A stretch of DNA of 64,000 nucleotides, from NCBI GenBank assembly GCA_046262935.1, contig JBHELT010000083.1, positions 5,360 through 69,359 on the forward strand, written 5' to 3'. The DNA comes from Actinomycetota bacterium. Its GTDB lineage: Bacteria; Actinomycetota; CADDZG01; JAHWKV01. Within the stretch, counting starts at the first letter, position 1. The number at the start of each line of letters is the position of its first letter. The translations under genes and the position numbers were made by a program. This document shows positions 1-64,000 of the stretch, in pieces. The notes beneath the pieces were generated by a model. That model did not search any database and was not told the DNA's origin. It worked only from the letters and a program-made list of their open reading frames with translations.

Positions 1-207
1 GCAAAACAAAGAAGACCGCGCGACACAGCGTGGATCAGGACCAACCGATACTCATTCCGATATGACGGACGTTGGCTTCTGACCGAGCTACATGTCTCAG
101 CGCCGGATTCGACCAACACAGCGCTGGGAAGCACAGATTCATGGAGATTTGGACCCGATCTCATCGATCAGTGGAAGGCGCGAGCCTTCCAGCAACGACC
201 GGGCGGA

Positions 208-1311
208 GTGACGCCTTGCTGCGGCTACGAAGAAGAGGTGAACAACTGGGGAGGATCGTCGATACTGCTCGGAGAACGCACAGGGCCCGTGAGAGCGATG
301 CGCGAAACTTGGGGCGCAGATTCAGCAACAAACAACATCAGGCGTGAGACCTTCTATCGCGATGAGATCCGTCAACAGAACTATCTACGAGTGCATGTGA
401 TCCCGCCTTTCGATGGGATCTATGTGCAGTGGGACTACAACGCAGGCAAGGTCTCTAGATACTCGAACCCATACCGTCCTGAAGGCGTTGCGATAGACGG
501 CAAGAACGACGAGGTGTTCGGCAATGCGAACGCGCACATCGCGCAAGACCGTGCCGAATTCAAAGATCAAGACTCGGTTCCAATAACCGGGCCGATCGAT
601 GTGAGTCAACGATTGCAAGGTGCAGATGCCGATTGCAAGATCGCGGGACAGAAGGGGATCTGCAACGATCTCGACTTCTCCGACCCAACCTTCTCGGGCC
701 CTCACGGACTGCTCAGTTGGGAAAAAGTGGCCGGACCATACGGTTCGCTCGTGACCCGCTGGACTAAGCTCGATGTAACCGCAGGCAACGCTTACCAGGT
801 GACAACGCTGCCCTATTACCGCGATGACGCATGCTTCGACGATGGAACAGGTTCAGACCCAGGTCCACACCTTCATTCGCGTGGAGTTGATGACGGCCCT
901 TATTCCACTTATGCCGATCCTGTCACCAACGTCACTTCCCCCATGCGCTGCTGGGATTCGGCGACCGATCCCGTTCCTAGGGGAGGCCCGAGCGATGCCC
1001 GGTGGTGGCAGGGCGACATCGGGACTCACGGTCTGCATGTCAACTTGATCGCCGATTCCGATAACGCGATGACCACCGTGCCTCTGACGGAGCTGACAAG
1101 TGAGTACCGGATGGCGGTTCTACAGGGCGACCCCGGGACCGGCGCTGGCGAAGCGTTCGGTCGCTCCGCGGACAAGCCCCTTGTCACGTCGGTCGGTCCT
1201 GCTGTGAATATTCAGCCGGCGCGCGCCCCAAAACGCCCACGGGTCATTCGGGGGCCGGGCCCTGGTCTCTTACCTTTTCGACGTGTTGAAATGCTTCCTT
1301 CAGGTCGCTGA
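208..1311 (+). CDS. hypothetical protein; the reading frame is open from nt 1, so the gene may be 5'-partial and start upstream of the window
   Basis: 367-aa ATG-initiated ORF with coding-like codon usage (GC-rich third positions). The same frame has no stop from nt 1. No recognisable family motif. The 3' end overlaps the convergent gene 1244-1765 by about 67 bp. Confidence 0.4.
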   Translation: MTPCCGYEEEVNNWGGSSILLGERTGPVRAMRETWGADSATNNIRRETFYRDEIRQQNYLRVHVIPPFDGIYVQWDYNAGKVSRYSNPYRPEGVAIDGKNDEVFGNANAHIAQDRAEFKDQDSVPITGPIDVSQRLQGADADCKIAGQKGICNDLDFSDPTFSGPHGLLSWEKVAGPYGSLVTRWTKLDVTAGNAYQVTTLPYYRDDACFDDGTGSDPGPHLHSRGVDDGPYSTYADPVTNVTSPMRCWDSATDPVPRGGPSDARWWQGDIGTHGLHVNLIADSDNAMTTVPLTELTSEYRMAVLQGDPGTGAGEAFGRSADKPLVTSVGPAVNIQPARAPKRPRVIRGPGPGLLPFRRVEMLPSGR

Positions 1312-1765
1312 TCCACTCCGACTGCTTGTGAGCAACAAGCCGGGTGCACCACGCGACGGCGTCGCTCCGGCTGCGAGCCACACCGGCTGCAACCAGCGTA
1401 TCGAGCAACGAGCGTTCCCTCAGTCTTAACCGCGTCATGACGGGAACGGCTAGGCCGGTGAACAGATGTAGCTTGTCGCCCACTTTGACGCCCCAGGACA
1501 CCTTTCGGTTGAAAAGCCGCTCGGCCTCGAGGGCTATCTCGATCCTCGCATCACGGGTCGACTCTCTGAACCCATCGGCTTTGGCTTTGACCTCGTCAGC
1601 GCCAGTGTCGCCAGTGGGGGCGTCGCCAGTCGGGGCCCCCAGTGTCCCAACGACCAGAACCTCCTCATGATCGGCCTGGACCTCTAGATCGCCTTCGAAC
1701 CATCCATCGGGGATCCTGGACCCGAACCATGTCGCGATCTCCTGCTGAACCGTCTGCTTAGACAT
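1244..1765 (-). CDS. hypothetical protein with a short APTGD tandem repeat
   Basis: Internal ATG at 1765 (MSKQTVQQEIATWF...) preceded by GGAGG (plus-strand cctcc at 1770-1774). Contains APTGDAPTGDTGAD. The 192-aa maximal ORF start lacks an RBS. Confidence 0.5.
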   Translation of the reverse strand: MSKQTVQQEIATWFGSRIPDGWFEGDLEVQADHEEVLVVGTLGAPTGDAPTGDTGADEVKAKADGFRESTRDARIEIALEAERLFNRKVSWGVKVGDKLHLFTGLAVPVMTRLRLRERSLLDTLVAAGVARSRSDAVAWCTRLVAHKQSEWISDLKEAFQHVEKVRDQGPAPE

Positions 1766-1775
1766 CGTTGCCTCC

Positions 1776-1815
1776 TGTATGGTTGTAAGTATTATTACAT
1801 ACTTACAACCATACA
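1776..1815. promoter_or_regulatory. AT-rich perfect inverted repeat (16-bp arms TGTATGGTTGTAAGTA / TACTTACAACCATACA, 8-nt spacer) between the lon stop and the start of the downstream gene
   Basis: Read directly from the sequence. Arms 1776-1791 and 1800-1815 are exact reverse complements. The island is AT-rich in a GC-rich background and sits immediately 5' of the RBS of gene 1244-1765. No U-tract follows, so an operator or attenuator is more likely than a simple terminator. Confidence 0.5.
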
Positions 1816-1822
1816 CATTCAA

Positions 1823-4156
1823 TCAGCCTGGGAGGGAACCCGCCAGCAATGGCGAGGCTTCCAAAGCGATGTCTAGCACCTCGGATACGTCGCTCACCAG
1901 ATGGATCTTCATCGCATCGCGCACTGTTTCGGGAACCTCATCGAGGTCTGGCTCATTGCGGATCGGCAGGATCACTTCAAGGATCCCTGCGCGTTTGGCG
2001 GCAAGGATCTTCTGCTTGACTCCACCTATCGGCAGCACCTTGCCTTGCAGGGTCACCTCACCCGTCATGGCGACGGTGCTTCTCACCGGGCGTCCCGTGA
2101 GCAGACTGGCCAATGCGGTGGTTATCGTTACACCCGCCGAGGGTCCATCTTTCGGCACGGCCCCCGCGGGAACGTGCACGTGGAAACGCTTGGAGATCAG
2201 CCCTTCATCGATGTCTTTCAAGTGGCCCTTCACGTAGGAAAGCGCGATCTCCGCCGATTCCTTCATCACGTCGCCCAGTTGACCGGTGAGAGTTAGGCCT
2301 TTCTCTCCATCTATCGCGGACACTTCGACGAAGAGAACGTCGCCACCAGTTCCCGTGACGGCAAGACCCGTTGCGACGCCAGGCACAGAGGTTCGCTCTG
2401 CTACTTCGAGTCGGAACTTCGGACGGCCGAGATAACCCTTGATCGCCTCAGCGGCCACTTCGACCGGAGGCTCGACCTCGTTGGATGCGATCTTGGTCGC
2501 GACCTTGCGCAGCACCTTACCGAGCTCGCGTTCTAAGTTGCGCACACCCGCTTCGCGCGTGTGATCGGCGATTATCGCCGCGATCGCGTCATCGGTGATG
2601 GCCACTTCAGCAACGTCAAGCCCATTGCGTTCGATCTGCCGGTTGAGCAGGTGATCCCTGGCGATGTCGACTTTCTCGTCTTCGGAGTATCCGTCGAGGC
2701 GGACAACTTCCATACGATCGAGCAGGGGGCCTGGGATGGTTTCGACGACATTGGCGGTTGGGATGAACATCACATCCGAAAGGTCCAGATCGACCTCGAG
2801 ATAGTGATCGCGAAACGAATGGTTCTGCGCCGGGTCGAGCACCTCGAGAAGCGCCGACGATGGGTCACCCCGCCAATCGGAACCCACCTTATCGATCTCA
2901 TCAAGCATGATCACTGGGTTCCTTGTGCCTGCCTCTTTCAGGGCCCTGACGATGCGCCCAGGCATCGCACCAACGTAGGTCCGGCGATGTCCGCGTATCT
3001 CAGCTTCATCGTGGATACCGCCGAGCGACACTCGGGCGAACTTACGGCCCATCGCCCTAGCCACTGACTCACCCAAAGACGTCTTGCCGACACCAGGAGG
3101 ACCAACCAAAGTGATGATCGCACCTGAGCCGCGGCCCCCGGGGGCCGCGATCTTGCGCGCGTCGCGCAATTTCATCACGGCCAGGAATTCGATTATGCGG
3201 TCTTTAACATCGTCAAGCCCGGAGTGGTCCTCATCGAGGATGCGCCGCGCTTCCGCTATGTCGTATTGATCATCGGAGCGCACCGACCACGGTATCTCAA
3301 CCATCCAGTCGAGGTAGGTGCGTATCCACCCATACTCTGGGCTCTGCTCGCTTGTGCGCTCGAGCCGGTCGAGTTCTCGCTCTGCCTCCTTCAACACACT
3401 TTCAGGCATCCCGGCGGCGGCAACTTTCGCTCGGTACTCCTGGGCTATGTCACCGTCTGAATCGCCTAGCTCTTTCTTGATCGCTTGCATCTGCTGGCGC
3501 AGGAAGAAATCACGTTGCTGCTTCTCCATACCTTCCGAAACATCTTTGCGGATCTTGTCCTTGAGGGACTGCTCGGCCAATACGTCTTTGCTCCACTCGA
3601 TCAACTTCTCAAGACGCACTTCCACCTTCAACGTCTGCAAGATCTCGAGCTTGTCTTCGTCGGACAGATCAGGCGAGTAGCCCGACATGTCGGCCAGCTG
3701 TCCTGGGTCCGATATCGAGCGGACGATCCTTTTGATGCCAGGGTCCCCACGCCCGTCGAGGATCGCCTCGAGTATGGCCTTGTATTCGCGAGCGAGTTCC
3801 TGTGATCGCTCCGAGGGGATATCTGGATCGAGCTTGGACTCGACCTGCACCCAAAGTGCGGGACCCGATCCAGCAACGCCACTGCCGATCACAGCGCGAT
3901 TCAATCCCCTCACGACGCAGACCTCGATACCGCTCGGCAGGGTGCCTTTGTCTTCGACCTTCGCTACCGTGCCGATCGACGCGTAATCGCCCTCGTTGCG
4001 CGGCACGAGCAGCACCAATCCGTCGGAATCGCTCGAAGCCTCCATGGCTGCTTTAGCGTCATCTCTGTCCAAGGTCACCGTTACGACCATGTGAGGAAGT
4101 ACTACGCCGCCATCGAGCGGCAGAACCGGCAACACGAATGTTCTGAGATCTGGCAT
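1823..4156 (-). CDS. lon: ATP-dependent Lon protease
   Basis: 777 aa. N-terminal LON substrate-binding domain, Walker A GPPGVGKTSLG, and the C-terminal proteolytic domain with the PKDGPSAG catalytic serine motif. Confidence 0.95.
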   Translation of the reverse strand: MPDLRTFVLPVLPLDGGVVLPHMVVTVTLDRDDAKAAMEASSDSDGLVLLVPRNEGDYASIGTVAKVEDKGTLPSGIEVCVVRGLNRAVIGSGVAGSGPALWVQVESKLDPDIPSERSQELAREYKAILEAILDGRGDPGIKRIVRSISDPGQLADMSGYSPDLSDEDKLEILQTLKVEVRLEKLIEWSKDVLAEQSLKDKIRKDVSEGMEKQQRDFFLRQQMQAIKKELGDSDGDIAQEYRAKVAAAGMPESVLKEAERELDRLERTSEQSPEYGWIRTYLDWMVEIPWSVRSDDQYDIAEARRILDEDHSGLDDVKDRIIEFLAVMKLRDARKIAAPGGRGSGAIITLVGPPGVGKTSLGESVARAMGRKFARVSLGGIHDEAEIRGHRRTYVGAMPGRIVRALKEAGTRNPVIMLDEIDKVGSDWRGDPSSALLEVLDPAQNHSFRDHYLEVDLDLSDVMFIPTANVVETIPGPLLDRMEVVRLDGYSEDEKVDIARDHLLNRQIERNGLDVAEVAITDDAIAAIIADHTREAGVRNLERELGKVLRKVATKIASNEVEPPVEVAAEAIKGYLGRPKFRLEVAERTSVPGVATGLAVTGTGGDVLFVEVSAIDGEKGLTLTGQLGDVMKESAEIALSYVKGHLKDIDEGLISKRFHVHVPAGAVPKDGPSAGVTITTALASLLTGRPVRSTVAMTGEVTLQGKVLPIGGVKQKILAAKRAGILEVILPIRNEPDLDEVPETVRDAMKIHLVSDVSEVLDIALEASPLLAGSLPG

Positions 4157-4177
4157 CTGATCCTCCGTTTCGTTCCC

Positions 4178-4759
4178 TCAGTTCTTGAAGATCGCCTGAC
4201 CCTCTACTTCGATCTGGATCTTGCGACCGACAACGGCTGCTCCTGTTTCGATCACCGCATTCCAGGTTAGGCCGAAATCGAATCTATCTATCTCGCCTTT
4301 AACGCTGAACGCGGCCCGAGTCTCGCCTTGGGTGCCCGTGGTAACACCGTACAGTTCGGCTGTTAGTACGACCGGATTGGTCACATCTTTGATCGTTAGG
4401 TCCCCGACCACCTCATACGATTCGTCACCCGTGCCCTGCACCGAGGTCGAACTGAAAGTGATCTTCGGGAATCGTTCAACCTCTAGGAAGTCGCCTGAAC
4501 GCAGGTGATCGTCGCGCATCGATTGGTTCGTTGAGATGGTAGCCGGGTCGATCGTTCCATCGATCTGGATCGTGCCATCTTCTTTGACTTGGATCGAGCC
4601 GTCGAACGAGTCGAAGCGTCCCCTCACCTTGGCGAAAACCAGGTGCCGCGCAACGAATTCCACACTGGTGTGCGCTTGGTCTAGGTGCCACGTTCCGGAT
4701 GCTGGCGACTCCCCGATCTTGACCACTTGCAGATCCTGTTCTGCTTGTTTCGAGTCCAT
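4178..4759 (-). CDS. YceI-like (polyisoprenoid-binding) family protein
   Basis: 193 aa. The W-x-D-x-H-S/T-x-V-x-F pattern (WHLDQAHTSVEFVARH) and overall length are typical of the YceI family. Confidence 0.8.
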   Translation of the reverse strand: MDSKQAEQDLQVVKIGESPASGTWHLDQAHTSVEFVARHLVFAKVRGRFDSFDGSIQVKEDGTIQIDGTIDPATISTNQSMRDDHLRSGDFLEVERFPKITFSSTSVQGTGDESYEVVGDLTIKDVTNPVVLTAELYGVTTGTQGETRAAFSVKGEIDRFDFGLTWNAVIETGAAVVGRKIQIEVEGQAIFKN

Positions 4760-4929
4760 GGTTATCCTCCTGACCTGCCTTCGCCCCTTTGGCTTTTGGC
4801 TTAGTCGGTTATCTTTAGTAAGCGACTTTACGGCTGCCGGTTGAGAATGTCAAGTGGCTTACAGATAATAAGTCAAGCCGGTGCAGGTCCTGGCTCTGAT
4901 CAGCCCCCCCTTTGGGTTAGTGTCTGCAC

Positions 4930-6288
4930 ATGTCGGCAAGATATGACCTCGTCGTTATCGGGGGCGGAGCAGGCGGCGAGGCTGCAGCATCATTAGCAGC
5001 CGAATCCGGAGCGAGCGTCGCCCTCGTCGAACGAGACCTTCTTGGGGGCGAGTGTGGGTTCTGGGCGTGCATCCCTTCGAAGAGCCTGATCAATTCGGCC
5101 AATCTTCACGCTTTGGGGGCCGACTATCCGTGGGATCGGGCATCGAAGCGGCGCGACTGGATCATCGCGCGGGAGGGCTTGGACTATCCCGATGACTCGC
5201 ATCATGTTCAGAGATTGAAAGACGCGGGCGGCGTACTGGTAAGGGGTACTGCGAAGATTACGGATAAGGGGACCGTGCAGGTCGAGCGCGATGGCTCGAC
5301 CGAGCTGCTTGCGGCCACCAACATCATAGTCAGCACGGGTTCGGTGCCTGTGATACCTGCGATCGAAGGCCTTGTCGAAGCTGGCTATTGGACGAACAGA
5401 CAGGCGACCTCGCTGCGGATTCTTCCAACCAGCATCGTTGTGCTTGGCGGTGGCCCTGTTGGGATCGAATTGGCTCAGGTTTACGCACGGTTCGGCACCA
5501 AAACCTCTGTCGTGGAAGGAAACGATCGGATCTTGGCACGCGATCATCCCAAGTCATCGATGGTTGTGGCGGACCGGTTGAAACGTGAAGGTATCGATCT
5601 CAGGCTCGGGGTCAAAGCGCAGAAGGTCAGCGTCGCGGACGGAAAGAAAGTGGTGCACCTTTCAGATGGCACCACGGCGTCAGGGGCGGAACTATTGGTT
5701 GCCGTCGGCAGACGACCTTCCGACGTTCGCTCTATCGGAATCGAAAATGCCGGCGTTGTCCTTGACGAAAGAGGCGTGGTTCAGCCGGACGGTCAGATGC
5801 GGGTTGGCGATCACATCTTCGTTGCAGGCGACGTGGCGGGAGGCCTTCAATTCACACATGTCGCTGACTACCAGGGCCGAGTCGCGGCTCGCGCAGCGCT
5901 TGGCTCTAAGGCGATCGCCAACATGGCTACGGTTCCGAAGGCCACATTCACCGAACCCGAAACCGCTGCTGTGGGCCTCACCGAGGAAGAAGCACACGGT
6001 GGCGGTTTCGATGCGTTCGAGGTTTCGACAGATTTCGCCCAGAGCGCTCGTGGTCAAGCTCTAGAAGGCTCCGAAGGACACATCACTGTCACTGTCGATA
6101 GGGAGCGCAAGGTATTGATCGGCGCGTTCGCGGCTTGTCCGGGGGCCGCTGACATCATCCACGAGGCAACTCTGGCGATAAGGCAAGGCATCCCAGTGAG
6201 CGTTCTGAGCGACACCATCCATGCATTCCCCACCGGCTCTAGGGTATTCGGGGTCTTGATGTGGGATGCGCAGAAGCGTCTTGGTTGA
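4930..6288 (+). CDS. FAD-dependent pyridine nucleotide-disulfide oxidoreductase (dihydrolipoamide dehydrogenase / mercuric-reductase-like)
   Basis: 452 aa. N-terminal FAD fold GGGAGG, redox-active disulfide region GGECGFWACIPSK, a second NAD-binding GGGPVG, and a C-terminal dimerisation domain. Confidence 0.85.
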   Translation: MSARYDLVVIGGGAGGEAAASLAAESGASVALVERDLLGGECGFWACIPSKSLINSANLHALGADYPWDRASKRRDWIIAREGLDYPDDSHHVQRLKDAGGVLVRGTAKITDKGTVQVERDGSTELLAATNIIVSTGSVPVIPAIEGLVEAGYWTNRQATSLRILPTSIVVLGGGPVGIELAQVYARFGTKTSVVEGNDRILARDHPKSSMVVADRLKREGIDLRLGVKAQKVSVADGKKVVHLSDGTTASGAELLVAVGRRPSDVRSIGIENAGVVLDERGVVQPDGQMRVGDHIFVAGDVAGGLQFTHVADYQGRVAARAALGSKAIANMATVPKATFTEPETAAVGLTEEEAHGGGFDAFEVSTDFAQSARGQALEGSEGHITVTVDRERKVLIGAFAACPGAADIIHEATLAIRQGIPVSVLSDTIHAFPTGSRVFGVLMWDAQKRLG

Positions 6289-7134
6289 TCACTTGAGCAG
6301 GCGGCTCAATCTTCGATCTTTCAACACCTTGCCATCTGTCTGACACACAGGGCAGTAACACATGACGTGGTTCTCGTAGAAAACGGCTTCGATCGTTGTC
6401 GAACATCTCCAGCAAGGCTCAGTGTTATGCCTGTGGACACGAAGCGGCATCGGAAGCTTGTCGGGCAGCGGAAGCGACAGCTCCTTCTCGTAGTGAGCCA
6501 ACGCGCCGCTTAGGCAAACGATCATCGACTCTCGCAGCTCATCCATCTGTTCAGCCGACAGATCGGCCGGCTTCTTGAAGGGCGAAAGCTTGGCCAGATG
6601 CAATATCTCATCAACCCATGAGCGGCCTATGCCAGCTATAACTCTTTGGTCTCGCAGGATCGAATGCAAAGGTCTGTTTCCCGAGAGTAACCCTTCGAGA
6701 GCAGGGGGTTTTGGCCATGCCTCGGGGCCGAGCGATGACAGGACTGCCTCGTTCTTTAGTTGTGAATCCTCGATGAGTTTGGCCCACGCGGACTGCTTGG
6801 TCCCGAACTCCCTCAGTCTCAGTTCTTTCGTACCCTCGATCGCGATCGCTATCCTCGTTGAGCGGTCCTTGATCGATGCGGGTTTGTCATACAACTGAAG
6901 GCGTCCCGCAGACATCAGATGGATGAGGAGACTGAACTTTCCTCCTGCACTGATCAGTAGATGTTTACCGCGTCGAGTTATCCGCTCGATCCTGAGCCCC
7001 GTCAATGCCTCGATGGGTGGCTCGAAACTCTTGAGTGTACTGAGGCCTTGGACCCGCACTTTGTCGATCTTCGCTCCTCGGGTTGCCTCACCGAGCAGCC
7101 GGGCGGTGATCTCGACCTCAGGAAGCTCAGGCAT
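6289..7134 (-). CDS. Fpg/Nei family DNA glycosylase (formamidopyrimidine / endonuclease VIII-like)
   Basis: Starts MPELPEVE (catalytic Pro2/Glu3). H2TH domain and a C-terminal C4 zinc finger, CWRC...CPVCQ. Confidence 0.9.
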   Translation of the reverse strand: MPELPEVEITARLLGEATRGAKIDKVRVQGLSTLKSFEPPIEALTGLRIERITRRGKHLLISAGGKFSLLIHLMSAGRLQLYDKPASIKDRSTRIAIAIEGTKELRLREFGTKQSAWAKLIEDSQLKNEAVLSSLGPEAWPKPPALEGLLSGNRPLHSILRDQRVIAGIGRSWVDEILHLAKLSPFKKPADLSAEQMDELRESMIVCLSGALAHYEKELSLPLPDKLPMPLRVHRHNTEPCWRCSTTIEAVFYENHVMCYCPVCQTDGKVLKDRRLSRLLK

Positions 7135-7774
7135 GGTCCCCGCCGGCCGCCTCTCTCAGTAACCGCCTAACGTCGTCGTCGGTGGTCGGCGAGAAATCGT
7201 CGTACCAGGCCCCAACCGCCAACAGGTCTTGTGGCTGATGCAAGCAACTGAGCGACTCACAGAGCGATCGGACCTGTACGCATGTTGAGGCTGCGCCAAC
7301 TGGGACTGCGACATGCACGCTCTTGCAGTTTCCGATGCGGGCCGCCACGATGGCTGCTTTCATGCTGGCTCCTGTAGCTAGACCATCGTCGACGATGATG
7401 ACTTCCTTACCCGAGATCGGCACCGGGAAGCGGCCAGCCCGCAGATCTTTCTCGCGCCGATCCACTTCGATCTGTTCGGTCACGATCGCTTTGTTGATCG
7501 CTTCCGACGAGATCCGCATCGACGCGATGACGGCCTCGTTGAGGATGCGCACGTCGCCACTGGCGACGGCCCCCATCGCCAACTCCTCATGTCCAGGCAC
7601 TCCGAGTTTGCGAACAACCATGATGTCGAGTTGAGCCTCGAGGCCAAGAGCCACCTCGAATGCGACCGGAACCCCTCCCCTTGGCAGACCAAGGACCAAT
7701 GGGTTCACGAACGAACGCTCTTGTAGTGCTTGGGACAAATGCCTCCCCGCTTGATGCCTGTCGGCGAACCTCAC
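7127..7774 (-). CDS. phosphoribosyltransferase domain protein
   Basis: PRT fold motif VIIVDDGLATGASM. A GTG start at 7774 forms a GTGA overlap with the stop of the upstream membrane protein. The 3' end overlaps the fpg start by 8 bp, indicating an operon. Confidence 0.75.
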   Translation of the reverse strand: MRFADRHQAGRHLSQALQERSFVNPLVLGLPRGGVPVAFEVALGLEAQLDIMVVRKLGVPGHEELAMGAVASGDVRILNEAVIASMRISSEAINKAIVTEQIEVDRREKDLRAGRFPVPISGKEVIIVDDGLATGASMKAAIVAARIGNCKSVHVAVPVGAASTCVQVRSLCESLSCLHQPQDLLAVGAWYDDFSPTTDDDVRRLLREAAGGDHA

Positions 7775-8850
7775 CTTCGACGCAGCCCGGTCAGGCGGCG
7801 CGGCCGCCAATCGGTGAGCGATCGATCACTCGACCAGGGGGCCGGCGGAGCCATGGTCAGTGTCGCAAGCGCAACCAAAACACGGTCATAATTAACTCTC
7901 CATCCGGTGAAGTCGATCCAAGCTTGATCGCGCGGCTTCAACGGGACGCCCTCGGTCTCCAACCGTGAATACGTCTCATCGAACTCGACCTTCGAAACCG
8001 TTATCGGATCGGTCGGTTTCGGATTTTCATCGAACGGGATGCTGAAGAAGGCCGCGATCCTGCGCAAAGATACATATCCAGCTCTGATGCACAACTCTGC
8101 ATCGGGATCGCGTTGGGCATCTATCGACGACGCGCGGAAGGCGGCCGCGTCCAACACAGCACCCGCCGCCGTGACCCAGGAGTGTTTGGACTGCGGAGAT
8201 CTGAAGAAGATCAAGGCCGGGAACGAAGTGTGCGTTTCCTCGATCTCGGCGAACCAGACCTCCCATTGCTGCCACATCGAACTTAGGCGATCCAGACCAT
8301 GGATCCTGAAATAACGCGAGATAACTTCAACCGCGCTGGGAGGTGCGTTCCCTCTGATCTCCAATAACGCGACCAAAGTTTCGCGCCGCGAGAAGTTAGC
8401 GTAGAGACTTGGCAAGAAGGTGATGAGAAGTGCCAGCAGCAGCAAACCCAGCCCAGCCTCGGCGAACATCAGTGTTGTACCGAAAAGGTCATGCGGTCGA
8501 CTCGTTCCGAGCGTCAGCAATGAAGAACCGCTGATCTGGAAAGCCTCCGAGAACCCGAGCGATCCAGCCGCCCAGAACATCGCGGCGAAACCTGCTCCTA
8601 CCAAGACCTCCCAAGCGACTACAAGCGTGAGAAGGCTGACTGGAGCGAACAAGGCCATGACCTTGTCGCGCCTTTCGTAGTTTGCCTTGGGCCCAGCCCT
8701 TAGGACGAAGAGGCTTCGCATCAGGGCAAAGACCCAACCGGTGAGCCTTGCCGGAACAGCTCTAGGCAGAACGACCGATCTAACCGCGGAGCCAACTGTG
8801 AAGAAAATGACCAGCATTCCAGCCACGAACACCATGGTTCTGAGGATCAT
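7771..8850 (-). CDS. hypothetical polytopic membrane protein
   Basis: 359 aa with about 6 predicted hydrophobic helices in the N-terminal two-thirds and a hydrophilic C-terminal tail. No channel or transporter signature recognised. Confidence 0.5.
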   Translation of the reverse strand: MILRTMVFVAGMLVIFFTVGSAVRSVVLPRAVPARLTGWVFALMRSLFVLRAGPKANYERRDKVMALFAPVSLLTLVVAWEVLVGAGFAAMFWAAGSLGFSEAFQISGSSLLTLGTSRPHDLFGTTLMFAEAGLGLLLLALLITFLPSLYANFSRRETLVALLEIRGNAPPSAVEVISRYFRIHGLDRLSSMWQQWEVWFAEIEETHTSFPALIFFRSPQSKHSWVTAAGAVLDAAAFRASSIDAQRDPDAELCIRAGYVSLRRIAAFFSIPFDENPKPTDPITVSKVEFDETYSRLETEGVPLKPRDQAWIDFTGWRVNYDRVLVALATLTMAPPAPWSSDRSLTDWRPRRLTGLRRR

Positions 8851-8896
8851 CGTTCACCCTCCTGGAGCGAGCGAAGGAAGTTACCATTGCGAATCA

Positions 8897-8917
8897 GATT
8901 ACTAGGAGTAATCTAGT
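8897..8917. promoter_or_regulatory. overlapping inverted repeats GATTACT-agg-AGTAATC and TACTAG...CTAGTA in the divergent promoter region upstream of hxlR
   Basis: Read from the sequence at 8897-8917. Located 7 nt upstream of the hxlR ATG and between divergent genes, so a candidate autoregulatory HxlR operator. Confidence 0.4.
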
Positions 8918-8923
8918 AGAACG

Positions 8924-9292
8924 ATGAAAGAAACTTCGACGGGATTCAAGGGCCTGGCCCAACACGAGCCCTATTGCCCTAGGTTTCACAAGACCATGGA
9001 GATCGTTGGGCGCCGATGGACTGGGGCGATCATCCGCGCGATGGTTTCTGGGCACCAGCGCTTCAATGACATCTCGTCGGCCGTGCCCGGACTGAGCGAC
9101 CGCCTTCTATCGGAGAGGCTGAAGGAGCTTGAAGCCGAAGGCATCGTCGATCGCATCGTCATCCCCGATACCCCGGTCAAGGTTGAGTACCACCTAACCG
9201 TCAAAGGGCAGGGCCTGGAACCAGTGCTCATGAAGGCTGCGGAGTGGGCCCAGAAGTGGCTGCCGCCCCATGACGACCCGTGCCGGAGCTGA
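8924..9292 (+). CDS. HxlR family transcriptional regulator
   Basis: 122 aa. CPxxxxLexiGdKW-like N-terminus (CPRFHKTMEIVGRRWTGAIIRAM) and winged helix typical of the HxlR/MarR-like family. Confidence 0.8.
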   Translation: MKETSTGFKGLAQHEPYCPRFHKTMEIVGRRWTGAIIRAMVSGHQRFNDISSAVPGLSDRLLSERLKELEAEGIVDRIVIPDTPVKVEYHLTVKGQGLEPVLMKAAEWAQKWLPPHDDPCRS

Positions 9293-10034
9293 AGCTCGCA
9301 GCACCAGCGCCGGTCTCACCCGAAGCTATCGTCGCAAGACCGTGGTCCAGTTCATTGTGCCATGCTGCCTGCTCGTCAAGGTCCCATTGCTGGATCGCCG
9401 ACAAACGGTCTCCTCGCATGCACAACTGAGGGAACCTGCAAAGGTCCCCAGCCATTTCCAGAGCAGCGTCGAGTGCAGTGCTGTCTGGCACGACTCGGTT
9501 GACCAAACCGAAGCCGAGGGCTTCTTGGGCCGAAACGCCTCGACCGGTAAGGATCATGTCCATGGCACGGCTGTGACCGATGAGGCGCGGCAGCCTGATC
9601 GTTCCGAGATCTATCAAAGGCACTCCGAACCTACGGCAGAAAACGCCGAGCACGGCACTGTCGGCAGCGATCCTGAGGTCGCACCACAGCGCCAGTTCTA
9701 GTCCCCCGGCAACGGCATAGCCTTCGATAGCGGCGATCGTTGGTTTAGTTGTTCTCATGCGCGTTGGACCCATCGGACCTATCGCCTCGGGACTCAGATC
9801 ACGCTGGTCACCCGAAGACATCGCTTTGAGATCGGCTCCCGCACAGAAGTTGGAACCGGCACCGGTCAAGATGGCAACCCAAAGCGATGGATCCTGCTCG
9901 AACCTTTGGAACGCATCATGAAGAAGCTGTGCAGTTGATGAGTCAACAGCGTTGCGTCGATCTGGCCTTGCGATGGTCACGACCAAGATATTTTCGAAAC
10001 TCTCGGTCTTGATGCGATGGGTGGCGCTACTCAT
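9228..10034 (-). CDS. enoyl-CoA hydratase/isomerase (crotonase) family protein
   Basis: Internal ATG at 10034 (MSSATHRIKT...). Crotonase motifs ILTGAGSNFCAGADLK and GYAVAGGLELALWCD. The ATGA overlap with the upstream ABC permease stop implies co-transcription. Confidence 0.85.
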   Translation of the reverse strand: MSSATHRIKTESFENILVVTIARPDRRNAVDSSTAQLLHDAFQRFEQDPSLWVAILTGAGSNFCAGADLKAMSSGDQRDLSPEAIGPMGPTRMRTTKPTIAAIEGYAVAGGLELALWCDLRIAADSAVLGVFCRRFGVPLIDLGTIRLPRLIGHSRAMDMILTGRGVSAQEALGFGLVNRVVPDSTALDAALEMAGDLCRFPQLCMRGDRLSAIQQWDLDEQAAWHNELDHGLATIASGETGAGAASFSSGTGRHGAAATSGPTPQPS

Positions 10035-10837
10035 CCAACGCGCCGGTAGTTCCTGACAGCCATGGGAACGAACACTACTAGGATGGCGGCGATCCAAGCG
10101 ATGGCCTTCCAAAGACTGTCGGAGGTCGGGCCCCCCAGCGAAAGGGCCCTCATGGCATTCACGACATTGGTGACCGGGTTCACTTTGGCGAATACCTGAA
10201 GCCAATGAGGCATCGACGCGGTTGGCACGAACACGGAACTGGCGAAGGTAAGCGGGAATAACCAGATGAAACTAGCGGTCTGCGCAGCTTCCGCGTCGCC
10301 GATGGCAAGACCTATGGTTGCGGAGATCCACGAAAATGCGAGACCGAACAACACGACCAATGCCACACCAGCCAGCGCGGGAATGAAGCCCGCGCGGAAC
10401 CTGAAGCCGATCATCGATCCGATGGCGATCATGAGGCCGACGACGAACGAGTTGCGGATGGTGTCAGAGATGGTTCGGCCGGCAAGCACGGCAGACCTGG
10501 CCATGGGCAGTGAGCGGAACCTGTCGACCATCCCCTTCCCCAGATCGTCAGCGAGCCCGATCCCTGTGGCGGTCGAGCCGAACACGACGGTTTGAACCAA
10601 GATCCCGGGGATGAGGAATTGGATGTAATTCACGCCAGGCGTGCGGATGGCGCCGCCAAACACATAAGCGAACAACAGGATGAACATGACCGGTTGGATG
10701 GTTGAGAAAACCAGAAGCTCGGGGATGCGTATATAGCGAAGCAGATTGCGCTTGGTCATCGCCATCGCGTCGGACACAACCCAGTAGATGCCGCTACGAC
10801 TTTGCGTTGTTACTTTTGGCCGTGTTGAGATGGTCAA
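10031..10837 (-). CDS. ABC-2 type transporter permease (DrrB-like)
   Basis: 268 aa with six TM segments, resembling daunorubicin-resistance-type permeases. Overlaps the upstream ATPase gene by 4 bp. Confidence 0.8.
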   Translation of the reverse strand: MTISTRPKVTTQSRSGIYWVVSDAMAMTKRNLLRYIRIPELLVFSTIQPVMFILLFAYVFGGAIRTPGVNYIQFLIPGILVQTVVFGSTATGIGLADDLGKGMVDRFRSLPMARSAVLAGRTISDTIRNSFVVGLMIAIGSMIGFRFRAGFIPALAGVALVVLFGLAFSWISATIGLAIGDAEAAQTASFIWLFPLTFASSVFVPTASMPHWLQVFAKVNPVTNVVNAMRALSLGGPTSDSLWKAIAWIAAILVVFVPMAVRNYRRVG

Positions 10838-11844
10838 GAGTCACGTCCTTCTGCGCGCCTGCGCCGTTTCCTTTGTTTTGGACTTAGAGCGACCTCTTCT
10901 GATGAAGCCCGGCCGGTCAATGCGAGAAACACGTCATCGAGGGTTGGCCTTCTTGTAGTGAGCCCGGCGATCTGGATGCTGGAGGAATCCAATCGGCGAA
11001 CAACCTCGGCGACGACCGAAACATCCGAAGACAAGGGCGCGGATAGTTCCATCTCTTCTTCATGAACCGTAACTTCGCTGTTGATCACTTCATGGATGAT
11101 CCGCTTACCTGCTTCAAGGTCGGCGGCCTGACTCAGTCTCACTTCGAGCAATTCACCACCAAACTTCTTCTTCAGTTCCTCGGGAGCGCCTTCGGCGATG
11201 ATCGATCCATGATCGATCACAGCGATGCGCTCTGCTAGATGGTCTGCCTCTTCCAGGTATTGGGTCGTGAGGAGCACAGTTGTTCCCTCTTTCACCAGTT
11301 CGTCGATCACGTCCCACAAACCTAGCCTGCTGCGTGGGTCCAAACCCGATGTTGGTTCGTCGAGGAACAAGATCCTTGGCCTTCCAATCAGGCTCGCGCA
11401 CAGATCCAGACGCCGGCGCATGCCGCCCGAGTACGTCTTCGCAGGGCGATCGGCGGCATCGGTGAGTTCGAACCTCGCTAGCAACTCGTCACCGCGTTGA
11501 TCGATATCTGCTTTCGCGAGGTGGTAAAGACGCCCAACCAGGCTGATGTTCTCGCGACCGGTCAACATCTCATCTACGGCCGCCGCCTGGCCCGCTAGTC
11601 CGATCAAGGTCCGAACTTTCGCCGGATCCTTGGCCACGTCGAAGCCTGCCACTTCGGCATAACCGGCATCCGGGCGAAGAAGTGTGGTCAAAACTTTGAT
11701 CGCCGTCGTCTTGCCTGCACCGTTGGGCCCGAGCAAACCCACTACCGAACCCTCTTCGACCAATAGGTCGATGCCTTTCAAAGCGTGCACATCGCCGAAG
11801 CTTTTAACCAAACCTTCAGCGCGTATCGCGGGCTTGCCATCCAT
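10834..11844 (-). CDS. ABC transporter ATP-binding protein (DrrA-like)
   Basis: Walker A GPNGAGKTT, signature LSGGMRRRL, Walker B ILFLDEPTSGLD. The C-terminal extension is typical of the DrrA family. Confidence 0.9.
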   Translation of the reverse strand: MDGKPAIRAEGLVKSFGDVHALKGIDLLVEEGSVVGLLGPNGAGKTTAIKVLTTLLRPDAGYAEVAGFDVAKDPAKVRTLIGLAGQAAAVDEMLTGRENISLVGRLYHLAKADIDQRGDELLARFELTDAADRPAKTYSGGMRRRLDLCASLIGRPRILFLDEPTSGLDPRSRLGLWDVIDELVKEGTTVLLTTQYLEEADHLAERIAVIDHGSIIAEGAPEELKKKFGGELLEVRLSQAADLEAGKRIIHEVINSEVTVHEEEMELSAPLSSDVSVVAEVVRRLDSSSIQIAGLTTRRPTLDDVFLALTGRASSEEVALSPKQRKRRRRAEGRDS

Positions 11845-11932
11845 GATGCTCGTCCCCCTTTGGAAAGTTCCTCCTTCGGCGTCGAAGCAGGAGATGACAA
11901 GCTACACGACCATAGGTATTACGCGCGGCATC

Positions 11933-12559
11933 TCACTTGGCTTGGCTGGCGAGCTTAGGTTTGTGTTCCAGATTTCTAAGGCCGTTCCAGGCCAGGTTCA
12001 CAAGGTGGGTGGCCACCCTTTTGCGACTGGGCTTGCCCTCTTCGAGCCACCACTGCCCTACCAGCGCGACCATGCCAACTAACGCATGCGAATAGATGGG
12101 GGCTAGGTCGCTATCGAACCCATGCGACTTCAATTCGCTGACAAGTATGTATTCCACCTGGGTCGCGATGTCGCCGATCAAGCTGGCGAAAGTGCCAAGG
12201 GTGCCGGCCACTGGCGAGTCTCGGACGAGGATCCTGAAACCGTCCTGCTCATCGTCGATGTAAGTTAGCAGCGCAATAGCCGCCTGTTCCAACATCATGC
12301 GAGGATCGCTGGCGACGAGCGACTCGGTCATGCGATCGAGCAAACGCTTCATCTCTCGGTCAACAACTACGGCATAAAGGCCTTCCTTGCCCCCGAAGTG
12401 TTCGTAGACAACCGGCTTCGATACCCCAGCGCGCTTGGCAACCTCCTCGATCGAAGTTGCCTCGAACCCTCTCTCGGCGAAGATGGCTCTTCCTACATCG
12501 AGCAATTGCTCCCGCCGTTGCTGCCCAGACATCCGCAATTTTGGCTTTTCCGCGGTCAA
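11933..12559 (-). CDS. TetR/AcrR family transcriptional regulator
   Basis: N-terminal HTH GFEATSIEEVAKRAGVSKPVVYEHFGGKEGLY. Overlaps the upstream desaturase stop by 4 bp (operon). Confidence 0.85.
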   Translation of the reverse strand: MTAEKPKLRMSGQQRREQLLDVGRAIFAERGFEATSIEEVAKRAGVSKPVVYEHFGGKEGLYAVVVDREMKRLLDRMTESLVASDPRMMLEQAAIALLTYIDDEQDGFRILVRDSPVAGTLGTFASLIGDIATQVEYILVSELKSHGFDSDLAPIYSHALVGMVALVGQWWLEEGKPSRKRVATHLVNLAWNGLRNLEHKPKLASQAK

Positions 12560-13530
12560 GGTTCTAACGCTGCTCCGGCCTCGAACTTCTTCGCCTCCAT
12601 CTGCTGGCGCGTTGGGACGTGCACATCGTAGGCGAGACCAACTTTCTCGAGGACCTTGATGAAGACTGCACTGGGGTCGAACTGCCAGGATCGAAGGCCA
12701 TGTACCGCGGATGATGGAAATGCGTGATGGTTATTGTGCCATCCCTCGCCGAACGAAAGCAGCGCCATGATCCAGTTGTTAGTGCTTTCATCTCGCGCAT
12801 CGAATTCTTTGGAGCCATAGAAGTGGCAGATCGAATTGATGCTCCATGTGACGTGATGCAGAAGGAAGATGCGCACCAAACTGCCCCAGATGAATGCAGT
12901 GAAGGCCCCCCAAAGGGTCCCGGTCAGGATGTAGCCCATGAGCGGGGGGAAGGCGAAGGAAGCGACGATGAACGCTGGGGCTTGACGGTCAACCCACCTC
13001 ATTGCTGGGTCCCTTAGCAGATCAGGTGCGAAGCGCTGGACATTGGTGTGCTCTTTGTCGAAGAACCATCCCATGTGGGCATGCCAGAGTCCGCGAAGTA
13101 CGCCGGAGATGCCTTCGGCTTCGGTCAAGTGCGGCGAGTGAGGGTCGCCCGGTTTATCTGTGAACGCGTGATGACGCCTGTGGTCCGCCACCCACTTTAT
13201 GACACCGCCTTGTACCGAATAGGAACCCGCTATAGCAAGCGCTACCTTTACGGCCTTGGGGGCATCAAAACTTCGATGCGTGAGAAGTCTGTGGAAGCCA
13301 ACGGTCACGCCCATTCCCGACACGATGTATGTGAATGCAAAAATCACCACGTCACTCCAAGAGATACCTCGCCCCCAAACGAGCCATACCGCTGCGATGA
13401 CCCCCAGGAATGGCAGGACAGTGACCACCACGGTCAATCGTCGCTCGAGTTTGCGTTTCGAACTGGCGTCGGGGATGACGATGGGAGTGACGGGTCTGGT
13501 TAGCGTCTGCATTTCCAAGAGGGCCTCCAT
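12556..13530 (-). CDS. acyl-CoA (stearoyl-CoA-type delta-9) fatty acid desaturase, membrane-bound
   Basis: Three histidine boxes (HRLLTHRSF, HRRHHAFTDKPGDPHSP, WHNNHHAFP) and four TM helices, a DesA3/SCD-like arrangement. Confidence 0.9.
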   Translation of the reverse strand: MEALLEMQTLTRPVTPIVIPDASSKRKLERRLTVVVTVLPFLGVIAAVWLVWGRGISWSDVVIFAFTYIVSGMGVTVGFHRLLTHRSFDAPKAVKVALAIAGSYSVQGGVIKWVADHRRHHAFTDKPGDPHSPHLTEAEGISGVLRGLWHAHMGWFFDKEHTNVQRFAPDLLRDPAMRWVDRQAPAFIVASFAFPPLMGYILTGTLWGAFTAFIWGSLVRIFLLHHVTWSINSICHFYGSKEFDARDESTNNWIMALLSFGEGWHNNHHAFPSSAVHGLRSWQFDPSAVFIKVLEKVGLAYDVHVPTRQQMEAKKFEAGAALEP

Positions 13531-13533
13531 TCA

Positions 13534-13568
13534 AACTTACGGTAACGTAGGTTACGTTACCGTAAGTT
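13534..13568. promoter_or_regulatory. perfect 16-bp-arm inverted repeat AACTTACGGTAACGTA-ggt-TACGTTACCGTAAGTT immediately upstream of the desaturase-tetR operon
   Basis: Read from the sequence. Arms 13534-13549 and 13553-13568 are exact reverse complements. No flanking U-tract. Sits 4 nt from the desaturase start, so it is a candidate TetR operator. Confidence 0.55.
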
Positions 13569-13586
13569 ACTTTCGGCGTCAACCCC

Positions 13587-14735
13587 CTAGACGATCCCGT
13601 CGAGCCTTAATACTTCGATGGCGTCATCTCCGTAACCCAGCTCGCCAAGCACCTCATCGGTGTGCTGCCCGAGACCGGGGACCGCTCGCAGTTTGTCTGG
13701 CGACGACAAAGGGAACCGAACCATAGGGATCTCACCCACGGGCGAGCTTCCCTTTACGAACATCCGCCGGTGTTTCAATTGGGGATGCTCGACCACTTCA
13801 GACATCGAACGCACACTCCCGAAAGGCAAGCCTGCTTGCGCCAATCTCGATGACCAATGATCACTTGGTTTCGATGAGATGGCATCGGCGACGAGCAGAT
13901 TCAACTCCTGCATGTTGTCGCGCCGCGATGTCATCGAATCGAACCTCGGATCATCGCGCCAGAGCGGCTGCTCGACGACTTCGCAGAACAACTTCCAGTG
14001 CGGCTCGCTTGCGACCGCGACATTCACGAATCGACCATCTTGTGCCAAGAAGGGGCCGTAGGGGCAGATGAACTGATGACGCATGCCTCCTCGCGCCGGT
14101 TCCTCGTGACGGTGCCACCACTGATGCGGAAAATACCCGAGCCAGAACGCTGCCGAATCGAGAAGGGCCAGGTCGATGAACGATCCGAGTCCGTCATAAC
14201 CACGCTCGATCAAGGCCCCCATGACCGCCATCACGGCATGTGAACCCGCGATCAGATCGGTGACTGGCATACCAACCTTCGCGGGGGCATCGGGATATCC
14301 ATTGGTCAGCAAGATCCCCGACTCGCCTTGAACCAGAAGGTCATATGCCTTCACATCTTTGAATGGTCCATCTTGGCCGTATCCGGAAAGACTGCAGTAA
14401 ACCAGACGTGGATTCACGCCACGCAGGTCCTCGGGACCTATGCCGAGCTTGGCGACGGTGCCTGGCGTGAAGTTCTCGATGAAGACGTCTGCCGTCGCAG
14501 CCAGCTCGCGGATGATCATTCGGCCCTGCGGCTTGCTTGCGTCGATCGTGATGTCGCGCTTTCCCATGTTGAAGGCTACGAAACCGCTCGAAAGGCCTTC
14601 GACGTAGTCGTCCCAACCTCGAACTACATCGCCAGAGCCCGGTCTTTCGATCTTGATGACGTCGGCGCCCAGTTCGGCCATGATGCACGACGCGAAGGGC
14701 AGGGCGACGGCTTGCTCGAAAGCAACAACCCTCAC
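13587..14735 (-). CDS. CoA-transferase family III (CaiB/BaiF) protein
   Basis: 382 aa. Start MRVVAFEQAVALPFASCIMAELGADVIKIERPGSGD is characteristic of family III CoA transferases. Confidence 0.85.
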   Translation of the reverse strand: MRVVAFEQAVALPFASCIMAELGADVIKIERPGSGDVVRGWDDYVEGLSSGFVAFNMGKRDITIDASKPQGRMIIRELAATADVFIENFTPGTVAKLGIGPEDLRGVNPRLVYCSLSGYGQDGPFKDVKAYDLLVQGESGILLTNGYPDAPAKVGMPVTDLIAGSHAVMAVMGALIERGYDGLGSFIDLALLDSAAFWLGYFPHQWWHRHEEPARGGMRHQFICPYGPFLAQDGRFVNVAVASEPHWKLFCEVVEQPLWRDDPRFDSMTSRRDNMQELNLLVADAISSKPSDHWSSRLAQAGLPFGSVRSMSEVVEHPQLKHRRMFVKGSSPVGEIPMVRFPLSSPDKLRAVPGLGQHTDEVLGELGYGDDAIEVLRLDGIV

Positions 14736-14814
14736 GCCACGTAAAGGGCCCTCGCCCGACTTTTCATCTAGCGACGATGCGATCGATCCCCTCCCGCCCG
14801 GCTACGGCCCACAA

Positions 14815-15678
14815 CTAGTCGGTCGCGACGGGCGTTTCGACTGGTGCATCGAGGGTTATCGTCGACTCTTGTCTCTTGTTCAACTCAGCCTGACTCTTGA
14901 GGAACTTCGCAACGCCCGTGCGGTGGATGAGGCCTCCACTCACCGATGGGCTTAGTGCGTGGATGACAGGGCCCAACTTCCCCAGAGCAGAATTGACCTT
15001 CACCTCAGCCGAGTTGTTTATGACAGCCCCGACGGTAGCTTTAGCAACAGCGTCGACGGAGACGGCCCCCGCCGCCGATGGAGCAGGGCGGCCCCAACGT
15101 TCGAACATGCCACCCTCGACGAAACCCGGGCAAACGACAGACACACCCACACCGTGCTCGGCCAATTCCAAACGAAGCGATCGACTGAACCCTACGACGG
15201 CATGCTTCGAAGCTGAGTAAACACTGTTGTGAGGGACCGGAAGAAGGCCAGCCATCGACGAGATGTTCACGATGTGCCCCGACCTACGGTCGATCATCGC
15301 TGGTGATACCAGTCGCGTGAGGGCGATCAAGCCTGTTACGTTGACCTGGATGATCTGCTCGATCAGATCTAGGTTCATCTCCTCGAAGTCATAAACCTGT
15401 TCGACGCCCGCGTTGTTGACGAGGACGTCGATGCCACCAAGGTTTAGGGTCGCCTGCGCCACCAAAGCTTCCAACGATGAACGATCCCCTACGTCGGTAG
15501 GTATGGCCGTTGTGCTTATCCCCTCCGCTTGAAGCGCAGAGGCAACTTGCTCGAGTTCGCCCTTCGACCGGGCTGCGATCGCCAAACGCGCTCCCTGCTT
15601 GCCGAACTGCCTTGCCATCTCGACCCCGAGACCGCGAGAGGCCCCCGTGATCAGTACGCCCTTGCCTTTCAATTCCAT
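14815..15678 (-). CDS. SDR family oxidoreductase (short-chain dehydrogenase)
   Basis: TGASRGLG Rossmann motif, NNAG, and a YxxxK active site (YSASKHAV). Confidence 0.9.
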   Translation of the reverse strand: MELKGKGVLITGASRGLGVEMARQFGKQGARLAIAARSKGELEQVASALQAEGISTTAIPTDVGDRSSLEALVAQATLNLGGIDVLVNNAGVEQVYDFEEMNLDLIEQIIQVNVTGLIALTRLVSPAMIDRRSGHIVNISSMAGLLPVPHNSVYSASKHAVVGFSRSLRLELAEHGVGVSVVCPGFVEGGMFERWGRPAPSAAGAVSVDAVAKATVGAVINNSAEVKVNSALGKLGPVIHALSPSVSGGLIHRTGVAKFLKSQAELNKRQESTITLDAPVETPVATD

Positions 15679-15778
15679 CGATTACCACCTTCCGGATGTT
15701 GGGATGGGCCAGCGGGAACCGTTCGAGGCCGCATGGTCCTTCAAGGAAACTCTGGTCATCAAGGGTAACAAAAAGGAG

Positions 15779-18058
15779 TCAGACGAGGCTCTTGTCTGGT
15801 TCGGGCGATAGATGAGATTCAAACGTTATCGAAGGCAGCAGCCGGTCAAGCCATTTGGGCATCCACCAGTTGAGGTCTCCCAGCAATCGCATCGTCGCTG
15901 GCACCAGCACGATCCTTATGATGGTTGCATCGAGGAACACCGCCGCGGCCAGCCCAAAACCCATGGCCTTGATGGGGATGAGCCTTGCAAGAGCGAATGC
16001 GCCGAACACCGTAACCATCACCGCCGCAGCACTAGTGATTATGCGGGCAGTGTGTTCCAGTCCCCAACCAACGGCTTCTGTGTTGTCTTTGGTCTTTAGG
16101 TACTCCTCCCGGATCCTTGCCAGAAGGAACACCTCGTAGTCCATCGACAAGCCGAACAAGATACAGAACAAGAACAACGGCAAGAACGATTCGACGATCC
16201 CTTCTGACTTGAATCCGAGAAGGGTTTGTCCATGCCCCTGTTGGAAGACGAAAACAACAAGACCATAAGCGGCCAGCACCGACGCTAGGTTCATCAAGAT
16301 CGCTTTCAATGGAAGAAGGATGCTTCTGAGGAACAGCATGAGAACGATGAACGAAAGCACCAACACCAAACCTACAACCGAAGGCAGGGCCCCGGTTACC
16401 TCCTCGTTGATGTCGTGGTTCAGGGCCGGGTCCCCACCAACGGCGATCTTCAGCGAAGGAAAGTTTCTCGCGATGGTTCCGCGGAGCCGGTTGATCAACG
16501 ATTGCACCTCGGCCGAATTTGGTTGATGTTTACTCACCAGGGTGAGGGTGGTCGACCTACTGTCTTTGGCGATCATCGAAAAAGCGAATGGAGAAAGGCG
16601 CGGATCTCGAAGCGCCTGCTGGGCTTCTTGCTCCGAGACTCCAGGAACCAAAGTGGCGATCGACGTTACGCTTGCAACTTCCTTGTCCGAGGCAAGTCTG
16701 TCGCTCAATGCGAAGATGTCCTTGAAGGCCGGCCCGGTTACCAGTTGGTCCGCCTTTACGACAAGAACGATAGGCCCGATCTGACCGGAGCCGAAGGCGC
16801 TAGCAGTTAGTTCAAGTGCCCGGCGCGGCCCCGACGATGCCGGCAATATCGAAGGGCCAGATGATCCAAGTCGAAGCGACCTAACGGGTGAGGCGAGCAA
16901 CGCGATAATCGTGATCGAGATGATCAAGGGTGCGACGGGACGTCGCATGATGAAGTGCGCCCAGCGCCGCCACATGCCGCCGGTTTCGCCCCCCGCCGTT
17001 CTGCGACTGAAACTGAGCGCGTTCACGCCTTTGCCCAATACCGCGAGCAATGCAGGAAGCAGGGTCAGAGCTGCGGCCCCGGCGAAGAACACGGCGATCA
17101 TCGATCCGGCTCCCATCGAGCGGAAAGCTGGCAGCTTCACGAGCAAGGTTCCTGAAAGGGCGACGACAACGGTAAGAGCCGATACGAAGACTGCCTTTCC
17201 GCTAGTGGCGATGGCCTCTGCGATCGCATCGTTGCGATCTCGGCCAGCACGGGACTCTTCCCGATAACGAGTCAAGATGAACAATGAATAATCGATACCA
17301 ACACCGATGCCGATCATCGAAGCGATGTTTTGGGTGAAAAGGCTCACAGTCGTAGCCGATGCAAGCAGTGATATGAGTCCGAACGAAACGAAGAGGCTGA
17401 TGAGCGCGAGCACCAGTGGCACGCCGGCTGCCACCACCGACGCGAATGCGATCACCAAGATGACCAAGGTGATGGGAAACGCAACCTTCTCGGCGCGCTC
17501 CAGGTCATGGGTAGTCGTCTTAGAGAACTCGGAGTAGAACGGCCCTCCCCCAGTCAATAGCACCTCGACGCCCGACCCCCTCGAAGCATCGTCGACGGCT
17601 CTTTGTAGAGCATCGGTGTGCTTCAGTACTTCGTCCTGAGACTCGGACAGGCTTGCAGTCGCGATGGCGGTGTGACCATCCTTTGATACCGATCTTTGCG
17701 GAGTTGCGAATGGATCTGTGACCGATGCAACACCACGTCCCTTTCGCAGCGCCTGGATCGAAGCCGCCACGACCTGTTTGAAACGCGCCTCGGAGGCGTC
17801 GAGGGTTTGCGAATGGAAAACCACGAGGTCGTTGAACTGATGTTGGGCAGTGAAGTCCTTCGCCAGCGACTGCTTGACCTGGTCGGATTGTGAACCCGCC
17901 ACTTCGAAGCCCCCTTGCGATAAGCGGTCTTGAAGTTTTGCGGCTTGCGGACCAACGGCCCCGATCGCAATGATCCAGATCGCAAGCACGATCCAGCGCT
18001 TGCTAGCACACCAACTTCCCAGCCGATAAAAGAAACTGCGATCGCCCGATGTGTTCAT
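15779..18058 (-). CDS. MMPL family (RND superfamily) transporter
   Basis: 759 aa with 12 TM helices in two 6-TM blocks and two extracytoplasmic loops. N-terminus FFYRLGSWCASKRWIVLAIW is typical of MmpL proteins. Confidence 0.9.
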   Translation of the reverse strand: MNTSGDRSFFYRLGSWCASKRWIVLAIWIIAIGAVGPQAAKLQDRLSQGGFEVAGSQSDQVKQSLAKDFTAQHQFNDLVVFHSQTLDASEARFKQVVAASIQALRKGRGVASVTDPFATPQRSVSKDGHTAIATASLSESQDEVLKHTDALQRAVDDASRGSGVEVLLTGGGPFYSEFSKTTTHDLERAEKVAFPITLVILVIAFASVVAAGVPLVLALISLFVSFGLISLLASATTVSLFTQNIASMIGIGVGIDYSLFILTRYREESRAGRDRNDAIAEAIATSGKAVFVSALTVVVALSGTLLVKLPAFRSMGAGSMIAVFFAGAAALTLLPALLAVLGKGVNALSFSRRTAGGETGGMWRRWAHFIMRRPVAPLIISITIIALLASPVRSLRLGSSGPSILPASSGPRRALELTASAFGSGQIGPIVLVVKADQLVTGPAFKDIFALSDRLASDKEVASVTSIATLVPGVSEQEAQQALRDPRLSPFAFSMIAKDSRSTTLTLVSKHQPNSAEVQSLINRLRGTIARNFPSLKIAVGGDPALNHDINEEVTGALPSVVGLVLVLSFIVLMLFLRSILLPLKAILMNLASVLAAYGLVVFVFQQGHGQTLLGFKSEGIVESFLPLFLFCILFGLSMDYEVFLLARIREEYLKTKDNTEAVGWGLEHTARIITSAAAVMVTVFGAFALARLIPIKAMGFGLAAAVFLDATIIRIVLVPATMRLLGDLNWWMPKWLDRLLPSITFESHLSPEPDKSLV

Positions 18059-18250
18059 CGCGTCTTAGCCTTCACTGGATCCCCCTTACGTGCGAATATC
18101 AACCCACAAGAGCATATGCGTGTTACCCTTGCTGTACAGGCAACGAGGTTGCCTCGTGGGTTTTCTCCCTTGTTTGCTCCTATCGGCGTTCTCGGGTGAT
18201 CAACCCTCTTGAGAAACAGCCCCCGCCCAAAGAGGCGGAAGGAGGAACAT

Positions 18251-19443
18251 TGAGTACCAGGAGTTTCGCGGAACTAGGCGCGTCCAAACGCACGGTCGAG
18301 GCACTAGAGGCCCGCGACATGAAGCATGCATTCGATATCCAAGCACTCGTCATCCCAGACGCGATGCAGGGCCGCGACGTGCTTGCCAAGAGCAGAACTG
18401 GGTCCGGAAAGACCCTGGCCTTCGCAGTGCCAATCGTGGAATTGATCAAGCCAGCCGACCCTAGACCGAGCGCATTGGTGTTGGTCCCAACACGAGAGCT
18501 GGCAACCCAGGTGACGCAGGAATTTCAGCACATAGCGAAAGCTAACGGCCTGAAAGTAGCAGTTGCCTACGGGGGCGTTGGGCTTCAAGACCAGGCTCGA
18601 TTGGCATCGAAGAGTCACATCTTGATCGCCACTCCCGGAAGACTCGAAGACTTAGCCGACCGCAAGATGATCAACCTCGACCGCGTCAGGATCCTCATCC
18701 TTGACGAAGCGGATCGCATGCTCGACATGGGCTTCCAACCACAAGTCGACCGAATCGTTCGCAGGATCAAAGGCCCCCGACAAACCATGTTCTTCTCGGC
18801 CACCCTCGACGGTCGCGTTGGTCAACTCGCCACTTCTTACACGAAGGACGCAGTTCTACGCGAAGTCGACTCGCCCAAGTTGACGGTCGAAGAGGTGGAG
18901 CATGTTTTCACGGCGGTAACCGCAGGAGACAAGATCGGCGCTTTGGTCGATGTCCTCAGGAAAGATCGCGAGCACGCCCTGGTTTTCGTGAGAACAAAAA
19001 GAGGCGCCGACCGGTTGGTTCTTAAACTCAAGACCCATGGTGTTCCAGCAGTCGCTATGCATGGAGACATGTCTCAAGCCGCCCGCGAACGTTCCTGGTC
19101 CAAGTTCCAGTCGGGCAGAGCCAATGTCTTGGTTGCGACCGATGTTGCAGCACGAGGGCTCGACCTCGATCGCATAAGTCATGTGATCAATTTCGACCCT
19201 CCGGAAGACGAGAAGGCCTATGTCCACCGCGTCGGAAGAACTGCGAGAGCAGGGCGAAGTGGCTCGGGAATCACGCTTGTTACACCCGAACAGAACGGCG
19301 ACGTTGGGCGGATCGCGGCAAGGCTCGACCTCAATGAGCAGTTCGAAAAGGATGGACTCAAGGTCCCAGCCCCGGCGATCGCATTCACTAGTGGACGCGG
19401 ACGCAAGTCGATGATGGGCAGGCGCCCGAGGAGAAGGTTCTAG
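18251..19443 (+). CDS. DEAD-box ATP-dependent RNA helicase
   Basis: TTG start at 18251 preceded by GGAGGA. Motifs: Q-motif, AKSRTGSGKT, DEAD, SAT, HRVGRTARAG. The upstream 190 nt (18059-18250) form a long structured 5' leader. Confidence 0.9.
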
Positions 19444-19456
19444 TTCTCCAAAAGGG

Positions 19457-22400
19457 CTAGAAGACTCCTACGAGCGGCTTCCAATCCTTGACACCAAGGC
19501 GGCTTGCGATCTGTTCGGCACGGGCTTCAGCACCAGGTACGCCGATCCCAAAGTGGATACTGACCGCCATCGCTAAGCCTTCTTCATAGAGCGACTTAGA
19601 TTCGATAGCGGTTGCGATCGCCGACCTGACGGCCTCTTTCGAGCGAGCATAGTCACAGCTTTTCGCATGGACCGTGGCCGACAAGCGATCGATCATCGAC
19701 AGCTGCGCTGGACTCAGACCCTTACGATCAGATCCCAGAAGATCGGGCGAGGATCCTTCGAATACCTCCGCCTCGGCCTGCCAAAGATGGCACTGCAGCG
19801 TCAGCCACTCCGAGCCCAAGGCAACCGACCTTTGTTCGGCTTCCTTAAGCATCTCAAGGCCCTCGTCGGGCCGCCCGCCGCGGGCCGCTGCCCTTCCCTT
19901 ATTACTGGTCGCAAGCGCGATGCCAACTTCGAATCTCGATGGCCTCCAACCGTCGAGCGCGTCTTGGAACAAGTTTTCGGCTTCGGCCAATCTCGCCTGA
20001 TCGGAATAGATCTCACCGATGTTATTGGCTATCGTCGCTGTACCGGTTACGTCACCCGAACGTATCCGCACGTCCTTACTGCGTTCGTAATACGAAAGAG
20101 CATCGGTCCATCTGCCTTGATCGTAAGCATCGGCGCCGAGATTGTTGAGAACCCATCCCAACTGCCTCAAGTCCCCGATCTGTTCGTAGATAAGCAGCGG
20201 CATCTCACTGAACTTCCCCGCTTCGGGGTCCCCCAGTGCGCCGTAGATAGCTTGCAGGAGACTATGCGCGTGAGCCAGCCCGGGACGATCGCCTGCTCGT
20301 TCTGCAACTTCGGCGGCTTGTTTTGCGATCGGGATACTTCGCTTCAAGTCGCCTCGCAACCGGACGATATTCGCCCGCCCCACTAAGAACCGGGTCCTCA
20401 ACATAGGATCGTCGCCATGTCGGTCGAGGAGCCCGAGCCCGGTCCCCCAATCGCGCATAGCAGAATCGAGTCTGCCTAGCCGCAGTTCTATCTCGCCGAG
20501 CTGTCGCAGTATCCCGGCTTTCGTCAGCGGATCGGTTGCGAGACGTCGCGCCTTTTTGTAGTAACCGATCGCCTCTTCATAAAGCCCGCTGAACTCTGAG
20601 ACCTTGCCTAAGTCATCGAGTAAGTCGATCACCTGCGAGGTGGATACATCGGGTATGCGACGGCTAGCTTCCAAGGCTCGTTTATAAAAGGTGGCAGCTT
20701 CCGTGTTGGCATAGCGCGACTGGGCCCTCTTGCCCGCGGCGAGACTGTATCGCCAGGCCTTCAGGTGCTCGCCAGCGGCGAAGAAATGGAGTGACAACAT
20801 GTCTTCGGAGTCTTCGTCGTCGCTGGCGGTTGCAAGCATCTCGCTTTCGATGAGAGTTCCCAGCGACGCATGTAGCTGCCTTCGAGACTTGAACGACAGA
20901 CCTTCATAGGCAACTTCGCGAAACAGATCGTGGCGGAACCTGATCTTGGAGTCCTCGGGAACCAGGAAGTATCCGAGGCCACGAGTTATCTCGACTTTAT
21001 GGTCACGACCCAACCGGTGGGACTCATCTACTTGGCGAAGCAGATCGGATTCGAATATCGGCCCTAGCACCGAGGCAACTCTAAGCACCCTTCGCTCTTG
21101 CCTCGAAAGTCTGTCGACCCGAGAGGCGATCATGGCTTCGAGGCTCTCGGGTAATTCGCCGCCGTCGCTTCCAGAGCCTTCTGACTCGATAAGTTCCCGC
21201 AGGAACAGAGGGTTTCCTCCAGACCTGCGAGCGAGTTCCGATATGCGGTGCTGACTGAGCAGCAGCGATCGGCCAGCTTCCTTAGCCATCGCCTTCATCG
21301 CATCGAAGCCGAGCGGCGCGAGTTCCATCTCGAGATCCAATGTGCCAGGGCTGGCTATGTATCCCCGGTCTGGGTACCGGCGCGCGATGATCACCATCCA
21401 CCTTCGCGCCCGGTTGGTTACAACCATGTGATCGATGAGTTCAGAACTCGCCTCATCGGCCCAGTGAGCGTCCTCTATCAGGAAGAGCAACGGACCGGCC
21501 GTAAGAGACTCGATCAGATCCACAACGGCTTCGTGGAGTTTGCCTTTACGAAACGCAGGGTCGAGCGCGTCGGCCTCGGGCGTGGGATCCACCACGGCAC
21601 CTACGACCGCAGCCACCAGTGGCAGCCATCGATGCAAGTGAGGTGCCGAAGTACTGACGACTTCATCGAGAACTTTCCCAGCAGGGGCCGCCCCCAGGTC
21701 AGCGCCTATACCGCACAACTCGCGAACGACCGACGTGAAGATGGAATAAGGCGTTGAAGATCGATATTGGAATGCCTGAGTGGTGATGATGTTCATTCCT
21801 GAAATCTGGCTCACGAACTCCTCGATCAATCGAGACTTACCCAGACCGGCATCACCTGATATCTGCACCGATTGGCCCCCTTGGTGCAGTGCAGCCAGGC
21901 GCTCGTGAAGGCGAGATAGTTCCTCCTGTCTCCCATGAAGAGGGGTCTGCTCCCTGGCCCTGCCTCTTGGATCGTTGCTGATGAACCGGATGTCTACGGG
22001 AGTAACCGCCGCTGACTTTCCTTTCGGCAGGAAGGGTTCGGTTCGCTCGAACTCCACCCGCACGTCCAAGCGGTCGAGCACAGACTCTGTCGTCAGCACT
22101 TGTCCCACGTGAGCCTGTTGCATCAAACGCGCAGCCAGGTTCACTGCATCGCCCATGACTGTGTAAGTCCTACGGAATTCAGTCCCTATCTCACCTGCGA
22201 AAACATGGCCCCGGTTGGCCCCGATCTTCACCGGGAGTTCTGAAGCGTCCGAGATCGTTCGCAGTGCCCTCATCAGACGCTCTTCATCATTGCCGGTTGC
22301 AACAGGAGCGCCTGCGGTCAATATGACCTTGGCGCCGCGCGGATATACGTCCGTTCCCAGGAAACAAACGTCGAAGGAATCGCATGTCCCCTGCACCATC

Positions 22401-23347
22401 GAGATGAATCGCTCAAGGTCCACGGCAAATGCCTCTGGCTGTGCACCGGTAATCATCGTATCGATATCCGTGAAGCAAACGAAACCGATCGACACTCTGC
22501 GATGTTCAGCCTCCGCGTCACCAGATGACACCTGTGCCCTAACGCGTTCGGGAAGGAACGTATACAGATCTATTGGCATCACTGGATCTTCATTCGGTCT
22601 CGATCCAACCAGGGAACGATTGAACTTTTTGAGGATGAAGCCTGCGCCCTTTTGCTCTCCAACAAGACCGTGCTTTTCGAGAAGGACGGCCACCGCCTCC
22701 GACATCACCACCTCACCCGCCTCGGCGATAGTTTCCATGTCCCCGGTGATGGTTGAACCCTCGCCGGCCACTATCAGTTCGCGGTGTGATCCTCCAACCA
22801 AGAAAAAGTCGAACGGCCCTGTGTGCAAACCCGCACTCATGCGTAGTCGAACCGGTCCCGCTGAGGTTTCGACCCGGCCGATGCGCCCTATCTGTCTTTG
22901 CATGCGACTCACCACCTCGGTTGCATGCATCAGATGTTGGTCGCCCCTGAAGAACAACAGCAAGGCATCGCCGCCGAACTTGAGAAGACCACCCCCGTGA
23001 AGGTGGGCAGTCTCCAGAAGGCTAGAAAACGTGGAATGGATCGCGCCTGTGACTTCCTCGGCCCCGACCTTGCCCTTGGATGCGAGCTTCTCCGACATCT
23101 TGGTGAAGCCGGAAAGGTCGGCGAAGATCATCGACCCTTCCAGGCGTCGCCATAGCTTGCCGGGTTCCTCCTGATCCCAGGCGAGGACCAATCTTGGGAT
23201 GAAGGGGACTAAAGCGTCTTCTGGCACGCTTCTATTAAAACCCCCACCGGGCGATGGGGTACAGGGCAACGCCTGGTTCTCTATTTGAACTTGAAATCGA
23301 CGAAGTGGGTTTCGACGCCATTGAACGTTACGAGCAACCTGCGGCAC
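19457..23347 (-). CDS. multidomain regulator: two tandem class III adenylyl/guanylyl cyclase homology domains + P-loop NTPase (AAA_16/STAND-like) + C-terminal TPR repeats
   Basis: Cyclase domain 1 (IFADLSGFT...FGGDALLLFF) and cyclase domain 2 (IGFVCFTDI...YTVMGDAVNLAARL). Walker A GDAGLGKSRL. Multiple TPR-like helices follow. The true start is possibly the GTG at 23227, which would remove the 67-bp overlap with the upstream gene. Confidence 0.8.
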   Translation of the reverse strand: MPQVARNVQWRRNPLRRFQVQIENQALPCTPSPGGGFNRSVPEDALVPFIPRLVLAWDQEEPGKLWRRLEGSMIFADLSGFTKMSEKLASKGKVGAEEVTGAIHSTFSSLLETAHLHGGGLLKFGGDALLLFFRGDQHLMHATEVVSRMQRQIGRIGRVETSAGPVRLRMSAGLHTGPFDFFLVGGSHRELIVAGEGSTITGDMETIAEAGEVVMSEAVAVLLEKHGLVGEQKGAGFILKKFNRSLVGSRPNEDPVMPIDLYTFLPERVRAQVSSGDAEAEHRRVSIGFVCFTDIDTMITGAQPEAFAVDLERFISMVQGTCDSFDVCFLGTDVYPRGAKVILTAGAPVATGNDEERLMRALRTISDASELPVKIGANRGHVFAGEIGTEFRRTYTVMGDAVNLAARLMQQAHVGQVLTTESVLDRLDVRVEFERTEPFLPKGKSAAVTPVDIRFISNDPRGRAREQTPLHGRQEELSRLHERLAALHQGGQSVQISGDAGLGKSRLIEEFVSQISGMNIITTQAFQYRSSTPYSIFTSVVRELCGIGADLGAAPAGKVLDEVVSTSAPHLHRWLPLVAAVVGAVVDPTPEADALDPAFRKGKLHEAVVDLIESLTAGPLLFLIEDAHWADEASSELIDHMVVTNRARRWMVIIARRYPDRGYIASPGTLDLEMELAPLGFDAMKAMAKEAGRSLLLSQHRISELARRSGGNPLFLRELIESEGSGSDGGELPESLEAMIASRVDRLSRQERRVLRVASVLGPIFESDLLRQVDESHRLGRDHKVEITRGLGYFLVPEDSKIRFRHDLFREVAYEGLSFKSRRQLHASLGTLIESEMLATASDDEDSEDMLSLHFFAAGEHLKAWRYSLAAGKRAQSRYANTEAATFYKRALEASRRIPDVSTSQVIDLLDDLGKVSEFSGLYEEAIGYYKKARRLATDPLTKAGILRQLGEIELRLGRLDSAMRDWGTGLGLLDRHGDDPMLRTRFLVGRANIVRLRGDLKRSIPIAKQAAEVAERAGDRPGLAHAHSLLQAIYGALGDPEAGKFSEMPLLIYEQIGDLRQLGWVLNNLGADAYDQGRWTDALSYYERSKDVRIRSGDVTGTATIANNIGEIYSDQARLAEAENLFQDALDGWRPSRFEVGIALATSNKGRAAARGGRPDEGLEMLKEAEQRSVALGSEWLTLQCHLWQAEAEVFEGSSPDLLGSDRKGLSPAQLSMIDRLSATVHAKSCDYARSKEAVRSAIATAIESKSLYEEGLAMAVSIHFGIGVPGAEARAEQIASRLGVKDWKPLVGVF

Positions 23348-26300
23348 AGGCCCGACCAGCCTGTCTTCGGTGTATCAACCACGTCGAGGTACTGGCCCGA
23401 GACCGAGTCGTACTTCAGGCCGATCCCCAAGGAGATGACCGTTGGATCGCTAAGCAGCGATTCGGTCCGGTTCGAATCGCAGCCGATAGCTCTCCATTCG
23501 AGACCAAGGTCCGACTGCTTTAGGCCGTCGTAAGACTTTCCGCTCTGGTCACGCAGGAACCACTTGAGTGGCACGGCCTGGCCCCCCTGCACGGTATTTA
23601 TCTGTCCCGAGGTGCTGTCGGTGCCGGTCACGGGAGTCTTGAAACCATCGAACAGAGAGTGCACGTAATACACGGCGTCTTTGATGGTCACATTGCCCGC
23701 CGCATCTGCAGCCTTCACCTGAAAGATGTTCTTACCGGGCTTGGAGGTATCGATCGCCGTTGACGGTGAGACCGTGCCAACGCACGAGTCGATCGGGGAC
23801 TCGACATCCGAACACGAGTACGAAGCGTTGACAGTCTGACCTAGAGTCAACACCGTTCCGTTGATAGGCGAATCGATCGTTATCTTCGGAGGGTTAGAGT
23901 CGCCGAACTCGCTCGACTTGTTGTATGAACGAGAGACATTGCCATGATTGTCAACAGCCTGTGCGCTGAATTTCAATGAAGGACTACTGGCAGCAGCCGA
24001 TCCGCGGAAGCGGTCCGTGCCGGGCAATTGAGTCAACTTGATGTATCTAAGAGTCCCGCCTTCACTCAGCAATATGGAAGCTCCGGCGATGTCCGTGTGG
24101 TCCGACGGCGTTTCGTCTCTAAGTTCCACCTCGAAGGTTGCGACATAGTTCCCCGGGGTCCCCGAGACGGTTCCTTCGACCCGGTTGAATATGGCCGCCA
24201 GGTTGTCGCTGGTCGATGATGAAAGGTAAAAGACCCTCGTGTTCAATGAGGTGAACTTCCGCATGGTACCTATCACATGACCGTTGGACAAACCAGAAGA
24301 ACGGAACTGAGTAGTCAGCACGTTCAGCCGCTGACGCAGACCCTGAGGCGTTAAGAACGAACTCACATTGGCCGCGATCGGTGTCGAGAGATCATCGAAT
24401 TGAGGTTCGGGTGCGAACCGCGCCTCGTCGACAACCGGGACCGAGATCACAGGGTCGAAACCTGTCAGGGTTTGATAAGTTCCGCCCGTGATGTATACGC
24501 CCTTCGCGACCATCCCATTGACGGTGGCGTCTTGTCCGGTCCTTGCAGCGATCGGTTGATAAAGAGCTTCCTGCGGCTGCTGGTTATCGGCTTGCAAGAT
24601 CGTTCCATCGGGCGTTGTCGTTGATGAATAACTCGGGTTCAGGTCGATACTTGCGGCCTGCAGCGATGTGTCAGGGTCGTTCATGACCACAGGCGGCGTG
24701 GACGCCGGCGTAGTTGGAGCGACATCGAGATGCCACATCGGCAGTCCCCACAAAGTGAGCTCTTCGGAAGATTTCTTCTGAACCGGATCATAGAGATCCT
24801 GCTCGCCGAAGTAGGTGTTCTTGGCGAACTCGAGCGCCTTGCCCGTGCTGTACCCGTTTTTCAGATTCTGCGCGAACAGGACCATGAGGCGCTCAGACGC
24901 TGCGATGGTGTATTTGCCCCCATAGCCGTGTCCGTAGTTAGCGACCAAACCCACTGCTCCTTTCGAAGCTGTGAATTGCGCCCAGTCGTTCAACCTCCTG
25001 GCTTGATCGACCGTAGGCGAAGTGAGCAGTACGTCCTCTGGGTTCGCTCCGAGGTTGCAACCCATGGCGAAGATCAGCGAACCGCTGAGATCTGTAGTTG
25101 AAAGGTCAGCGGTTGACAGCGTTTCTGCCAGGTTCTTGTTGGCATCGCCATTGGCCGACAGGATCTTCGTGTGATTCGCGTGCCCGTTAGGCGAGATGAC
25201 CCGGCCTGTGCCGAAGATCGGCTTCAGCTGCGAGGCCGTCCAGGTGTCGTTGATAAGGGTGGTTGGACCACCGAGGATCTGCTGAAGCGACGTCGCCATG
25301 TCTGACATGAAGTCATATCCGGAGCTTTGCGTCGTGCCAAGTTGCAAGATCCCGTTGGCATTCTTGAAACGGCTTATCCCACCGACGATCTGCGATTCAG
25401 TTTCGCCGAGCCGGCCGATCGCCAGATCAGGGACGTAATGGTAATAGCCGAGCCACGGCACCGGGTTGAAGTCGGCGTAAGGAGCGTCTGACATCACATA
25501 AGAGTCTGCGAAGCTCGCATAGAACGCATTGTTCTTGGCCCCGCCGTCGGTCCGCGTTGTAAACGCAGCCTCTTGGGTGTAATCGAGTTCATTGAAGTAA
25601 GTGTTCAGGTCGGGGATACGCGCTTGCGGCACGATGCGATCAGTTCCGGCGATCACCATGCTCTCGAGCGAGTTAGTTCCGTTCGGTATCAAACCTCTCA
25701 CCAGCGCGTTGATCGAGCGGGTGACAGTATTGGCCTTCTCCGGATCGCACGGATCCTGATCCCATGCTGTATATGCCTGTTGCAGGGCAACTTCGTTCGG
25801 CGTGTCGTTGCGGTCGAGGTTGATGACTTGCCCCATCACGTCTGAGCGATTGATGAACGCTGGATCGCTCAGTGCATTCGCCACGTTGTTCGCGGCAGTT
25901 GACCCATAGCTGTCACCGAACCGCTTCTTGTTGACCAGCACGATCGTCTTGGTCCCCTGGGTCACGATGTTGTTCGCCACCCCAGCCGCTGTCTGGTTGG
26001 GGAATGCGAACGTCGTTGGCGCACATGGGGGTTGTGGGGCGGGGTCGATCACCTGGGCACGCAGGACGGCGGGCTGGTCTGAGGACGCGCTTAGGTACCC
26101 GTTGGCCTGCACTAAGAAGTAGTCGTCGGACGTTAGACCAACGGGCACCGTCACGTCGACCTCTTCTTCGTTCAAAGACCTGCTTGCTGAGATGCCTGCA
26201 ACCGCAAGTCCGCTCTGCAGAGGAACATCTTGCGCGACCTGAGGCTGGGAAGGCTGAGTCGAGCTGTTGACATTAAGGCCTGGGTCCGAAAGAGGCGACC

Positions 26301-28713
26301 CGATGATCGATATATCTCGTAGCGGTGAGCCGATGATCGATATGTCACGCAATGGGGAACCTGCCAAAGACTGGGCAGGACCCGAGTTGGCGGGCAGGTA
26401 AACAACCAGGTCAGCATCGACAGGCAGATGGCTGAGCATGAACCGCACCCGGGTCCCCGCGACGGACTTACCAGATGGCCCAACGGGGACCGGGAGCTTG
26501 AACAGATCGACATCTCCCGGACGCGAGATATGCGTGAAGTAAACGTTGTCGGCCGCCATCGGTGTTGCCGATGCGATCGAATCGTTCGATTCGAAGTTTT
26601 CGACTACGTTCACAGCCGCTCTGCCCGATATCGACTCCGAAAGATCGGGTGCCGCCGTCAACGTAGCTGCCGCACTGAAGGTTCCGAGCTTCCATCCCGG
26701 TCGCGCTTGGAAATCGATCTGGAAGAAACTACCCATGCTTATGGATGTCTGGGTGAGCGTCCATCTAAGTACGTTGCCATCGATGCTCGGATCGCCGAGT
26801 GGCGAGGGCACGCCCGCGCTGGCGTTCTTGATCTGAGCGCTGCCTGGGATATACGAAGAGGTCGCAGGCAGCGTGACGGCCGCGACCGGCGTCGAGTAAG
26901 AACTCGTTCCTGGGTATGCGTAGCTCAGGTGGTACTGAACCGCGTTAGCAGTTGGTCCTGAATATCTGGACAGGTCCTGTAAAGGTACGTCTTCGATCGG
27001 TGTCGAAGCGGCTCCCAGGATCCCGTAAACAACCTCGCCAAGGGAGAATGCATTAAATGATGCAACCGGCGAGCTCCAAACGTTGGTTGAGGTATTCAAC
27101 ACACCGAGGTCGCGGACCTTCGCATTTGCCAGGATGGCGCCGCTTGCAGCGGCACCGGCCAGGTTCTTCGTGCTGTTCGCGTCGCAATCGCCCGGCAGCA
27201 CCTTTGTGCAATCAACTATCGACGCAAGCCTTCCCGCCGTTTGAAGTTCTCCCAACCGGATCGAACCCAGCGGCATGTTCCTAAGTCCAACCGACGAGTC
27301 GAGCCCAGGATGGGCAGGGTCCCCCGCCAGGAGAAAGTCGAGCATCATCGAGCGGGTGAGATTGATATTGCTCATGGCAAGTCCGCTGAGCGGGAAGCCA
27401 CTAACGTCGACACCCGCCAATTCCTGCGCGAATAACGACGCGTCCATACCGCCGAAGCCCGAGCCGCAGTTGGCGAATCCCTGAGCTTCCCATCTCTGAC
27501 AGAAGGTTGGACCCGCAGGCAGGGTTATGTCGCGTGCTCTGACGTTGCCCAACATCCAACCAGCGGCGCTGATCGATCCGAGGCGCGAAGCACTGAAGTC
27601 GATATCTTTGACGGTTACCTTTGCGAGTCCCGGTGGATTAAGTGTTACGACATCTTTTACGGTGATGTTGCTTAGCGTGGCGGCGGCGAGTGCTGAGCCT
27701 GCCAGTACATCGTCTTCCCAGTTGCCTACCAGTCTGGGGAGATCCGGCTTGAGCGGCAGGTCGGACAGAACCATGGTGCTCAGCGCCCCACCAGTTAGTC
27801 CCGACCCGATGATCGAGATGTCACGAAGTGGCGAACCGATGATCGAGATGTCACGAAGTGGCGCCGAGGCCTGTTGCGAAGGGGCACTCGGTTGCGTTGG
27901 GACGTCGGAAACGGGGACCGAACGCGGGCTGGCCCCGATCGAGGGTTGATCAGCAGTCAGGTTGAGACCCGACTGGGGAGGGATCGGGGTGACGTCGGTG
28001 ATGGTGATCGTTCCCCATGATGGGTAGGCGTGATTCGACTGCGGTTGTGAAGCTGTGTCGAGGGTCACGTTGAGGTAGTTGGTTTTAGTTGGGTCGCCGG
28101 GGACGGTGACCGTCTTAGTCCCAGAGGTGTGTTCGATCTGCCCGTCGCCGTAAGAGGTTGCTCCCCAGACGAATCCGAGGCCAGGCAGATCGGTGGTGTT
28201 CAGCGGGTCGGTAAGGCCTAACTGCCAGTAAGGACGCTGCGAAACGCTGACCGAGAATGAATCGTAATATCCCGTGCCGCCGTTGTAAGGGGCGTTGCTG
28301 GACCCAGGTGCGTTGTAGGAATCCCAACTCGAAAGGTCGTAGTTGAAGGTGATGCTGTATGAGCCGCCACTTGGAAGAGCAGCCGCTTCGGAATGCATCG
28401 ATGAGTTCATAGTGCCGCTCTCGGGCCGATCGGCGGTGCCCATCACAACGGTGTTCCCGTCGGCGGATACCTCGGGAGTTTCCGGACATACGTCGCACTT
28501 CGTCCAACTGAGCGTCGGAGTCGCCGCATGCGTTACAGGCAACGGCGACAACTGGAGCATCAACATCGAAAGCACAGCCAAAAGTCCGATGCTACGAAGT
28601 TTGCTGCGCGATGAACGAACCTTCGAAGATGCGAAACGATGCAACACTAGATTCCTCCCCCCAGACGAACGTCTCTGGTGATCTGCGGTGAATGACTGAA
28701 GTCTCTGACGCAC
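23281..28713 (-). CDS. giant secreted multidomain protein (1,810 aa): signal peptide, LRR-like region flanked by SPLRDISIIG tandem repeats, C25 (gingipain)-like cysteine-peptidase candidate domain, C-terminal Ig/PKD-like beta domains
   Basis: N-terminal hydrophobic signal region (LLAVLSMLMLQLSPLPVTHAATP). Two separate tandem arrays of an identical decapeptide. A His...Cys pair in gingipain-like context (ISPNGHANHTKI ... LIFAMGCNLGAN, AIGRL). Repeated LxxLxLxxN-like stretches between the arrays. Confidence 0.75.
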   Translation of the reverse strand: MRQRLQSFTADHQRRSSGGRNLVLHRFASSKVRSSRSKLRSIGLLAVLSMLMLQLSPLPVTHAATPTLSWTKCDVCPETPEVSADGNTVVMGTADRPESGTMNSSMHSEAAALPSGGSYSITFNYDLSSWDSYNAPGSSNAPYNGGTGYYDSFSVSVSQRPYWQLGLTDPLNTTDLPGLGFVWGATSYGDGQIEHTSGTKTVTVPGDPTKTNYLNVTLDTASQPQSNHAYPSWGTITITDVTPIPPQSGLNLTADQPSIGASPRSVPVSDVPTQPSAPSQQASAPLRDISIIGSPLRDISIIGSGLTGGALSTMVLSDLPLKPDLPRLVGNWEDDVLAGSALAAATLSNITVKDVVTLNPPGLAKVTVKDIDFSASRLGSISAAGWMLGNVRARDITLPAGPTFCQRWEAQGFANCGSGFGGMDASLFAQELAGVDVSGFPLSGLAMSNINLTRSMMLDFLLAGDPAHPGLDSSVGLRNMPLGSIRLGELQTAGRLASIVDCTKVLPGDCDANSTKNLAGAAASGAILANAKVRDLGVLNTSTNVWSSPVASFNAFSLGEVVYGILGAASTPIEDVPLQDLSRYSGPTANAVQYHLSYAYPGTSSYSTPVAAVTLPATSSYIPGSAQIKNASAGVPSPLGDPSIDGNVLRWTLTQTSISMGSFFQIDFQARPGWKLGTFSAAATLTAAPDLSESISGRAAVNVVENFESNDSIASATPMAADNVYFTHISRPGDVDLFKLPVPVGPSGKSVAGTRVRFMLSHLPVDADLVVYLPANSGPAQSLAGSPLRDISIIGSPLRDISIIGSPLSDPGLNVNSSTQPSQPQVAQDVPLQSGLAVAGISASRSLNEEEVDVTVPVGLTSDDYFLVQANGYLSASSDQPAVLRAQVIDPAPQPPCAPTTFAFPNQTAAGVANNIVTQGTKTIVLVNKKRFGDSYGSTAANNVANALSDPAFINRSDVMGQVINLDRNDTPNEVALQQAYTAWDQDPCDPEKANTVTRSINALVRGLIPNGTNSLESMVIAGTDRIVPQARIPDLNTYFNELDYTQEAAFTTRTDGGAKNNAFYASFADSYVMSDAPYADFNPVPWLGYYHYVPDLAIGRLGETESQIVGGISRFKNANGILQLGTTQSSGYDFMSDMATSLQQILGGPTTLINDTWTASQLKPIFGTGRVISPNGHANHTKILSANGDANKNLAETLSTADLSTTDLSGSLIFAMGCNLGANPEDVLLTSPTVDQARRLNDWAQFTASKGAVGLVANYGHGYGGKYTIAASERLMVLFAQNLKNGYSTGKALEFAKNTYFGEQDLYDPVQKKSSEELTLWGLPMWHLDVAPTTPASTPPVVMNDPDTSLQAASIDLNPSYSSTTTPDGTILQADNQQPQEALYQPIAARTGQDATVNGMVAKGVYITGGTYQTLTGFDPVISVPVVDEARFAPEPQFDDLSTPIAANVSSFLTPQGLRQRLNVLTTQFRSSGLSNGHVIGTMRKFTSLNTRVFYLSSSTSDNLAAIFNRVEGTVSGTPGNYVATFEVELRDETPSDHTDIAGASILLSEGGTLRYIKLTQLPGTDRFRGSAAASSPSLKFSAQAVDNHGNVSRSYNKSSEFGDSNPPKITIDSPINGTVLTLGQTVNASYSCSDVESPIDSCVGTVSPSTAIDTSKPGKNIFQVKAADAAGNVTIKDAVYYVHSLFDGFKTPVTGTDSTSGQINTVQGGQAVPLKWFLRDQSGKSYDGLKQSDLGLEWRAIGCDSNRTESLLSDPTVISLGIGLKYDSVSGQYLDVVDTPKTGWSGLCRRLLVTFNGVETHFVDFKFK
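26300..26359 (-). repeat. tandem 30-bp coding repeat (x2 plus partial) encoding SPLRDISIIG (array 2)
   Basis: Read from the sequence. The two copies differ from each other and from array 1 only at synonymous positions. Confidence 0.8.
27806..27865 (-). repeat. perfect tandem 30-bp coding repeat (x2 plus partial) encoding SPLRDISIIG (array 1)
   Basis: Read from the sequence. Copies 27806-27835 and 27836-27865 are identical except for the last 2 nt. Confidence 0.85.
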
Positions 28714-28871
28714 TGTCAGTGGACGGTTTGATGGGTTTTGAACCGATTGATTCTAGACCCAAGGTCAATATATTCGCCACAGATGGTGGCCATTCCTGCC
28801 TTGTGGCGAAACTTGCGCGAAAAACTATGGCCAAACCTGTCAAACCGGCAAATCAGGAACGCTTTCTGCGA

Positions 28872-29387
28872 TCAGGCGAGCTCGGTCAGCTTTTGAAGGT
28901 CCCCTAGATGGGCCAAGGTATGGGAAAAGGGACCATCCGGCCCCCCGGTCGCTCCGCCAAGGACGTTACTTAGAGTGCTCACCGAGCCATCGACCCGGGT
29001 TGCCGGAGCGGCCCACTCCTCATCGCTCAAAGTCCTGATGATCTGGACCAACGTCGCGTTCGTTTCCCGGAAGGAGCTAAGGGCTTCGGACCACGGCCTA
29101 CCGGACTTCTCGGCAACTTTGCGTTTGTTGAATGCATCTAAACTCGTCTCATCGGTCACCTGCTGGGCATCGGCGGAAACCGACCCGCCCAGCCAGGATT
29201 GATATGCGTCGATCGCTACCTCTTCCCACGTCTGCAGATGTCCCAACAGATCGTTGGCCGACCAATCACCTCCGCCGATAGTCGAGGGCCTGTTGGCAAG
29301 GTCCTCCGGTAATGAAGTGGCGATCTTCAGAACTTTCTCGGCCGAGGACGCCAAGGTTTCGGCCACCTGGAGACGCTGCATCTTCAT
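28872..29387 (-). CDS. DinB/MDMPI_N-like (mycothiol-dependent maleylpyruvate isomerase N-terminal domain) family protein
   Basis: 171 aa, predicted helical, with the DLLGHL...W motif typical of DinB_2/MDMPI_N domains. Confidence 0.55.
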   Translation of the reverse strand: MKMQRLQVAETLASSAEKVLKIATSLPEDLANRPSTIGGGDWSANDLLGHLQTWEEVAIDAYQSWLGGSVSADAQQVTDETSLDAFNKRKVAEKSGRPWSEALSSFRETNATLVQIIRTLSDEEWAAPATRVDGSVSTLSNVLGGATGGPDGPFSHTLAHLGDLQKLTELA

Positions 29388-29435
29388 GAGCCCGAAATAT
29401 ATCCGTTCGGGTTCCCAGTAGGCAGACAGACCGCG

Positions 29436-31016
29436 GTGGATAATCGCCCGATGACATCTACGACCGTTCCAATCGACCTCAAAAGCAAGGCTGGGCGATT
29501 CACCCTGATCGCCACCATCCTCGCATCGGCGATCGTGTTCCTTGATTCAACCGTTGTGACGGTGGCGATCCCATCGATACAACGAGATTTCTCGGCGGCG
29601 TTCTCGTCGATGCAATGGGTCGGCGATGCGTACTTCGTGACGCTTACCGCTTTCCTTTTGATCGGGGGTTCTTACGGCGACCTCTTCGGTCGAAAACGAG
29701 CCTTCGTGATAGGGCTGGTCAGCTTTACCCTAGGTTCTATCCTTTGCGGTTCGGCCCCCAGCATCGGTTTCCTGATCGCAGCCAGAGCTATCCAGGGACT
29801 CGGCGGGGCGCTGCTCATACCTTCGAGCTTGGCGATCATCACGGCCACATTCGGTGAGGAGCAGCGTGGCAGGGCGATCGGGATATGGGCCGCTACCTCA
29901 GGTCTGGGGGCCGCGGTGGGCCCATTGGTCGGCGGCGCCCTGATCGACGCATTTTCGTGGAGATGGATCTTCTATATCAATATCCCGCTGGCCATTGTGA
30001 CCTTGCTGTTCGCACGGGCACAGATGCCCGAAACTCGCGACGAATCTGCGGTCCAACATCTTTCAACAGCAAGCGGAGCCGCCGCGGCCGTCGCCCTTGG
30101 AGGCGGTGCTTACTGCCTCATCCAGGGCCCCGTTGATGGATTCACGAACCCGCGAGTCTTGATCGCATCAGTCGTGGCGGTGATCTCGGCTTTCGCATAT
30201 TGGTATGTCGAGCGCAGGGCGAAACAGCCGATGATCCCTCACGGGGTGTTTCGAAACATACGTTTCACGTCTGTGCAGGTCGCCACGCTCACCATCTACT
30301 TCGCGCTGAATGGCGTATTTGTTTTCATCATCCTTGGCGCTCAACAGATCCACCACCTTTCTAGCCTCAAGGCGGGGGCCTCTCTCATTCCTATCACCTC
30401 ATTGTTGCTGCTGTTATCGCCAACTGTCGGTAAGGTCGCGGGGAAGATCGGTCCCAAGATCCCCATCGCGGCGGGCGCGTTGCTGTGTGCCATCGGGGTC
30501 GCGATCGCGGCGTTTTGGGGACCCCACGAAAGCTATTTCACACTATTGCTGCCGGCACTCGTCGTTTTCGGAGTGGGTCTTAGTTTCATAGTCGCCCCGA
30601 TCACCGGGGCAGCCGTTGCATCCTTGGGGCAGAGACATGCAGGGGTGGCTTCCGCTGTGAACAACGCGGTCTCGAGGCTGGCGGGTCTTCTGGCTTTCGC
30701 GATCTTGCCTGGGATCTCGCTTGTGGCATTCACCCCGGCATTGCATCAGCAGATCAGTACCATCGACATCTCTTCAAAGCAGAAGGCTTCGCTCCTGGTT
30801 AACGTCGACAAGCAAGGTGGACTCGAAGCCCCAAAGGGACTTTCTTCCGATTCTGCCAAACAGGTAACAGACGCGATCTCGGAGGCCTTCTATCGCGGGT
30901 ATCGCCTGACGCTGTTCTGCGTAGCGGGCGTCATGCTGATCGGCGGGATCATCGCCCTTTTGTTCGTCGGCAAACCGGATGAAAGTTTGATGCAAAACCA
31001 AACGCCGCCCCTATAG
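29436..31016 (+). CDS. MFS transporter, DHA2 (EmrB/QacA, 14-TMS) drug:H+ antiporter family
   Basis: 526 aa with 14 predicted TM helices. MFS motif A-like GRKRAF in the first cytoplasmic loop after TM2. Confidence 0.9.
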   Translation: MDNRPMTSTTVPIDLKSKAGRFTLIATILASAIVFLDSTVVTVAIPSIQRDFSAAFSSMQWVGDAYFVTLTAFLLIGGSYGDLFGRKRAFVIGLVSFTLGSILCGSAPSIGFLIAARAIQGLGGALLIPSSLAIITATFGEEQRGRAIGIWAATSGLGAAVGPLVGGALIDAFSWRWIFYINIPLAIVTLLFARAQMPETRDESAVQHLSTASGAAAAVALGGGAYCLIQGPVDGFTNPRVLIASVVAVISAFAYWYVERRAKQPMIPHGVFRNIRFTSVQVATLTIYFALNGVFVFIILGAQQIHHLSSLKAGASLIPITSLLLLLSPTVGKVAGKIGPKIPIAAGALLCAIGVAIAAFWGPHESYFTLLLPALVVFGVGLSFIVAPITGAAVASLGQRHAGVASAVNNAVSRLAGLLAFAILPGISLVAFTPALHQQISTIDISSKQKASLLVNVDKQGGLEAPKGLSSDSAKQVTDAISEAFYRGYRLTLFCVAGVMLIGGIIALLFVGKPDESLMQNQTPPL

Positions 31017-31077
31017 GTCCGTTCGAAGGACTATCGGAGCGGCGTTCGTTGCGATTGAAGCGATGGGCTGCTAGCGC

Positions 31078-31452
31078 TTAGGCCCTTTGTCCTAGAGACA
31101 AGATGTTTCCTTCGCTGTCCTTGAACCAAGCGCCTCTGAAATCACCGATCGAGGCGATGCTGTTTTCGGTCTTCAATCCGGGCATGTCGTACTCCTCGAA
31201 CTTGACGCCCTTGTTCTGAAGTTCCTTGACCTCGATCTCGATGTCGTCGACTTCCCAGCTGGCAAGGGTGTGACCTGCGGGCTGTCCACTCATAGTTGGA
31301 AACAGATAGAACTTGGTTGAACCAGAAGAGATCTGTACGCCTCCTGGGTCTTCCTCGCCCGGCCCGAATCCAAGTGTCTCGATGTAGAACTTCTTGGCTC
31401 GCTCGATATCCCATGCCGGGATCGTAGCGACGACGTCACTCTTGGTAAGCAT
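31078..31452 (-). CDS. VOC (glyoxalase/bleomycin-resistance) family protein
   Basis: 124 aa single VOC module. Typical length and beta-alpha-beta-beta-beta pattern. Confidence 0.75.
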   Translation of the reverse strand: MLTKSDVVATIPAWDIERAKKFYIETLGFGPGEEDPGGVQISSGSTKFYLFPTMSGQPAGHTLASWEVDDIEIEVKELQNKGVKFEEYDMPGLKTENSIASIGDFRGAWFKDSEGNILSLGQRA

Positions 31453-31565
31453 GGCATCACTCCTTTGGTTGAATGGAACAAGAACCTATTCCTAAAGGGG
31501 TTCTCAAGGCAAGCTGAAGCCTCCGGTCTCGGCCGAACCGGCCCGCGAACCCGGAAAGGCTCCCG

Positions 31566-32993
31566 TCAAAGCTGTAGAGACTTGACCTCTAGGAATTCCT
31601 CGAACCCGTGGACCCCCAGTTCGCGGCCGTTACCAGACTGCTTGAACCCGCCGAATGGAGCCTGCGGGTTAAAGGCGCCGCCATTGATCTCGACCTGTCC
31701 TGTTCTTATCTGACGAGCCACAGCCACCGCGCGGTCGCGGTCTGCCGACCAAACGCCCCCTGCCAATCCATAGATGGTGTCGTTAGCGATCTCGATGGCC
31801 TCTTCTTCTGTGTCGTACGCAAGGATCGAAAGTACAGGGCCGAAGATCTCCTCTTGCGCGATAGTCATGTCACGAGTCACTTCCGAAAATACAGTTGGCT
31901 TCACGAAGTAACCCTTGTCCAGCCCTTCGGGAAGCTCGGGCCCGCCGGTCACCAGTTTGGCGCCTTCTTCGATGCCCTTATGTATGTAGTTGCGAACCCG
32001 CTGCAATTGAGCCTCGGAGACCAATGGCCCGAGTCGTGTGCCATCGGCGAACGGACTTCCAACGACAAACTTCTCGGCCGCCTTCTTGGCGAGCTCCTCG
32101 ACCTCGGCGAGTTTCGCGCGCGGCACGATCATGCGCGTTAGTGCCGAGCATGTCTGGCCCGAATTCAAGAACGCAGCATCAACACCTTCCGCAATAGCCT
32201 TCGATAGGTCGGCATCGTCCAAGATCACGTTCGGCGACTTGCCTCCCAGCTCAAGAGCAACCTTTTTGATCGTCTGCGCAGCAAGTTCGCTGACCCGCTT
32301 TCCTGCTCTTGTCGAACCAGTGAACGAGATCATGTCGACGTCTGGGTTGGATGCGAGCGTTTCGCCAACAACCGGACCTACGCCGGTAACCAAGTTGAAA
32401 ACACCAGCGGGCAGTCCTGCCTCGTCCATGATCTCGGCGAGGATGAATGCATTGAGTGGAGCGACCTCGCTTGGCTTCAGGACCACGGTGCATCCGGCCG
32501 CGATCGCGGGGGCAACCTTGGCCACTATCTGGTGCAGTGGGTAGTTCCACGGGGTGATGCAACCAACAACGCCCACGGGTTCGCGCACCACGAGTGAGTT
32601 GCCAACTTGCTCTTCGAATTTGAACGTGTCGAGGATCTCTTGGATCGACCCCAGCGTCAGGGTAGGAAGACCAGCCTGGATCATGGTCGACAACCTGAGC
32701 GGCATCCCAACTTCTCGCGCGATGAGTTCGGCGATCTCTCCGATGCGAACCTGGAAGCCCTCGGTGATCCGTTGGATGTACTTACCGCGCTCTTCGACCG
32801 ATGTGCGTGACCATCCCACGAAGGCTCGCTTAGCCGCGGCAACTGCGATGTCTACGTCTTCGGAGACACCCTCGGGCACGGTTCCCATGACCTGCTCAGT
32901 TGTGGAATCGATGACATCGATAGTGCCATTGCCCTTGGAAGGTACCCAAGCTCCCTCGATATAAAGCCTGTCTCTTACGATCAGATCGCTCAA
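31566..32993 (-). CDS. NAD(P)-dependent aldehyde dehydrogenase
   Basis: 475 aa. ALDH glutamate and cysteine active-site regions (ELGGKSP, ...[12 protein letters not shown]). Confidence 0.9.
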
Positions 32994-33054
32994 TGTCTTC
33001 TCCTGCTCGGTTGCTTCTACTTTACCCCTGCCCGGGATCAGAGCGATTCACCCT

Positions 33055-33573
33055 TTACGCATTGAGCGACTTAAACTTATGGCGTCCCACTGCGAGCGAC
33101 GATAGCGTGGCAACCCCCAGGCCCATGCCAAGACCCACGATGAGCGCAAGTATCCCCGCTGTGGGGTAAGGCAAGGCGACCCCTATGAGGCGATCGATCG
33201 AATCGAACCCAGGCCCAGATAGTCCGACCCCAAGAGCCCCAAGGGCGATAAGCAGTGGGAATTCGAAACCACCCTTCGCGTTGAAAAACCCCTTCGGCAA
33301 GTGAACTTTGACAATGGCGACGGTCATGGTCCCCACGATCATCGCTACGGCCAAAGGCGTAAAGAATCCACTCGCCAAAGCAAGACCGCCCATCATTTCA
33401 CTGGTTCCGGTGAGTATGGCGAACGGTCGAGCGGGCGTGAAGCCCATCGACTCCAGCATCCCTGCGGTTCCTCCGATGCCAGGGCCATCGAACCAGCCAA
33501 ACAGTTTCTGAGTCCCGTGCGCAGCAATGATCAAACCAACAGCGAGTCTGATCACAAGAACGCCAACGTCCAC
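33055..33573 (-). CDS. DoxX family membrane protein
   Basis: 172 aa with four TM helices. N-terminus IRLAVGLIIAAHGTQKLFGW is typical of DoxX. Confidence 0.85.
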   Translation of the reverse strand: MDVGVLVIRLAVGLIIAAHGTQKLFGWFDGPGIGGTAGMLESMGFTPARPFAILTGTSEMMGGLALASGFFTPLAVAMIVGTMTVAIVKVHLPKGFFNAKGGFEFPLLIALGALGVGLSGPGFDSIDRLIGVALPYPTAGILALIVGLGMGLGVATLSSLAVGRHKFKSLNA

Positions 33574-33701
33574 CAGCTACCTCCTCGACTCCTTTCCCCA
33601 TGCATACCCCGATGGAGCCATAAAGAACCTAGTCACCGGGAGGCTGCGAGCTTAGAGTTTGGTCCACTGGTTTCGCTCACACCTATTGAACGGGGTTCGA
33701 T

Positions 33702-35324
33702 ATGAAGGGCCTTATGCAAGATTTCCCGCTCACCCTCACGCACTTTTTGGATAGGGCAGAAAAACTATTCCCGAAGAAAGGCGTAACGACCGCTTTCCCA
33801 ACCGGCCCCCACCGCGTCTCATACGCCGAATGGGCGCTTAGGACACGCCGTCTTGCGGGGGCCCTGGACAAGCTCGGGGTCTCGCCACAAGGCAGGGTCG
33901 GCACGTTCGGCTGGAACACGGAGCGACACCTCGAGCTGTACTTCGCGGTCCCCTGCAGCGGACGGATCATGCACACACTCAACATCCGCCTTTTTCCTGC
34001 GGACATCACTTACATCGTCAATCACGCCGAGGATGAGGTGATATTCGTCGACCGATCATTGGTCGCCGCGCTTTGGCCGATCGTTGATTCATTCACCACG
34101 GTCAAAAGCATCGTGGTGATGGACGACGGGAAGGGAGACGTACCAGACGATCATCGGATCATCGACTTCGATTCGCTCATGGACGGCGTACAGCCAGCCG
34201 AGTTCCCTCAACTAGATGAACACCGCGCGGCTTCGATGATGTACACCAGCGGAACGACCGGGAAACCGAAGGGAGTTGTGTACACACATCGCTCGATCTT
34301 CTTGCACACCTTTGCCGTCATGCTCGCAGACACCCTCGGCATTCGCGAGAAAGATGTCGTGCTTCCGGTTGTTCCGATGTTCCACGCGAACTGTTGGGGC
34401 ATCGCACATGCATGCGTCGCATCGGGGGCCGATCTCGTGATGCCTGGTTCGGACCTCTCGGCGCCAGCGCTGCTCGACCTCATCAGATCGCAAGAGGTGA
34501 CGATCACTGCCGGCGTGCCAACTATCTGGATGGCGCTTCTACCCCTGCTGCAAGGAGCAGAACTTCCGAAGCTCGAGCGAGTCGTTTGTGGAGGATCCGC
34601 CGTGCCGAAGGCCCTGTCCGAAGGTTTTCGGCAAGCTATCGGGATCCCAATAACGCAGGCATGGGGCATGACCGAGACGAGTCCGATCGGGTCTTTCGGA
34701 AATATCAAGTCGTACCTGCAAGATTCCTCCGAGGACGTGCTCGCCGACCTGCGCTCTACCCAGGGCATCATCGTGCCCGGCGTCGAATTCCGGATCGTTG
34801 AACCGGAAACCACCAACGAACTTGCATGGGATGGGTCGACCAGCGGTGAATTGCAAGTACGCGGTCCGTGGGTAGTCTCGGACTATTACAACCACCCAGG
34901 TTCGCAAGAGTCATTCACATCCGATGGATATTTTCGGACCGGTGATGTCGCGGTTGTCGACCCAGAGGGATACATAAGATTGGTTGATCGAACCAAAGAC
35001 CTCATCAAGTCCGGAGGCGAATGGATAAGCTCGGTCGGCTTAGAGAATGAGATCATGGCTCATCCGGCGATCGCTGAGGCCGCCGTCATCGGAGTTGCCT
35101 CCGCCAAGTGGGACGAACGTCCATTGGCATGTGTGGTCGTGAAGCCCGGCGAGAAGATCTCGAAAGAGGACATCATCGAACACCTGCGAGGGCGCGTTGC
35201 GAAGTGGTGGCTGCCCGACGATGTCGTCTTCATCGATGAGATCCCTAAGACTTCTGTCGGTAAGTTCTCGAAGAAGGAGCTACGCGAACGATTCAAGGAC
35301 CATCCATTGCCGAAAACAACGTAA
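33702..35324 (+). CDS. AMP-dependent synthetase/ligase (medium/long-chain fatty-acid--CoA ligase, FadD-like)
   Basis: AMP-binding signature [13 protein letters not shown] and C-terminal adenylation motifs. Confidence 0.9.
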
Positions 35325-35380
35325 CGGCAAGTGTCTTGATTCGATAGCTTTGTCAAGCCGGGGAATGAATCCGGCGATCC

Positions 35381-36316
35381 ATGAGTTACAAGGTGTCCAA
35401 CGAAAGGCCCGAGATGAGATCGGAAGCGACTGAACAACAGGTTCCCCATCTACCGGACTATGCCAGCACATTGATCGGTGCCATTGGCAGGGTCGACCTC
35501 CGGGTCCGCGACATCGAGCGTTCGCTTGGTTTCTATTCCTCCGTCGCCGGCCTGCAGATTATGCAGCGTGATGAAAGCGGTGTGTCTTTGGGGGCGGGAA
35601 CGGACGTCTTCCTGCATCTGTCATCGGAAGGGGTCGATGCCCCTGCGCTCAGAAGGTCAACTGGTTTGTTCCACACCGCGATCCGATACCCCTCGGCCGC
35701 TGATCTTGGTGACGCACTCGTGCGGCTCGCCGAGACTGGCATCCCAGTCGGTGCCGGGGACCACGGGGTCAGCGAAGCCCTTTACGTGGACGATCCAGAC
35801 GGTAATGGCGTTGAGCTTTACAGGGACCGACCGTTGGACGAGTGGCCGACCCCGCCATCCGGCCAAAAGGTGATTGGGATGACTGGCCCGGTCGATCTCG
35901 ATCGGTTGATCGAGTTGAGCCGCGGGACAGACGCTTTAGGCCAACCAGCACCCTTGACAACCGACATCGGTCACATCCATCTGAAGGTGAGCGACATGGC
36001 GCGCACGTTCGAGTTCTACTCGAAGATCCTTGGCCTAGACGTCATGGGTGAGATGCGCGATCAGGCAGGGTTCTTCTCTTCTTATGGTTATCACCACAAC
36101 ATCGGGACCAACACATGGGAATCTCGCGGCGCGGGCCCTGCACCCAGCAATCACGCGGGCCTAAGCAGAGTCGTATTCGAAGTTGATGGTCAGGAAGAGA
36201 TCTCAGCCCTCGCCGAACGATTGTCTGGTGCCGAGGGCTACCACGAAAGCATCGAAAGCGGCATAACCGTGAAAGACCCAGACGGCATCGAATTGGTGTT
36301 CGTCGTGGCTCGTTAG
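35381..36316 (+). CDS. two-module VOC family protein (extradiol dioxygenase / glyoxalase-like)
   Basis: Two tandem VOC modules (~150 aa each). Confidence 0.75.
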   Translation: MSYKVSNERPEMRSEATEQQVPHLPDYASTLIGAIGRVDLRVRDIERSLGFYSSVAGLQIMQRDESGVSLGAGTDVFLHLSSEGVDAPALRRSTGLFHTAIRYPSAADLGDALVRLAETGIPVGAGDHGVSEALYVDDPDGNGVELYRDRPLDEWPTPPSGQKVIGMTGPVDLDRLIELSRGTDALGQPAPLTTDIGHIHLKVSDMARTFEFYSKILGLDVMGEMRDQAGFFSSYGYHHNIGTNTWESRGAGPAPSNHAGLSRVVFEVDGQEEISALAERLSGAEGYHESIESGITVKDPDGIELVFVVAR

Positions 36317-37314
36317 CCTTGCTCGGCAACCTGAATGCGAACAACTGAACCCTCTGGATAAGTCCTGATCTGCACGAGGTCGCATACCTGGTTGACCATC
36401 CAAAGGCCAAAGCCTCCTTCATGTCCACCGGTAGGCTTGCGCCTTCCCACCAACGGATCCTCGATGCGACCGGAATCTTGGATCTCGCAAACGAAAGCCC
36501 TTGGCAACGGGTCGGTCCAAACCCGCACGTGCCCTTTTCCGCCGCCATGTCGAAGGGTATTCGCAGCTACTTCATGGATCGCCAACACCAGGTCTTCGAT
36601 CCGCCCCGCAGAAAGACCAGAGTAGGAAGCCTGGACGGCAACAAGGTTCCTAAGCGATACGAGAGCCGAAGCGTCGAAATCGAACTCCACGACCGGTTGG
36701 TTGGGCTCGGGCAGCCGCTTGTCGAAAGGCTGAGCGATCGAAGCCAGCCCGCGGTATCTGTCACTCGGGGCGCGAGTGCCGCCCAGCCTGACCTCGGGGT
36801 GGCTGCGATAGGCCTCGTCCAGAGTCTCCTGGTCGAGAGAGCTGACGTCGTAAGGACACAAGATCCAACCATCTAGTCCATCGAATGCCAGGTTGATCAG
36901 GTCCTCGTGCCTTTGAGCTTCAGCCAGCTCCGCTTCGGAACGGCCCGCCCAGATCGGTTCACCGATACCCCGGACCTTTTTCTTTGTCGTCGCACCTTGA
37001 TCGAGGAGGTCTTTCCACACAGGGATGATCCGCGCCGGATTGCGGCCAACCTCAGCCATATCGGCGAACATTACGAGATCCTTGTTGCTATCTAGAGCCT
37101 GTTTGAGGCCCTCGATCTTGCGCGCTGGAACAACCACAAGTATCGGTTCTTCGGCCTCGATCCCTTCTAGGATGAAGTCGATCGTTTCATCGACGAAGGC
37201 TGCCTCCCCTTGGTAGAAAAGCGCCTCGTGCTTGAAAGGCTGACTGCTCACTGCCCCACTTCCACGCTGCTCACTCGCCCTGTGCTGCAACCCGCAATAT
37301 CCTCGTCCGGACAC
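36313..37314 (-). CDS. MEDS domain + HATPase_c (RsbW-like) anti-sigma-factor-type regulatory protein
   Basis: N-terminal H-x-x-x-FY motif (HEALFYQGE) of MEDS domains. C-terminal GHE..GFGLWMV ATP-binding lid typical of serine-kinase anti-sigma factors. Orphan gene: no sigma or anti-anti-sigma partner nearby. Confidence 0.55.
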   Translation of the reverse strand: MSGRGYCGLQHRASEQRGSGAVSSQPFKHEALFYQGEAAFVDETIDFILEGIEAEEPILVVVPARKIEGLKQALDSNKDLVMFADMAEVGRNPARIIPVWKDLLDQGATTKKKVRGIGEPIWAGRSEAELAEAQRHEDLINLAFDGLDGWILCPYDVSSLDQETLDEAYRSHPEVRLGGTRAPSDRYRGLASIAQPFDKRLPEPNQPVVEFDFDASALVSLRNLVAVQASYSGLSAGRIEDLVLAIHEVAANTLRHGGGKGHVRVWTDPLPRAFVCEIQDSGRIEDPLVGRRKPTGGHEGGFGLWMVNQVCDLVQIRTYPEGSVVRIQVAEQG

Positions 37315-37468
37315 CGCTGCAAAAGAGCATGATGCATGCTCTTTGGTATCTCAAGGATGCATTGCCCCTGCGGCGCCGACGCTAAACCCCTTTCCAGGGC
37401 ATCGAGTGGAATTATTTGGAGCGATAGCGGACGATGTGCCCAGTTTCGTCCCCATTTGCGTCCCCCAT

Positions 37469-38467
37469 ATGTATCCTTGGTCCGTGTCCGAAATACTCGA
37501 ACAAACCAAACAGATCCGTGGATCAGCCATCTCCACAAGTCAATTGACTAAGGTGTTCCCCGCGCCGATGGGTCCCCTCACCGCGGTTGACCATTTGGAC
37601 CTCGAAGTAGCGGAAGGCGAGATCTTTGGCCTCCTCGGGCCGAACGGTGCCGGTAAGACGACCACCGTTGGGATGCTCTGCACCCGAGTTATACCAACAT
37701 CCGGTTCAGCGATCGTCGGTGGTATCGATGTTGTTGCTGATCCGACCGTAGCCAAACAAGTGATCAGTGTCGTTTCGCAATCCAACACGCTAGATCGCAG
37801 TTTGAGTGTTGAGGAGAACCTGTTCTTTCATGGTCGCTACTTCGGTATGGCTAAGCCCGATGCGAAAAGCGAAGCGCAAAGGATGCTCGAACAATTCCGG
37901 CTCACGGATCGGGCACGCGCCGATGTGAACTCGCTTTCGGGTGGTATGGCGCAAAGACTATTGATCGCTCGCGCCATCATGCACCGGCCACAGATACTGT
38001 TTCTCGATGAACCAACCGCTGGACTCGATCCTCAAAGCAGGCTCGCCCTCTGGGAGATCCTCAGGCAGATCCACGCAGCGGGACAAACGATCATGCTGAC
38101 GACCCACTACATGGAAGAAGCCGATGCGCTTTGCGAACGCGTTGCGATCATGGACCATGGCCGCATCCTGGCCCTCGGCTCCCCCGAAGAACTGAAGCGC
38201 TCCGTGGGGGCCGATACCGAGATAAAGATCTCCGCCGCTGGCGACCTGCAGGTGCTCGCCGATGAACTTCTGGGTTTCGATGGAGCCACTGGCGCGCGCG
38301 TGATCGATGGTCACGTACGCCTCAACCTAAAGGGCGCCGAAGGAGCTGTTCCCAAGATCGTTAACTTCTGCGACTCGAAGGGCTTCGCATTGCAGGATCT
38401 TTCTGTGACGGAGCCGACCCTTGAAACTGTCTTCATCAATCTGACAGGGAAAGATCTGAGGGAATGA
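37469..38467 (+). CDS. ABC transporter ATP-binding protein
   Basis: Internal ATG at 37469. Walker A GPNGAGKTT, signature LSGGMAQRL, Walker B ILFLDEPTAGLD. Confidence 0.85.
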   Translation: MYPWSVSEILEQTKQIRGSAISTSQLTKVFPAPMGPLTAVDHLDLEVAEGEIFGLLGPNGAGKTTTVGMLCTRVIPTSGSAIVGGIDVVADPTVAKQVISVVSQSNTLDRSLSVEENLFFHGRYFGMAKPDAKSEAQRMLEQFRLTDRARADVNSLSGGMAQRLLIARAIMHRPQILFLDEPTAGLDPQSRLALWEILRQIHAAGQTIMLTTHYMEEADALCERVAIMDHGRILALGSPEELKRSVGADTEIKISAAGDLQVLADELLGFDGATGARVIDGHVRLNLKGAEGAVPKIVNFCDSKGFALQDLSVTEPTLETVFINLTGKDLRE

Positions 38468-38471
38468 ACTG

Positions 38472-39308
38472 ATGAGTTCGGAAACTCTCGAAATCGTGCA
38501 AGTGAGGCCCCGGACCTCGGCGGCATTAACCGCCTTCGCTGCGTTGCTCGTGCGAGACATGACGGTATTGAAGAAGACGTTTCATCAATTCATCTTGCGG
38601 ACGATCATGCAGCCTTTGCTTTTCGTTTTCGTCTTCACTTACGTCTTTCCTAAGATCGGCCAAGGCATCGGCGGGAACGCAGGCGGACAAGGAGCGTTTT
38701 CGAGCCTGCTGGTTCCCGGAGTCTTGGCTATCGCGTCGATCTTCCAAGGCATCCAGGCCGTCGCGCTGCCCCTGGTGCAAGAGTTCGGCTACACCCGAGA
38801 GATCGAGGATCGCATGATGGCCCCGCTTCCCATCTGGGGCGTCGCCCTGGAGAAACTCGTATCTGGTGCTGTGCAAGGGATGATCGCAGCGCTCGTTGTG
38901 TTCCCACTGGCAAACTTCATCCCCGCAACACCAGTGCATCTACACATCAGATGGTTCGTGTTCGTCACCGTGCTGCCACTATCGACGTTCCTTGGGGCAT
39001 CACTCGGCCTCGCCATCGGGACGAAGGTAAAACCTCAGCAGGTACCGTTGATATTCAGTGTCGTTGTTATCCCCATAACATTCCTCGGAGCGACCTATTA
39101 TCCGTGGGCAAGACTCACCCCGATCCCGTGGCTCAAGTACACGGTTCTGATCAACCCTTTGGTATACATGAGTGAGGCATTTAGGGCGGCAGTCACGCCG
39201 CAGTTTCCCCACATGAATCTGTTCGCCATCTACGCAGGCCTTATCGGTTTCACCGCGTTGCTGGCATCACTTGGCATCCAGGGATTCAGGAGCCGGGTCC
39301 TCACCTGA
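38472..39308 (+). CDS. ABC-2 type transporter permease
   Basis: 278 aa with six TM helices, 4 nt after the ATPase gene. Confidence 0.8.
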   Translation: MSSETLEIVQVRPRTSAALTAFAALLVRDMTVLKKTFHQFILRTIMQPLLFVFVFTYVFPKIGQGIGGNAGGQGAFSSLLVPGVLAIASIFQGIQAVALPLVQEFGYTREIEDRMMAPLPIWGVALEKLVSGAVQGMIAALVVFPLANFIPATPVHLHIRWFVFVTVLPLSTFLGASLGLAIGTKVKPQQVPLIFSVVVIPITFLGATYYPWARLTPIPWLKYTVLINPLVYMSEAFRAAVTPQFPHMNLFAIYAGLIGFTALLASLGIQGFRSRVLT

Positions 39309-40229
39309 TCAGAGATCTCGTTTCGTCCGCGCTACTGGCAATGGGGTAAGAACCCTTTCGAGTTCCGACCGCAGCGACTCGAATGCCGGGGGCAGCGACA
39401 GGGCTTCACCCAACGATTCCTCAGGTTCATCGGCGGTGAAACCTGGACCGATCGTAGCGACCTCGAAGAGAACCCCCGATGGTTCCCTGAAATAGATAGA
39501 GCGGAAGTAGTAACGGTCGATGACCGGGGTGACGTTGACCCCCGCGGCTTTCAGTTTCAAATGCCATGCCTCGTGTTCGTCCATCGAAGTCGCCCAAGCG
39601 ACATGGTGGATGGTTCCCGCTCCATTTAGTCCCGGTTTCGCGGGAGGCTCGTCGTAGACGTAAGACCCTTGACGCCCCGAGCCAATGGCTGCCCAACCAG
39701 TGGTCGCCTCTTCGAATGACATCGGTTCACGAAGAAAAGCTGAACTTGGATCTGGGTCCGACGAGTAAGCCCGCACGCCGTCGAATCCGATCAGCGCGAA
39801 GGGTGCTGGGATATCGGGGTGCTTCGCCACAAGAGGCGGATCTTCAACATCGCTCACCACAAGTTCGAGGTCGAGCCCTTCGGGATCGGCGAACCTCAGC
39901 GAGTCGGGCGTCCGGTTGATTTCGAGGGCAACCCTGCCCAGCCGCTCCTCCCAGAAAGCAAGGGCTTGTTGGGATGCGACCCTCCATACGACACGGTGCA
40001 CCATCCCGTCTCCGGCACGCCCCCTGGGGGCCCCCGGGTATTCAAAGAAAGTGATGTCGGACCCTGGACTGCCCTTCTCGTCGGCATAGAAGAGGTGGTA
40101 CACCGTCGGGTCGTCCTGGTTCACCGACTTCTTCACCAGCCTCAGCCCGAGGGTCCCCGCGTAGAAATCCACGTTCGTGCGAACATCGGCAGTTATCCCC
40201 GTTATGTGGTGGATCCCTTCGAGTTTCAT
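39309..40229 (-). CDS. VOC family ring-cleaving dioxygenase (two-module, MhqA/YfiE-like)
   Basis: Start MKLEGIHHITGITAD at 40229 with AAGGAG RBS. Two VOC modules. Confidence 0.8.
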   Translation of the reverse strand: MKLEGIHHITGITADVRTNVDFYAGTLGLRLVKKSVNQDDPTVYHLFYADEKGSPGSDITFFEYPGAPRGRAGDGMVHRVVWRVASQQALAFWEERLGRVALEINRTPDSLRFADPEGLDLELVVSDVEDPPLVAKHPDIPAPFALIGFDGVRAYSSDPDPSSAFLREPMSFEEATTGWAAIGSGRQGSYVYDEPPAKPGLNGAGTIHHVAWATSMDEHEAWHLKLKAAGVNVTPVIDRYYFRSIYFREPSGVLFEVATIGPGFTADEPEESLGEALSLPPAFESLRSELERVLTPLPVARTKRDL

Positions 40230-40396
40230 GGACGCTCCTTCTTCTAAGACAACTTCACCATAACCGGGTGCGTTAGGCAGAGCCGTAGGTGTAAAAAGGG
40301 CGAGATGCGCGGATTTTCTGTAGATCTGGCAGGAACCGGCATGAGACACGTCGAATCTATGGGGGAGATGACCACCTGCCCCATGGATGTTCAGAT

Positions 40397-40777
40397 ATGA
40401 AGCCGCGCCTTGTGCGTCTGGTCTTCGCCTTCGCCCTCATAACTGGGACCTTGGCCACTCACTTTTCTTTCGCGGCGAATCGATTCTCGATCATCGCCTA
40501 CCAATCCAGATATACGCCCGGGGATAACCGGGGGCCGCTTCATGTTTCAGTGACCGCCGGCAGCGACCTTTCCTTGACCAATCTCGATATCGGCGCGGGC
40601 CACTCGGTTACTTCGGATGACTTCTTAGGCTCCACGATGACCCGGCTCTTTGGGAGCGACAACATCAGCTTCAATAAGACCGCGGATGTGGTTGGTGTTT
40701 CGTCACTGCCCAAAGGTTCGTATCTGTTCCACTGCAACATCCACGACGAGATGCACGGAACCTTGGACGTCATATGA
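40397..40777 (+). CDS. secreted cupredoxin (type 1 blue copper) domain protein
   Basis: Signal peptide. C-terminal type 1 copper ligand pattern ...H...C-x2-H-x2-M (FHCNIHDEMHG). About 100-aa mature beta-sandwich. Confidence 0.7.
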   Translation: MKPRLVRLVFAFALITGTLATHFSFAANRFSIIAYQSRYTPGDNRGPLHVSVTAGSDLSLTNLDIGAGHSVTSDDFLGSTMTRLFGSDNISFNKTADVVGVSSLPKGSYLFHCNIHDEMHGTLDVI

Positions 40778-41157
40778 CGGTTCGGCGCGCCGCCTTCCTG
40801 CTGGCGATCGTTCTGCTTTTGGTTCCTTCGAGCGCGTCTGCCAGCGGTCGCAGTGCTTCCTACGTGTTCACCAGAGGCGCCTACGCCGATCCCAGTTCGC
40901 CCGGATCCGAGTGGACGACCCCATTCGTCGTTGTTCCCCAAGGATCGGACCTTTACCTGGTGAACCTAAGACTCTGGGGGCACTCGATGTACTCCGATCT
41001 CAACCGGCCAGATGACCGTTTGTTCTGGAGCGCCGAGATCCCCTTCGGTAAGTCAACGCTTGTGAATGGAGTCTCAGCATTGGCACCGGGCAGTTATGGA
41101 TTCTTCTGCAGTAACCACCCCGACATGAAAGGAACCTTGCTGATCGTAGATCCGTAA
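40774..41157 (+). CDS. secreted cupredoxin (type 1 blue copper) domain protein, paralogue of the upstream gene
   Basis: Signal peptide. FFCSNHPDMKG ligand pattern. ATGA overlap with the upstream paralogue. Confidence 0.7.
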   Translation: MTVRRAAFLLAIVLLLVPSSASASGRSASYVFTRGAYADPSSPGSEWTTPFVVVPQGSDLYLVNLRLWGHSMYSDLNRPDDRLFWSAEIPFGKSTLVNGVSALAPGSYGFFCSNHPDMKGTLLIVDP

Positions 41158-41196
41158 TGAATCAGGTCATCCAGACAAGCTCGATAGGAGGAACGT

Positions 41197-42471
41197 ATGA
41201 GACGGAAGTTGTTCGCCGTGGGTCTCGCCGCAGCGATGTTGATCGCTCCGGCAGCCTTCGCAGCACCACACGACGTACCAGGTTTTCACACCGGCACCTG
41301 TGCTTATCCCTCAGACAAACCACTTCCAGGTAGCGGAGCTGTACGATCGGTCCCCGACGGGTACGCAACGATCCAAAGTGCGGTTGATGCTGCGGCCGAA
41401 GGTGACTCGATAGTCATCGCGCCCGGTACCTACAACGAAGCGGTATTGGTCAAAACCCCCGGTCTGCGCATCCGCGGTACCGACCGCAACAAGGTTATCC
41501 TCGACGGCCAAAGCGTCTACGAGGTTGGGATCGAAGTAGAGGCGGACCGAGTGCGCGTTGAGAACATGACCGTCCACAACTACACGAACCACGGCATCCG
41601 CTGGTTCGAGCAAACCGGTTACTGGGGTCGTTACCTAACCGCCTATGACAACGGCCTGTATGGGATCTTCGCATTCGGTTCGCGCTGTGGTCAGTTCGAT
41701 AATTCCTACACCAGTGGCAACTCCGATTCGGGCTTCTACATCGGCGAGTGCTTCCCCTGCGACGCGGTTATCCACCACGTCGACGCAGAGCAGAATGCCA
41801 TAGGTTACTCGGGCACCAACGCGGGCGGGAACCTGGTGATCCGTGACTCGGTTTGGAAGGACAATGCGCTCGCCATCGTTCCCAACTCACTCGACGGCGA
41901 ACAAAGGCCCCCACAGCGTGGCGTAACGATCAAGAACAACGAAGTTCTTCATAACAATGGGATCAACAATCCGGGCACAGGCATCGCCGGCGAGTATTAC
42001 GGCGGTGGCGTGGTCCTCGCGGGAGGACAATCCAACGCTGTATACGGAAACACCATCACCGACAATGCCTTGGTCGGAGTGCTCATCACTCCCCTGCCCG
42101 ACATGAATGTGTGGATACCTTCAGGCAACACCGTATGGGGCAACAACGTGTCGCACGACTCTGGTGCTTATCCAGACGCGTTCGACCTGGCACAGGGCGC
42201 AGGCTCGGGTCCCAATAATTGCTGGGCCGACAACACCTTCAGTAACTCGGCGCCGATCGCCTTGCAGGAGGTCTGGTCGTGTTCGCTGACGGCAACTCCT
42301 CCCGGTGGAGACCCGCGTGCAGAAGTGTCCCTCGTCGAAGGGGCTGCAGGTCTTAACGGTCGAGTCGATTCGCCTTGGCAGGACTGGCCGCCACCAAGCC
42401 TCGATAAACAAACGCAGACCGACGACTTGGACGGAGCAGTTGACTACTGGCTGCCGGGTCTCGGGATCTGA
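41197..42471 (+). CDS. secreted right-handed parallel beta-helix (PbH1 repeat) protein, NosD-like periplasmic copper-binding protein
   Basis: Signal peptide MRRKLFAVGLAAAMLIAPAAFAAP. Repeated beta-helix rungs (...NxxxG...). Resembles the NosD / carbohydrate-binding beta-helix family. Confidence 0.65.
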   Translation: MRRKLFAVGLAAAMLIAPAAFAAPHDVPGFHTGTCAYPSDKPLPGSGAVRSVPDGYATIQSAVDAAAEGDSIVIAPGTYNEAVLVKTPGLRIRGTDRNKVILDGQSVYEVGIEVEADRVRVENMTVHNYTNHGIRWFEQTGYWGRYLTAYDNGLYGIFAFGSRCGQFDNSYTSGNSDSGFYIGECFPCDAVIHHVDAEQNAIGYSGTNAGGNLVIRDSVWKDNALAIVPNSLDGEQRPPQRGVTIKNNEVLHNNGINNPGTGIAGEYYGGGVVLAGGQSNAVYGNTITDNALVGVLITPLPDMNVWIPSGNTVWGNNVSHDSGAYPDAFDLAQGAGSGPNNCWADNTFSNSAPIALQEVWSCSLTATPPGGDPRAEVSLVEGAAGLNGRVDSPWQDWPPPSLDKQTQTDDLDGAVDYWLPGLGI

Positions 42472-42479
42472 AGAACGAA

Positions 42480-44348
42480 GTGACCATGTCGAAGATGATC
42501 AAAGCGGCCGCCAAGAAGGCGGCCGCTTTGGCCTTCGCCGTTACCCTTTTCGAATGGGCGGTGCACGCCGCACGCGGTGTGCAACTCGGGCCCCTGATGC
42601 CTCACCTGGCGATCGACGTTGCCCTCTGCTTCCCGTTCGCGTTGTTCGCTTGCGTGGTTGGAGCACGATGGGGGCCTCGGAACACATTCGCCAACGCCAT
42701 GACCACCGGATCGCTGTTCTGCATGCTGCTCGCCATGGGAATGAAAGCACATGAAGCTGTCCATAACCTCGGTCGCCTGCCTTTGGTCATCCACCTTCAT
42801 TCGGTCGAGCCGACACAGGGTTTCGGGGCGTCCTTGAAGCACGGACTGGTCGACGCTGCTTATGCATTGCCTGTCGCGGTGCTAGTCCTCGTGGCCGTGC
42901 CGGCGATCTCGCGTATACCGAGGCGTGTCAGATTGTCATTGTTGATGTCGGTCGCTCTCGCTGCACCATTTTCTGCTCAAGCTTCAGGGTCCCCGATCGT
43001 CGCTTTCGCCGTACCGCTGCCCATCCCGGCAACGATCAGTTCTGCAGACATAACTCTCACCGCCCAGCAAACCCCGGTTCAGATATTGAGCGGAACACCT
43101 ACCAACATGTTGACCTTCGATGGGACCTTCCCCGGGCCAACGATCAGAAGACCTAGCGGTCAAACAACTCGTATCACCGTTGTCAACCAACTGCCGGCCA
43201 GTGCGGGAGGGATAACACTTCATCAGCACGGCAATCACTCGGCATCTTCGCAAGACGGTCAGCCTGATGATCTGATACCTGTCGGATCTGAGCGAACCTA
43301 TACCTACGACTTCATCGAGAACGGGGGCCCCGAGCGCGGCGCGATGCAGTGGTATCACGATCACCGTATGGGTATGACCGGACAGAACGTGTGGATGGGC
43401 CTTGCTGGCATGGTGATCTTGGATGATCCAGCCGAAGCATCGATCGATGCTCAATTGCCCAACGGAGCCGCCGATGTCCCCATCATGATCACCGATCGCA
43501 CATTCGACGCAGGTGATCAGATCCCCTACAACTGGTCACCGGAGGGCGTCCGCGGCGACACGATCCTCGCTAATGGCGCGCCATCGCCGTACTTCGAAGT
43601 TGCCAACCGCAAGTATCGGCTGCGTCTACTGAACGCATCCAACTCGCGTCTATTTGATTTCGCGATGGGCGACGGGCAGCCGTTGGTACAGATCGCCTCC
43701 GAGAGCGGCCTGCTGCCTGCTCCGGTCAGTCGCTCGCACATCGTGCTCGGCCCCGCGGAGCGGGCCGAGGTCATCGTCGATTTCAACAACTCGATCGGCA
43801 CGAATATAGTGCTGAGGAACCTCTTGGGATCTGGCCCACTTTCGCAAGTGATGCAATTTCGTGTCATCCGATCTGAAGCCGATCCCAGCATCATCCCTTC
43901 GACCCTGCGTCCGGCACCAGTCTTCAGTCCCTTGACCATAGCTGCCGATCGCACTTGGGTACTTGGCCGCGACATCGATACTGGGATGTGGACGATCAAC
44001 GGCAAGGGCTACGACCATGACAGAGTCGATGCCAGACCGATACTCGGCACCACCGAGCGGTGGACATTCGTCAACTCGACAAGTGTCGACCACATCGTTC
44101 ATATCCATGATGTCGATTGGAAAGTGATCGCCCGCTCTGGTCCGCTGCCGCCGAATGGAGCAGCCGACCTGATGCAAGATCCCGGAGAATCGGGCCTGAA
44201 AGAGAGTTTCCGGCTGCGCGGCAATGAGGTCGTCACGGTCGAATCGACATTTACCGATCACCTGGGCCGATTCGTCTGGCACTGCCACATGCTCGAGCAC
44301 GAAGACTTTGCCATGATGACTCAGTTCGAGGTTGTGCCGCCAGGTTGA
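42480..44348 (+). CDS. multicopper oxidase (three-cupredoxin-domain laccase/CueO-like) with a ~160-aa N-terminal hydrophobic extension
   Basis: MCO copper-ligand motifs HQHGNH, WYHDH and C-terminal HCHMLEHED...M. N-terminal 4-5 TM helices are in the same frame with no stop. A possible internal signal-peptide start lies near 42940 (MSVALAAPFSAQA). Confidence 0.85.
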   Translation: MTMSKMIKAAAKKAAALAFAVTLFEWAVHAARGVQLGPLMPHLAIDVALCFPFALFACVVGARWGPRNTFANAMTTGSLFCMLLAMGMKAHEAVHNLGRLPLVIHLHSVEPTQGFGASLKHGLVDAAYALPVAVLVLVAVPAISRIPRRVRLSLLMSVALAAPFSAQASGSPIVAFAVPLPIPATISSADITLTAQQTPVQILSGTPTNMLTFDGTFPGPTIRRPSGQTTRITVVNQLPASAGGITLHQHGNHSASSQDGQPDDLIPVGSERTYTYDFIENGGPERGAMQWYHDHRMGMTGQNVWMGLAGMVILDDPAEASIDAQLPNGAADVPIMITDRTFDAGDQIPYNWSPEGVRGDTILANGAPSPYFEVANRKYRLRLLNASNSRLFDFAMGDGQPLVQIASESGLLPAPVSRSHIVLGPAERAEVIVDFNNSIGTNIVLRNLLGSGPLSQVMQFRVIRSEADPSIIPSTLRPAPVFSPLTIAADRTWVLGRDIDTGMWTINGKGYDHDRVDARPILGTTERWTFVNSTSVDHIVHIHDVDWKVIARSGPLPPNGAADLMQDPGESGLKESFRLRGNEVVTVESTFTDHLGRFVWHCHMLEHEDFAMMTQFEVVPPG

Positions 44349-45085
44349 ATGGTCGGTTCGCCGGTCGAGGGATTTTCAGCAGCTCCTGGATCTGGGACGA
44401 GCCTTCCGTCACGCATCTTGATCCGCCTCCCAACCCGACTCGCCACTTCGTCGGCGTGAGTCACGATGATCACGGTCACTCCGCTGTCTTCAGCAAGTTT
44501 CGTTAGCATCGTTACTAATTCCTGCGACGTTACGGTGTCGAGGTTACCCGTGGGTTCGTCAGCAAGGATGACCCTCGGGTTATTCGCCAGCGCACGCGCG
44601 ATCGCAACACGTTGCTGCTCTCCTCCGGACATCAACGATGGGAGGTGTTCGCTCCTGTCCGAAAGACCAACGGCGGCGAGCAATTCGGCGCTTCTGGCTT
44701 GTCTCTCTTGCTTGGTAGCCGAAGCGGGAACCATGGCGATCTCGACATTCTCGGCCGCGGTCAGAGTTGGGATCAGATTGAACGACTGAAACACGAAACC
44801 CAATTCGCGCGAACGGATATCTGTGAGCTCACGGTCGCCAACACTGGTGAGCTCGCGACCTGCCAGCTTGACCGAGCCGCCGGTCGCTTGGTCGAGGGCT
44901 CCCAGGACCTGAAGCAAGGTGGTCTTGCCCGATCCACTCGGCCCTTCGATGGCAACCGATTCTCCCGCACGGATGTCGAGCGTGATGCCGTCGATGGCCT
45001 TGACTTGCGAGTTCCCTACCCTGAAGGTTCGCCTTACATCGCGAAGCTCGTATATCGAGACCTCTTCGTTTGCTCCGTCTGCCAA
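44321..45085 (-). CDS. ABC transporter ATP-binding protein (MacB/LolD/FtsE-type)
   Basis: TTG start at 45085 preceded by AAGGAGG. Walker [10 protein letters not shown], signature [15 protein letters not shown], Walker [12 protein letters not shown]. Confidence 0.85.
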
Positions 45086-45099
45086 GTGATACCTCCTTA

Positions 45100-46878
45100 T
45101 CAACCTAGATTGCGCAGGGCCTCGGCCGGAGACAAGCGCGAAGCTCTCCAGCCCCCAACAGCGCCTGCTATCAATCCGCCTACCAGGGCGAACGCCAGGC
45201 CGATAACTATGGTCATTGGGTGAACGGGGGCCGTCAGGGTCAATCGTGCTGTGTGAACGGTTGCCACACCTGCCGAACCGAAGAATTGACCAAGCGACGA
45301 CGACGATACGCCCGGGATCCCAGACGAACTCGCAGTCAGCTCGGGAGAGAAGGTTCGGACCGCTATCGCTGCCGCGTATCCCAGGATCACACCAAGCGCG
45401 CCGCCAAGTACACCGATGCCGAACGTTTCTGCCAAGATCTGTCGAACAACGCGCGATCGCGACCACCCGATGGCTCTTAATGTTCCGATCTCCCGAACGC
45501 GCTTGGCGATCGATGACAATGTGAGCAATACCGCGATCGCGAATGCGAATATCAACACGATGATCGCGGCCGCGCCCCCGAGGCGGTCGGCCAGTTTCTG
45601 AGCATCAGTCAGACTACCGGTGACCTGATCGGCGAGGGTCTTGGTCGTAACAACCTCAGCCCCAGGTATCGCCTTCTTGATGCTGGCTGCGACCTTATCG
45701 ACCGAAGCCGAATCCGACGCCGTCACCAGCACTTGAGTAACGCGGTCCTGTTTCCCAGCGAGACCCTGCAGTGTCGTTAGTGGGAAATAGATGTCGGCAG
45801 TGCCGCCGGTAAGTGTTGGGTTGACTGTTCCCACAACCTTGTAGATGGTCTCGTTTATGGTCATCGTCGAGCCCACTTTCAAGTTGCTCTTGTTCGCGTA
45901 CGCTGTATTCAGCAGCACAGTATCGGTGGTTCCTTTCGACAGCCAACTGCCCGATACCAGTTGCGCAGGCGTTACCAAACCCAAGCTCGGGATCGAGGGG
46001 TCGATCCCGGCCGCCGTGTAACTGTTGTTGGTGATATCGGTACTCGGCGGGGCAACGACCTGCTGGATCGTTCGAAGAGGCGTTATGACCGACGCTTCGA
46101 ATCGCTTGAAACGCTCAGGTAGACAGGTTTGGAATGAAGAAGTATCGCGGCCTCCCCCTCCACCCTCAGGGGGACCGCCGGGGCCCCCACCTGCACCGAA
46201 TCCGCCGTTCGCCTGGACGCAGTCGCGAAACGTCTGACGTTCGGCATCACTCATGGGTGCTGGCCTCACGGTCGAGGTGACTGTCTGGCCCCCAGTCTGA
46301 ACTTCAGCAATGATGTTGGGGACCGTGCCCGTTTGGTGTTGTGCCAGTTGAGTCAAAGCACCAACAGCTTTAGTAACTCCCGCGATCGATGAGATCTTTC
46401 CGACCGATGCTTGAGGGAAACTGAGAAGAGTCGCCGAAAGGAAGAAATCATGGGTGAACTTTTCGCCAGGTTTGCCTAGCTTTGAAAGATCGGTGACGAC
46501 GTTGCTGTTTTCGTTAAGCAGTGCCGCCGCATCGGCTTGGTTCAGGTCTGCCCCAGGGCCCCTGACAGCGCCGGGTCCGCCGAAGAACCCGGCCCGCCTT
46601 TGCTGGCCGCTGCTCGCAGTTGCTGTTGGCGTTGCCGGCGCAGAATCGGTAACCGTTCCCGTTGAGGTTTGAACCGTACCCGCTACCCGGGTAACCAAGA
46701 TGTCGGTCCCTATCGCTTGCAGCGGCGCAAGGACTTTCGACTGAGCCTCGTTCAATCCCTGGGAGACCCCGATGATCGCGATGACCATCGCCACCCCAGC
46801 CGCCAGCCCAAGGGCCGTAAGTACCGTCCTGCCCCACCGGCGGGTGAGTTCCTTTCTCATGTAAGCAAGTTGGAACAT
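45100..46878 (-). CDS. ABC transporter permease, FtsX/MacB-like with a large extracytoplasmic domain
   Basis: ATG at 46878 with AAGGAG RBS. N-terminal TM, ~400-aa extracellular domain containing a Gly/Pro-rich insert, and a C-terminal FtsX 3-TM bundle. Confidence 0.8.
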   Translation of the reverse strand: MFQLAYMRKELTRRWGRTVLTALGLAAGVAMVIAIIGVSQGLNEAQSKVLAPLQAIGTDILVTRVAGTVQTSTGTVTDSAPATPTATASSGQQRRAGFFGGPGAVRGPGADLNQADAAALLNENSNVVTDLSKLGKPGEKFTHDFFLSATLLSFPQASVGKISSIAGVTKAVGALTQLAQHQTGTVPNIIAEVQTGGQTVTSTVRPAPMSDAERQTFRDCVQANGGFGAGGGPGGPPEGGGGGRDTSSFQTCLPERFKRFEASVITPLRTIQQVVAPPSTDITNNSYTAAGIDPSIPSLGLVTPAQLVSGSWLSKGTTDTVLLNTAYANKSNLKVGSTMTINETIYKVVGTVNPTLTGGTADIYFPLTTLQGLAGKQDRVTQVLVTASDSASVDKVAASIKKAIPGAEVVTTKTLADQVTGSLTDAQKLADRLGGAAAIIVLIFAFAIAVLLTLSSIAKRVREIGTLRAIGWSRSRVVRQILAETFGIGVLGGALGVILGYAAAIAVRTFSPELTASSSGIPGVSSSSLGQFFGSAGVATVHTARLTLTAPVHPMTIVIGLAFALVGGLIAGAVGGWRASRLSPAEALRNLG

Positions 46879-46993
46879 CAGTACTCCTTGGCTAAGTTGA
46901 ACACCTGAAGCCAAGGAGAGTCAGATGACATCAACCAGTTGACAGCCTCGGGTCAGCTGAGGATGAGTGTATGCACGGCCCGAGTATTAGTTG

Positions 46994-48109
46994 CTATATA
47001 CGGCTGGCCTTGTCTTTCGAAGTAGAGATCGACAACCCGAAGCCAACCATCGCGAGCCCGACCAAGAAGATAGGCACGTCCTCGCCACCTGTTCTTGGCA
47101 ATGTCGCTGCGGCAACTGTTGTTGGCGCAAGTGGGACCTGTTTGGTGATCACTACCCCAAGGACCGAGGTGCGCTTGATGGTCGTAAGCGCCGATGCGTC
47201 TTTCGGCGAGGTCTGATCGCTATCTGCGACCGCGACGTTAAGGACCGTAGACCCGGCGTTCGGCGCAACGGTCACTGCGAATGATTCGTCGATAGCCGAA
47301 CCCGATGCAAGGCTTGGGATGGTCCATGTCAGGGTGTTGCCGCTCAAGGTGGGGCCGTCTGTGGCCGTGGCGGCGATCAACGTTGTCCCCGCGGGGATCG
47401 GATCGGTGATCACTACATGAGTTAGCGTTCCCTCACCCGTGTTAACAACATGCACTGTGTAGGTCAGTGTGTCGCCTGGCTTAGCGGTTGCAGAGCTAAC
47501 CGCCTTGGCTATCGTCAAGTCGAACGTCGCCGGAATGGTCGGTGATGGTGATGGACTCGGCGAAGGTGACGGTGACGGGCTGGGAGATGGTGACGGACTG
47601 GGAGATGGGCTGGGAGACGGTGAGGGCCCGGGCGTGACAGCGAAACTCCAAGTGACGAATCCGCAATCGCCACCCACCTTGTTTTGATCGGTATCTTGGG
47701 CGAAGAGCGTCGCGGTGTGAGTCCCGACGGGAAGATTCAACGGAAGAACATACGTGATCGTTACTGTGCGGCCACCGGTCGGAGGATTCAAAGTCGGGGT
47801 AACTTGAACTGAGTCCAAAGTGAATCGGATCGTGGTTATGTTTACGTCGGTTTCATCCGAATAAACAGCACCTATCGTTGAGCCTGGAGCAACAGCGGTT
47901 CCCACTGAAGGGATGATCCCGCCGATGAAGCTGTTCTCGGAACAATTCGTGCCCGTCGTGGTTGGAGAAGGCGAGGCGGACGGGTGATCGGGCGTTTTGG
48001 TCGTAGTTCGATGAGGGTCGTGTGCCGAAACGGCACCCCCCACGGACATGACCATCATTGCCGAACCAAGAACGATCAGAAGTGCCTTAGATACCAACCT
48101 ATTTCTCAT
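46994..48109 (-). CDS. LPXTG-anchored cell-surface protein with DUF11-like repeat domain and (PS)n linker
   Basis: Signal peptide. PSPSPS...(x17) linker. C-terminal LPRTG + hydrophobic helix + KDKASRI sorting signal. Confidence 0.75.
   Translation of the reverse strand: MRNRLVSKALLIVLGSAMMVMSVGGAVSAHDPHRTTTKTPDHPSASPSPTTTGTNCSENSFIGGIIPSVGTAVAPGSTIGAVYSDETDVNITTIRFTLDSVQVTPTLNPPTGGRTVTITYVLPLNLPVGTHTATLFAQDTDQNKVGGDCGFVTWSFAVTPGPSPSPSPSPSPSPSPSPSPSPSPSPSPSPTIPATFDLTIAKAVSSATAKPGDTLTYTVHVVNTGEGTLTHVVITDPIPAGTTLIAATATDGPTLSGNTLTWTIPSLASGSAIDESFAVTVAPNAGSTVLNVAVADSDQTSPKDASALTTIKRTSVLGVVITKQVPLAPTTVAAATLPRTGGEDVPIFLVGLAMVGFGLSISTSKDKASRI
47536..47637 (-). repeat. low-complexity (GGTGAC/GGCTGG)n coding repeat encoding the (Pro-Ser)n linker
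   Basis: Read from the sequence. Confidence 0.6.
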
Positions 48110-48184
48110 TTTTTCCCTCGATTCGTACTACAAGAGTTTGTTGAGCCGTAACGATAACGCACCTCAGGATGACTCGGCTTCGCA

Positions 48185-49852
48185 TCAGGGGGACGGACTC
48201 GGTGAGGTCGCATCGGTCGGCGTTGGGCTTGGCGAGGATTGAGTCGACGGGGATGGGGGGGGCCCAGCAGCGGAGTCGGTGGCGGCCACAGATGGACTCG
48301 GGCTGGATCCGGCCGGAGTTGCCCCACCCTGGCCCGTTAGCCCGGAAGGGCTTGGTGAGACCGACTGATCCGTGGTGAGCCGAGGCTGGTTGGTGCCGGA
48401 AACAGTGTTTCTGCCCAAGATAGCTGGGATGTAGTTGCGCCCCGTGATGATGGGATCAACGATCCCCTGTTCGATGGTGCCCTTCTCACTGGGCGTTATT
48501 GGCTTGTAGTGCTGCGACGGTAACCACGACGCGATCAGTATCATTGACATGAAGAGACCGAGCGCGATCGCAACGGCCCGCGCCAACGGTTTGCCTTTCG
48601 TCATCGAGATGACTCCCGCTGCTGAACGCTTACCTAAACGCACGAACATCAATGACAGACCGGCGAGCGGTATCACGAGTAGCAGAACCTGAATAACGTC
48701 GAATGTGCCGGCGAGGAGTCGCCCACTTGCGAACGCGTGGTTCATATTGGCGATCAATCGCTTGAGAGCATCGAATCCGGTTCCAAAGATGCGAGGAGCG
48801 TGCAACAACAGCATCGATAGGTTCATCAGTAGGATCGGAACGACCATGAGCACCCACAGTGTGATCACCCATCGGACCCAGGACTTCAGTTCCTTCACCT
48901 GCGTGGGCGTTTCTCGCCCAGGTATTGCGCTTTGTAAGATCGGTTTTATTCGTGAAAACAGGTCTGGGACGCCAGTCAGATCCGCAACCAGGTAGTAGCC
49001 ATCGAGCCTAAGGAAAGGAAGCATCTGGTGGATGATCTCTAGTTGCTGAAGCATGATCAACAAGATCAACCACTCTGCACGTGTATACAGGAACAGGCCG
49101 CCCGCGATCAAAGAGAAGATGGCATTGAAGTAAACGCCGCCGAGATCGGTTCGCACCCTGCCCGCCTTGCCAAGTCGATACGCGTCCGTTACGTCCGTAT
49201 AGAAGGCCGGCCAAGCCAGGTAGAGACCGAATCCGATCCGGCCGGGTCGCGCGCCGCCGTAACGGCATGCGGTAGCGTGGCCGACTTCATGGAACATCGT
49301 CGACACCAAGATCAGGCCAAACACCGCTAGGAATAGAGCCGGTGAATAGATGACCTGTCGAACCGCTTGAGCTACCCCGTGGACCCCGAACACCCACGCA
49401 TCCAGCGCGATAGCACCTATAACAACCAGGACAGTCAGGGGCGGAAAAAACAGCGGCTTGAAGAGTGCGGCAGCCATGTTCACTGCCTTTGGAGGCAGGA
49501 GCGTTCCCCTGAACTTCAGGGCCAATAAAGGATCGACTTTGGGTGCTGGCTCCCCGTGCCCATCCCCATCGACAAGCCCCAAGCTCGTCAGTTTGCCCTC
49601 GATGAGGTACGCAACGTCCTGTTCGTCGATGACTTTGCCTGTACGTTGTTTCACTTCCGACGCGATATCGACCAATGAGAGCCCATTCGCCACTCCTTCT
49701 GCAACGAAGAAGAGCAGGGGGGCCAATTGGATGATCTGACCATCCTCTCGTCTGGCGAGATACGGGTCTTGCTTGAACCCAGAACCTTCGTAGCGCCCCA
49801 CCAATTCGATGCCCGTCGAAAGTCTCGGCTGAGCTAGGGTCTCGTTGTTCAC
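48185..49852 (-). CDS. membrane zinc metallopeptidase, M50 (site-2 protease) family-like, with Ser/Pro-rich C-terminal tail
   Basis: HEVGH (HExxH) inside a TM helix. A downstream LPFLRLDG (LDG) motif in a second TM helix. N-terminal ~120-aa cytoplasmic domain. C-terminal ~90 aa rich in Ser/Pro/Thr. Confidence 0.65.
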   Translation of the reverse strand: MNNETLAQPRLSTGIELVGRYEGSGFKQDPYLARREDGQIIQLAPLLFFVAEGVANGLSLVDIASEVKQRTGKVIDEQDVAYLIEGKLTSLGLVDGDGHGEPAPKVDPLLALKFRGTLLPPKAVNMAAALFKPLFFPPLTVLVVIGAIALDAWVFGVHGVAQAVRQVIYSPALFLAVFGLILVSTMFHEVGHATACRYGGARPGRIGFGLYLAWPAFYTDVTDAYRLGKAGRVRTDLGGVYFNAIFSLIAGGLFLYTRAEWLILLIMLQQLEIIHQMLPFLRLDGYYLVADLTGVPDLFSRIKPILQSAIPGRETPTQVKELKSWVRWVITLWVLMVVPILLMNLSMLLLHAPRIFGTGFDALKRLIANMNHAFASGRLLAGTFDVIQVLLLVIPLAGLSLMFVRLGKRSAAGVISMTKGKPLARAVAIALGLFMSMILIASWLPSQHYKPITPSEKGTIEQGIVDPIITGRNYIPAILGRNTVSGTNQPRLTTDQSVSPSPSGLTGQGGATPAGSSPSPSVAATDSAAGPPPSPSTQSSPSPTPTDATSPSPSP

Positions 49853-49918
49853 GTTCCAGATCTCCTACGGCCTAGTGTCGAAGTGTCGATGGTCTGGTCT
49901 TCGTCCGAAAGGGGGCCA

Positions 49919-49952
49919 TCAAAAAGAAGGACGGCCCAACGAGCCGCCCTTC
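49919..49952 (-). terminator. intrinsic-terminator-like hairpin (10-bp stem with one G-U pair, 7-nt loop) followed by a U5 tract, between the small peptide genes and the M50 peptidase gene
   Basis: Minus-strand RNA GAAGGGCGGC-ucguugg-GCCGUCCUUC-UUUUU, read from 49919-49951. An additional small hairpin CUGCC-uaga-GGCAG sits directly after the peptide A stop. Confidence 0.5.
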
Positions 49953-49975
49953 TTAGCGCTGCCTCTAGGCAGTCC

Positions 49976-50182
49976 TTACGTTGACTGCGTTATGTCGCCC
50001 TGTTGGATCGCGTTCGCGTAAGCGGTCGATCCATCAGACAGTACGTTCGCAGCAACCGCTGCATTCACGGGGATGGCGATGTTCGCGTTTATCAGACTCA
50101 ATGCTGCTCGTTCTGGAAGGGGTTCTCCAGCAAGTTGATCTAACTCGTCTCGGCTTACCTTGCGAAATTCGTTGTCACTCAT
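49976..50182 (-). CDS. small peptide A (68 aa), paralogue of peptide B; candidate secreted or processed peptide precursor
   Basis: AGGAGG RBS 8 nt upstream. Charged N-terminal region (MSDNEFRKVSRDELDQLAGE) followed by an Ala/Asn/Val-rich region and the conserved C-terminus ...AYANAIQQGDITQST. No signal peptide and no Cys. Confidence 0.6.
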   Translation of the reverse strand: MSDNEFRKVSRDELDQLAGEPLPERAALSLINANIAIPVNAAVAANVLSDGSTAYANAIQQGDITQST

Positions 50183-50225
50183 CTCAATTACCTCCTACGT
50201 CAAAGCCATCAGAACCTTCACGGGA

Positions 50226-59030: not shown

Positions 59031-59426
59031 ATGGACAAACCTGCCCCGTTAGACACCGAGCTCGTCAATCGATTCGTGGTTGCCGGTCACGCTGACTTAG
59101 ACGCCGTACGAGAGATGCTCGCCGATCGGCCTTCACTGGTGAATGCAACATGGGATTGGGGAGGCGGCGACTGGGAAACGGCGCTCGGCGGCGCATCGCA
59201 CATGGGGCGCTCCGACATCGCAGGCTTCCTGTTGGCGGCAGGAGCCCGGATGGACATCTTCTGCGCCACCATGCTCGGCCTAACCGACATAGTGATGGCG
59301 ATGATTGCCGCCGATGGACGCGCCCTCACAGCCCTCGGCCCTCACGGGATCGGCCTCGTGCAGCATGCCGAGGCAGGCGGCGGTGCCGGGCTTGCTATGC
59401 GACTTAGAGAACTCGGGGCTTCTTAG
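59031..59426 (+). CDS. ankyrin-repeat protein
   Basis: 131 aa with about three ANK-like helix-turn-helix repeats (...GxTALHxAxxxGHxxxxxxLLxxGA... pattern). Confidence 0.6.
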   Translation: MDKPAPLDTELVNRFVVAGHADLDAVREMLADRPSLVNATWDWGGGDWETALGGASHMGRSDIAGFLLAAGARMDIFCATMLGLTDIVMAMIAADGRALTALGPHGIGLVQHAEAGGGAGLAMRLRELGAS

Positions 59427-59737
59427 CGAGGCCATTCGGTTATGAGGAAGTCGATGTCATCGTCGATCCCTTCGCGGGTCATCGCCTGCACGTAAGCAGC
59501 ATTGGCCTTCCGGCGGTTGCCGGCCTTCGATCTTCGGCTTCCGGAACGCCTTGTCATGCGGGCACCCATGATGATCACGGTCGGGGTCGTGGCGATAGCC
59601 AAAAGGGCAGCCCCCGCCGCCGCTCCGGCAGTCCCCCCGACCGCGATCACGGCTATCCCCACGATGCCAAGCGCCAATGCCCAAAGCCCGGCTGCCAACA
59701 GCAAGCCGCACATCACTAGCCATCTGATGTATCTCAT
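59423..59737 (-). CDS. small hypothetical membrane protein
   Basis: 104 aa with two hydrophobic helices and a basic Arg/Lys-rich segment. Confidence 0.35.
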   Translation of the reverse strand: MRYIRWLVMCGLLLAAGLWALALGIVGIAVIAVGGTAGAAAGAALLAIATTPTVIIMGARMTRRSGSRRSKAGNRRKANAAYVQAMTREGIDDDIDFLITEWPR

Positions 59738-59768
59738 GTTTCGATGGTAATCGGTGGGTCTGACAGTT

Positions 59769-60635
59769 CTAGATCGAGGTGCCCAGGGTCTGCGGCTTTG
59801 CTGTTACCCAGTCTTTGACCGCCTGAGAATCGAGTCGACCGATCACCGAAGTCATGGTGAACTCCTCTGCTGCGACTTTGTCTAGGTCGCTCCATGCAAT
59901 GGGGAATGAGACCGGGGCGCCCGGACGGGCCCTTGGCGAAAACACCGATGCGATCGTTGCACCAGGACCATTGCGATGGGCGTCGAAGTAGACACGGCCG
60001 CCACGGTCTGCTTTCGAAAACTCCATCGTAAATAGGCCGGGCTCCTTCTGTGTCGCTAGCTCACCTATCTTCACCGCGAACGAATGCGTGCGCTGATAGT
60101 CGTACAACCTCCTGATGCGCAAACAAACATGCAGGCCCTTCCCGCCGGTGGTTTTCACCTGAGCGTTGGCACCAAGGTCCTTCAGAACAGAACGCACCAC
60201 GAAAGCTCCATTCACAGCCAGATCGAATCGACCCTCCGGTGGATCGAGATCGAACACGATCATGTCGGGACGGTCCCACCTCGAGATTCGATCGAGACAG
60301 TGGTGCAGTTCGACGCCAGATTGGTTTGCGACCCAAACCAGCGTGCGCGCGTTGTTGCACACCAGATAACGGATCTCGCGTTTCGCCGATGGCGCTTCGA
60401 CGGTGCGTGTTGCGATCCAGTCGGGTGTGTACGAAGGTGCATTCTTCTGAAAGAAGATCTCGCCCTCGATACCAGATGGTGCCCGTTTCAACGTCAATAA
60501 GCGCTGCTTCAGCTCCGGTATCAACAGGTTCGAAACACTCTTGTAATAGTCGATGAGTTGTTGCTTCGTGATTGCGTCATCAGGCCACAGCACGCGGTCC
60601 GGATTCGTGATCTTTGGTTCGAAGTTGGCTGGCAC
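59769..60635 (-). CDS. non-homologous end-joining DNA polymerase/primase domain (LigD-POL) protein
   Basis: LigD polymerase-domain hallmarks, including KTTGGKGLHV and D-x-D (MIVFDLDPP). Confidence 0.8.
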   Translation of the reverse strand: MPANFEPKITNPDRVLWPDDAITKQQLIDYYKSVSNLLIPELKQRLLTLKRAPSGIEGEIFFQKNAPSYTPDWIATRTVEAPSAKREIRYLVCNNARTLVWVANQSGVELHHCLDRISRWDRPDMIVFDLDPPEGRFDLAVNGAFVVRSVLKDLGANAQVKTTGGKGLHVCLRIRRLYDYQRTHSFAVKIGELATQKEPGLFTMEFSKADRGGRVYFDAHRNGPGATIASVFSPRARPGAPVSFPIAWSDLDKVAAEEFTMTSVIGRLDSQAVKDWVTAKPQTLGTSI

Positions 60636-60785
60636 CAGGTCATTATCGCTTGGAGGTTGGATGCGGCGAGCCGATCGGCCGGGATGGGCCGGGTAGACGA
60701 CGGGCCCTTGGGGACCAAGAGGTTTTAACGTTCACTCTGGGAATTGCCGGACCGCATAGGCCGACGGTGAGATAGATTTCCGCAG

Positions 60786-62666
60786 ATGAACTGGCGCTCA
60801 TTCCATGCAGAAACGAACCACGGCATCGGCAAGATAAGCGGAACCGAGCACGACCCGGACGTTCCTGAACCGATGGATCCCGCGCGCAAGCCTCACCCAT
60901 TCAAGAACTACTCATCCGGCCGGAACATCGTTCAACTCGCCGATGACAAACAAGCATGGCTCGAAGGAGTTGTGCCGCCGGGCCTGGACCTGGGTGGGAT
61001 CTCGCGCTTGCTCGTTATGGGCGCAGGGAGCAAGCGATACCGCAACCCCCAACTGCGTTCGATGTCTTTCAGGACCTACGCTTCCGCGGGAGCATTGCAT
61101 CCCAACGAGGTGTACGTCGCTACATGTGGGGTCCCCGGCCTGGGCGCCGGTCTTTATCACTTTCATCCGCGCGACAAGATCCTCGTGATGCTTGGCGACG
61201 GCGACCCTCGCAGCGCGATCTCAGGTGCAGCGGGCGATCAGTCTCTATTGGAAACACCTGTCATATTCATCGTCACTGGCATCCCATGGAGAACATCTTG
61301 GAAATACCGCGAACGCGGGTACAGGCACCTTTGGTGGGACGCTGGGATGATCATCGCCAACATCATGGCCCTGGCCGACAGCGTTGCGATCCCATCGAAG
61401 GTTTCGGCGGACTTCATCGACTCGCAGATCGACAACATGTTGGACATCGACGGTGCAACCGAGATGAGTTTGGCGTTGATCTCGCTCGGGACTGGGGGAG
61501 CTCGCCCTGCATCCTCGCTCACATCTTTCGCTCTTGTCGCGGAGCCTATAGGGCCCGAGCCTTTCGAGTTCACGCGCATCACCGAAGTCCATGCCTCGAC
61601 AGCACTTCACGAAATCGCCGATCGGCCTGTCGCCGCGCCTGCATCGGGCGTGGCCATCCCGGGAGAAGACTCGATAGATAAGACCATCTGGCGACGTGGT
61701 TCCGTTCGCCGACTCGACCCCGAAGCAACTACGACTACAGGGATCCTCGCCGACGTTTTGCGCTACACGGCTGCCCCTTGGGCATCGGATTGGGGCGGAA
61801 GCCTCTGCGATCTGTTCGTCGTCGTGAACGGTGTCGATGGATTGCAAAGAGGTGTTTACCGCTGGAGCGACAACAGCCTTTCGCTGGTCAAGGTCGATGA
61901 AGAGTCACGCGACATCGCAACAGGATTGTCTCTGGGCCAAGACCTCGGAGGCGACGGCGCCTTCGTCGTTTTTCCCATGGCCGATCTCGACGACGTGACG
62001 GCCAAGTTCGGGGACCGCGGTTATCGGGTTGCACAACTCGAAGGAGCCATCGTTTCGGGTCGGATCTACCTAGCGGCTTACGCTGTTGGGCTCGCAGCAT
62101 CGGGGCTCACGTTCTTCGATGAGGAGGTCAGCAAATACTTGGGGGCCAAGGGCCTGCCCATGCTCGAGGTATCGGTAGGCAAACCTCTGCCAAGACGCTC
62201 ACCTAAACCTCCGGGCGACTCTCCCGCCAACCTAGACTTAACGGCATCCGATGAGAACGCCTTGCCGATGCACTGGGAGGTTGGGGCACGTGGCTACGAA
62301 GTCGTTTGCAAGGACGCTACGCTCGAGATCTCGTGCATGAAACCGCGCGGGCGGGCCGCCGCCGTTTCGCAAACAGTGAAAGCAGAAGCATTCCGCGGCA
62401 AGAAACTGACCTTGTCGGCAAACATCCAAACGGACCTGCCCGACGATTCTATGGCGGGGATCTTCTTGTCAGTGAGCGTTCCCGACGCAGCACCCCTTCA
62501 CAACGACATGTGGGACACTCCGATCAAAGGAAAGACACCATTCTCGGCGGTAAGCATAGATATCGAGGTGCCAGAAGAGGCCGAATCGATCATGTTTGGC
62601 TTGTGGATGTTTAACGTCGGCAGCACCAAGTTTCGCATGATCGAATTAAAGGAAGCCGGCGAGTGA
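60786..62666 (+). CDS. SagB/ThcOx-type (nitroreductase-fold) dehydrogenase, two-domain, with ~170-aa C-terminal extension of unknown function
   Basis: RTYASAGALHPNEVY matches the SagB-type dehydrogenase hallmark (R-T-x-P/A-SAGA-L/R-x-P-x-E-x-Y). Second nitroreductase-like half. Unrelated C-terminal beta-rich domain. Confidence 0.65.
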   Translation: MNWRSFHAETNHGIGKISGTEHDPDVPEPMDPARKPHPFKNYSSGRNIVQLADDKQAWLEGVVPPGLDLGGISRLLVMGAGSKRYRNPQLRSMSFRTYASAGALHPNEVYVATCGVPGLGAGLYHFHPRDKILVMLGDGDPRSAISGAAGDQSLLETPVIFIVTGIPWRTSWKYRERGYRHLWWDAGMIIANIMALADSVAIPSKVSADFIDSQIDNMLDIDGATEMSLALISLGTGGARPASSLTSFALVAEPIGPEPFEFTRITEVHASTALHEIADRPVAAPASGVAIPGEDSIDKTIWRRGSVRRLDPEATTTTGILADVLRYTAAPWASDWGGSLCDLFVVVNGVDGLQRGVYRWSDNSLSLVKVDEESRDIATGLSLGQDLGGDGAFVVFPMADLDDVTAKFGDRGYRVAQLEGAIVSGRIYLAAYAVGLAASGLTFFDEEVSKYLGAKGLPMLEVSVGKPLPRRSPKPPGDSPANLDLTASDENALPMHWEVGARGYEVVCKDATLEISCMKPRGRAAAVSQTVKAEAFRGKKLTLSANIQTDLPDDSMAGIFLSVSVPDAAPLHNDMWDTPIKGKTPFSAVSIDIEVPEEAESIMFGLWMFNVGSTKFRMIELKEAGE

Positions 62667-63103
62667 GAGCGGGACGCAAGGGGCTTATCGTTTCGGTGAT
62701 AGTCGTGGCAGCGCTCGGTTGCAACAAGGTCCCCGCGAACCATTCCTCTTCTGCCCCACAAGCATCTTCGTCGGCGACACCTCGGCATGTCATGTCGAAC
62801 CAGCCTCCCCCTCAGAGTGGGCTCATCACCGAGAAGGACTCGGGTAAGACGTTCGAGGTAGCCATCGGCCAGAAGATGTCAATTCGTCTCATTAACGGTT
62901 TCGTTTGGACTGCCCCCGAACGACGCGGATCCTCAGTCGAACTGGCTCCGGTGAACTACAAGAGCGACCCGGGCTTCGTCGAGTACGCGATCACGACCGT
63001 GCGATCGGGAAAGACGATCATCACGTCACAAGGTACCGAGAATTGTGGGTCCACCTCATGCCCCGGGAAGATGAGCTTCACCGTCACCGTCGTGGTTCCG
63101 TAA
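62663..63103 (+). CDS. small lipoprotein (lipobox LGC), hypothetical
   Basis: GTG start overlapping the SagB-like stop (GTGA). Signal peptide + AALGC lipobox. ~120-aa mature beta-rich domain with a weak resemblance to small protease-inhibitor folds. Confidence 0.5.
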   Translation: MRAGRKGLIVSVIVVAALGCNKVPANHSSSAPQASSSATPRHVMSNQPPPQSGLITEKDSGKTFEVAIGQKMSIRLINGFVWTAPERRGSSVELAPVNYKSDPGFVEYAITTVRSGKTIITSQGTENCGSTSCPGKMSFTVTVVVP

Positions 63104-63111
63104 AGACGGTT

Positions 63112-63150
63112 AAAGAAAGGGGAGGGCCGAAGCCCTCCCCTTTCCTTTAC
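63112..63150. terminator. bidirectional intrinsic terminator between convergent genes
   Basis: AAAGGGGAGGGC-cgaa-GCCCTCCCCTTT, a perfect 12-bp stem at 63116-63143, flanked by T/A-rich runs on both sides. Confidence 0.7.
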
Positions 63151-63160
63151 CCGTTTGCTG

Positions 63161-64000
63161 TCAGCTTCCGTTCACCTTCTGGACCATAAGCCTTTGTCGC
63201 TTCAGGTCATCGGTGGATGATGCGGGGTTGATCCTTACGCTCTCGGCCGTTGTCATCAGTGATGAGAAGGCCGTATCTGGTATGTGATCACCGTTTGTGT
63301 CGAACAATTGCGGGTATTCGATGCCACCGTTGGCGAAGTTCAACCAAGCGGTGAGGAGTTCTCTGTCGAGCTTTTGAGACTCATCGCCCCCATTGCCGCT
63401 CAACCACAGAACGTCGGACGCCGTTGCGATCGTCGAGGCATCCCGCACTTCATTGAAAACACGGCTCATGTAACCGGCGATCTTCAGGTAGCACTGCAAT
63501 GTCTGCTGAGAAAAGTCGCGGGTTCCCACGCCCCTGTAATTGGTCTGCCAGTAACCTTGGGGCCGCACCCTGCTCCCCGTCGCTCCTTGGATGATCACCG
63601 CTATGCCGTCTGCCCCCGAACCGGCGTCGTCGTCGCCGACGTTAAGGCCGACGTTGTACAAGCAGGCATCACTGAAAGTGTGACTGCGGGCATCGGCAAC
63701 ATTGCGCGGCTGGAAACTAGGGCTCGGCAGAGGATCGTTGGCCGGTGCATTGACCAGCGACTGCATGGACTCGTCCGGTGCCGGGGGCCCGTTGTCCCAG
63801 TTCCAACTGAACAATAAGTCGTCGCTGCCCGGGTCCTGCGATGTCGCACCGAAGAGTACTGGCGATCCGATGTGAGTTATGAACGTCGGACTTCCGTTGA
63901 CCAGGGTGGCCGATGACTTGTCGATGGCCGCAGTGGGATCGACGTTAGCCACTGTCACTTGGTCGGTTGATTGACCAACTCCGCCGTCATCATCGGTAAC
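63161..64000 (-). CDS. hypothetical protein, 5'-partial (reading frame open to window end)
   Basis: The frame continues without a stop beyond nt 64000. No family recognised. Confidence 0.45.
   Translation of the reverse strand, partial: VTDDDGGVGQSTDQVTVANVDPTAAIDKSSATLVNGSPTFITHIGSPVLFGATSQDPGSDDLLFSWNWDNGPPAPDESMQSLVNAPANDPLPSPSFQPRNVADARSHTFSDACLYNVGLNVGDDDAGSGADGIAVIIQGATGSRVRPQGYWQTNYRGVGTRDFSQQTLQCYLKIAGYMSRVFNEVRDASTIATASDVLWLSGNGGDESQKLDRELLTAWLNFANGGIEYPQLFDTNGDHIPDTAFSSLMTTAESVRINPASSTDDLKRQRLMVQKVNGS

Follow-up and report, generated by a model that had tools for sequence, protein, structure and literature searches.

In mycobacterial proteins of the Rv0386, Rv1358 and Rv2488c types, a class III cyclase domain is followed by an AAA_16/STAND NTPase and a TPR-like region. 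Each of these proteins contains just one cyclase domain, so that pairing has to occur between chains, and ends in a C-terminal LuxR HTH. The cyclases of Chloroflexus aurantiacus that resemble soluble adenylyl cyclase (sAC, ADCY10) reportedly combine two catalytic domains with C-terminal similarity, and one of these enzymes is said to be stimulated by bicarbonate; to our knowledge, no partner gene has been described for them.

According to the title of the original report, sAC's 'functional domain structure' is conserved in these bacterial enzymes (Kobayashi, Buck & Levin, 2004, Dev Genes Evol 214:503), and a passage in a later paper that cites it states that Chloroflexus adenylyl cyclases are, like sAC, activated by bicarbonate (PMC11006738). 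Full-length sAC (sACfl) itself consists of C1, C2 and then a predicted STAND domain with a P-loop (PMC12802110). The roles of its active-site residues have been described (PMC12867704, Table 1; PMC12250328): Thr405 is the base-contact residue (PMC12250328), Thr in place of Asp at this contact being what defines class IIIb (PMC2613629), and the bicarbonate-binding residues Lys95 and Arg176 are both described as crucial (PMC12867704; PMC12250328).

Gene limits and domain organization

We analysed a window of 64,000 nucleotides from an Actinomycetota bacterium (GCA_046262935.1 JBHELT010000083.1:5360-69359), in which a gene for a protein with cyclase, NTPase and TPR regions adjoins a gene for a giant secreted protein (Table 1). 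A Pfam search of the first gene's maximal open reading frame, 19457..23347 (-), returns a pair of Guanylate_cyc stretches (E 6.9e-21), AAA_16 at 70.5 bits, where the cut-off is 32.6, and several TPR families, among them TPR_12 (E 1.3e-29), and neither Pfam nor NCBIfam finds an HTH or other DNA-binding family at E <= 0.01. These searches agree with the earlier note on this DNA, which had read two cyclase domains, a P-loop NTPase and TPR repeats, with no DNA-binding domain. That note had offered two start codons, and here its second choice stands and its first does not. The deposited protein (P0001, 1256 aa) is 100% identical to the window product and begins at GTG 23227, and the N-termini of all 120 homologues examined lie 5-25 residues ahead of a conserved LxPYVPRL motif, as does that of human sAC. 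Because the homologue and sAC N-termini align there, we take 23227, 53 nt past the stop of the giant gene, as the true start. A start at GTG 23347 would create a 67-nt overlap with the giant gene, and the extra 40 codons it would add are absent from every homologue (n=120) and are probably not translated.

Table 1. Positions of the two genes and their features, counted from the first nucleotide of the window.
Feature	Position	Strand	Description
Cyclase-NTPase-TPR gene	19457..23227	(-)	1256 aa + stop, GTG start at 23227
5' extension of the maximal ORF	23228..23347	(-)	40 codons, over the 3' end of the giant gene
Cyclase domain C1	22628..23155	(-)	residues ~25-200; predicted metal-binding half: D37, K83, D87; without the Asn/Arg pair
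Cyclase domain C2	21968..22513	(-)	residues ~239-420; predicted substrate/transition-state half: T356, N363, R367
STAND-type P-loop NTPase module	20738..21940	(-)	residues ~430-830; Pfam AAA_16 + motifs
Walker A, GDAGLGKS	21833-21856	(-)	residues 458-465
Walker B, LLFLIEDAHW	21461-21490	(-)	LLFLIED = residues 580-586
GxP motif, GGNPLFL	21200-21220	(-)	residues 670-676
LSLHF with conserved His	20783-20797	(-)	residues 811-815
TPR sensor-like region	19460..20725	(-)	residues ~835-1256; to the C-terminus, without HTH
Spacer, giant stop to cyclase start	23228..23280	(-)	53 nt; terminator-like hairpin 23259-23242, then GUUUUAA
Partner gene	23281..28647	(-)	1788-aa secreted multidomain protein; signal-peptide-like N-terminus
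Most conserved core of the giant protein	24643..25860	(-)	residues 930-1335; candidate clan CD / C25-like peptidase domain
His1156	25180-25182	(-)	invariant, giant core
Gly-Cys1197	25057-25059	(-)	invariant, giant core
C-terminal PxKF ('rightmost') domain of the giant protein	23284..23649	(-)	NCBIfam NF038114

Across both cyclase domains the best match in the PDB is human sAC (phmmer E 1.3e-18), and a profile search against the PDB also finds human sAC, at E 5e-33, in a match that begins at the N-terminal LxPYVPRL motif. Given this value, and homologues with E down to 1e-287, the features of the cyclase protein are far beyond chance. It shares with sACfl the domain order C1-C2-P-loop/STAND, the C-terminal halves being likened here by description (PMC12802110), and it has the tandem N-terminal cyclase domains, predicted fold, complementary catalytic residues, class IIIb Thr and P-loop/STAND region of an sAC-type enzyme. 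The two proteins differ in that they are only ~20% identical and in size (1256 aa against 187 kDa for sACfl). The likeness to the Chloroflexus aurantiacus cyclases is likewise one of description, and the family of the window protein also includes Chloroflexota members.

The architecture, which had been called unusual, is therefore the same as that of full-length soluble adenylyl cyclase and of thousands of bacterial proteins. Our searches returned at least 4860 matches at E <= 1e-10, and scanning species-representative genomes gave 576 or more matched stretches; full-length homologues number in the thousands and occur in Actinomycetota and Chloroflexota. From sequence and predicted structure, we conclude that the window protein is a bacterial counterpart of full-length human sAC, and that its design is common.

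Rv0386, which had served as the comparison, is not the closest known relative, human sAC being the better match. Two cyclase domains, together with the lack of any GerE/LuxR HTH in the Pfam and NCBIfam searches, rule out a cyclase-ATPase-LuxR regulator of the Rv0386 type; the NCBIfam matches to the LuxR-family protein AbsR2 (residues 614-722, in the NTPase part) and to AfsR (in the NTPase/TPR part) are weak. TIGR03903, the TOMM system kinase/cyclase fusion protein, matches residues 397-893 at E 4.3e-53 and has the cyclase-NTPase-TPR portion in common with the window protein, but with 180.5 bits where the cut-off is 705.75, and no kinase domain, the window protein is not a member.

The central and C-terminal regions have the features of a STAND P-loop NTPase: Walker A, Walker B (hhhhD/E-D), the GxP motif, the His and C-terminal TPR repeats, with the motif residues invariant or nearly so among 56 sequences (alignment A1). 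The roles of these motifs (Walker A and B, GxP, and the His that follows the winged-helix region) are those generally known for STAND proteins. Pfam places TPR_12, TPR_10 and TPR_7 in the TPR region, with TPR_MalT below threshold, and PDB profile matches here are to TPR proteins, the TPR region of AfsR, and PH0952.

The cyclase active site

An AlphaFold model of residues 1-432 (pLDDT 88.1, pTM 0.89) was compared with known structures using Foldseek, and the best 24 matches were all human sAC (TM 0.77-0.82 over ~460 columns, E to 1.5e-29). Alignment of both cyclase domains places the metal Asp pair only in C1 and the Asn/Arg pair only in C2. In C1, the equivalents of sAC D47, K95 and D99 are kept (D37, K83 and D87, respectively), and T/G occupy the positions of the Asn/Arg pair. 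In C2, the metal Asp positions are lost, with C251 at the first of them, and T356, N363 and R367 correspond to Thr405, Asn412 and Arg416 of sAC; T356 lies seven residues before N363, the same spacing as in sAC. All 120 homologues share D37, K83, D87 and R367; T356 is present in 110 of them and N363 in 73, and the window protein has both. Thus, C1 is predicted to supply the metal-binding aspartates, D37 and D87, and C2 three further residues: T356 as the class IIIb base-contact Thr, N363 as the ribose/transition-state Asn and R367 as the phosphate Arg.

Because the catalytic residues are split in this complementary manner, a single-site pseudo-heterodimer is supported, and the model, in which C1 and C2 fold together in one chain and superimpose on human sAC with a TM of ~0.8, bears out the intramolecular pseudo-heterodimer that had been proposed. 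By its residues, the symmetry-related second site is predicted to be catalytically dead, yet it has an invariant Lys, K83, at the position of sAC Lys95. The window protein would most likely have one composite active site with cAMP as its product.

Several other sAC residues are replaced. Both proteins have an extended C2 beta2/3 hairpin, with FDKG in sAC and YPRG in the window protein, and the position of sAC Lys334 is occupied by G291 (the family has E in 53, G in 44 and A in 21). Three comparisons agree on this placement: an ungapped alignment started at the GxP anchor, an hhalign comparison of the two cyclase domains, and the model's hairpin boundaries. With Gly for Lys334, the water-mediated base contact of sAC is not conserved, and neither substrate choice nor catalytic efficiency is therefore fixed by the sequence. 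Of the bicarbonate-binding pair, K83 is present and the position of Arg176, the bicarbonate switch of sAC, is G162 (Val in most relatives), so the pair is incomplete, and the position of Lys144 is S131. Since Arg176 and Lys144 are not conserved, sAC-style bicarbonate activation is doubtful here and probably does not apply.

These substitutions raise the question of a catalytically impaired pseudo-cyclase, in which the tandem fold would bind ATP or another ligand and make little cyclic nucleotide, with the STAND/TPR part as a scaffold. Both G291 and S131 are consistent with such a protein, as are the 47 of 120 relatives in which Ala replaces the catalytic Asn and the structure of a tandem 'class III adenylyl cyclase-like ATP-binding protein' (PDB 6YII) that the model matches with a Foldseek TM of 0.58. 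However, the window protein retains both metal Asp residues and the Thr, Asn and Arg, genes for cNMP-binding proteins are enriched beside family members, which argues for cyclic nucleotide synthesis, and the bicarbonate-activated Chloroflexus enzymes count against impairment as well. We consider it unlikely for the window protein, although the loss of Asn suggests that some family members may have weak activity.

The giant partner gene

The upstream gene has a maximal open reading frame of 23281..28713 (-), or 1810 aa; the deposited protein, P0121, has 1788 aa. A signal-peptide-like N-terminal segment can be read off its sequence, and the C-terminal match to NF038114 is well above threshold (E 8.6e-16; 58.3 bits, cut-off 35). 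Within the conserved core, all 16 sequences compared carry His1156 and Cys1197, which are invariant columns in alignments A2 and A4, and this His and Gly-Cys dyad, with its matching spacing, resembles that of the gingipain-type C25 peptidases. Pfam Peptidase_C25 maps just N-terminal of the dyad in the homologue P0122, and C25 matches were obtained for three of the 16 members of the giant family (best E 4.1e-8), as were PPC matches, also for three. The giant protein of the window itself has no Pfam match, a PDB profile search with it returned no peptidase, and its AlphaFold model (pLDDT 39) is not usable. From the conserved dyad and the C25 matches in three relatives, a secreted cysteine peptidase is the probable identity of this 'PxKF domain protein', with C25-like as the candidate type.

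Linkage of the two genes across genomes

The cyclase gene lies immediately downstream of the giant gene (23281 upward, -) and in the same direction, as the earlier note had described. The operon reading is uncertain because a terminator-like hairpin sits in the spacer; such hairpins are no more numerous in the region than in shuffled sequence. Among relatives, divergent transcription of the two genes is the commonest arrangement, so co-transcription is not the route of any coupling.

The adjacency itself, which had been taken to suggest functional coupling, recurs in distant genomes and in several orientations. At nine of nine further loci checked, a homologue of the giant protein lies next to a member of the cyclase family. 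All six of the nearest cyclase homologues checked, one of them from a Chloroflexi MAG, adjoin a homologue of the giant protein (32-42% identity). Conversely, three of three independently found giant homologues adjoin a cyclase-AAA_16-TPR gene, their arrangements being divergent, convergent and tandem. A homologue of the giant core was found upstream of the cyclase at 17 of the 53 genome loci with at least 7 kb of upstream flank and downstream at none of 55; at 12 loci it is the directly adjoining divergent gene. The pair is kept at protein identities of 26-42% (giant) and 36-44% (cyclase) across classes of Actinomycetota and in the Chloroflexi MAG. Together with the gene for the giant secreted protein, the cyclase gene makes up a conserved pair, and this pairing of an sAC-type cyclase with a giant secreted protease-like gene appears not to have been described before.

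Adjacency could also reflect inherited synteny or chance, with no functional tie and the cyclase acting as a general source of cAMP. In line with this, the giant-linked cyclases fall mostly in one part of a neighbour-joining tree of 80 genome loci, and 36 of the 53 loci with enough upstream flank have a cyclase paralogue without an adjoining giant gene. On the other hand, the pair has persisted at these low identities and across these lineages, it has survived three relative orientations, it was found in every one of the nine reciprocal checks, and its placement is strictly one-sided (17 upstream against 0 downstream). We therefore think that coincidence or mere common descent is quite improbable, and favour a functional coupling.

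Genes for cNMP-binding proteins directly adjoin the pair at four loci (L083, L084, L086 and L087) and occur within 10 kb at about a quarter of loci; none is encoded within the 64-kb window, and the cNMP-binding domain fusions seen in relatives are to MFS transporters. Avs anti-phage proteins have a layout comparable to that of the window protein, with an N-terminal effector, a STAND NTPase and then a C-terminal TPR region. An Avs-like sensor with a Pycsar-like cyclase effector, whose TPR region would recognize a phage protein and raise a cyclic-nucleotide alarm, would also fit the small cNMP-binding proteins near the pair in relatives and the weak PADLOC matches to the Pycsar cyclase PycC (E 2e-12 to 5e-8), but we regard it as very improbable, given that the PycC scores are low, of the order that any two class III-type cyclase domains would give, with no specific defence-cyclase match; that PADLOC returned no other defence-protein matches, and none for the giant protein; that the cNMP-binding domains carry no TM or TIR effector; that a secreted multidomain protein, and not a defence effector, is the conserved partner; that the family is large, often with several paralogues per locus (L005, L071), and kin of eukaryotic sAC; and that the window gene, whose neighbours are the secreted protein and a DEAD-box helicase, has no mobile-element context.

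Discussion

Taken as a whole, the protein is likely, in our view, to be a soluble sAC-type class III cyclase that is controlled by a STAND/TPR switch and coupled to the giant protein. By analogy with other STAND proteins, the STAND NTPase and TPR array would form a nucleotide switch through which a ligand gates the N-terminal cyclase effector, and the dead second cyclase site would probably provide a regulatory pocket. If 'regulator' is the right label, as we infer, the protein would act through a cyclic nucleotide, given that it has no DNA-binding domain. The cyclic nucleotide signal would be coupled to the giant protein, either to its production or to its activity, and the readers of the signal would be cyclic-nucleotide-binding proteins, such as those encoded beside the pair in many relatives and absent from the window.

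More tentatively, the cyclase and the giant C25-like protein may make up an ancient two-gene module for signalling in soil Actinomycetota and Chloroflexota, in which the STAND/TPR region senses a cue linked to the giant protein and the resulting cyclic nucleotide controls that protein; this is possible, although we would not call it probable. Candidate cues are the substrate, the products or the export state of the giant protein, and the module would often be accompanied by a small cNMP-binding protein or an MFS-cNMP-binding transporter.

As regards genome annotation, the name under which the protein was deposited, 'tetratricopeptide repeat protein', conceals a probable second-messenger enzyme. 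For sAC, the catalytic core is already well understood, unlike the STAND/P-loop C-terminal region, and a 2025 biochemical study of the purified full-length enzyme found no regulator that acts through that region (PMC12802110). The bacterial proteins are useful in this respect, as they are abundant and have the full-length sAC architecture with a complementary single active site. Their genomic tie to a partner gene, and often to genes for cyclic-nucleotide readers, offers a testable handle on the cue of the switch and on the target of the signal. If the reading as a module is true, the bacterial pair would give a tractable system in which to study the STAND/TPR C-terminus of mammalian sAC.

A cyclase of the soluble adenylyl cyclase type

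In Pfam searches, the maximal open reading frame of the cyclase gene contains two Guanylate_cyc stretches (E 6.9e-21), an AAA_16 domain (70.5 bits; cut-off 32.6) and a long TPR array (TPR_12, E 1.3e-29; also TPR_10 and TPR_7), together with a sub-threshold TPR_MalT match. No DNA-binding family was matched in the cyclase at E <= 0.01 in Pfam or NCBIfam, confirming the composition proposed in the earlier note from the sequence alone. That note had weighed a start overlapping the upstream gene against a GTG at 23227. The true start is the GTG, judging from three comparisons: the protein deposited from the same MAG (P0001, 1256 aa, 'tetratricopeptide repeat protein [Actinomycetota bacterium]') has 100% identity from that codon onward, all homologues begin 5-25 residues ahead of a conserved LxPYVPRL motif, and the alignment to human soluble adenylyl cyclase (sAC) begins at the same motif. 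Residues are numbered on the 1256-aa protein.

Among proteins of known structure, the closest is human sAC (ADCY10) and not a mycobacterial cyclase of the Rv0386 type. The match spans both cyclase domains, C1 and C2 (phmmer, E 1.3e-18), and when a 56-sequence profile of the family was compared with sAC C1 and C2, the match (E 5e-33) ranked above every single-domain bacterial cyclase. An AlphaFold model of residues 1-432 (22-sequence alignment; pLDDT 88.1, pTM 0.89) had human sAC as all of its top 24 PDB matches in Foldseek (TM 0.77-0.82, ~460 columns, E down to 1.5e-29), followed by pseudo-heterodimeric soluble-domain structures of AC9.

Nor is the architecture unusual, as had been supposed. 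In full-length sAC, C1-C2 are followed by an autoinhibitory segment and then by a P-loop-containing region predicted to be a STAND domain (PMC12802110), so that the architecture is that of a known, much-studied enzyme, and it is common among bacterial homologues. According to passages in PMC11006738 and PMC3085406 that cite Kobayashi, Buck & Levin 2004, Chloroflexus enzymes conserve the sAC 'functional domain structure'. The cyclase is thus a further member of the bacterial sAC-type cyclases, an already known kind with a famous eukaryotic counterpart. The family provides at least 4860 matches at E <= 1e-10 among 8000 candidates scored; the best 120 of these are all 1256-1400 aa long, with query coverage of 89-100% and identity of 39-44%, and come from Actinomycetota (Acidimicrobiia, Gaiellaceae, Thermoleophilia) and Chloroflexota. 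In the species-representative genomes scanned, a confirmed relative was present in at least 576 stretches, and some genomes carry tandem pairs of full-length cyclase-STAND-TPR paralogues (L005:249-8208, L071:6151-13813). A neighbor-joining tree placed the window cyclase on a long branch joined to one clade linked to the giant gene discussed below; we set this placement aside on account of the catalytic signature G291/T356/N363, which agrees with other groups.

Features of the cyclase and of its surroundings (cyclase residues in the 1256-aa protein; nucleotides in the window or in the named locus)
Feature	Position	Strand	Remark
Maximal cyclase ORF	19457..23347	-	ORF map
sAC Asp47, Asp99 (metal binding, C1)	D37, D87		invariant in 120/120 homologues
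sAC Lys95 (bicarbonate site, C1)	K83		invariant in 120/120 homologues
C1 Asn/Arg positions (degenerate in sAC also)	T, G		not conserved
First metal Asp position of C2 (lost)	C251		mostly His in relatives
sAC Thr405 (base contact, class IIIb, C2)	T356		110/120 homologues
sAC Asn412 (ribose/transition state, C2)	N363		73/120 homologues
sAC Arg416 (phosphate, C2)	R367		invariant
Walker A, GDAGLGKS	458-465
Walker B, LLFLIED	580-586
GGNPLFL	670-676
LSLHF	811-815		invariant His
Hairpin in giant stop-cyclase start spacer (53 nt)	23242-23259	-	terminator-like; CCCCAUCGCCCGGUGGGG then GUUUUAA
cNMP-binding genes near cyclase/giant genes	L083:1418-1834, L084:8235-9917, L086:13828-14220, L087:13907-14281, L028:13811-15779		among others

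Active site residues, substrate and bicarbonate

Residue roles were taken from the functional-residue table of PMC12867704 and from alignments to sAC, the numbering of which was checked at K95, D99, R176, K334, T405, N412 and R416; conservation was counted over the best 120 homologues. The catalytic residues of the two domains are split in a complementary manner, with the metal Asp pair in C1 and the Thr/Asn/Arg set in C2. Together with the AlphaFold model matching sAC, this bears out the earlier proposal of an intramolecular pseudo-heterodimer: the modelled protein is shown to be an sAC-like one. As the residues of C1 and C2 are complementary, they would be expected to form one composite active site, in the manner of sAC and the membrane cyclases.

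The residue corresponding to sAC Lys334, which recognizes the base via water, is G291; family members carry E, G or A at this position. This assignment follows from the agreement of a GxP-anchored ungapped alignment, an hhalign comparison of C1 with C2, and the model, in which the C2 hairpin consists of strands 288-295 and 298-305 and YPRG (295-298) occupies the position of the 'FDKG' loop in sAC. We also considered K300 as the substrate lysine and rejected it, because it falls beyond the turn of the hairpin, next after the position of the degenerate second metal Asp. Arg176 is the bicarbonate switch of sAC (PMC12250328). Its equivalent is G162 (Val in most relatives), that of sAC Lys144 is S131, and bicarbonate control by the human mechanism appears unlikely. 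The invariance of K83, on the other hand, suggests that the pocket of the dead pseudo-site is still in use.

Judged from these residues, the cyclase is probably enzymatically active, with an uncertain base preference, and a weakly active or inactive pseudo-cyclase is an unlikely reading. Two giant-linked subfamilies carry Glu at position 291, one combined with Asn363 to Ala (GxTAALAARLM; L006, L009, L014, L015, L019, L022, L029, L051 and others) and one with Thr356 to Ala (L028, L030-L032, L046, L047, L062). Glu at a Lys334-type position is a guanylyl-cyclase-like choice, and the two groups may have different substrates or low activity.

A STAND/TPR module follows the cyclase domains

The four STAND motifs are invariant or nearly so across 56 sequences, and TPR repeats follow them as far as the C-terminus. 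By its motifs, the protein has the usual STAND layout of N-terminal effector, NTPase and C-terminal repeat sensor, and the module is intact; by analogy, we infer that it would gate the cyclase. The best NCBIfam match is the TOMM kinase/cyclase fusion, with which the STAND portion is common, at a score of 180 against a cut-off of 706. When the NTPase region alone was compared with the PDB, there was a generic P-loop match to Pif1 and nothing more.

The pairing with a secreted giant protein is conserved

Directly upstream on the same strand, as first described, lies a very large gene (ORF 23281..28713, minus strand) whose product has a signal-peptide-like N-terminus and is predicted to be secreted. 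The proposed linkage of the two genes proved the best-supported part of the earlier interpretation, as the pairing recurs across several independent samples of loci. A tblastn search with the giant protein of the window detected a homologue in 19 of 80 cyclase-homologue loci (E 1e-64 to 1e-122, with 26-32% identity over 1100-1540 aa). In all 19 it lies 5' of the cyclase and is encoded on the other strand; ORF maps place it, as a gene of 1964-2780 aa, immediately adjacent and divergent in 12 loci. With the conserved core of the giant protein as query, matches lay upstream in 17/53 loci having at least 7 kb of upstream flank and downstream in 0/55 loci having at least 7 kb of downstream flank. 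One unpaired locus is L060, of the culturable Agromyces luteolus. Reciprocally, a protein search alone supplied the three best giant homologues, and all three adjoin a Guanylate_cyc-AAA_16-TPR gene, in divergent (L082), convergent (L083) and tandem-downstream (L084, as in the window) arrangements. All six nearest cyclase homologues examined (P0004, P0007, P0011, P0015, P0017 and P0018) likewise have an adjacent giant homologue, with 32-42% identity to that of the window; P0017 belongs to a Chloroflexi MAG. P0007, of an Acidimicrobiales MAG, has the best of these matches (42%); there the order is tandem as in the window and the cyclase has the same G291/Y295-P296 signature.

Comparison of these loci shows the pairing to be conserved, and it does not depend on co-transcription. 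That the adjacency is meaningless synteny is quite improbable, because the pair survives large divergence and three relative orientations, which inherited gene order alone would be unlikely to explain.

Within the spacer, the 3' arm of the terminator-like hairpin overlaps the only purine-rich, Shine-Dalgarno-like stretch, and such hairpins are no commoner in this region than in shuffled sequence. A search of the giant/cyclase intergenic regions for the CRP-type TGTGA-N6-TCACA site gave only two matches, each with two mismatches. A 20-nt palindrome, (A/T)TTGTCAAC(C/G)(G/A)TGCGACAAT, has only six sites in 1.69 Mb (17-18 of 18 specified bases; L004:609, L006:9891, L022:9921, L029:9882, L051:9889, L034:4362). 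Five lie inside a short divergent giant/cyclase intergenic region and the sixth near the 5' side of a giant homologue, with the cyclase ~5 kb off. The window has no copy of this palindrome, which is a candidate operator of the giant gene; because the six loci are related, shared ancestry contributes to the match.

On the other side of the cyclase gene, a DEAD-box helicase gene (18049-19443, plus strand) converges on it with 13 nt between the stop codons; its public annotation begins 67 codons after the maximal ORF start (397 aa versus 464 aa). Further downstream (~12556-18058, minus strand), public gene calls of the same contig give a lipid-related cluster of MMPL transporter, short-chain dehydrogenase, CoA-transferase family III, fatty-acid desaturase and TetR regulator.

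The giant protein is a candidate secreted peptidase

The window protein, 1788 aa as annotated ('PxKF domain-containing protein'), has a C-terminal PxKF domain in NCBIfam and no match in Pfam. Alignment with 15 relatives revealed a conserved core in which His1156 and Gly-Cys1197 are invariant. Peptidase_C25, mapping just ahead of this dyad, was matched in 3 of the 16 family members (best E 4.1e-8) and PPC also in three; variable adhesion-type modules comprise VWA (7/16), beta-helix (5/16), and in others PD40 propellers and Ig-like domains. We read the giant protein as a putative secreted cysteine peptidase, clan-CD-like, that carries variable binding modules. Sequence and profile searches of the PDB gave nothing, or weak pentapeptide-repeat-like matches in the N-terminal half, and an AlphaFold model of the core (930-1335, 4-sequence alignment; pLDDT 39, pTM 0.32) was unusable.

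The N-terminal modules vary across the family: VWA, where mapped, is N-terminal (residues ~63-209 in L009:3609-9527, L014:3979-9873 and L051:3753-9815), and VWA, beta-helix and PD40 propellers were not found in the window copy. The giant gene also contains a 30-nt unit encoding SPLRDISIIG, in two tandem copies at each of 26296-26355 and 27802-27861, ~1.5 kb apart. These repeats may be linkers, or processing sites, on either side of a weakly pentapeptide-repeat-like/PPC-like region; a 'PLGSIPLGSIP'-type motif is seen in the consensus of the relatives.

Cyclic-nucleotide readers and a possible mechanism

Small cNMP_binding proteins of 124-138 aa adjoin the pair in three loci (L083, L086, L087), in another (L084) the gene directly upstream of the giant gene encodes an MFS transporter with a C-terminal cNMP-binding domain, and by tblastn roughly a quarter of all loci have cNMP-binding domains within 10 kb. 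The recurrence of these neighbours supports the production of cyclic nucleotides by the cyclase family. In L086 and L087 the cNMP-binding gene is followed by genes for a conserved 440-aa protein without a Pfam match and a Polyketide_cyc2 protein. Among the window ORFs, an HMM built from the neighbouring cNMP-binding proteins found no such protein (best E 2.7), and the window MFS transporter (29436..31016) was rejected as a fusion of this type, its C-terminus appearing to be a further hydrophobic, transmembrane-like segment that lacks the cNMP-binding domain.

We propose that a ligand sensed by the TPR/NTPase switch would gate synthesis of a cyclic nucleotide, probably cAMP, that cNMP-binding proteins would read this signal, and that it would be linked to production of the secreted giant protein or to its action. 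An Avs/Pycsar-like defence sensor is very improbable, as PADLOC gives weak generic PycC matches and no more.

In the literature searched we found, and to our knowledge there is, no description of the conserved cyclase-giant pair, of its frequent cNMP-binding companions, or of the family-wide absence of sAC Lys334 and Arg176 equivalents. The locus is of interest mainly as a way into the unsolved function of the STAND/TPR region in sAC-type cyclases.

Follow-up and report, generated by a model that had tools for sequence, protein, structure and literature searches.

Matched short-peptide arrays in a family of giant, probably secreted gingipain-fold proteins from Actinomycetota and Chloroflexota

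The two decapeptide arrays of a giant, probably secreted protein from an Actinomycetota genome are its copies of a family-wide module, in which one lineage-specific unit of 5 or 10 residues recurs at fixed sites under purifying selection at the peptide level, a conclusion that we hold with high confidence. We are equally confident in the placement of the fixed sites, namely, the N-terminal edge of a region with five-residue periodicity (S1), the interior of that region (MID), and a loop of a PPC-like domain that directly precedes a gingipain-fold protease. The query arrays are a local, minimal version of this rule. What is constrained is the likeness of all copies within one protein, together with the family pattern (P/x)-hydrophobic-x-x-x, because the relatives carry other decapeptides, each matched between their own arrays.

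The giant protein and its family

The analyzed window, a stretch of 64,000 nucleotides, contains the open reading frame (ORF) of 1,810 aa with a GTG start that was originally predicted at 23281..28713; this and all other features given below lie on the minus strand. The same protein is present in an NCBI record of a metagenome-assembled genome (Actinomycetota) as a 1,788-aa "PxKF domain-containing protein" starting 22 codons downstream (28647). A putative Sec signal peptide (28522..28647; aa 23 to 64), recognized by eye only, would comprise a basic n-region, the hydrophobic core LLAVLSMLMLQL, and THA/AT. On the basis of this reading of the N terminus by eye (KLRSIGLLAVLSMLMLQLSPLPVTHA/AT) and of conserved cysteine pairs, and of these only, the protein is probably secreted. 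The signal-like N terminus is followed by an N-terminal domain of unknown type, array 1, the five-residue-periodic region, an Ig-like domain, the PPC-like domain with array 2 in its loop, the gingipain-fold protease, further β-sandwich domains, and a C-terminal PxKF domain.

The periodic region (26944..27804; aa 304 to 590) was delineated by autocorrelation, AlphaFold2 (AF2) modeling, covarying columns, and conserved cysteines. Its hydrophobic autocorrelation at lags of 5, 10, and 15 residues is 0.25, 0.18, and 0.12, respectively, its covarying columns are spaced at a period of 5, and AF2 renders it as short turns of an ~5-residue period. It contains degenerate units (e.g., RLGSI at 378 and PLGSI at 481) and two conserved cysteine pairs (C405/C416 and C502/C510), and the MID arrays of homologues sit within it at the equivalent of query aa 438 to 473. 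The stretch between the arrays had originally been described as an LRR-like region of ~500 aa; in fact, it spans 482 aa that comprise ~290 aa of periodic sequence, the Ig-like domain, and the first half of the PPC-like domain. The LRR reading itself was rejected, since the period is 5, 10, or 15 residues rather than 20 to 30 and no LRR model from Pfam is matched.

The Ig-like (DUF11/pilin-like) β-sandwich (26602..26940; aa 592 to 704) was recognized from AF2 strands and Foldseek matches to pilins, consistent with which the homologue P0098 matches a DUF11-type repeat model of NCBIfam. The next domain (26059..26580; aa 712 to 885) displays the β-sandwich fold of PPC and collagenase collagen-binding domains (CBDs) and is split by an ~64-aa loop (aa 773 to 836). 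Query aa 571 to 900 gave no match to PF04151 (PPC) even at an E value of ≤10; the homologues P0004 and P0003 score 28.4 and 23.7 bits, respectively (cutoff, 25.9). Compared with the bacterial PPC and collagenase collagen-binding domains, the version described here is N terminal to the protease and carries a repeat-bearing loop insertion of 60 to 100 aa.

The protease domain (24694..26001; ~aa 905 to 1340) has the caspase-like α/β fold of the gingipains and is predicted to be a clan CD cysteine peptidase with His1178 (in NGHANH; 25180-25182) and Cys1219 (in AMGCNLG; 25057-25059) as putative catalytic residues. This dyad, in the order His...Cys, is invariant in all 155 family proteins analyzed. 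Its earlier designation as C25-like is borne out by the fold and by PF01364, which scores 26.5 bits (gathering score, 23) when aa 901 to 1420 are scanned alone and is not matched when the whole 1,810-aa protein is scanned; the homologues P0002 and P0004 score 33.3 and 26.3 bits. Neither the whole protein nor a profile of the C25 domain gave a sequence-level match to RgpB or other solved gingipains. The present proteins differ from the gingipains RgpB and Kgp (C25, clan CD) in their actinobacterial and chloroflexal hosts, in having a PPC-like module rather than a gingipain prodomain upstream, and in their matched peptide arrays and periodic region, which are not known as gingipain features. The C-terminal PxKF domain (23284..23649; aa 1689 to 1810; NCBIfam NF038114, 58.3 bits with a cutoff of 35) recurs in the homologues P0013, P0021, and P0032.

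The query belongs to a large, widespread, and uncharacterized family of giant, probably secreted gingipain-like proteins with unusual evolutionary behavior, which comprises at least 1,761 clusters at 50% identity (E ≤ 1e-3) and, across species genomes, at least 542 loci. With few exceptions, the carriers are uncultured Actinomycetota and Chloroflexota of soil and sediment; one cultured carrier, Nocardioides marmorisolisilvae KIS18-7 (locus L038), appears to exist. The family core consists of the periodic region, the Ig-like domain, the PPC-like domain, and the gingipain-fold protease with its invariant dyad. No model for this core is present in Pfam or NCBIfam, and literature searches with the decapeptide motif, the PxKF domain, and C25 tandem pentapeptides retrieved no relevant papers. 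Arrays are present in ~145 of the best 150 of the at least 1,761 family representatives, and some members are devoid of them. Their unit has the form P-hydrophobic-x-x-x, or, in its fuller version, (P)-hydrophobic-x-x-(hydrophobic/Ser/Thr), with the hydrophobic position 2 as the most conserved residue, and occurs in at least 70 distinct versions across the family, with up to ~50 copies of the five-residue unit per protein distributed over several distant sites. The PPC loop that holds array 2 also holds the homologous arrays of the 61 proteins that have an upstream array as well, and in 59 of these, the units at the two sites are at least 80% identical. The two closest relatives of the query (L081 and L082; 43% and 40% identity) have SGLDSLNILG and SPLDTGTVVI, respectively, at both of the query array sites, such that in each relative, its own two arrays match each other.

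The decapeptide arrays and selection on the peptide

Both of the originally predicted arrays are present in the ORF, at the predicted sites but shifted by 1 nt relative to the coordinates first given. Array 1 (27805..27864; aa 284 to 303), at family site S1, reads APLRDISIIG SPLRDISIIG, aligns with the first array of the homologues immediately upstream of the invariant W332, and is followed by a degenerate third unit, SGLTGG (27787..27804). Array 2 (26299..26358; aa 786 to 805), at the PPC-loop site, consists of two copies of SPLRDISIIG and lies within a low-confidence loop of the AF2 model (model residues 510 to 559). A partial third unit, SPLSDPG (26278..26298), comes after it and fits a P-[LV]-x-D-x-G motif that is conserved across the family after PPC-loop arrays. 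Six-frame translation revealed no further instance of the decapeptide motif in the window. Each decapeptide divides into one unit (PLRDI) and a spacer pentapeptide (SIIGS), an arrangement shared by P0098, whose PLQDI-SIAGI is identical to the query at 7 of 10 residues.

At the DNA level, array 1 is not the perfect 30-bp duplication that it had been taken for: its copies match at 28 of 30 nt (96% match in TRF), and the first begins with GCG rather than TCG, a single A/S change. Array 2 has 7 nt differences between its copies, all of them synonymous, and copies from different arrays of the query are 5 to 8 nt apart. The synonymous divergence described originally is therefore real, but it does not extend to nearly every third position, as codons 7 to 9 (TCG ATC ATC) are identical in all four copies. 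Together, the four copies require at least 12 nt changes, of which 11 are synonymous and one, the A/S change, falls at the edge of an array; given ~28% synonymous sites, P is ~8e-6.

Changes among copies are likewise almost all synonymous in the two closest relatives. Across 66 loci, copies of an identical unit are 0.52 to 0.55 nt per codon apart, both between neighbors and across arrays, compared with 0.66 for random synonymous choice; synonymous differences among copies thereby reach ~83% of the random expectation even though the encoded peptides do not differ. One unit position draws on both serine codon families (TCN and AGY). A function of the repeats at the DNA or RNA level was ruled out on the grounds that codon choice is shuffled from copy to copy. 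Orthologues, whose comparison for copy number, conservation, and nonsynonymous rate relative to the flanks had been proposed as a check, agree with constraint on the peptide: in ten orthologue pairs, the arrays are 96 to 100% identical without indels, as against 57 to 87% identity in the rest of the protein. For genome annotation, this means that no other part of the protein is as constrained as such low-complexity stretches, which are not junk. A permissive in-register pN/pS over the arrays had a median of 0.32, which is noisy, since spacer pentapeptides and register errors are included.

The claim of strong selection on the exact peptide holds insofar as selection acts on the peptide and not the DNA, but the exact peptide itself differs in the closest relatives. 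At greater divergence, the unit is, in all likelihood, swapped in all copies of a protein together. Such replacements leave the layout of copy numbers intact or nearly so, as in PLRGS[9,3] versus PLRVS[9,3], PISSV versus PVSSI (both [10,7,1]), and PIPNS[7,5,3,1] versus PVPNS[7,5,5,1], and the layout is kept down to ~60% core identity. Perfect peptide repeats encoded by varied codons are known from the Ser-Asp repeats of the staphylococcal Clf/Sdr proteins, the heptads of the RNA polymerase II CTD, and the NANP repeats of the Plasmodium CSP, which share with the present arrays identical short units whose codons vary between copies, including the use of both serine codon families. Those proteins have a single array each, with a unit that is constant across species, whereas the family described here has several distant, matched arrays per protein and a unit that differs between lineages.

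Possible roles of the arrays

The uniformity within each protein implies either dependence among the copies, as in packing, or a coevolving reader, and either would be new biology for a gingipain-type protease. We tentatively prefer packing to a role as protease cleavage sites, such that the units would form the rungs of a solenoid-like scaffold of pentapeptide period. The conserved hydrophobic position 2, and often also position 5, would pack inward, with positions 3 and 4 forming a strictly periodic, lineage-specific surface; the stacking of rung on rung, together with a requirement for an even surface and a set length, would keep the copies uniform. The PPC-loop array may be a counterpart that binds to this stack or lengthens it, within or between molecules, which would account for its carrying the same unit.

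Several observations are in keeping with such a scaffold. Each query array is 20 aa long, i.e., four pentapeptides; the five-residue hydrophobic periodicity extends outside the arrays, which begin and end cleanly in the P-hydrophobic-x-x-x register, with flanks that stay in phase as x-hydrophobic-x-x-x; lone single units in the periodic region covary with the array unit; and the MID-equivalent region of the query is modeled as ordered, with a pLDDT of 77 to 86 and turns of an ~5-residue period. The resemblance of the unit and of the family profile to pentapeptide repeat proteins, described below, was counted in favor as well. Structure prediction, which had been proposed for the region between the arrays, does order the periodic region (pLDDT, 70 to 89), but both query arrays themselves, and every perfect array of P0098, a homologue with long arrays, have a pLDDT below 50, which counts against a scaffold, as does the lack of arrays in some family members. 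Moreover, it is not obvious why packing by itself would demand identity at positions 3 and 4, which are exposed, and units with a net charge of +1 (PLRGS) or −1 (PLDAI) per five residues would place like charges on top of one another.

Pentapeptide repeat proteins (Rfr fold; PF00805 and relatives) have in common with the arrays a five-residue period with a central leucine. SPLRD fits four of the five consensus positions and ISIIG three, and 20 aa would correspond to one coil. The query unit differs in having a proline at the second consensus position, which is absent from the published consensus; each array spans four pentapeptide lengths, whereas pentapeptide repeat proteins need at least eight contiguous repeats; AF2 builds no confident helix on the arrays; and, to our knowledge, pentapeptide repeat proteins do not keep all of their units identical. 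When compared with the PDB, the family profile matches pentapeptide repeat proteins only, but a synthetic (SPLRG)16 matches the same proteins, and (IPLGS)16 matches none. The pentapeptide models of Pfam and NCBIfam have no match in the query; arrays of homologues score 19.6 and 19.7 bits with the Pfam models, below the respective cutoffs of 38 and 26.4, and the NCBIfam Alr5209 model gave 19 against a cutoff of 125. With profile scores below threshold and the PDB matches reproduced by a synthetic repeat, membership in the pentapeptide repeat family was rejected, and the likeness is at the level of pattern only.

A less probable but still credible explanation is that the arrays offer the gingipain-fold protease of the same protein multiple copies of a recognition site on flexible segments, for autoprocessing or latency. 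A cut at S1 would release the variable N-terminal head, and cleavage or occupation of the PPC-loop array would govern the prodomain-like PPC module that immediately precedes the catalytic domain. The invariant catalytic His and Cys accord with this, as do the AF2 models, which place both query arrays and all homologue arrays in exposed stretches of low confidence that separate confident domains, and the conserved P-[LV]-x-D-x-G motif after the PPC-loop arrays. The P1 specificity of gingipains is strict for Arg or Lys, and many units lack Arg, Lys, Asp, or Asn altogether (PLGGI and PLGAI), which speaks against it. The conserved (Pro)-hydrophobic pair, with position 2 as the most conserved residue of the unit, would supply P2-P1, as in the Leu-specific cysteine protease domain of MARTX toxins, which cuts at leucines in unstructured interdomain linkers. 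Those toxins (C80) are likewise giant secreted multidomain proteins with a clan CD protease in cis. They belong to another clan CD family, the present domain being C25-like by fold ranking, and are not known to have repeated identical cleavage motifs; in the present family, cleavage is hypothetical.

Precedents that we count in favor of autoprocessing are the proteolytic activation of gingipains and their inhibition by an N-terminal prodomain, along with the listing of Leu as P1 of the MARTX protease domain in a review table (PMC4357240). To these can be added inhibition by the ProRgpB propeptide via an inhibitory loop (PMC13366090). Against cleavage sites, no column of the protease domain tracks the unit type beyond clades, although positions 3 to 5 are held identical. 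Mutual information between unit positions 2 to 5 and all core columns (aa 270 to 1420) recovered only other copies of the unit, and covariation of the unit with the S1 pocket was rejected, as the three outstanding C25-domain columns (ORF positions 1049, 1065, and 1069) follow clades rather than units. In addition, single units in the confidently modeled periodic region covary too, and neither a fixed copy number nor in-phase periodic flanks are needed for cleavage sites.

We consider it rather unlikely that the arrays present sets of identical short linear motifs for binding, in the manner of the RNA polymerase II CTD heptads. With the same low probability, they would be read by a coevolving domain of the same protein or by another protein, or would themselves bind a periodic ligand outside the cell, e.g., a polysaccharide or cell wall polymer. 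The extreme conservation of every copy of a lineage-specific sequence, its probably flexible display in low-confidence AF2 regions, and the use of one unit in three structural contexts are all consistent with a binding role, and the neighboring PPC-like domain shares its fold with the collagen-binding domain of clostridial collagenases. Against it stand the variation in charge per unit among close relatives, from +1 to −1, and the lack of a candidate reader, with no covarying columns outside the arrays in aa 270 to 1420.

A yet more speculative reading, which we regard as improbable, involves the conserved neighbor of the giant gene (19457..23347, minus strand), whose cytoplasmic product combines, by Pfam, class III cyclase domains in tandem with a STAND/AAA_16 ATPase and TPR repeats. 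The longest ORF of the neighbor (1,296 aa) and the giant ORF share 67 nt at the end of the latter, and therefore the real start of the neighbor is probably further downstream. A homologue of the neighbor is adjacent in 49 of 81 loci, or 23 of 29 among those with at least 3.5 kb on both sides, and the closest relative, L081, has the same tandem arrangement as the query, a conserved pairing that makes for a concrete two-gene module. The arrays would then be multicopy precursors of a lineage-specific oligopeptide that is cut by the protease in cis and sensed by the linked cyclase-STAND-TPR protein. Cleavage would occur after the hydrophobic residue of every unit (Pro-Leu|x), as by the Leu-specific MARTX protease domain, releasing identical penta- or decapeptides (RDISIIGSPL here and, e.g., GSIPL or RGSPL elsewhere) for a cAMP-coupled, pherotype-like peptide signaling in Actinomycetota and Chloroflexota. 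Such a system would explain the identical copies, the lineage-specific units, the conserved cleavage dipeptide, the invariant protease, and the conserved neighbor. Compared with RRNPP-like pheromone systems, in which a secreted precursor yields a short peptide for a linked cytoplasmic TPR receptor of matching specificity, the tie here is only genetic linkage to a cyclase-STAND-TPR gene. A covariation test of the neighbor's TPR region against the unit drew on a sample of just five same-unit pairs. With the antiphage defense models of PADLOC, the giant protein has no match and the neighbor has generic cyclase/TPR matches only.

Finally, neutral concerted evolution, i.e., slippage-prone low-complexity DNA homogenized by unequal exchange or gene conversion, is strongly disfavored and very improbable: it could account for units changing in all copies together, for array 1 copies lying 0 and 2 nt apart in the two closest relatives, and for a serine codon order reshuffled between orthologues of 91% core identity, which indicates unit-level DNA turnover, but not for near-random synonymous divergence between identical peptides, for arrays that are the most conserved, indel-free part of the protein, or for the persistence of their layout. 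The original judgment that simple recent slippage is less likely is in line with this, except that recent slippage or conversion may have acted on array 1, the copies of which are only 2 nt apart in the query, and that unit-level turnover does occur elsewhere in the family.

Decapeptide arrays and domain architecture of the giant protein

The predicted 1,810-aa ORF at 23281..28713 on the minus strand is indeed present, and NCBI holds a record with an identical protein, annotated as a "PxKF domain-containing protein" from an Actinomycetota MAG; the GTG at 28713 lies 22 codons upstream of the start in that record. Both arrays of the original prediction were also recovered on the minus strand, although shifted by one base from the positions assigned to them, with array 1 (APLRDISIIG SPLRDISIIG, aa 284-303) at nt 27805-27864 and array 2 (two copies of SPLRDISIIG, aa 786-805) at nt 26299-26358. 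Array 1 is not the perfect duplication it was taken for: its copies match at 28 of 30 nt (96% match by TRF) and differ in their first residue (A or S). The copies of array 2 show 7 nt differences, every one synonymous; copies from different arrays differ at 5-8 nt, and codons 7-9 are the same in all four. The differences among the four copies require no fewer than 12 substitutions, of which 11 are synonymous (P ~8e-6 if changes hit synonymous and nonsynonymous sites at random); hence, the core observation of a common peptide with silent divergence stands. An 11-nt stretch, TCGATCATCGG, which covers codons 7-10 (S-I-I-G) and contains a GATC and a near-palindrome, is invariant across all four copies (27805-27815, 27835-27845, 26299-26309, and 26329-26339, minus strand) while the other codons vary; this may simply reflect codon bias toward ATC.

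A Pfam scan of the whole giant protein gave no match, but when it was scanned in segments, aa 1177-1304 matched Peptidase_C25 over the gathering score; a PxKF domain lies at the C terminus. Neither catalytic residue (His1178, Cys1219) varies in any of 155 relatives. There is little doubt that the gingipain-fold protease is functional. The stretch after array 1 (aa 304-590), which had been described as LRR-like and bracketed by the arrays, has a hydrophobic period of 5 residues rather than 20 to 30 (autocorrelation of 0.25 at lag 5, 0.18 at lag 10, and 0.12 at lag 15), and array 2 does not mark its end but sits in a loop of ~64 aa inserted between two strands (DADLVVY and VAGISASR) of a PPC-like domain. 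In the AlphaFold2 model of the query core, the only long low-confidence stretches are residues 1-40 and 510-559, which contain both arrays; in the model of the family protein P0098, pLDDT is below 50 for all perfect arrays. Two Cys pairs of the periodic region, C405/C416 (FCQRWEAQGFANC, nt ~27466-27501, minus strand) and C502/C510 (DCTKVLPGDC, nt ~27184-27210, minus strand), are invariant or nearly so in the family and probably form disulfides, with which an extracytoplasmic location would fit.

Matched pentapeptide units across the family

When run in full against 1.84 billion cluster representatives, HMMER retrieved 1,761 relatives (697 with E<=1e-30); in genomes sampled at one per species, at least 542 family loci were found, the best 80 of which come almost all from MAGs of Actinomycetota and Chloroflexota. 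One locus (L029) is in a Planctomycetota (Pirellulales) MAG and could have arrived there by horizontal transfer or be a product of misbinning. The family core is not covered by any Pfam or NCBIfam model, and our literature search found no paper that mentions the arrays. The ends of the proteins vary by lineage (P0048, P0056, P0082, P0086, P0129, P0131, and P0153): some members have C-terminal 9-residue GGxGxD-type (RTX-like) repeats, and others carry, at one end or the other, PxKF, PD40/TolB propellers, a parallel beta-helix, delta-60 repeats, or NIDO. The conserved core acts as a cassette.

Short tandem peptide arrays occur in ~145 of the 150 best family representatives. Mapping of every protein onto the core profile placed them at three conserved sites, namely, S1, directly upstream of the invariant W332 and occupied by array 1; MID, equivalent to aa 438-473 of the query; and the PPC loop, occupied by array 2. 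The usual unit is a pentapeptide (P, L/V/I/M/F, G/R/S/N/A/D, S/G/A/N, I/S/V/T), with at least 70 distinct units among 186 proteins. Within a protein, the upstream and PPC-loop consensus units are at least 80% identical in 59 of the 61 proteins that have arrays at both places, most being identical. Covariation with the array unit extends even to lone units located inside the periodic region or where the PPC loop ends. The query decapeptide combines a single unit with a spacer pentapeptide (PLRDI-SIIGS), and PLQDI-SIAGI in P0098 is its counterpart, with 7 of 10 residues the same; super-periods of 10 and 15 residues recur in other members (e.g., PLRSV-DLAST). The two closest relatives, at 43% and 40% identity, likewise carry exactly four decapeptides, one pair at S1 and one pair in the PPC loop, within well-conserved flanks, but these are SGLDSLNILG and SPLDTGTVVI, each matched across its own two arrays. 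The exact peptide is therefore not the conserved entity that it was proposed to be.

Selection on the units and turnover of their DNA

In 80 loci, copies of the same unit are nearly as divergent in DNA as random synonymous draws from their own ORF. Across 66 loci, adjacent copies differ by a mean of 0.545 nt per codon, those at lag 2 by 0.514, more distant ones inside one array by 0.522, and copies from different arrays by 0.554, against a random-codon expectation of 0.656; one unit position uses both Ser codon families. Comparison of orthologues, the test put forward in the original prediction, bears out selection on the peptide, as the arrays are 96-100% identical and never opposite gaps, versus 57-87% identity in the rest of the protein. 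The copy-number layout is also kept; for example, three species whose cores are 65-90% identical share [12,5,2,4]. At 50-65% core identity, every copy's unit has changed, yet the layout persists, as in PIPNS[7,5,3,1] versus PVPNS[7,5,5,1], PLRGS[9,3] versus PLRVS[9,3], and PISSV versus PVSSI ([10,7,1] in both). This pattern is one of strong purifying selection on each copy with occasional coordinated replacement, and the target of selection is within-protein uniformity and the family pattern rather than one given peptide.

Even orthologues at 91% core identity do not have their AGC-type and TCG-type units in the same order. In five loci (L024, L066, L036, L047, and L079), the Ser at unit position 5 is encoded alternately by AGC and TCG, which differ in all three bases, and the copy number stays at 7/5-6/3/1 despite the reshuffling. 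Unit-level DNA turnover, by implication recombination, thus takes place while the number of units is constrained. A further asymmetry is seen in the window and its two closest relatives (L081 and L082), three diverged lineages in which the S1 copies are near-identical in DNA (2, 2, and 0 differences) and the PPC-loop copies are codon scrambled (7, 6, and 8); between arrays, the two relatives show 5-9 nt differences and 0-1 amino acid change. This suggests that homogenization or turnover is ongoing at S1 only.

Possible roles of the arrays and the linked gene

The reading that we rank first, albeit tentatively, is that the units form a periodic scaffold. It covers a periodicity that stays in phase, a length that is fixed, embedded single units that covary, and the need for matched arrays. 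About 80% of 475 arrays start and end cleanly in a P-hydrophobic-x-x-x register, their flanks keep the phase as x-hydrophobic-x-x-x, and the degenerate MID equivalent of the query is ordered in the model with a turn pattern of ~5-residue period. The PPC-loop array would be a matching counterpart, either stacking onto the periodic domain or lengthening it. Alongside this looser scaffold we weighed a pentapeptide-repeat (Rfr) solenoid, as the unit agrees with four of five consensus positions and the family profile matches only pentapeptide-repeat proteins in the PDB. However, a synthetic (SPLRG)16 gives those matches too (while (IPLGS)16 does not), curated Pfam and NCBIfam models score below threshold, and the published consensus has no Pro at the second position.

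Somewhat less probable is a role of the arrays as autoprocessing or latency sites of the protein's own protease. They are exposed and of low confidence in the models of both the query and P0098, and there are clan CD precedents in activation through proteolysis, the inhibitory N-terminal prodomain of gingipains, and the P1 Leu specificity of MARTX-CPD (PMC4357240); nevertheless, no protease-domain column tracks unit type after allowing for clades, and a classical clan CD P1 residue is absent from many units. That the identical units instead constitute a multivalent binding motif appears unlikely.

Downstream of the giant ORF, a minus-strand gene (19457-23347) codes for a protein in which tandem class III cyclase domains are combined with an AAA_16/STAND ATPase and TPR repeats and which, by sequence, is cytoplasmic. 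The longest ORF of this gene opens with the GTG at 23347 and shares 67 nt (23281-23347) with the 3' end of the giant ORF, so that its true start is probably further downstream. At 49 of 81 loci (23 of the 29 with enough flank), a homologue adjoins the giant gene, usually upstream in divergent orientation and in some cases downstream in tandem, as in the window; in the closest relative, the homologue follows the giant gene at a distance of 1 nt. This linkage suggests a two-gene module. Other surrounding genes (28872-29387, minus strand; 29436-31016, plus strand; 15779-19443), coding for DinB-like, MFS transporter, MMPL transporter, and DEAD-box helicase proteins, are not conserved beside the family at other loci and are ordinary chromosomal genes. 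A peptide signal, with identical peptides freed by the protease in cis and sensed by the linked TPR-cyclase, is improbable, and, given the silent divergence between copies, neutral concerted evolution of the arrays is more improbable still.

The arrays are a variant of two known kinds, secreted clan CD peptidases that bear repeats and repeats of the pentapeptide type, but their evolutionary signature is unusual enough to warrant experiments. These would become possible with the family locus (L038) in the cultured actinomycete Nocardioides marmorisolisilvae KIS18-7.

Follow-up and report, generated by a model that had tools for sequence, protein, structure and literature searches.

A conserved terminator-like hairpin between small-peptide genes and a membrane protease gene in an actinobacterial peptide locus

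Gene order and the intergenic hairpin

The window analysed here (the whole stretch of 64 kb, with a G+C content of 58%) carries on its minus strand two successive genes for short peptides, B and A, followed by a gene for a HExxH membrane protease of the M50/site-2-protease-like type (Table 1). The two peptides are 73% identical to each other, both of their genes have an AGGAGG Shine-Dalgarno sequence 8 nt before the ATG, and peptide B ends in ...NITQST. Genes for a DUF11/LPXTG surface protein, a MacB-type permease and an ABC ATPase lie beyond the protease gene on the same strand, and a gene for a secreted protein with a duplicated CxxC motif is divergent from the peptide and protease genes. 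At the far end of this group, the ABC ATPase gene converges with a multicopper oxidase gene on the plus strand (stop at 44348). Their 3' ends overlap by 28 nt (44321..44348), and no terminator-like hairpin lies between them.

Table 1. Features of the peptide/protease locus (positions in the window).
Feature	Position	Strand	Remarks
Secreted protein gene, duplicated CxxC	50571..51212	+	probable start ATG 50613
Peptide B gene	50226..50435	-	69 aa; ATG at 50435; from ORF list
Peptide A gene	49976..50182	-	68 aa; ATG; final gene of the peptide array
Peptide A stop, TAA	49978..49976	-	
Intergenic region, peptide A/protease	49975..49853	-	123 nt
Small hairpin, CUGCC-UAGA-GGCAG	49959..49972	-	immediately 3' of the peptide A stop
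Main terminator-like hairpin, full stem	49924..49954	-	14 bp, GUU loop, by RNAfold
Main hairpin core	49952..49943 / 49942..49936 / 49935..49926	-	GAAGGGCGGC / loop UCGUUGG / GCCGUCCUUC
U5 tract	49921..49925	-	next base G; with the 3' end of the stem, CUUCUUUUUG
Spacer, U tract to protease start	49853..49920	-	68 nt; AGGAG 9 nt before the GTG
HExxH membrane protease gene	48185..49852	-	555 aa; GTG start
DUF11/LPXTG surface protein gene	48109..46994	-	
MacB-type permease gene	46914..45100	-	
ABC ATPase gene	ends at 44321	-	

In the direction of the peptide genes (minus strand), the RNA that separates peptide A from the protease gene runs TAA-GGA-CUGCC-UAGA-GGCAG-CGCUAA-GAAGGGCGGC-UCGUUGG-GCCGUCCUUC-UUUUU-G, and contains a small hairpin and a larger main one. 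The core of the main hairpin is a 10-bp stem with one G-U pair. It begins 23 nt past the peptide A stop and is followed by a U5 tract that ends 68 nt short of the protease start. A first-pass annotation of this DNA had described the stem, its single G-U pair and the U5 tract, and this description and its coordinates on the minus strand were exact. In addition, an A-rich 5' flank of the hairpin pairs with the first bases of the U-rich tail.

The folding energy was also distinguishable from that of shuffled controls, on which the earlier claim had been staked. The minimum free energy of a 66-nt segment in RNAfold was -32.3 kcal/mol, compared to -21.5 +/- 2.7 kcal/mol for 200 dinucleotide shuffles (z = -4.0), none of which folded as well. 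When the sequence upstream of every run of at least four T in the 64 kb window was folded on both strands (n = 142), the main hairpin with its T tract ranked first, at -22.5 kcal/mol. The second-ranked site (42502..42547, plus strand, AAGCGGCCGCC...GGCGGCCGCTT, -20.1 kcal/mol) is located inside the multicopper oxidase ORF, at its 5' end, codes for KAAAKKAAAL and is probably a by-product of this Ala/Lys-rich coding sequence. A scan for consensus promoters and terminators did not list the main hairpin among its sites, probably because its greedy stem extension consumed two of the U residues.

The main stem formed with a pairing probability of at least 0.997 in all transcript contexts modelled, which were up to 530 nt long and whose starts ranged from the stop codon to positions before peptide B. 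The best competing duplex of the 5' arm had an energy of -13.0 kcal/mol compared to -20.2 kcal/mol for the two terminator arms, and no antiterminator or other alternative fold was predicted in contexts of up to 530 nt. With the stem at this probability, no sign was found of regulation by ribosomes or antitermination of the mccA-mccB type. In Rfam, no family reached its gathering score even at a relaxed threshold, and the sub-threshold matches were of the kind expected by chance (sbcD RNA, 20.3 bits compared to a required 40, E = 0.69; Glutamine-II riboswitch, 16.5 compared to 33, E = 0.91). The sequence of the main hairpin occurs once only in the window, and its interpretation as a repeated element or REP was therefore rejected.

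The main hairpin thus carries all the sequence features of a candidate intrinsic terminator, namely a GC-rich stem, a short loop and an adjacent U tract, in noncoding DNA, 3' of a stop codon and on the transcribed strand.

The small hairpin is less distinctive. It lies directly after the stop codon, as the first-pass annotation had noted, has an energy of -6.3 kcal/mol and is present in the minimum-free-energy fold. Stems of 5 bp with a 4-nt loop comparable to it occur about once per 2.1 kb, and the segment before the main hairpin folded better than its own shuffles in just 1 of 37 related loci. The small hairpin is thus real but not conserved in these relatives; a role as a functional part of the element finds no support in these loci, and it is probably incidental.

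Conservation of the hairpin in related loci

We scanned one genome per species and compared the 80 loci with a gene for a homologous protease. They are from Acidimicrobiia, Thermoleophilia, Frankiaceae, Mycobacteriaceae and Streptomyces as well as some Chloroflexota and Dormibacterota. In 51 of these, the protease gene is immediately preceded on its own strand by one to five peptide genes. About 47 of the 51 have a strong GC-rich hairpin after the last peptide stop, with energies of -18 to -45 kcal/mol, and it mostly begins 5-30 nt past that stop.

This strong folding is specific to the end of the array. The 70 nt past the last peptide stop had a median minimum free energy of -36.9 kcal/mol (n = 51). 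The medians were -16.6 kcal/mol past the stops of the other peptide genes (n = 106, p = 3e-18 against the last stop), -23.2 kcal/mol past the protease stop (n = 45, p = 2e-6) and -25.8 kcal/mol in random 70-nt windows (n = 1020, p = 5e-17; Mann-Whitney throughout). Compared to shuffles, the sites past the last peptide stop had a median z of -3.2, and z was below -2 in 80% of them.

Seven of the loci (L014, L015, L024, L032, L035, L040 and L046) have the array in another place, either downstream of the protease gene or divergent from it. Nearly all array ends in these loci still carry a hairpin, with energies of -39 to -50 kcal/mol and in some cases a clear U tract; it is absent after a lone peptide gene downstream of the M50 gene in L024 and after a lone upstream peptide gene in L040. 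As the array ends keep the hairpin where the protease gene is elsewhere, the hairpin is a 3'-end feature of the peptide transcript. It goes with the end of the peptide unit and is no leader element of the protease gene. The ends of short metagenome contigs, taken as a proxy for transcript ends, varied and, the samples being metagenomes, were uninformative.

Because the main hairpin folds more strongly than all of its shuffles and is kept in position across related loci, it is not a chance feature. We conclude that the junction hairpin in the window is real and conserved, and most likely a conventional terminator or attenuator.

What is mainly conserved is structure rather than sequence, as the stem sequences are unrelated in many loci. 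RNAalifold found 11 pairs, 6 of them with double compensatory changes, in an alignment of 25 junctions, which had been picked for a shared GGCGG core, so that the covariation is biased toward alignable cases. Among perfect stems of at least 9 bp with at least 7 G-C pairs, GGCGG was present in 21 of 30 junction stems compared to 12 of 75 stems elsewhere in the same loci (Fisher p = 2e-7), and several of those 12 are themselves junction hairpins lost to the position filter (L044, L051, L070 and L040). At the junction the motif is always in the 5' arm (21 cases to 0), as it is in the window (49948..49944). This preference suggests, from the sequences compared, that the hairpin was inherited along with the cassette.

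Peptides, protease and partner genes

Searches with peptide A returned 4036 homologs at E <= 1e-3, the best 120 of which were 72-85% identical. An alignment of the family gives the motif R-x-E-L-x-x-L-A-G-E-x-L-P-E-R-A-A-M-S-L-I-N-A-N...N-V-L-S-D...Q-x-x-x-I-x-Q. The family is in neither Pfam nor NCBIfam. Judged by this conservation, peptides A and B are real small-peptide genes of a large family (more than 4000 homologs). Typical RiPP precursors have variable cores. The peptides of about 68 aa are conserved end to end over thousands of homologs, the would-be 'core' included. They may therefore act in signalling or as structural components, or the product may be left unmodified.

Two of the related loci have peptide genes of unusual form. 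In Mycolicibacterium (L057, 3179..3934), a 251-aa protein encoded upstream of the protease gene has a peptide-like module at its N-terminus and an Ala/Asn-rich stretch. In Streptomyces sp. NBC_01176 (L070, 3230..3794), there are two divergent 72-aa peptides with the motif E-L-L-P-G-R-E-A-L, and a 15-bp GGCGG hairpin lies between them and the protease gene.

The 555-aa protease is identical to a protein deposited at NCBI as 'MAG: hypothetical protein ABR507_09810 [Actinomycetota bacterium]'. It has more than 4600 homologs, many of them named 'putative peptide zinc metalloprotease'. Its match to Pfam Peptidase_M50 is weak. Among NCBIfam models, it matched daptide_HExxH (8e-29, 100.8 bits, under the 300-bit cut-off) and the epipeptide protease YydH/LiaK (4e-13, also under the cut-off), and the PADLOC defence models gave no matches.

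The N-terminus of the protease had no match in Pfam at E <= 10. Residues 1-125 were modelled by AlphaFold with a mean pLDDT of 76, rising to about 90 over residues 30-90, as three strands followed by three helices. The top matches to this model in the Protein Data Bank were RRE domains of lasso-peptide B1 proteins with bound leader peptides (6jx3_B with a probability of 1.00 and 5v1u with 0.99, at E-values of only about 1e-2). Residues 10-90 or so are therefore predicted to form an RRE-like leader-peptide-binding domain. This strengthens the view that the genes form a peptide operon, which the first-pass annotation had proposed and which now draws on both the conserved peptide genes and the predicted RRE-like domain of the protease. 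The reading as precursor peptides plus a processing protease is well supported.

The partners of this pair differ from those expected. The first-pass annotation had placed export machinery in the same unit, and this did not hold up: neither the DUF11 protein nor the MacB-type ABC transporter is conserved across the related loci, and both were rejected as cluster partners. It is the CxxC protein that recurs. By tblastn, it has a homolog in 38 of the 80 loci, mostly encoded directly downstream of the protease gene, with a duplicated motif of C-x-x-C followed by A-x-A-x-Q (the L001 copy is at 5659..6453). In Mycolicibacterium sp. BiH015 (L057, 3962..6451), the protease itself ends in a fused domain homologous to the CxxC protein. 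Searches of Pfam, NCBIfam and PADLOC gave no family for the CxxC protein. From its recurrence we take the secreted CxxC protein to be the third conserved member of the cassette, beside the peptides and the protease.

In 31 of the 80 loci, the CxxC gene is followed by the gene of a further conserved partner, a lipoprotein-like protein of about 270 aa (for example L001, 6450..7283; L030, 6413..7198; L010, about 6400..7204), of which the window encodes no homolog. Clustering of all ORFs in the loci was polluted by the antisense ORFs typical of high-GC DNA, and only the CxxC and lipoprotein-like clusters were usable.

By gene content, the cluster most resembles daptide clusters, which are also found in Actinomycetota and in which an intramembrane site-2-type protease likewise carries an RRE at its N-terminus (Ren et al. 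2023, bioRxiv 10.1101/2023.03.08.531785). The combination of an RRE and an intramembrane HExxH protease is present here, with the RRE taken from a structural model and the NCBIfam score under its cut-off. Further points of likeness are the several similar short precursor ORFs that adjoin the protease gene, their acidic E-L-x-x leader motif and their aliphatic core. In contrast, the enzymes of daptide clusters (PLP aminotransferase, alcohol dehydrogenase, SAM methyltransferase and DUF-RRE) were absent both among the ORFs about 12 kb to either side and among the conserved neighbours in the 80 loci. Both window peptides have a C-terminal Thr, but it is not invariant as it is in daptides, since N, T, I, G and Q all occur as the last residue of homologs. 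Moreover, the peptides match no NCBIfam model, and the conserved partner is the secreted CxxC protein. With the enzymes missing, the C-terminal Thr variable and the protease at 100.8 bits compared to 300, identity with a daptide cluster was rejected.

Termination, read-through and alternative explanations

What does the hairpin do at this junction? We think it probable, with some reserve, that it is a constitutive intrinsic terminator that ends and stabilises most peptide transcripts, with a minority reading through to the protease gene. Transcription would begin upstream of peptide B, and the majority of RNA polymerases would halt at 49925..49921, giving a short bicistronic peptide mRNA whose stable 3' hairpin would also shield it from 3' exonucleases. 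A minority of polymerases would continue into the gene for the RRE-fused membrane protease, and possibly beyond, and the outcome would be a large excess of substrate peptide over processing enzyme. We infer both that transcripts end at the main hairpin and that, in this organism, the protease gene is fed by read-through and not by a promoter of its own.

The translation signals point the same way. Both peptide genes combine AGGAGG with ATG, whereas the protease gene has the weaker combination of AGGAG with GTG, which would favour high peptide and low protease output.

Five related loci bear on the supply of the protease gene. In L066 (1695..1740), a 19-bp stem closes with the protease ATG, which makes up the final three bases of its 3' arm. 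In L009 (3938..3985) and L039 (1689..1760), the sole in-frame protease starts are upstream of the hairpin. The protease start in L012 is 30 nt past the hairpin, and the conserved protease N-terminus in L080 starts 37 nt past it. There is no room for a promoter in any of these loci, and the protease would therefore be expressed there by read-through only. The overlap of hairpin and start in some relatives suggests an added translational block, or else starts that are mis-assigned or non-canonical.

These loci, with protease starts inside the hairpin or no more than 37 nt from it, are difficult to reconcile with a complete terminator that would separate two transcription units and leave the protease, DUF11 and ABC genes to a promoter of their own, situated within the 68-nt spacer or so as to overlap the hairpin. 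Tight same-strand synteny in 51 of the 80 loci likewise suggests co-transcription, and we consider a complete terminator unlikely. It does have points in its favour. By sequence criteria the main hairpin looks strong and not obviously leaky, it also ends arrays that have no protease gene downstream, where the role of a plain terminator is required, and the median spacing of 102 nt between the hairpin and the conserved protease N-terminus in the relatives leaves room for a promoter in most loci. The spacer has no TANNNT or sigma-70-like site, which is weak evidence against such a promoter, as the same is true of the 280 nt upstream of peptide B and the absence is therefore non-discriminating.

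The sequences that follow the stems of the relatives raise another explanation, in which RNA polymerase passes the hairpin, or transcripts have a Rho-dependent end further downstream, and the hairpin blocks exonucleases so that the peptide segment outlives the protease segment. Most relatives have long GC stems without a canonical U tract: only 5 of 47 have at least 4 T in the 8 nt past the stem. This scarcity fits surveys of Actinobacterial 3' stem-loops, which are long and often lack U-rich tails, with shorter U tracts in high-GC species, and stem-loops without U tracts are also known there for processed or Rho-dependent 3' ends (PMC13613805). Because most relatives have no U tract, the function common to the family may be RNA 3'-end stabilisation, or termination that is factor-assisted, and not classical intrinsic termination. 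The result would be the same, with peptide mRNA in excess. Nevertheless, T is about two-fold enriched past the stems of the relatives (a mean of 2.2 in 8 nt compared to 1.06 expected from composition). The window, where G+C is lower, has the most canonical U tract in the family, a U5 right after the stem together with an A-rich 5' flank, and we regard a pure stability element as quite improbable.

A feature that does not act as RNA (a palindrome arisen by chance, an extragenic repeat, or an operator in the DNA through which the protease gene would be regulated) is very improbable: a perfect-looking inverted repeat upstream of a gene, with GGCGG in 21 of 30 junction stems, could mean a sequence-specific site, but the sequence is unique in the window, its folding beats all shuffles, outer stem positions vary with compensation and many loci have unrelated stems, the hairpin tracks the end of the peptide array and not the protease start, and the G-rich arm is 5' on the peptide strand in 21 cases to 0, a strand-specific property of RNA.

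Constitutive termination with read-through, the complete terminator and the stability element share one physiological outcome, and only the non-RNA explanation does not.

An arrangement of this kind has precedents. A terminator or hairpin follows the structural gene in nisA, epiA, sboA and the lasso-peptide A genes. A Rho-independent terminator is also found behind sagA (streptolysin S), and expression of LsbB needs a terminator (review PMC4786598). As in such bacteriocin and RiPP clusters, the stem-loop in the window comes right after the precursor genes, with processing genes downstream on the same strand and a presumed role in setting a ratio; unlike them, the cassette has no modification enzymes, its peptides are conserved over their whole length, and an RRE-fused membrane protease comes next. 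The analogy to lantibiotic operons drawn in the first-pass annotation can thus be kept for the mechanism, but not for the gene content, as modification enzymes are absent. We found nothing directly citable in the literature on read-through at lantibiotic terminators.

Among studied systems, the nearest parallel is the terminator between mccA and mccB in the microcin C operon, which yields two transcripts, a short and stable one of the precursor in abundance and a long one in small amounts (Zukher et al. 2014, PMC4231749). There, an intrinsic terminator separates the gene of a precursor peptide from that of the enzyme acting on the peptide. In the window, peptide genes, hairpin and the gene of the putative acting enzyme likewise follow one another on the same strand, an order shared by 51 of the 80 loci. 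The mcc terminator is conserved among homologous operons; RNA upstream of it lowers its strength, and ribosome binding turns it on (PMC4231749). In contrast, the hairpin in the window has no predicted competing fold, and the organisms, peptides and enzymes are unrelated. Internal terminators are also reported to set subunit stoichiometry in ABC importer operons of Clostridia (PMC9045158); the likeness there is an internal terminator after a highly needed first gene, with different genes and a different phylum.

On its own, the hairpin is a textbook device for an excess of peptide over processing enzyme and brings no new principle. It is useful as an annotation landmark, as it shows where the peptide transcription unit ends in a large family yet to be characterised. 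This family, which counts more than 4000 peptide and more than 4600 protease homologs and whose carriers are mostly uncultured Actinomycetota of soil, is daptide-like without daptide chemistry. The conserved hairpin, the predicted RRE-like domain and the CxxC partner are three experimental handles on it, and cultured carriers among the related loci include Streptomyces sp. NBC_01176 and several Mycolicibacterium and Mycobacterium isolates.

More speculatively, the hairpin could be an inherited, cassette-specific RNA element of an undescribed and very widespread actinobacterial peptide system, and not a generic terminator, although we hold this to be unlikely. The system would consist of tandem conserved peptides of about 68 aa, an RRE-fused site-2-type protease and a secreted CxxC protein. 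If this were true, the element would set the ratio of peptide to protease in transcription as well as in translation, perhaps through a factor of its own, as the GGCGG core that is always in the 5' arm and the stem that covers the protease start in some members would imply. It is the surrounding uncharacterised peptide system, more than the hairpin, that is of interest.
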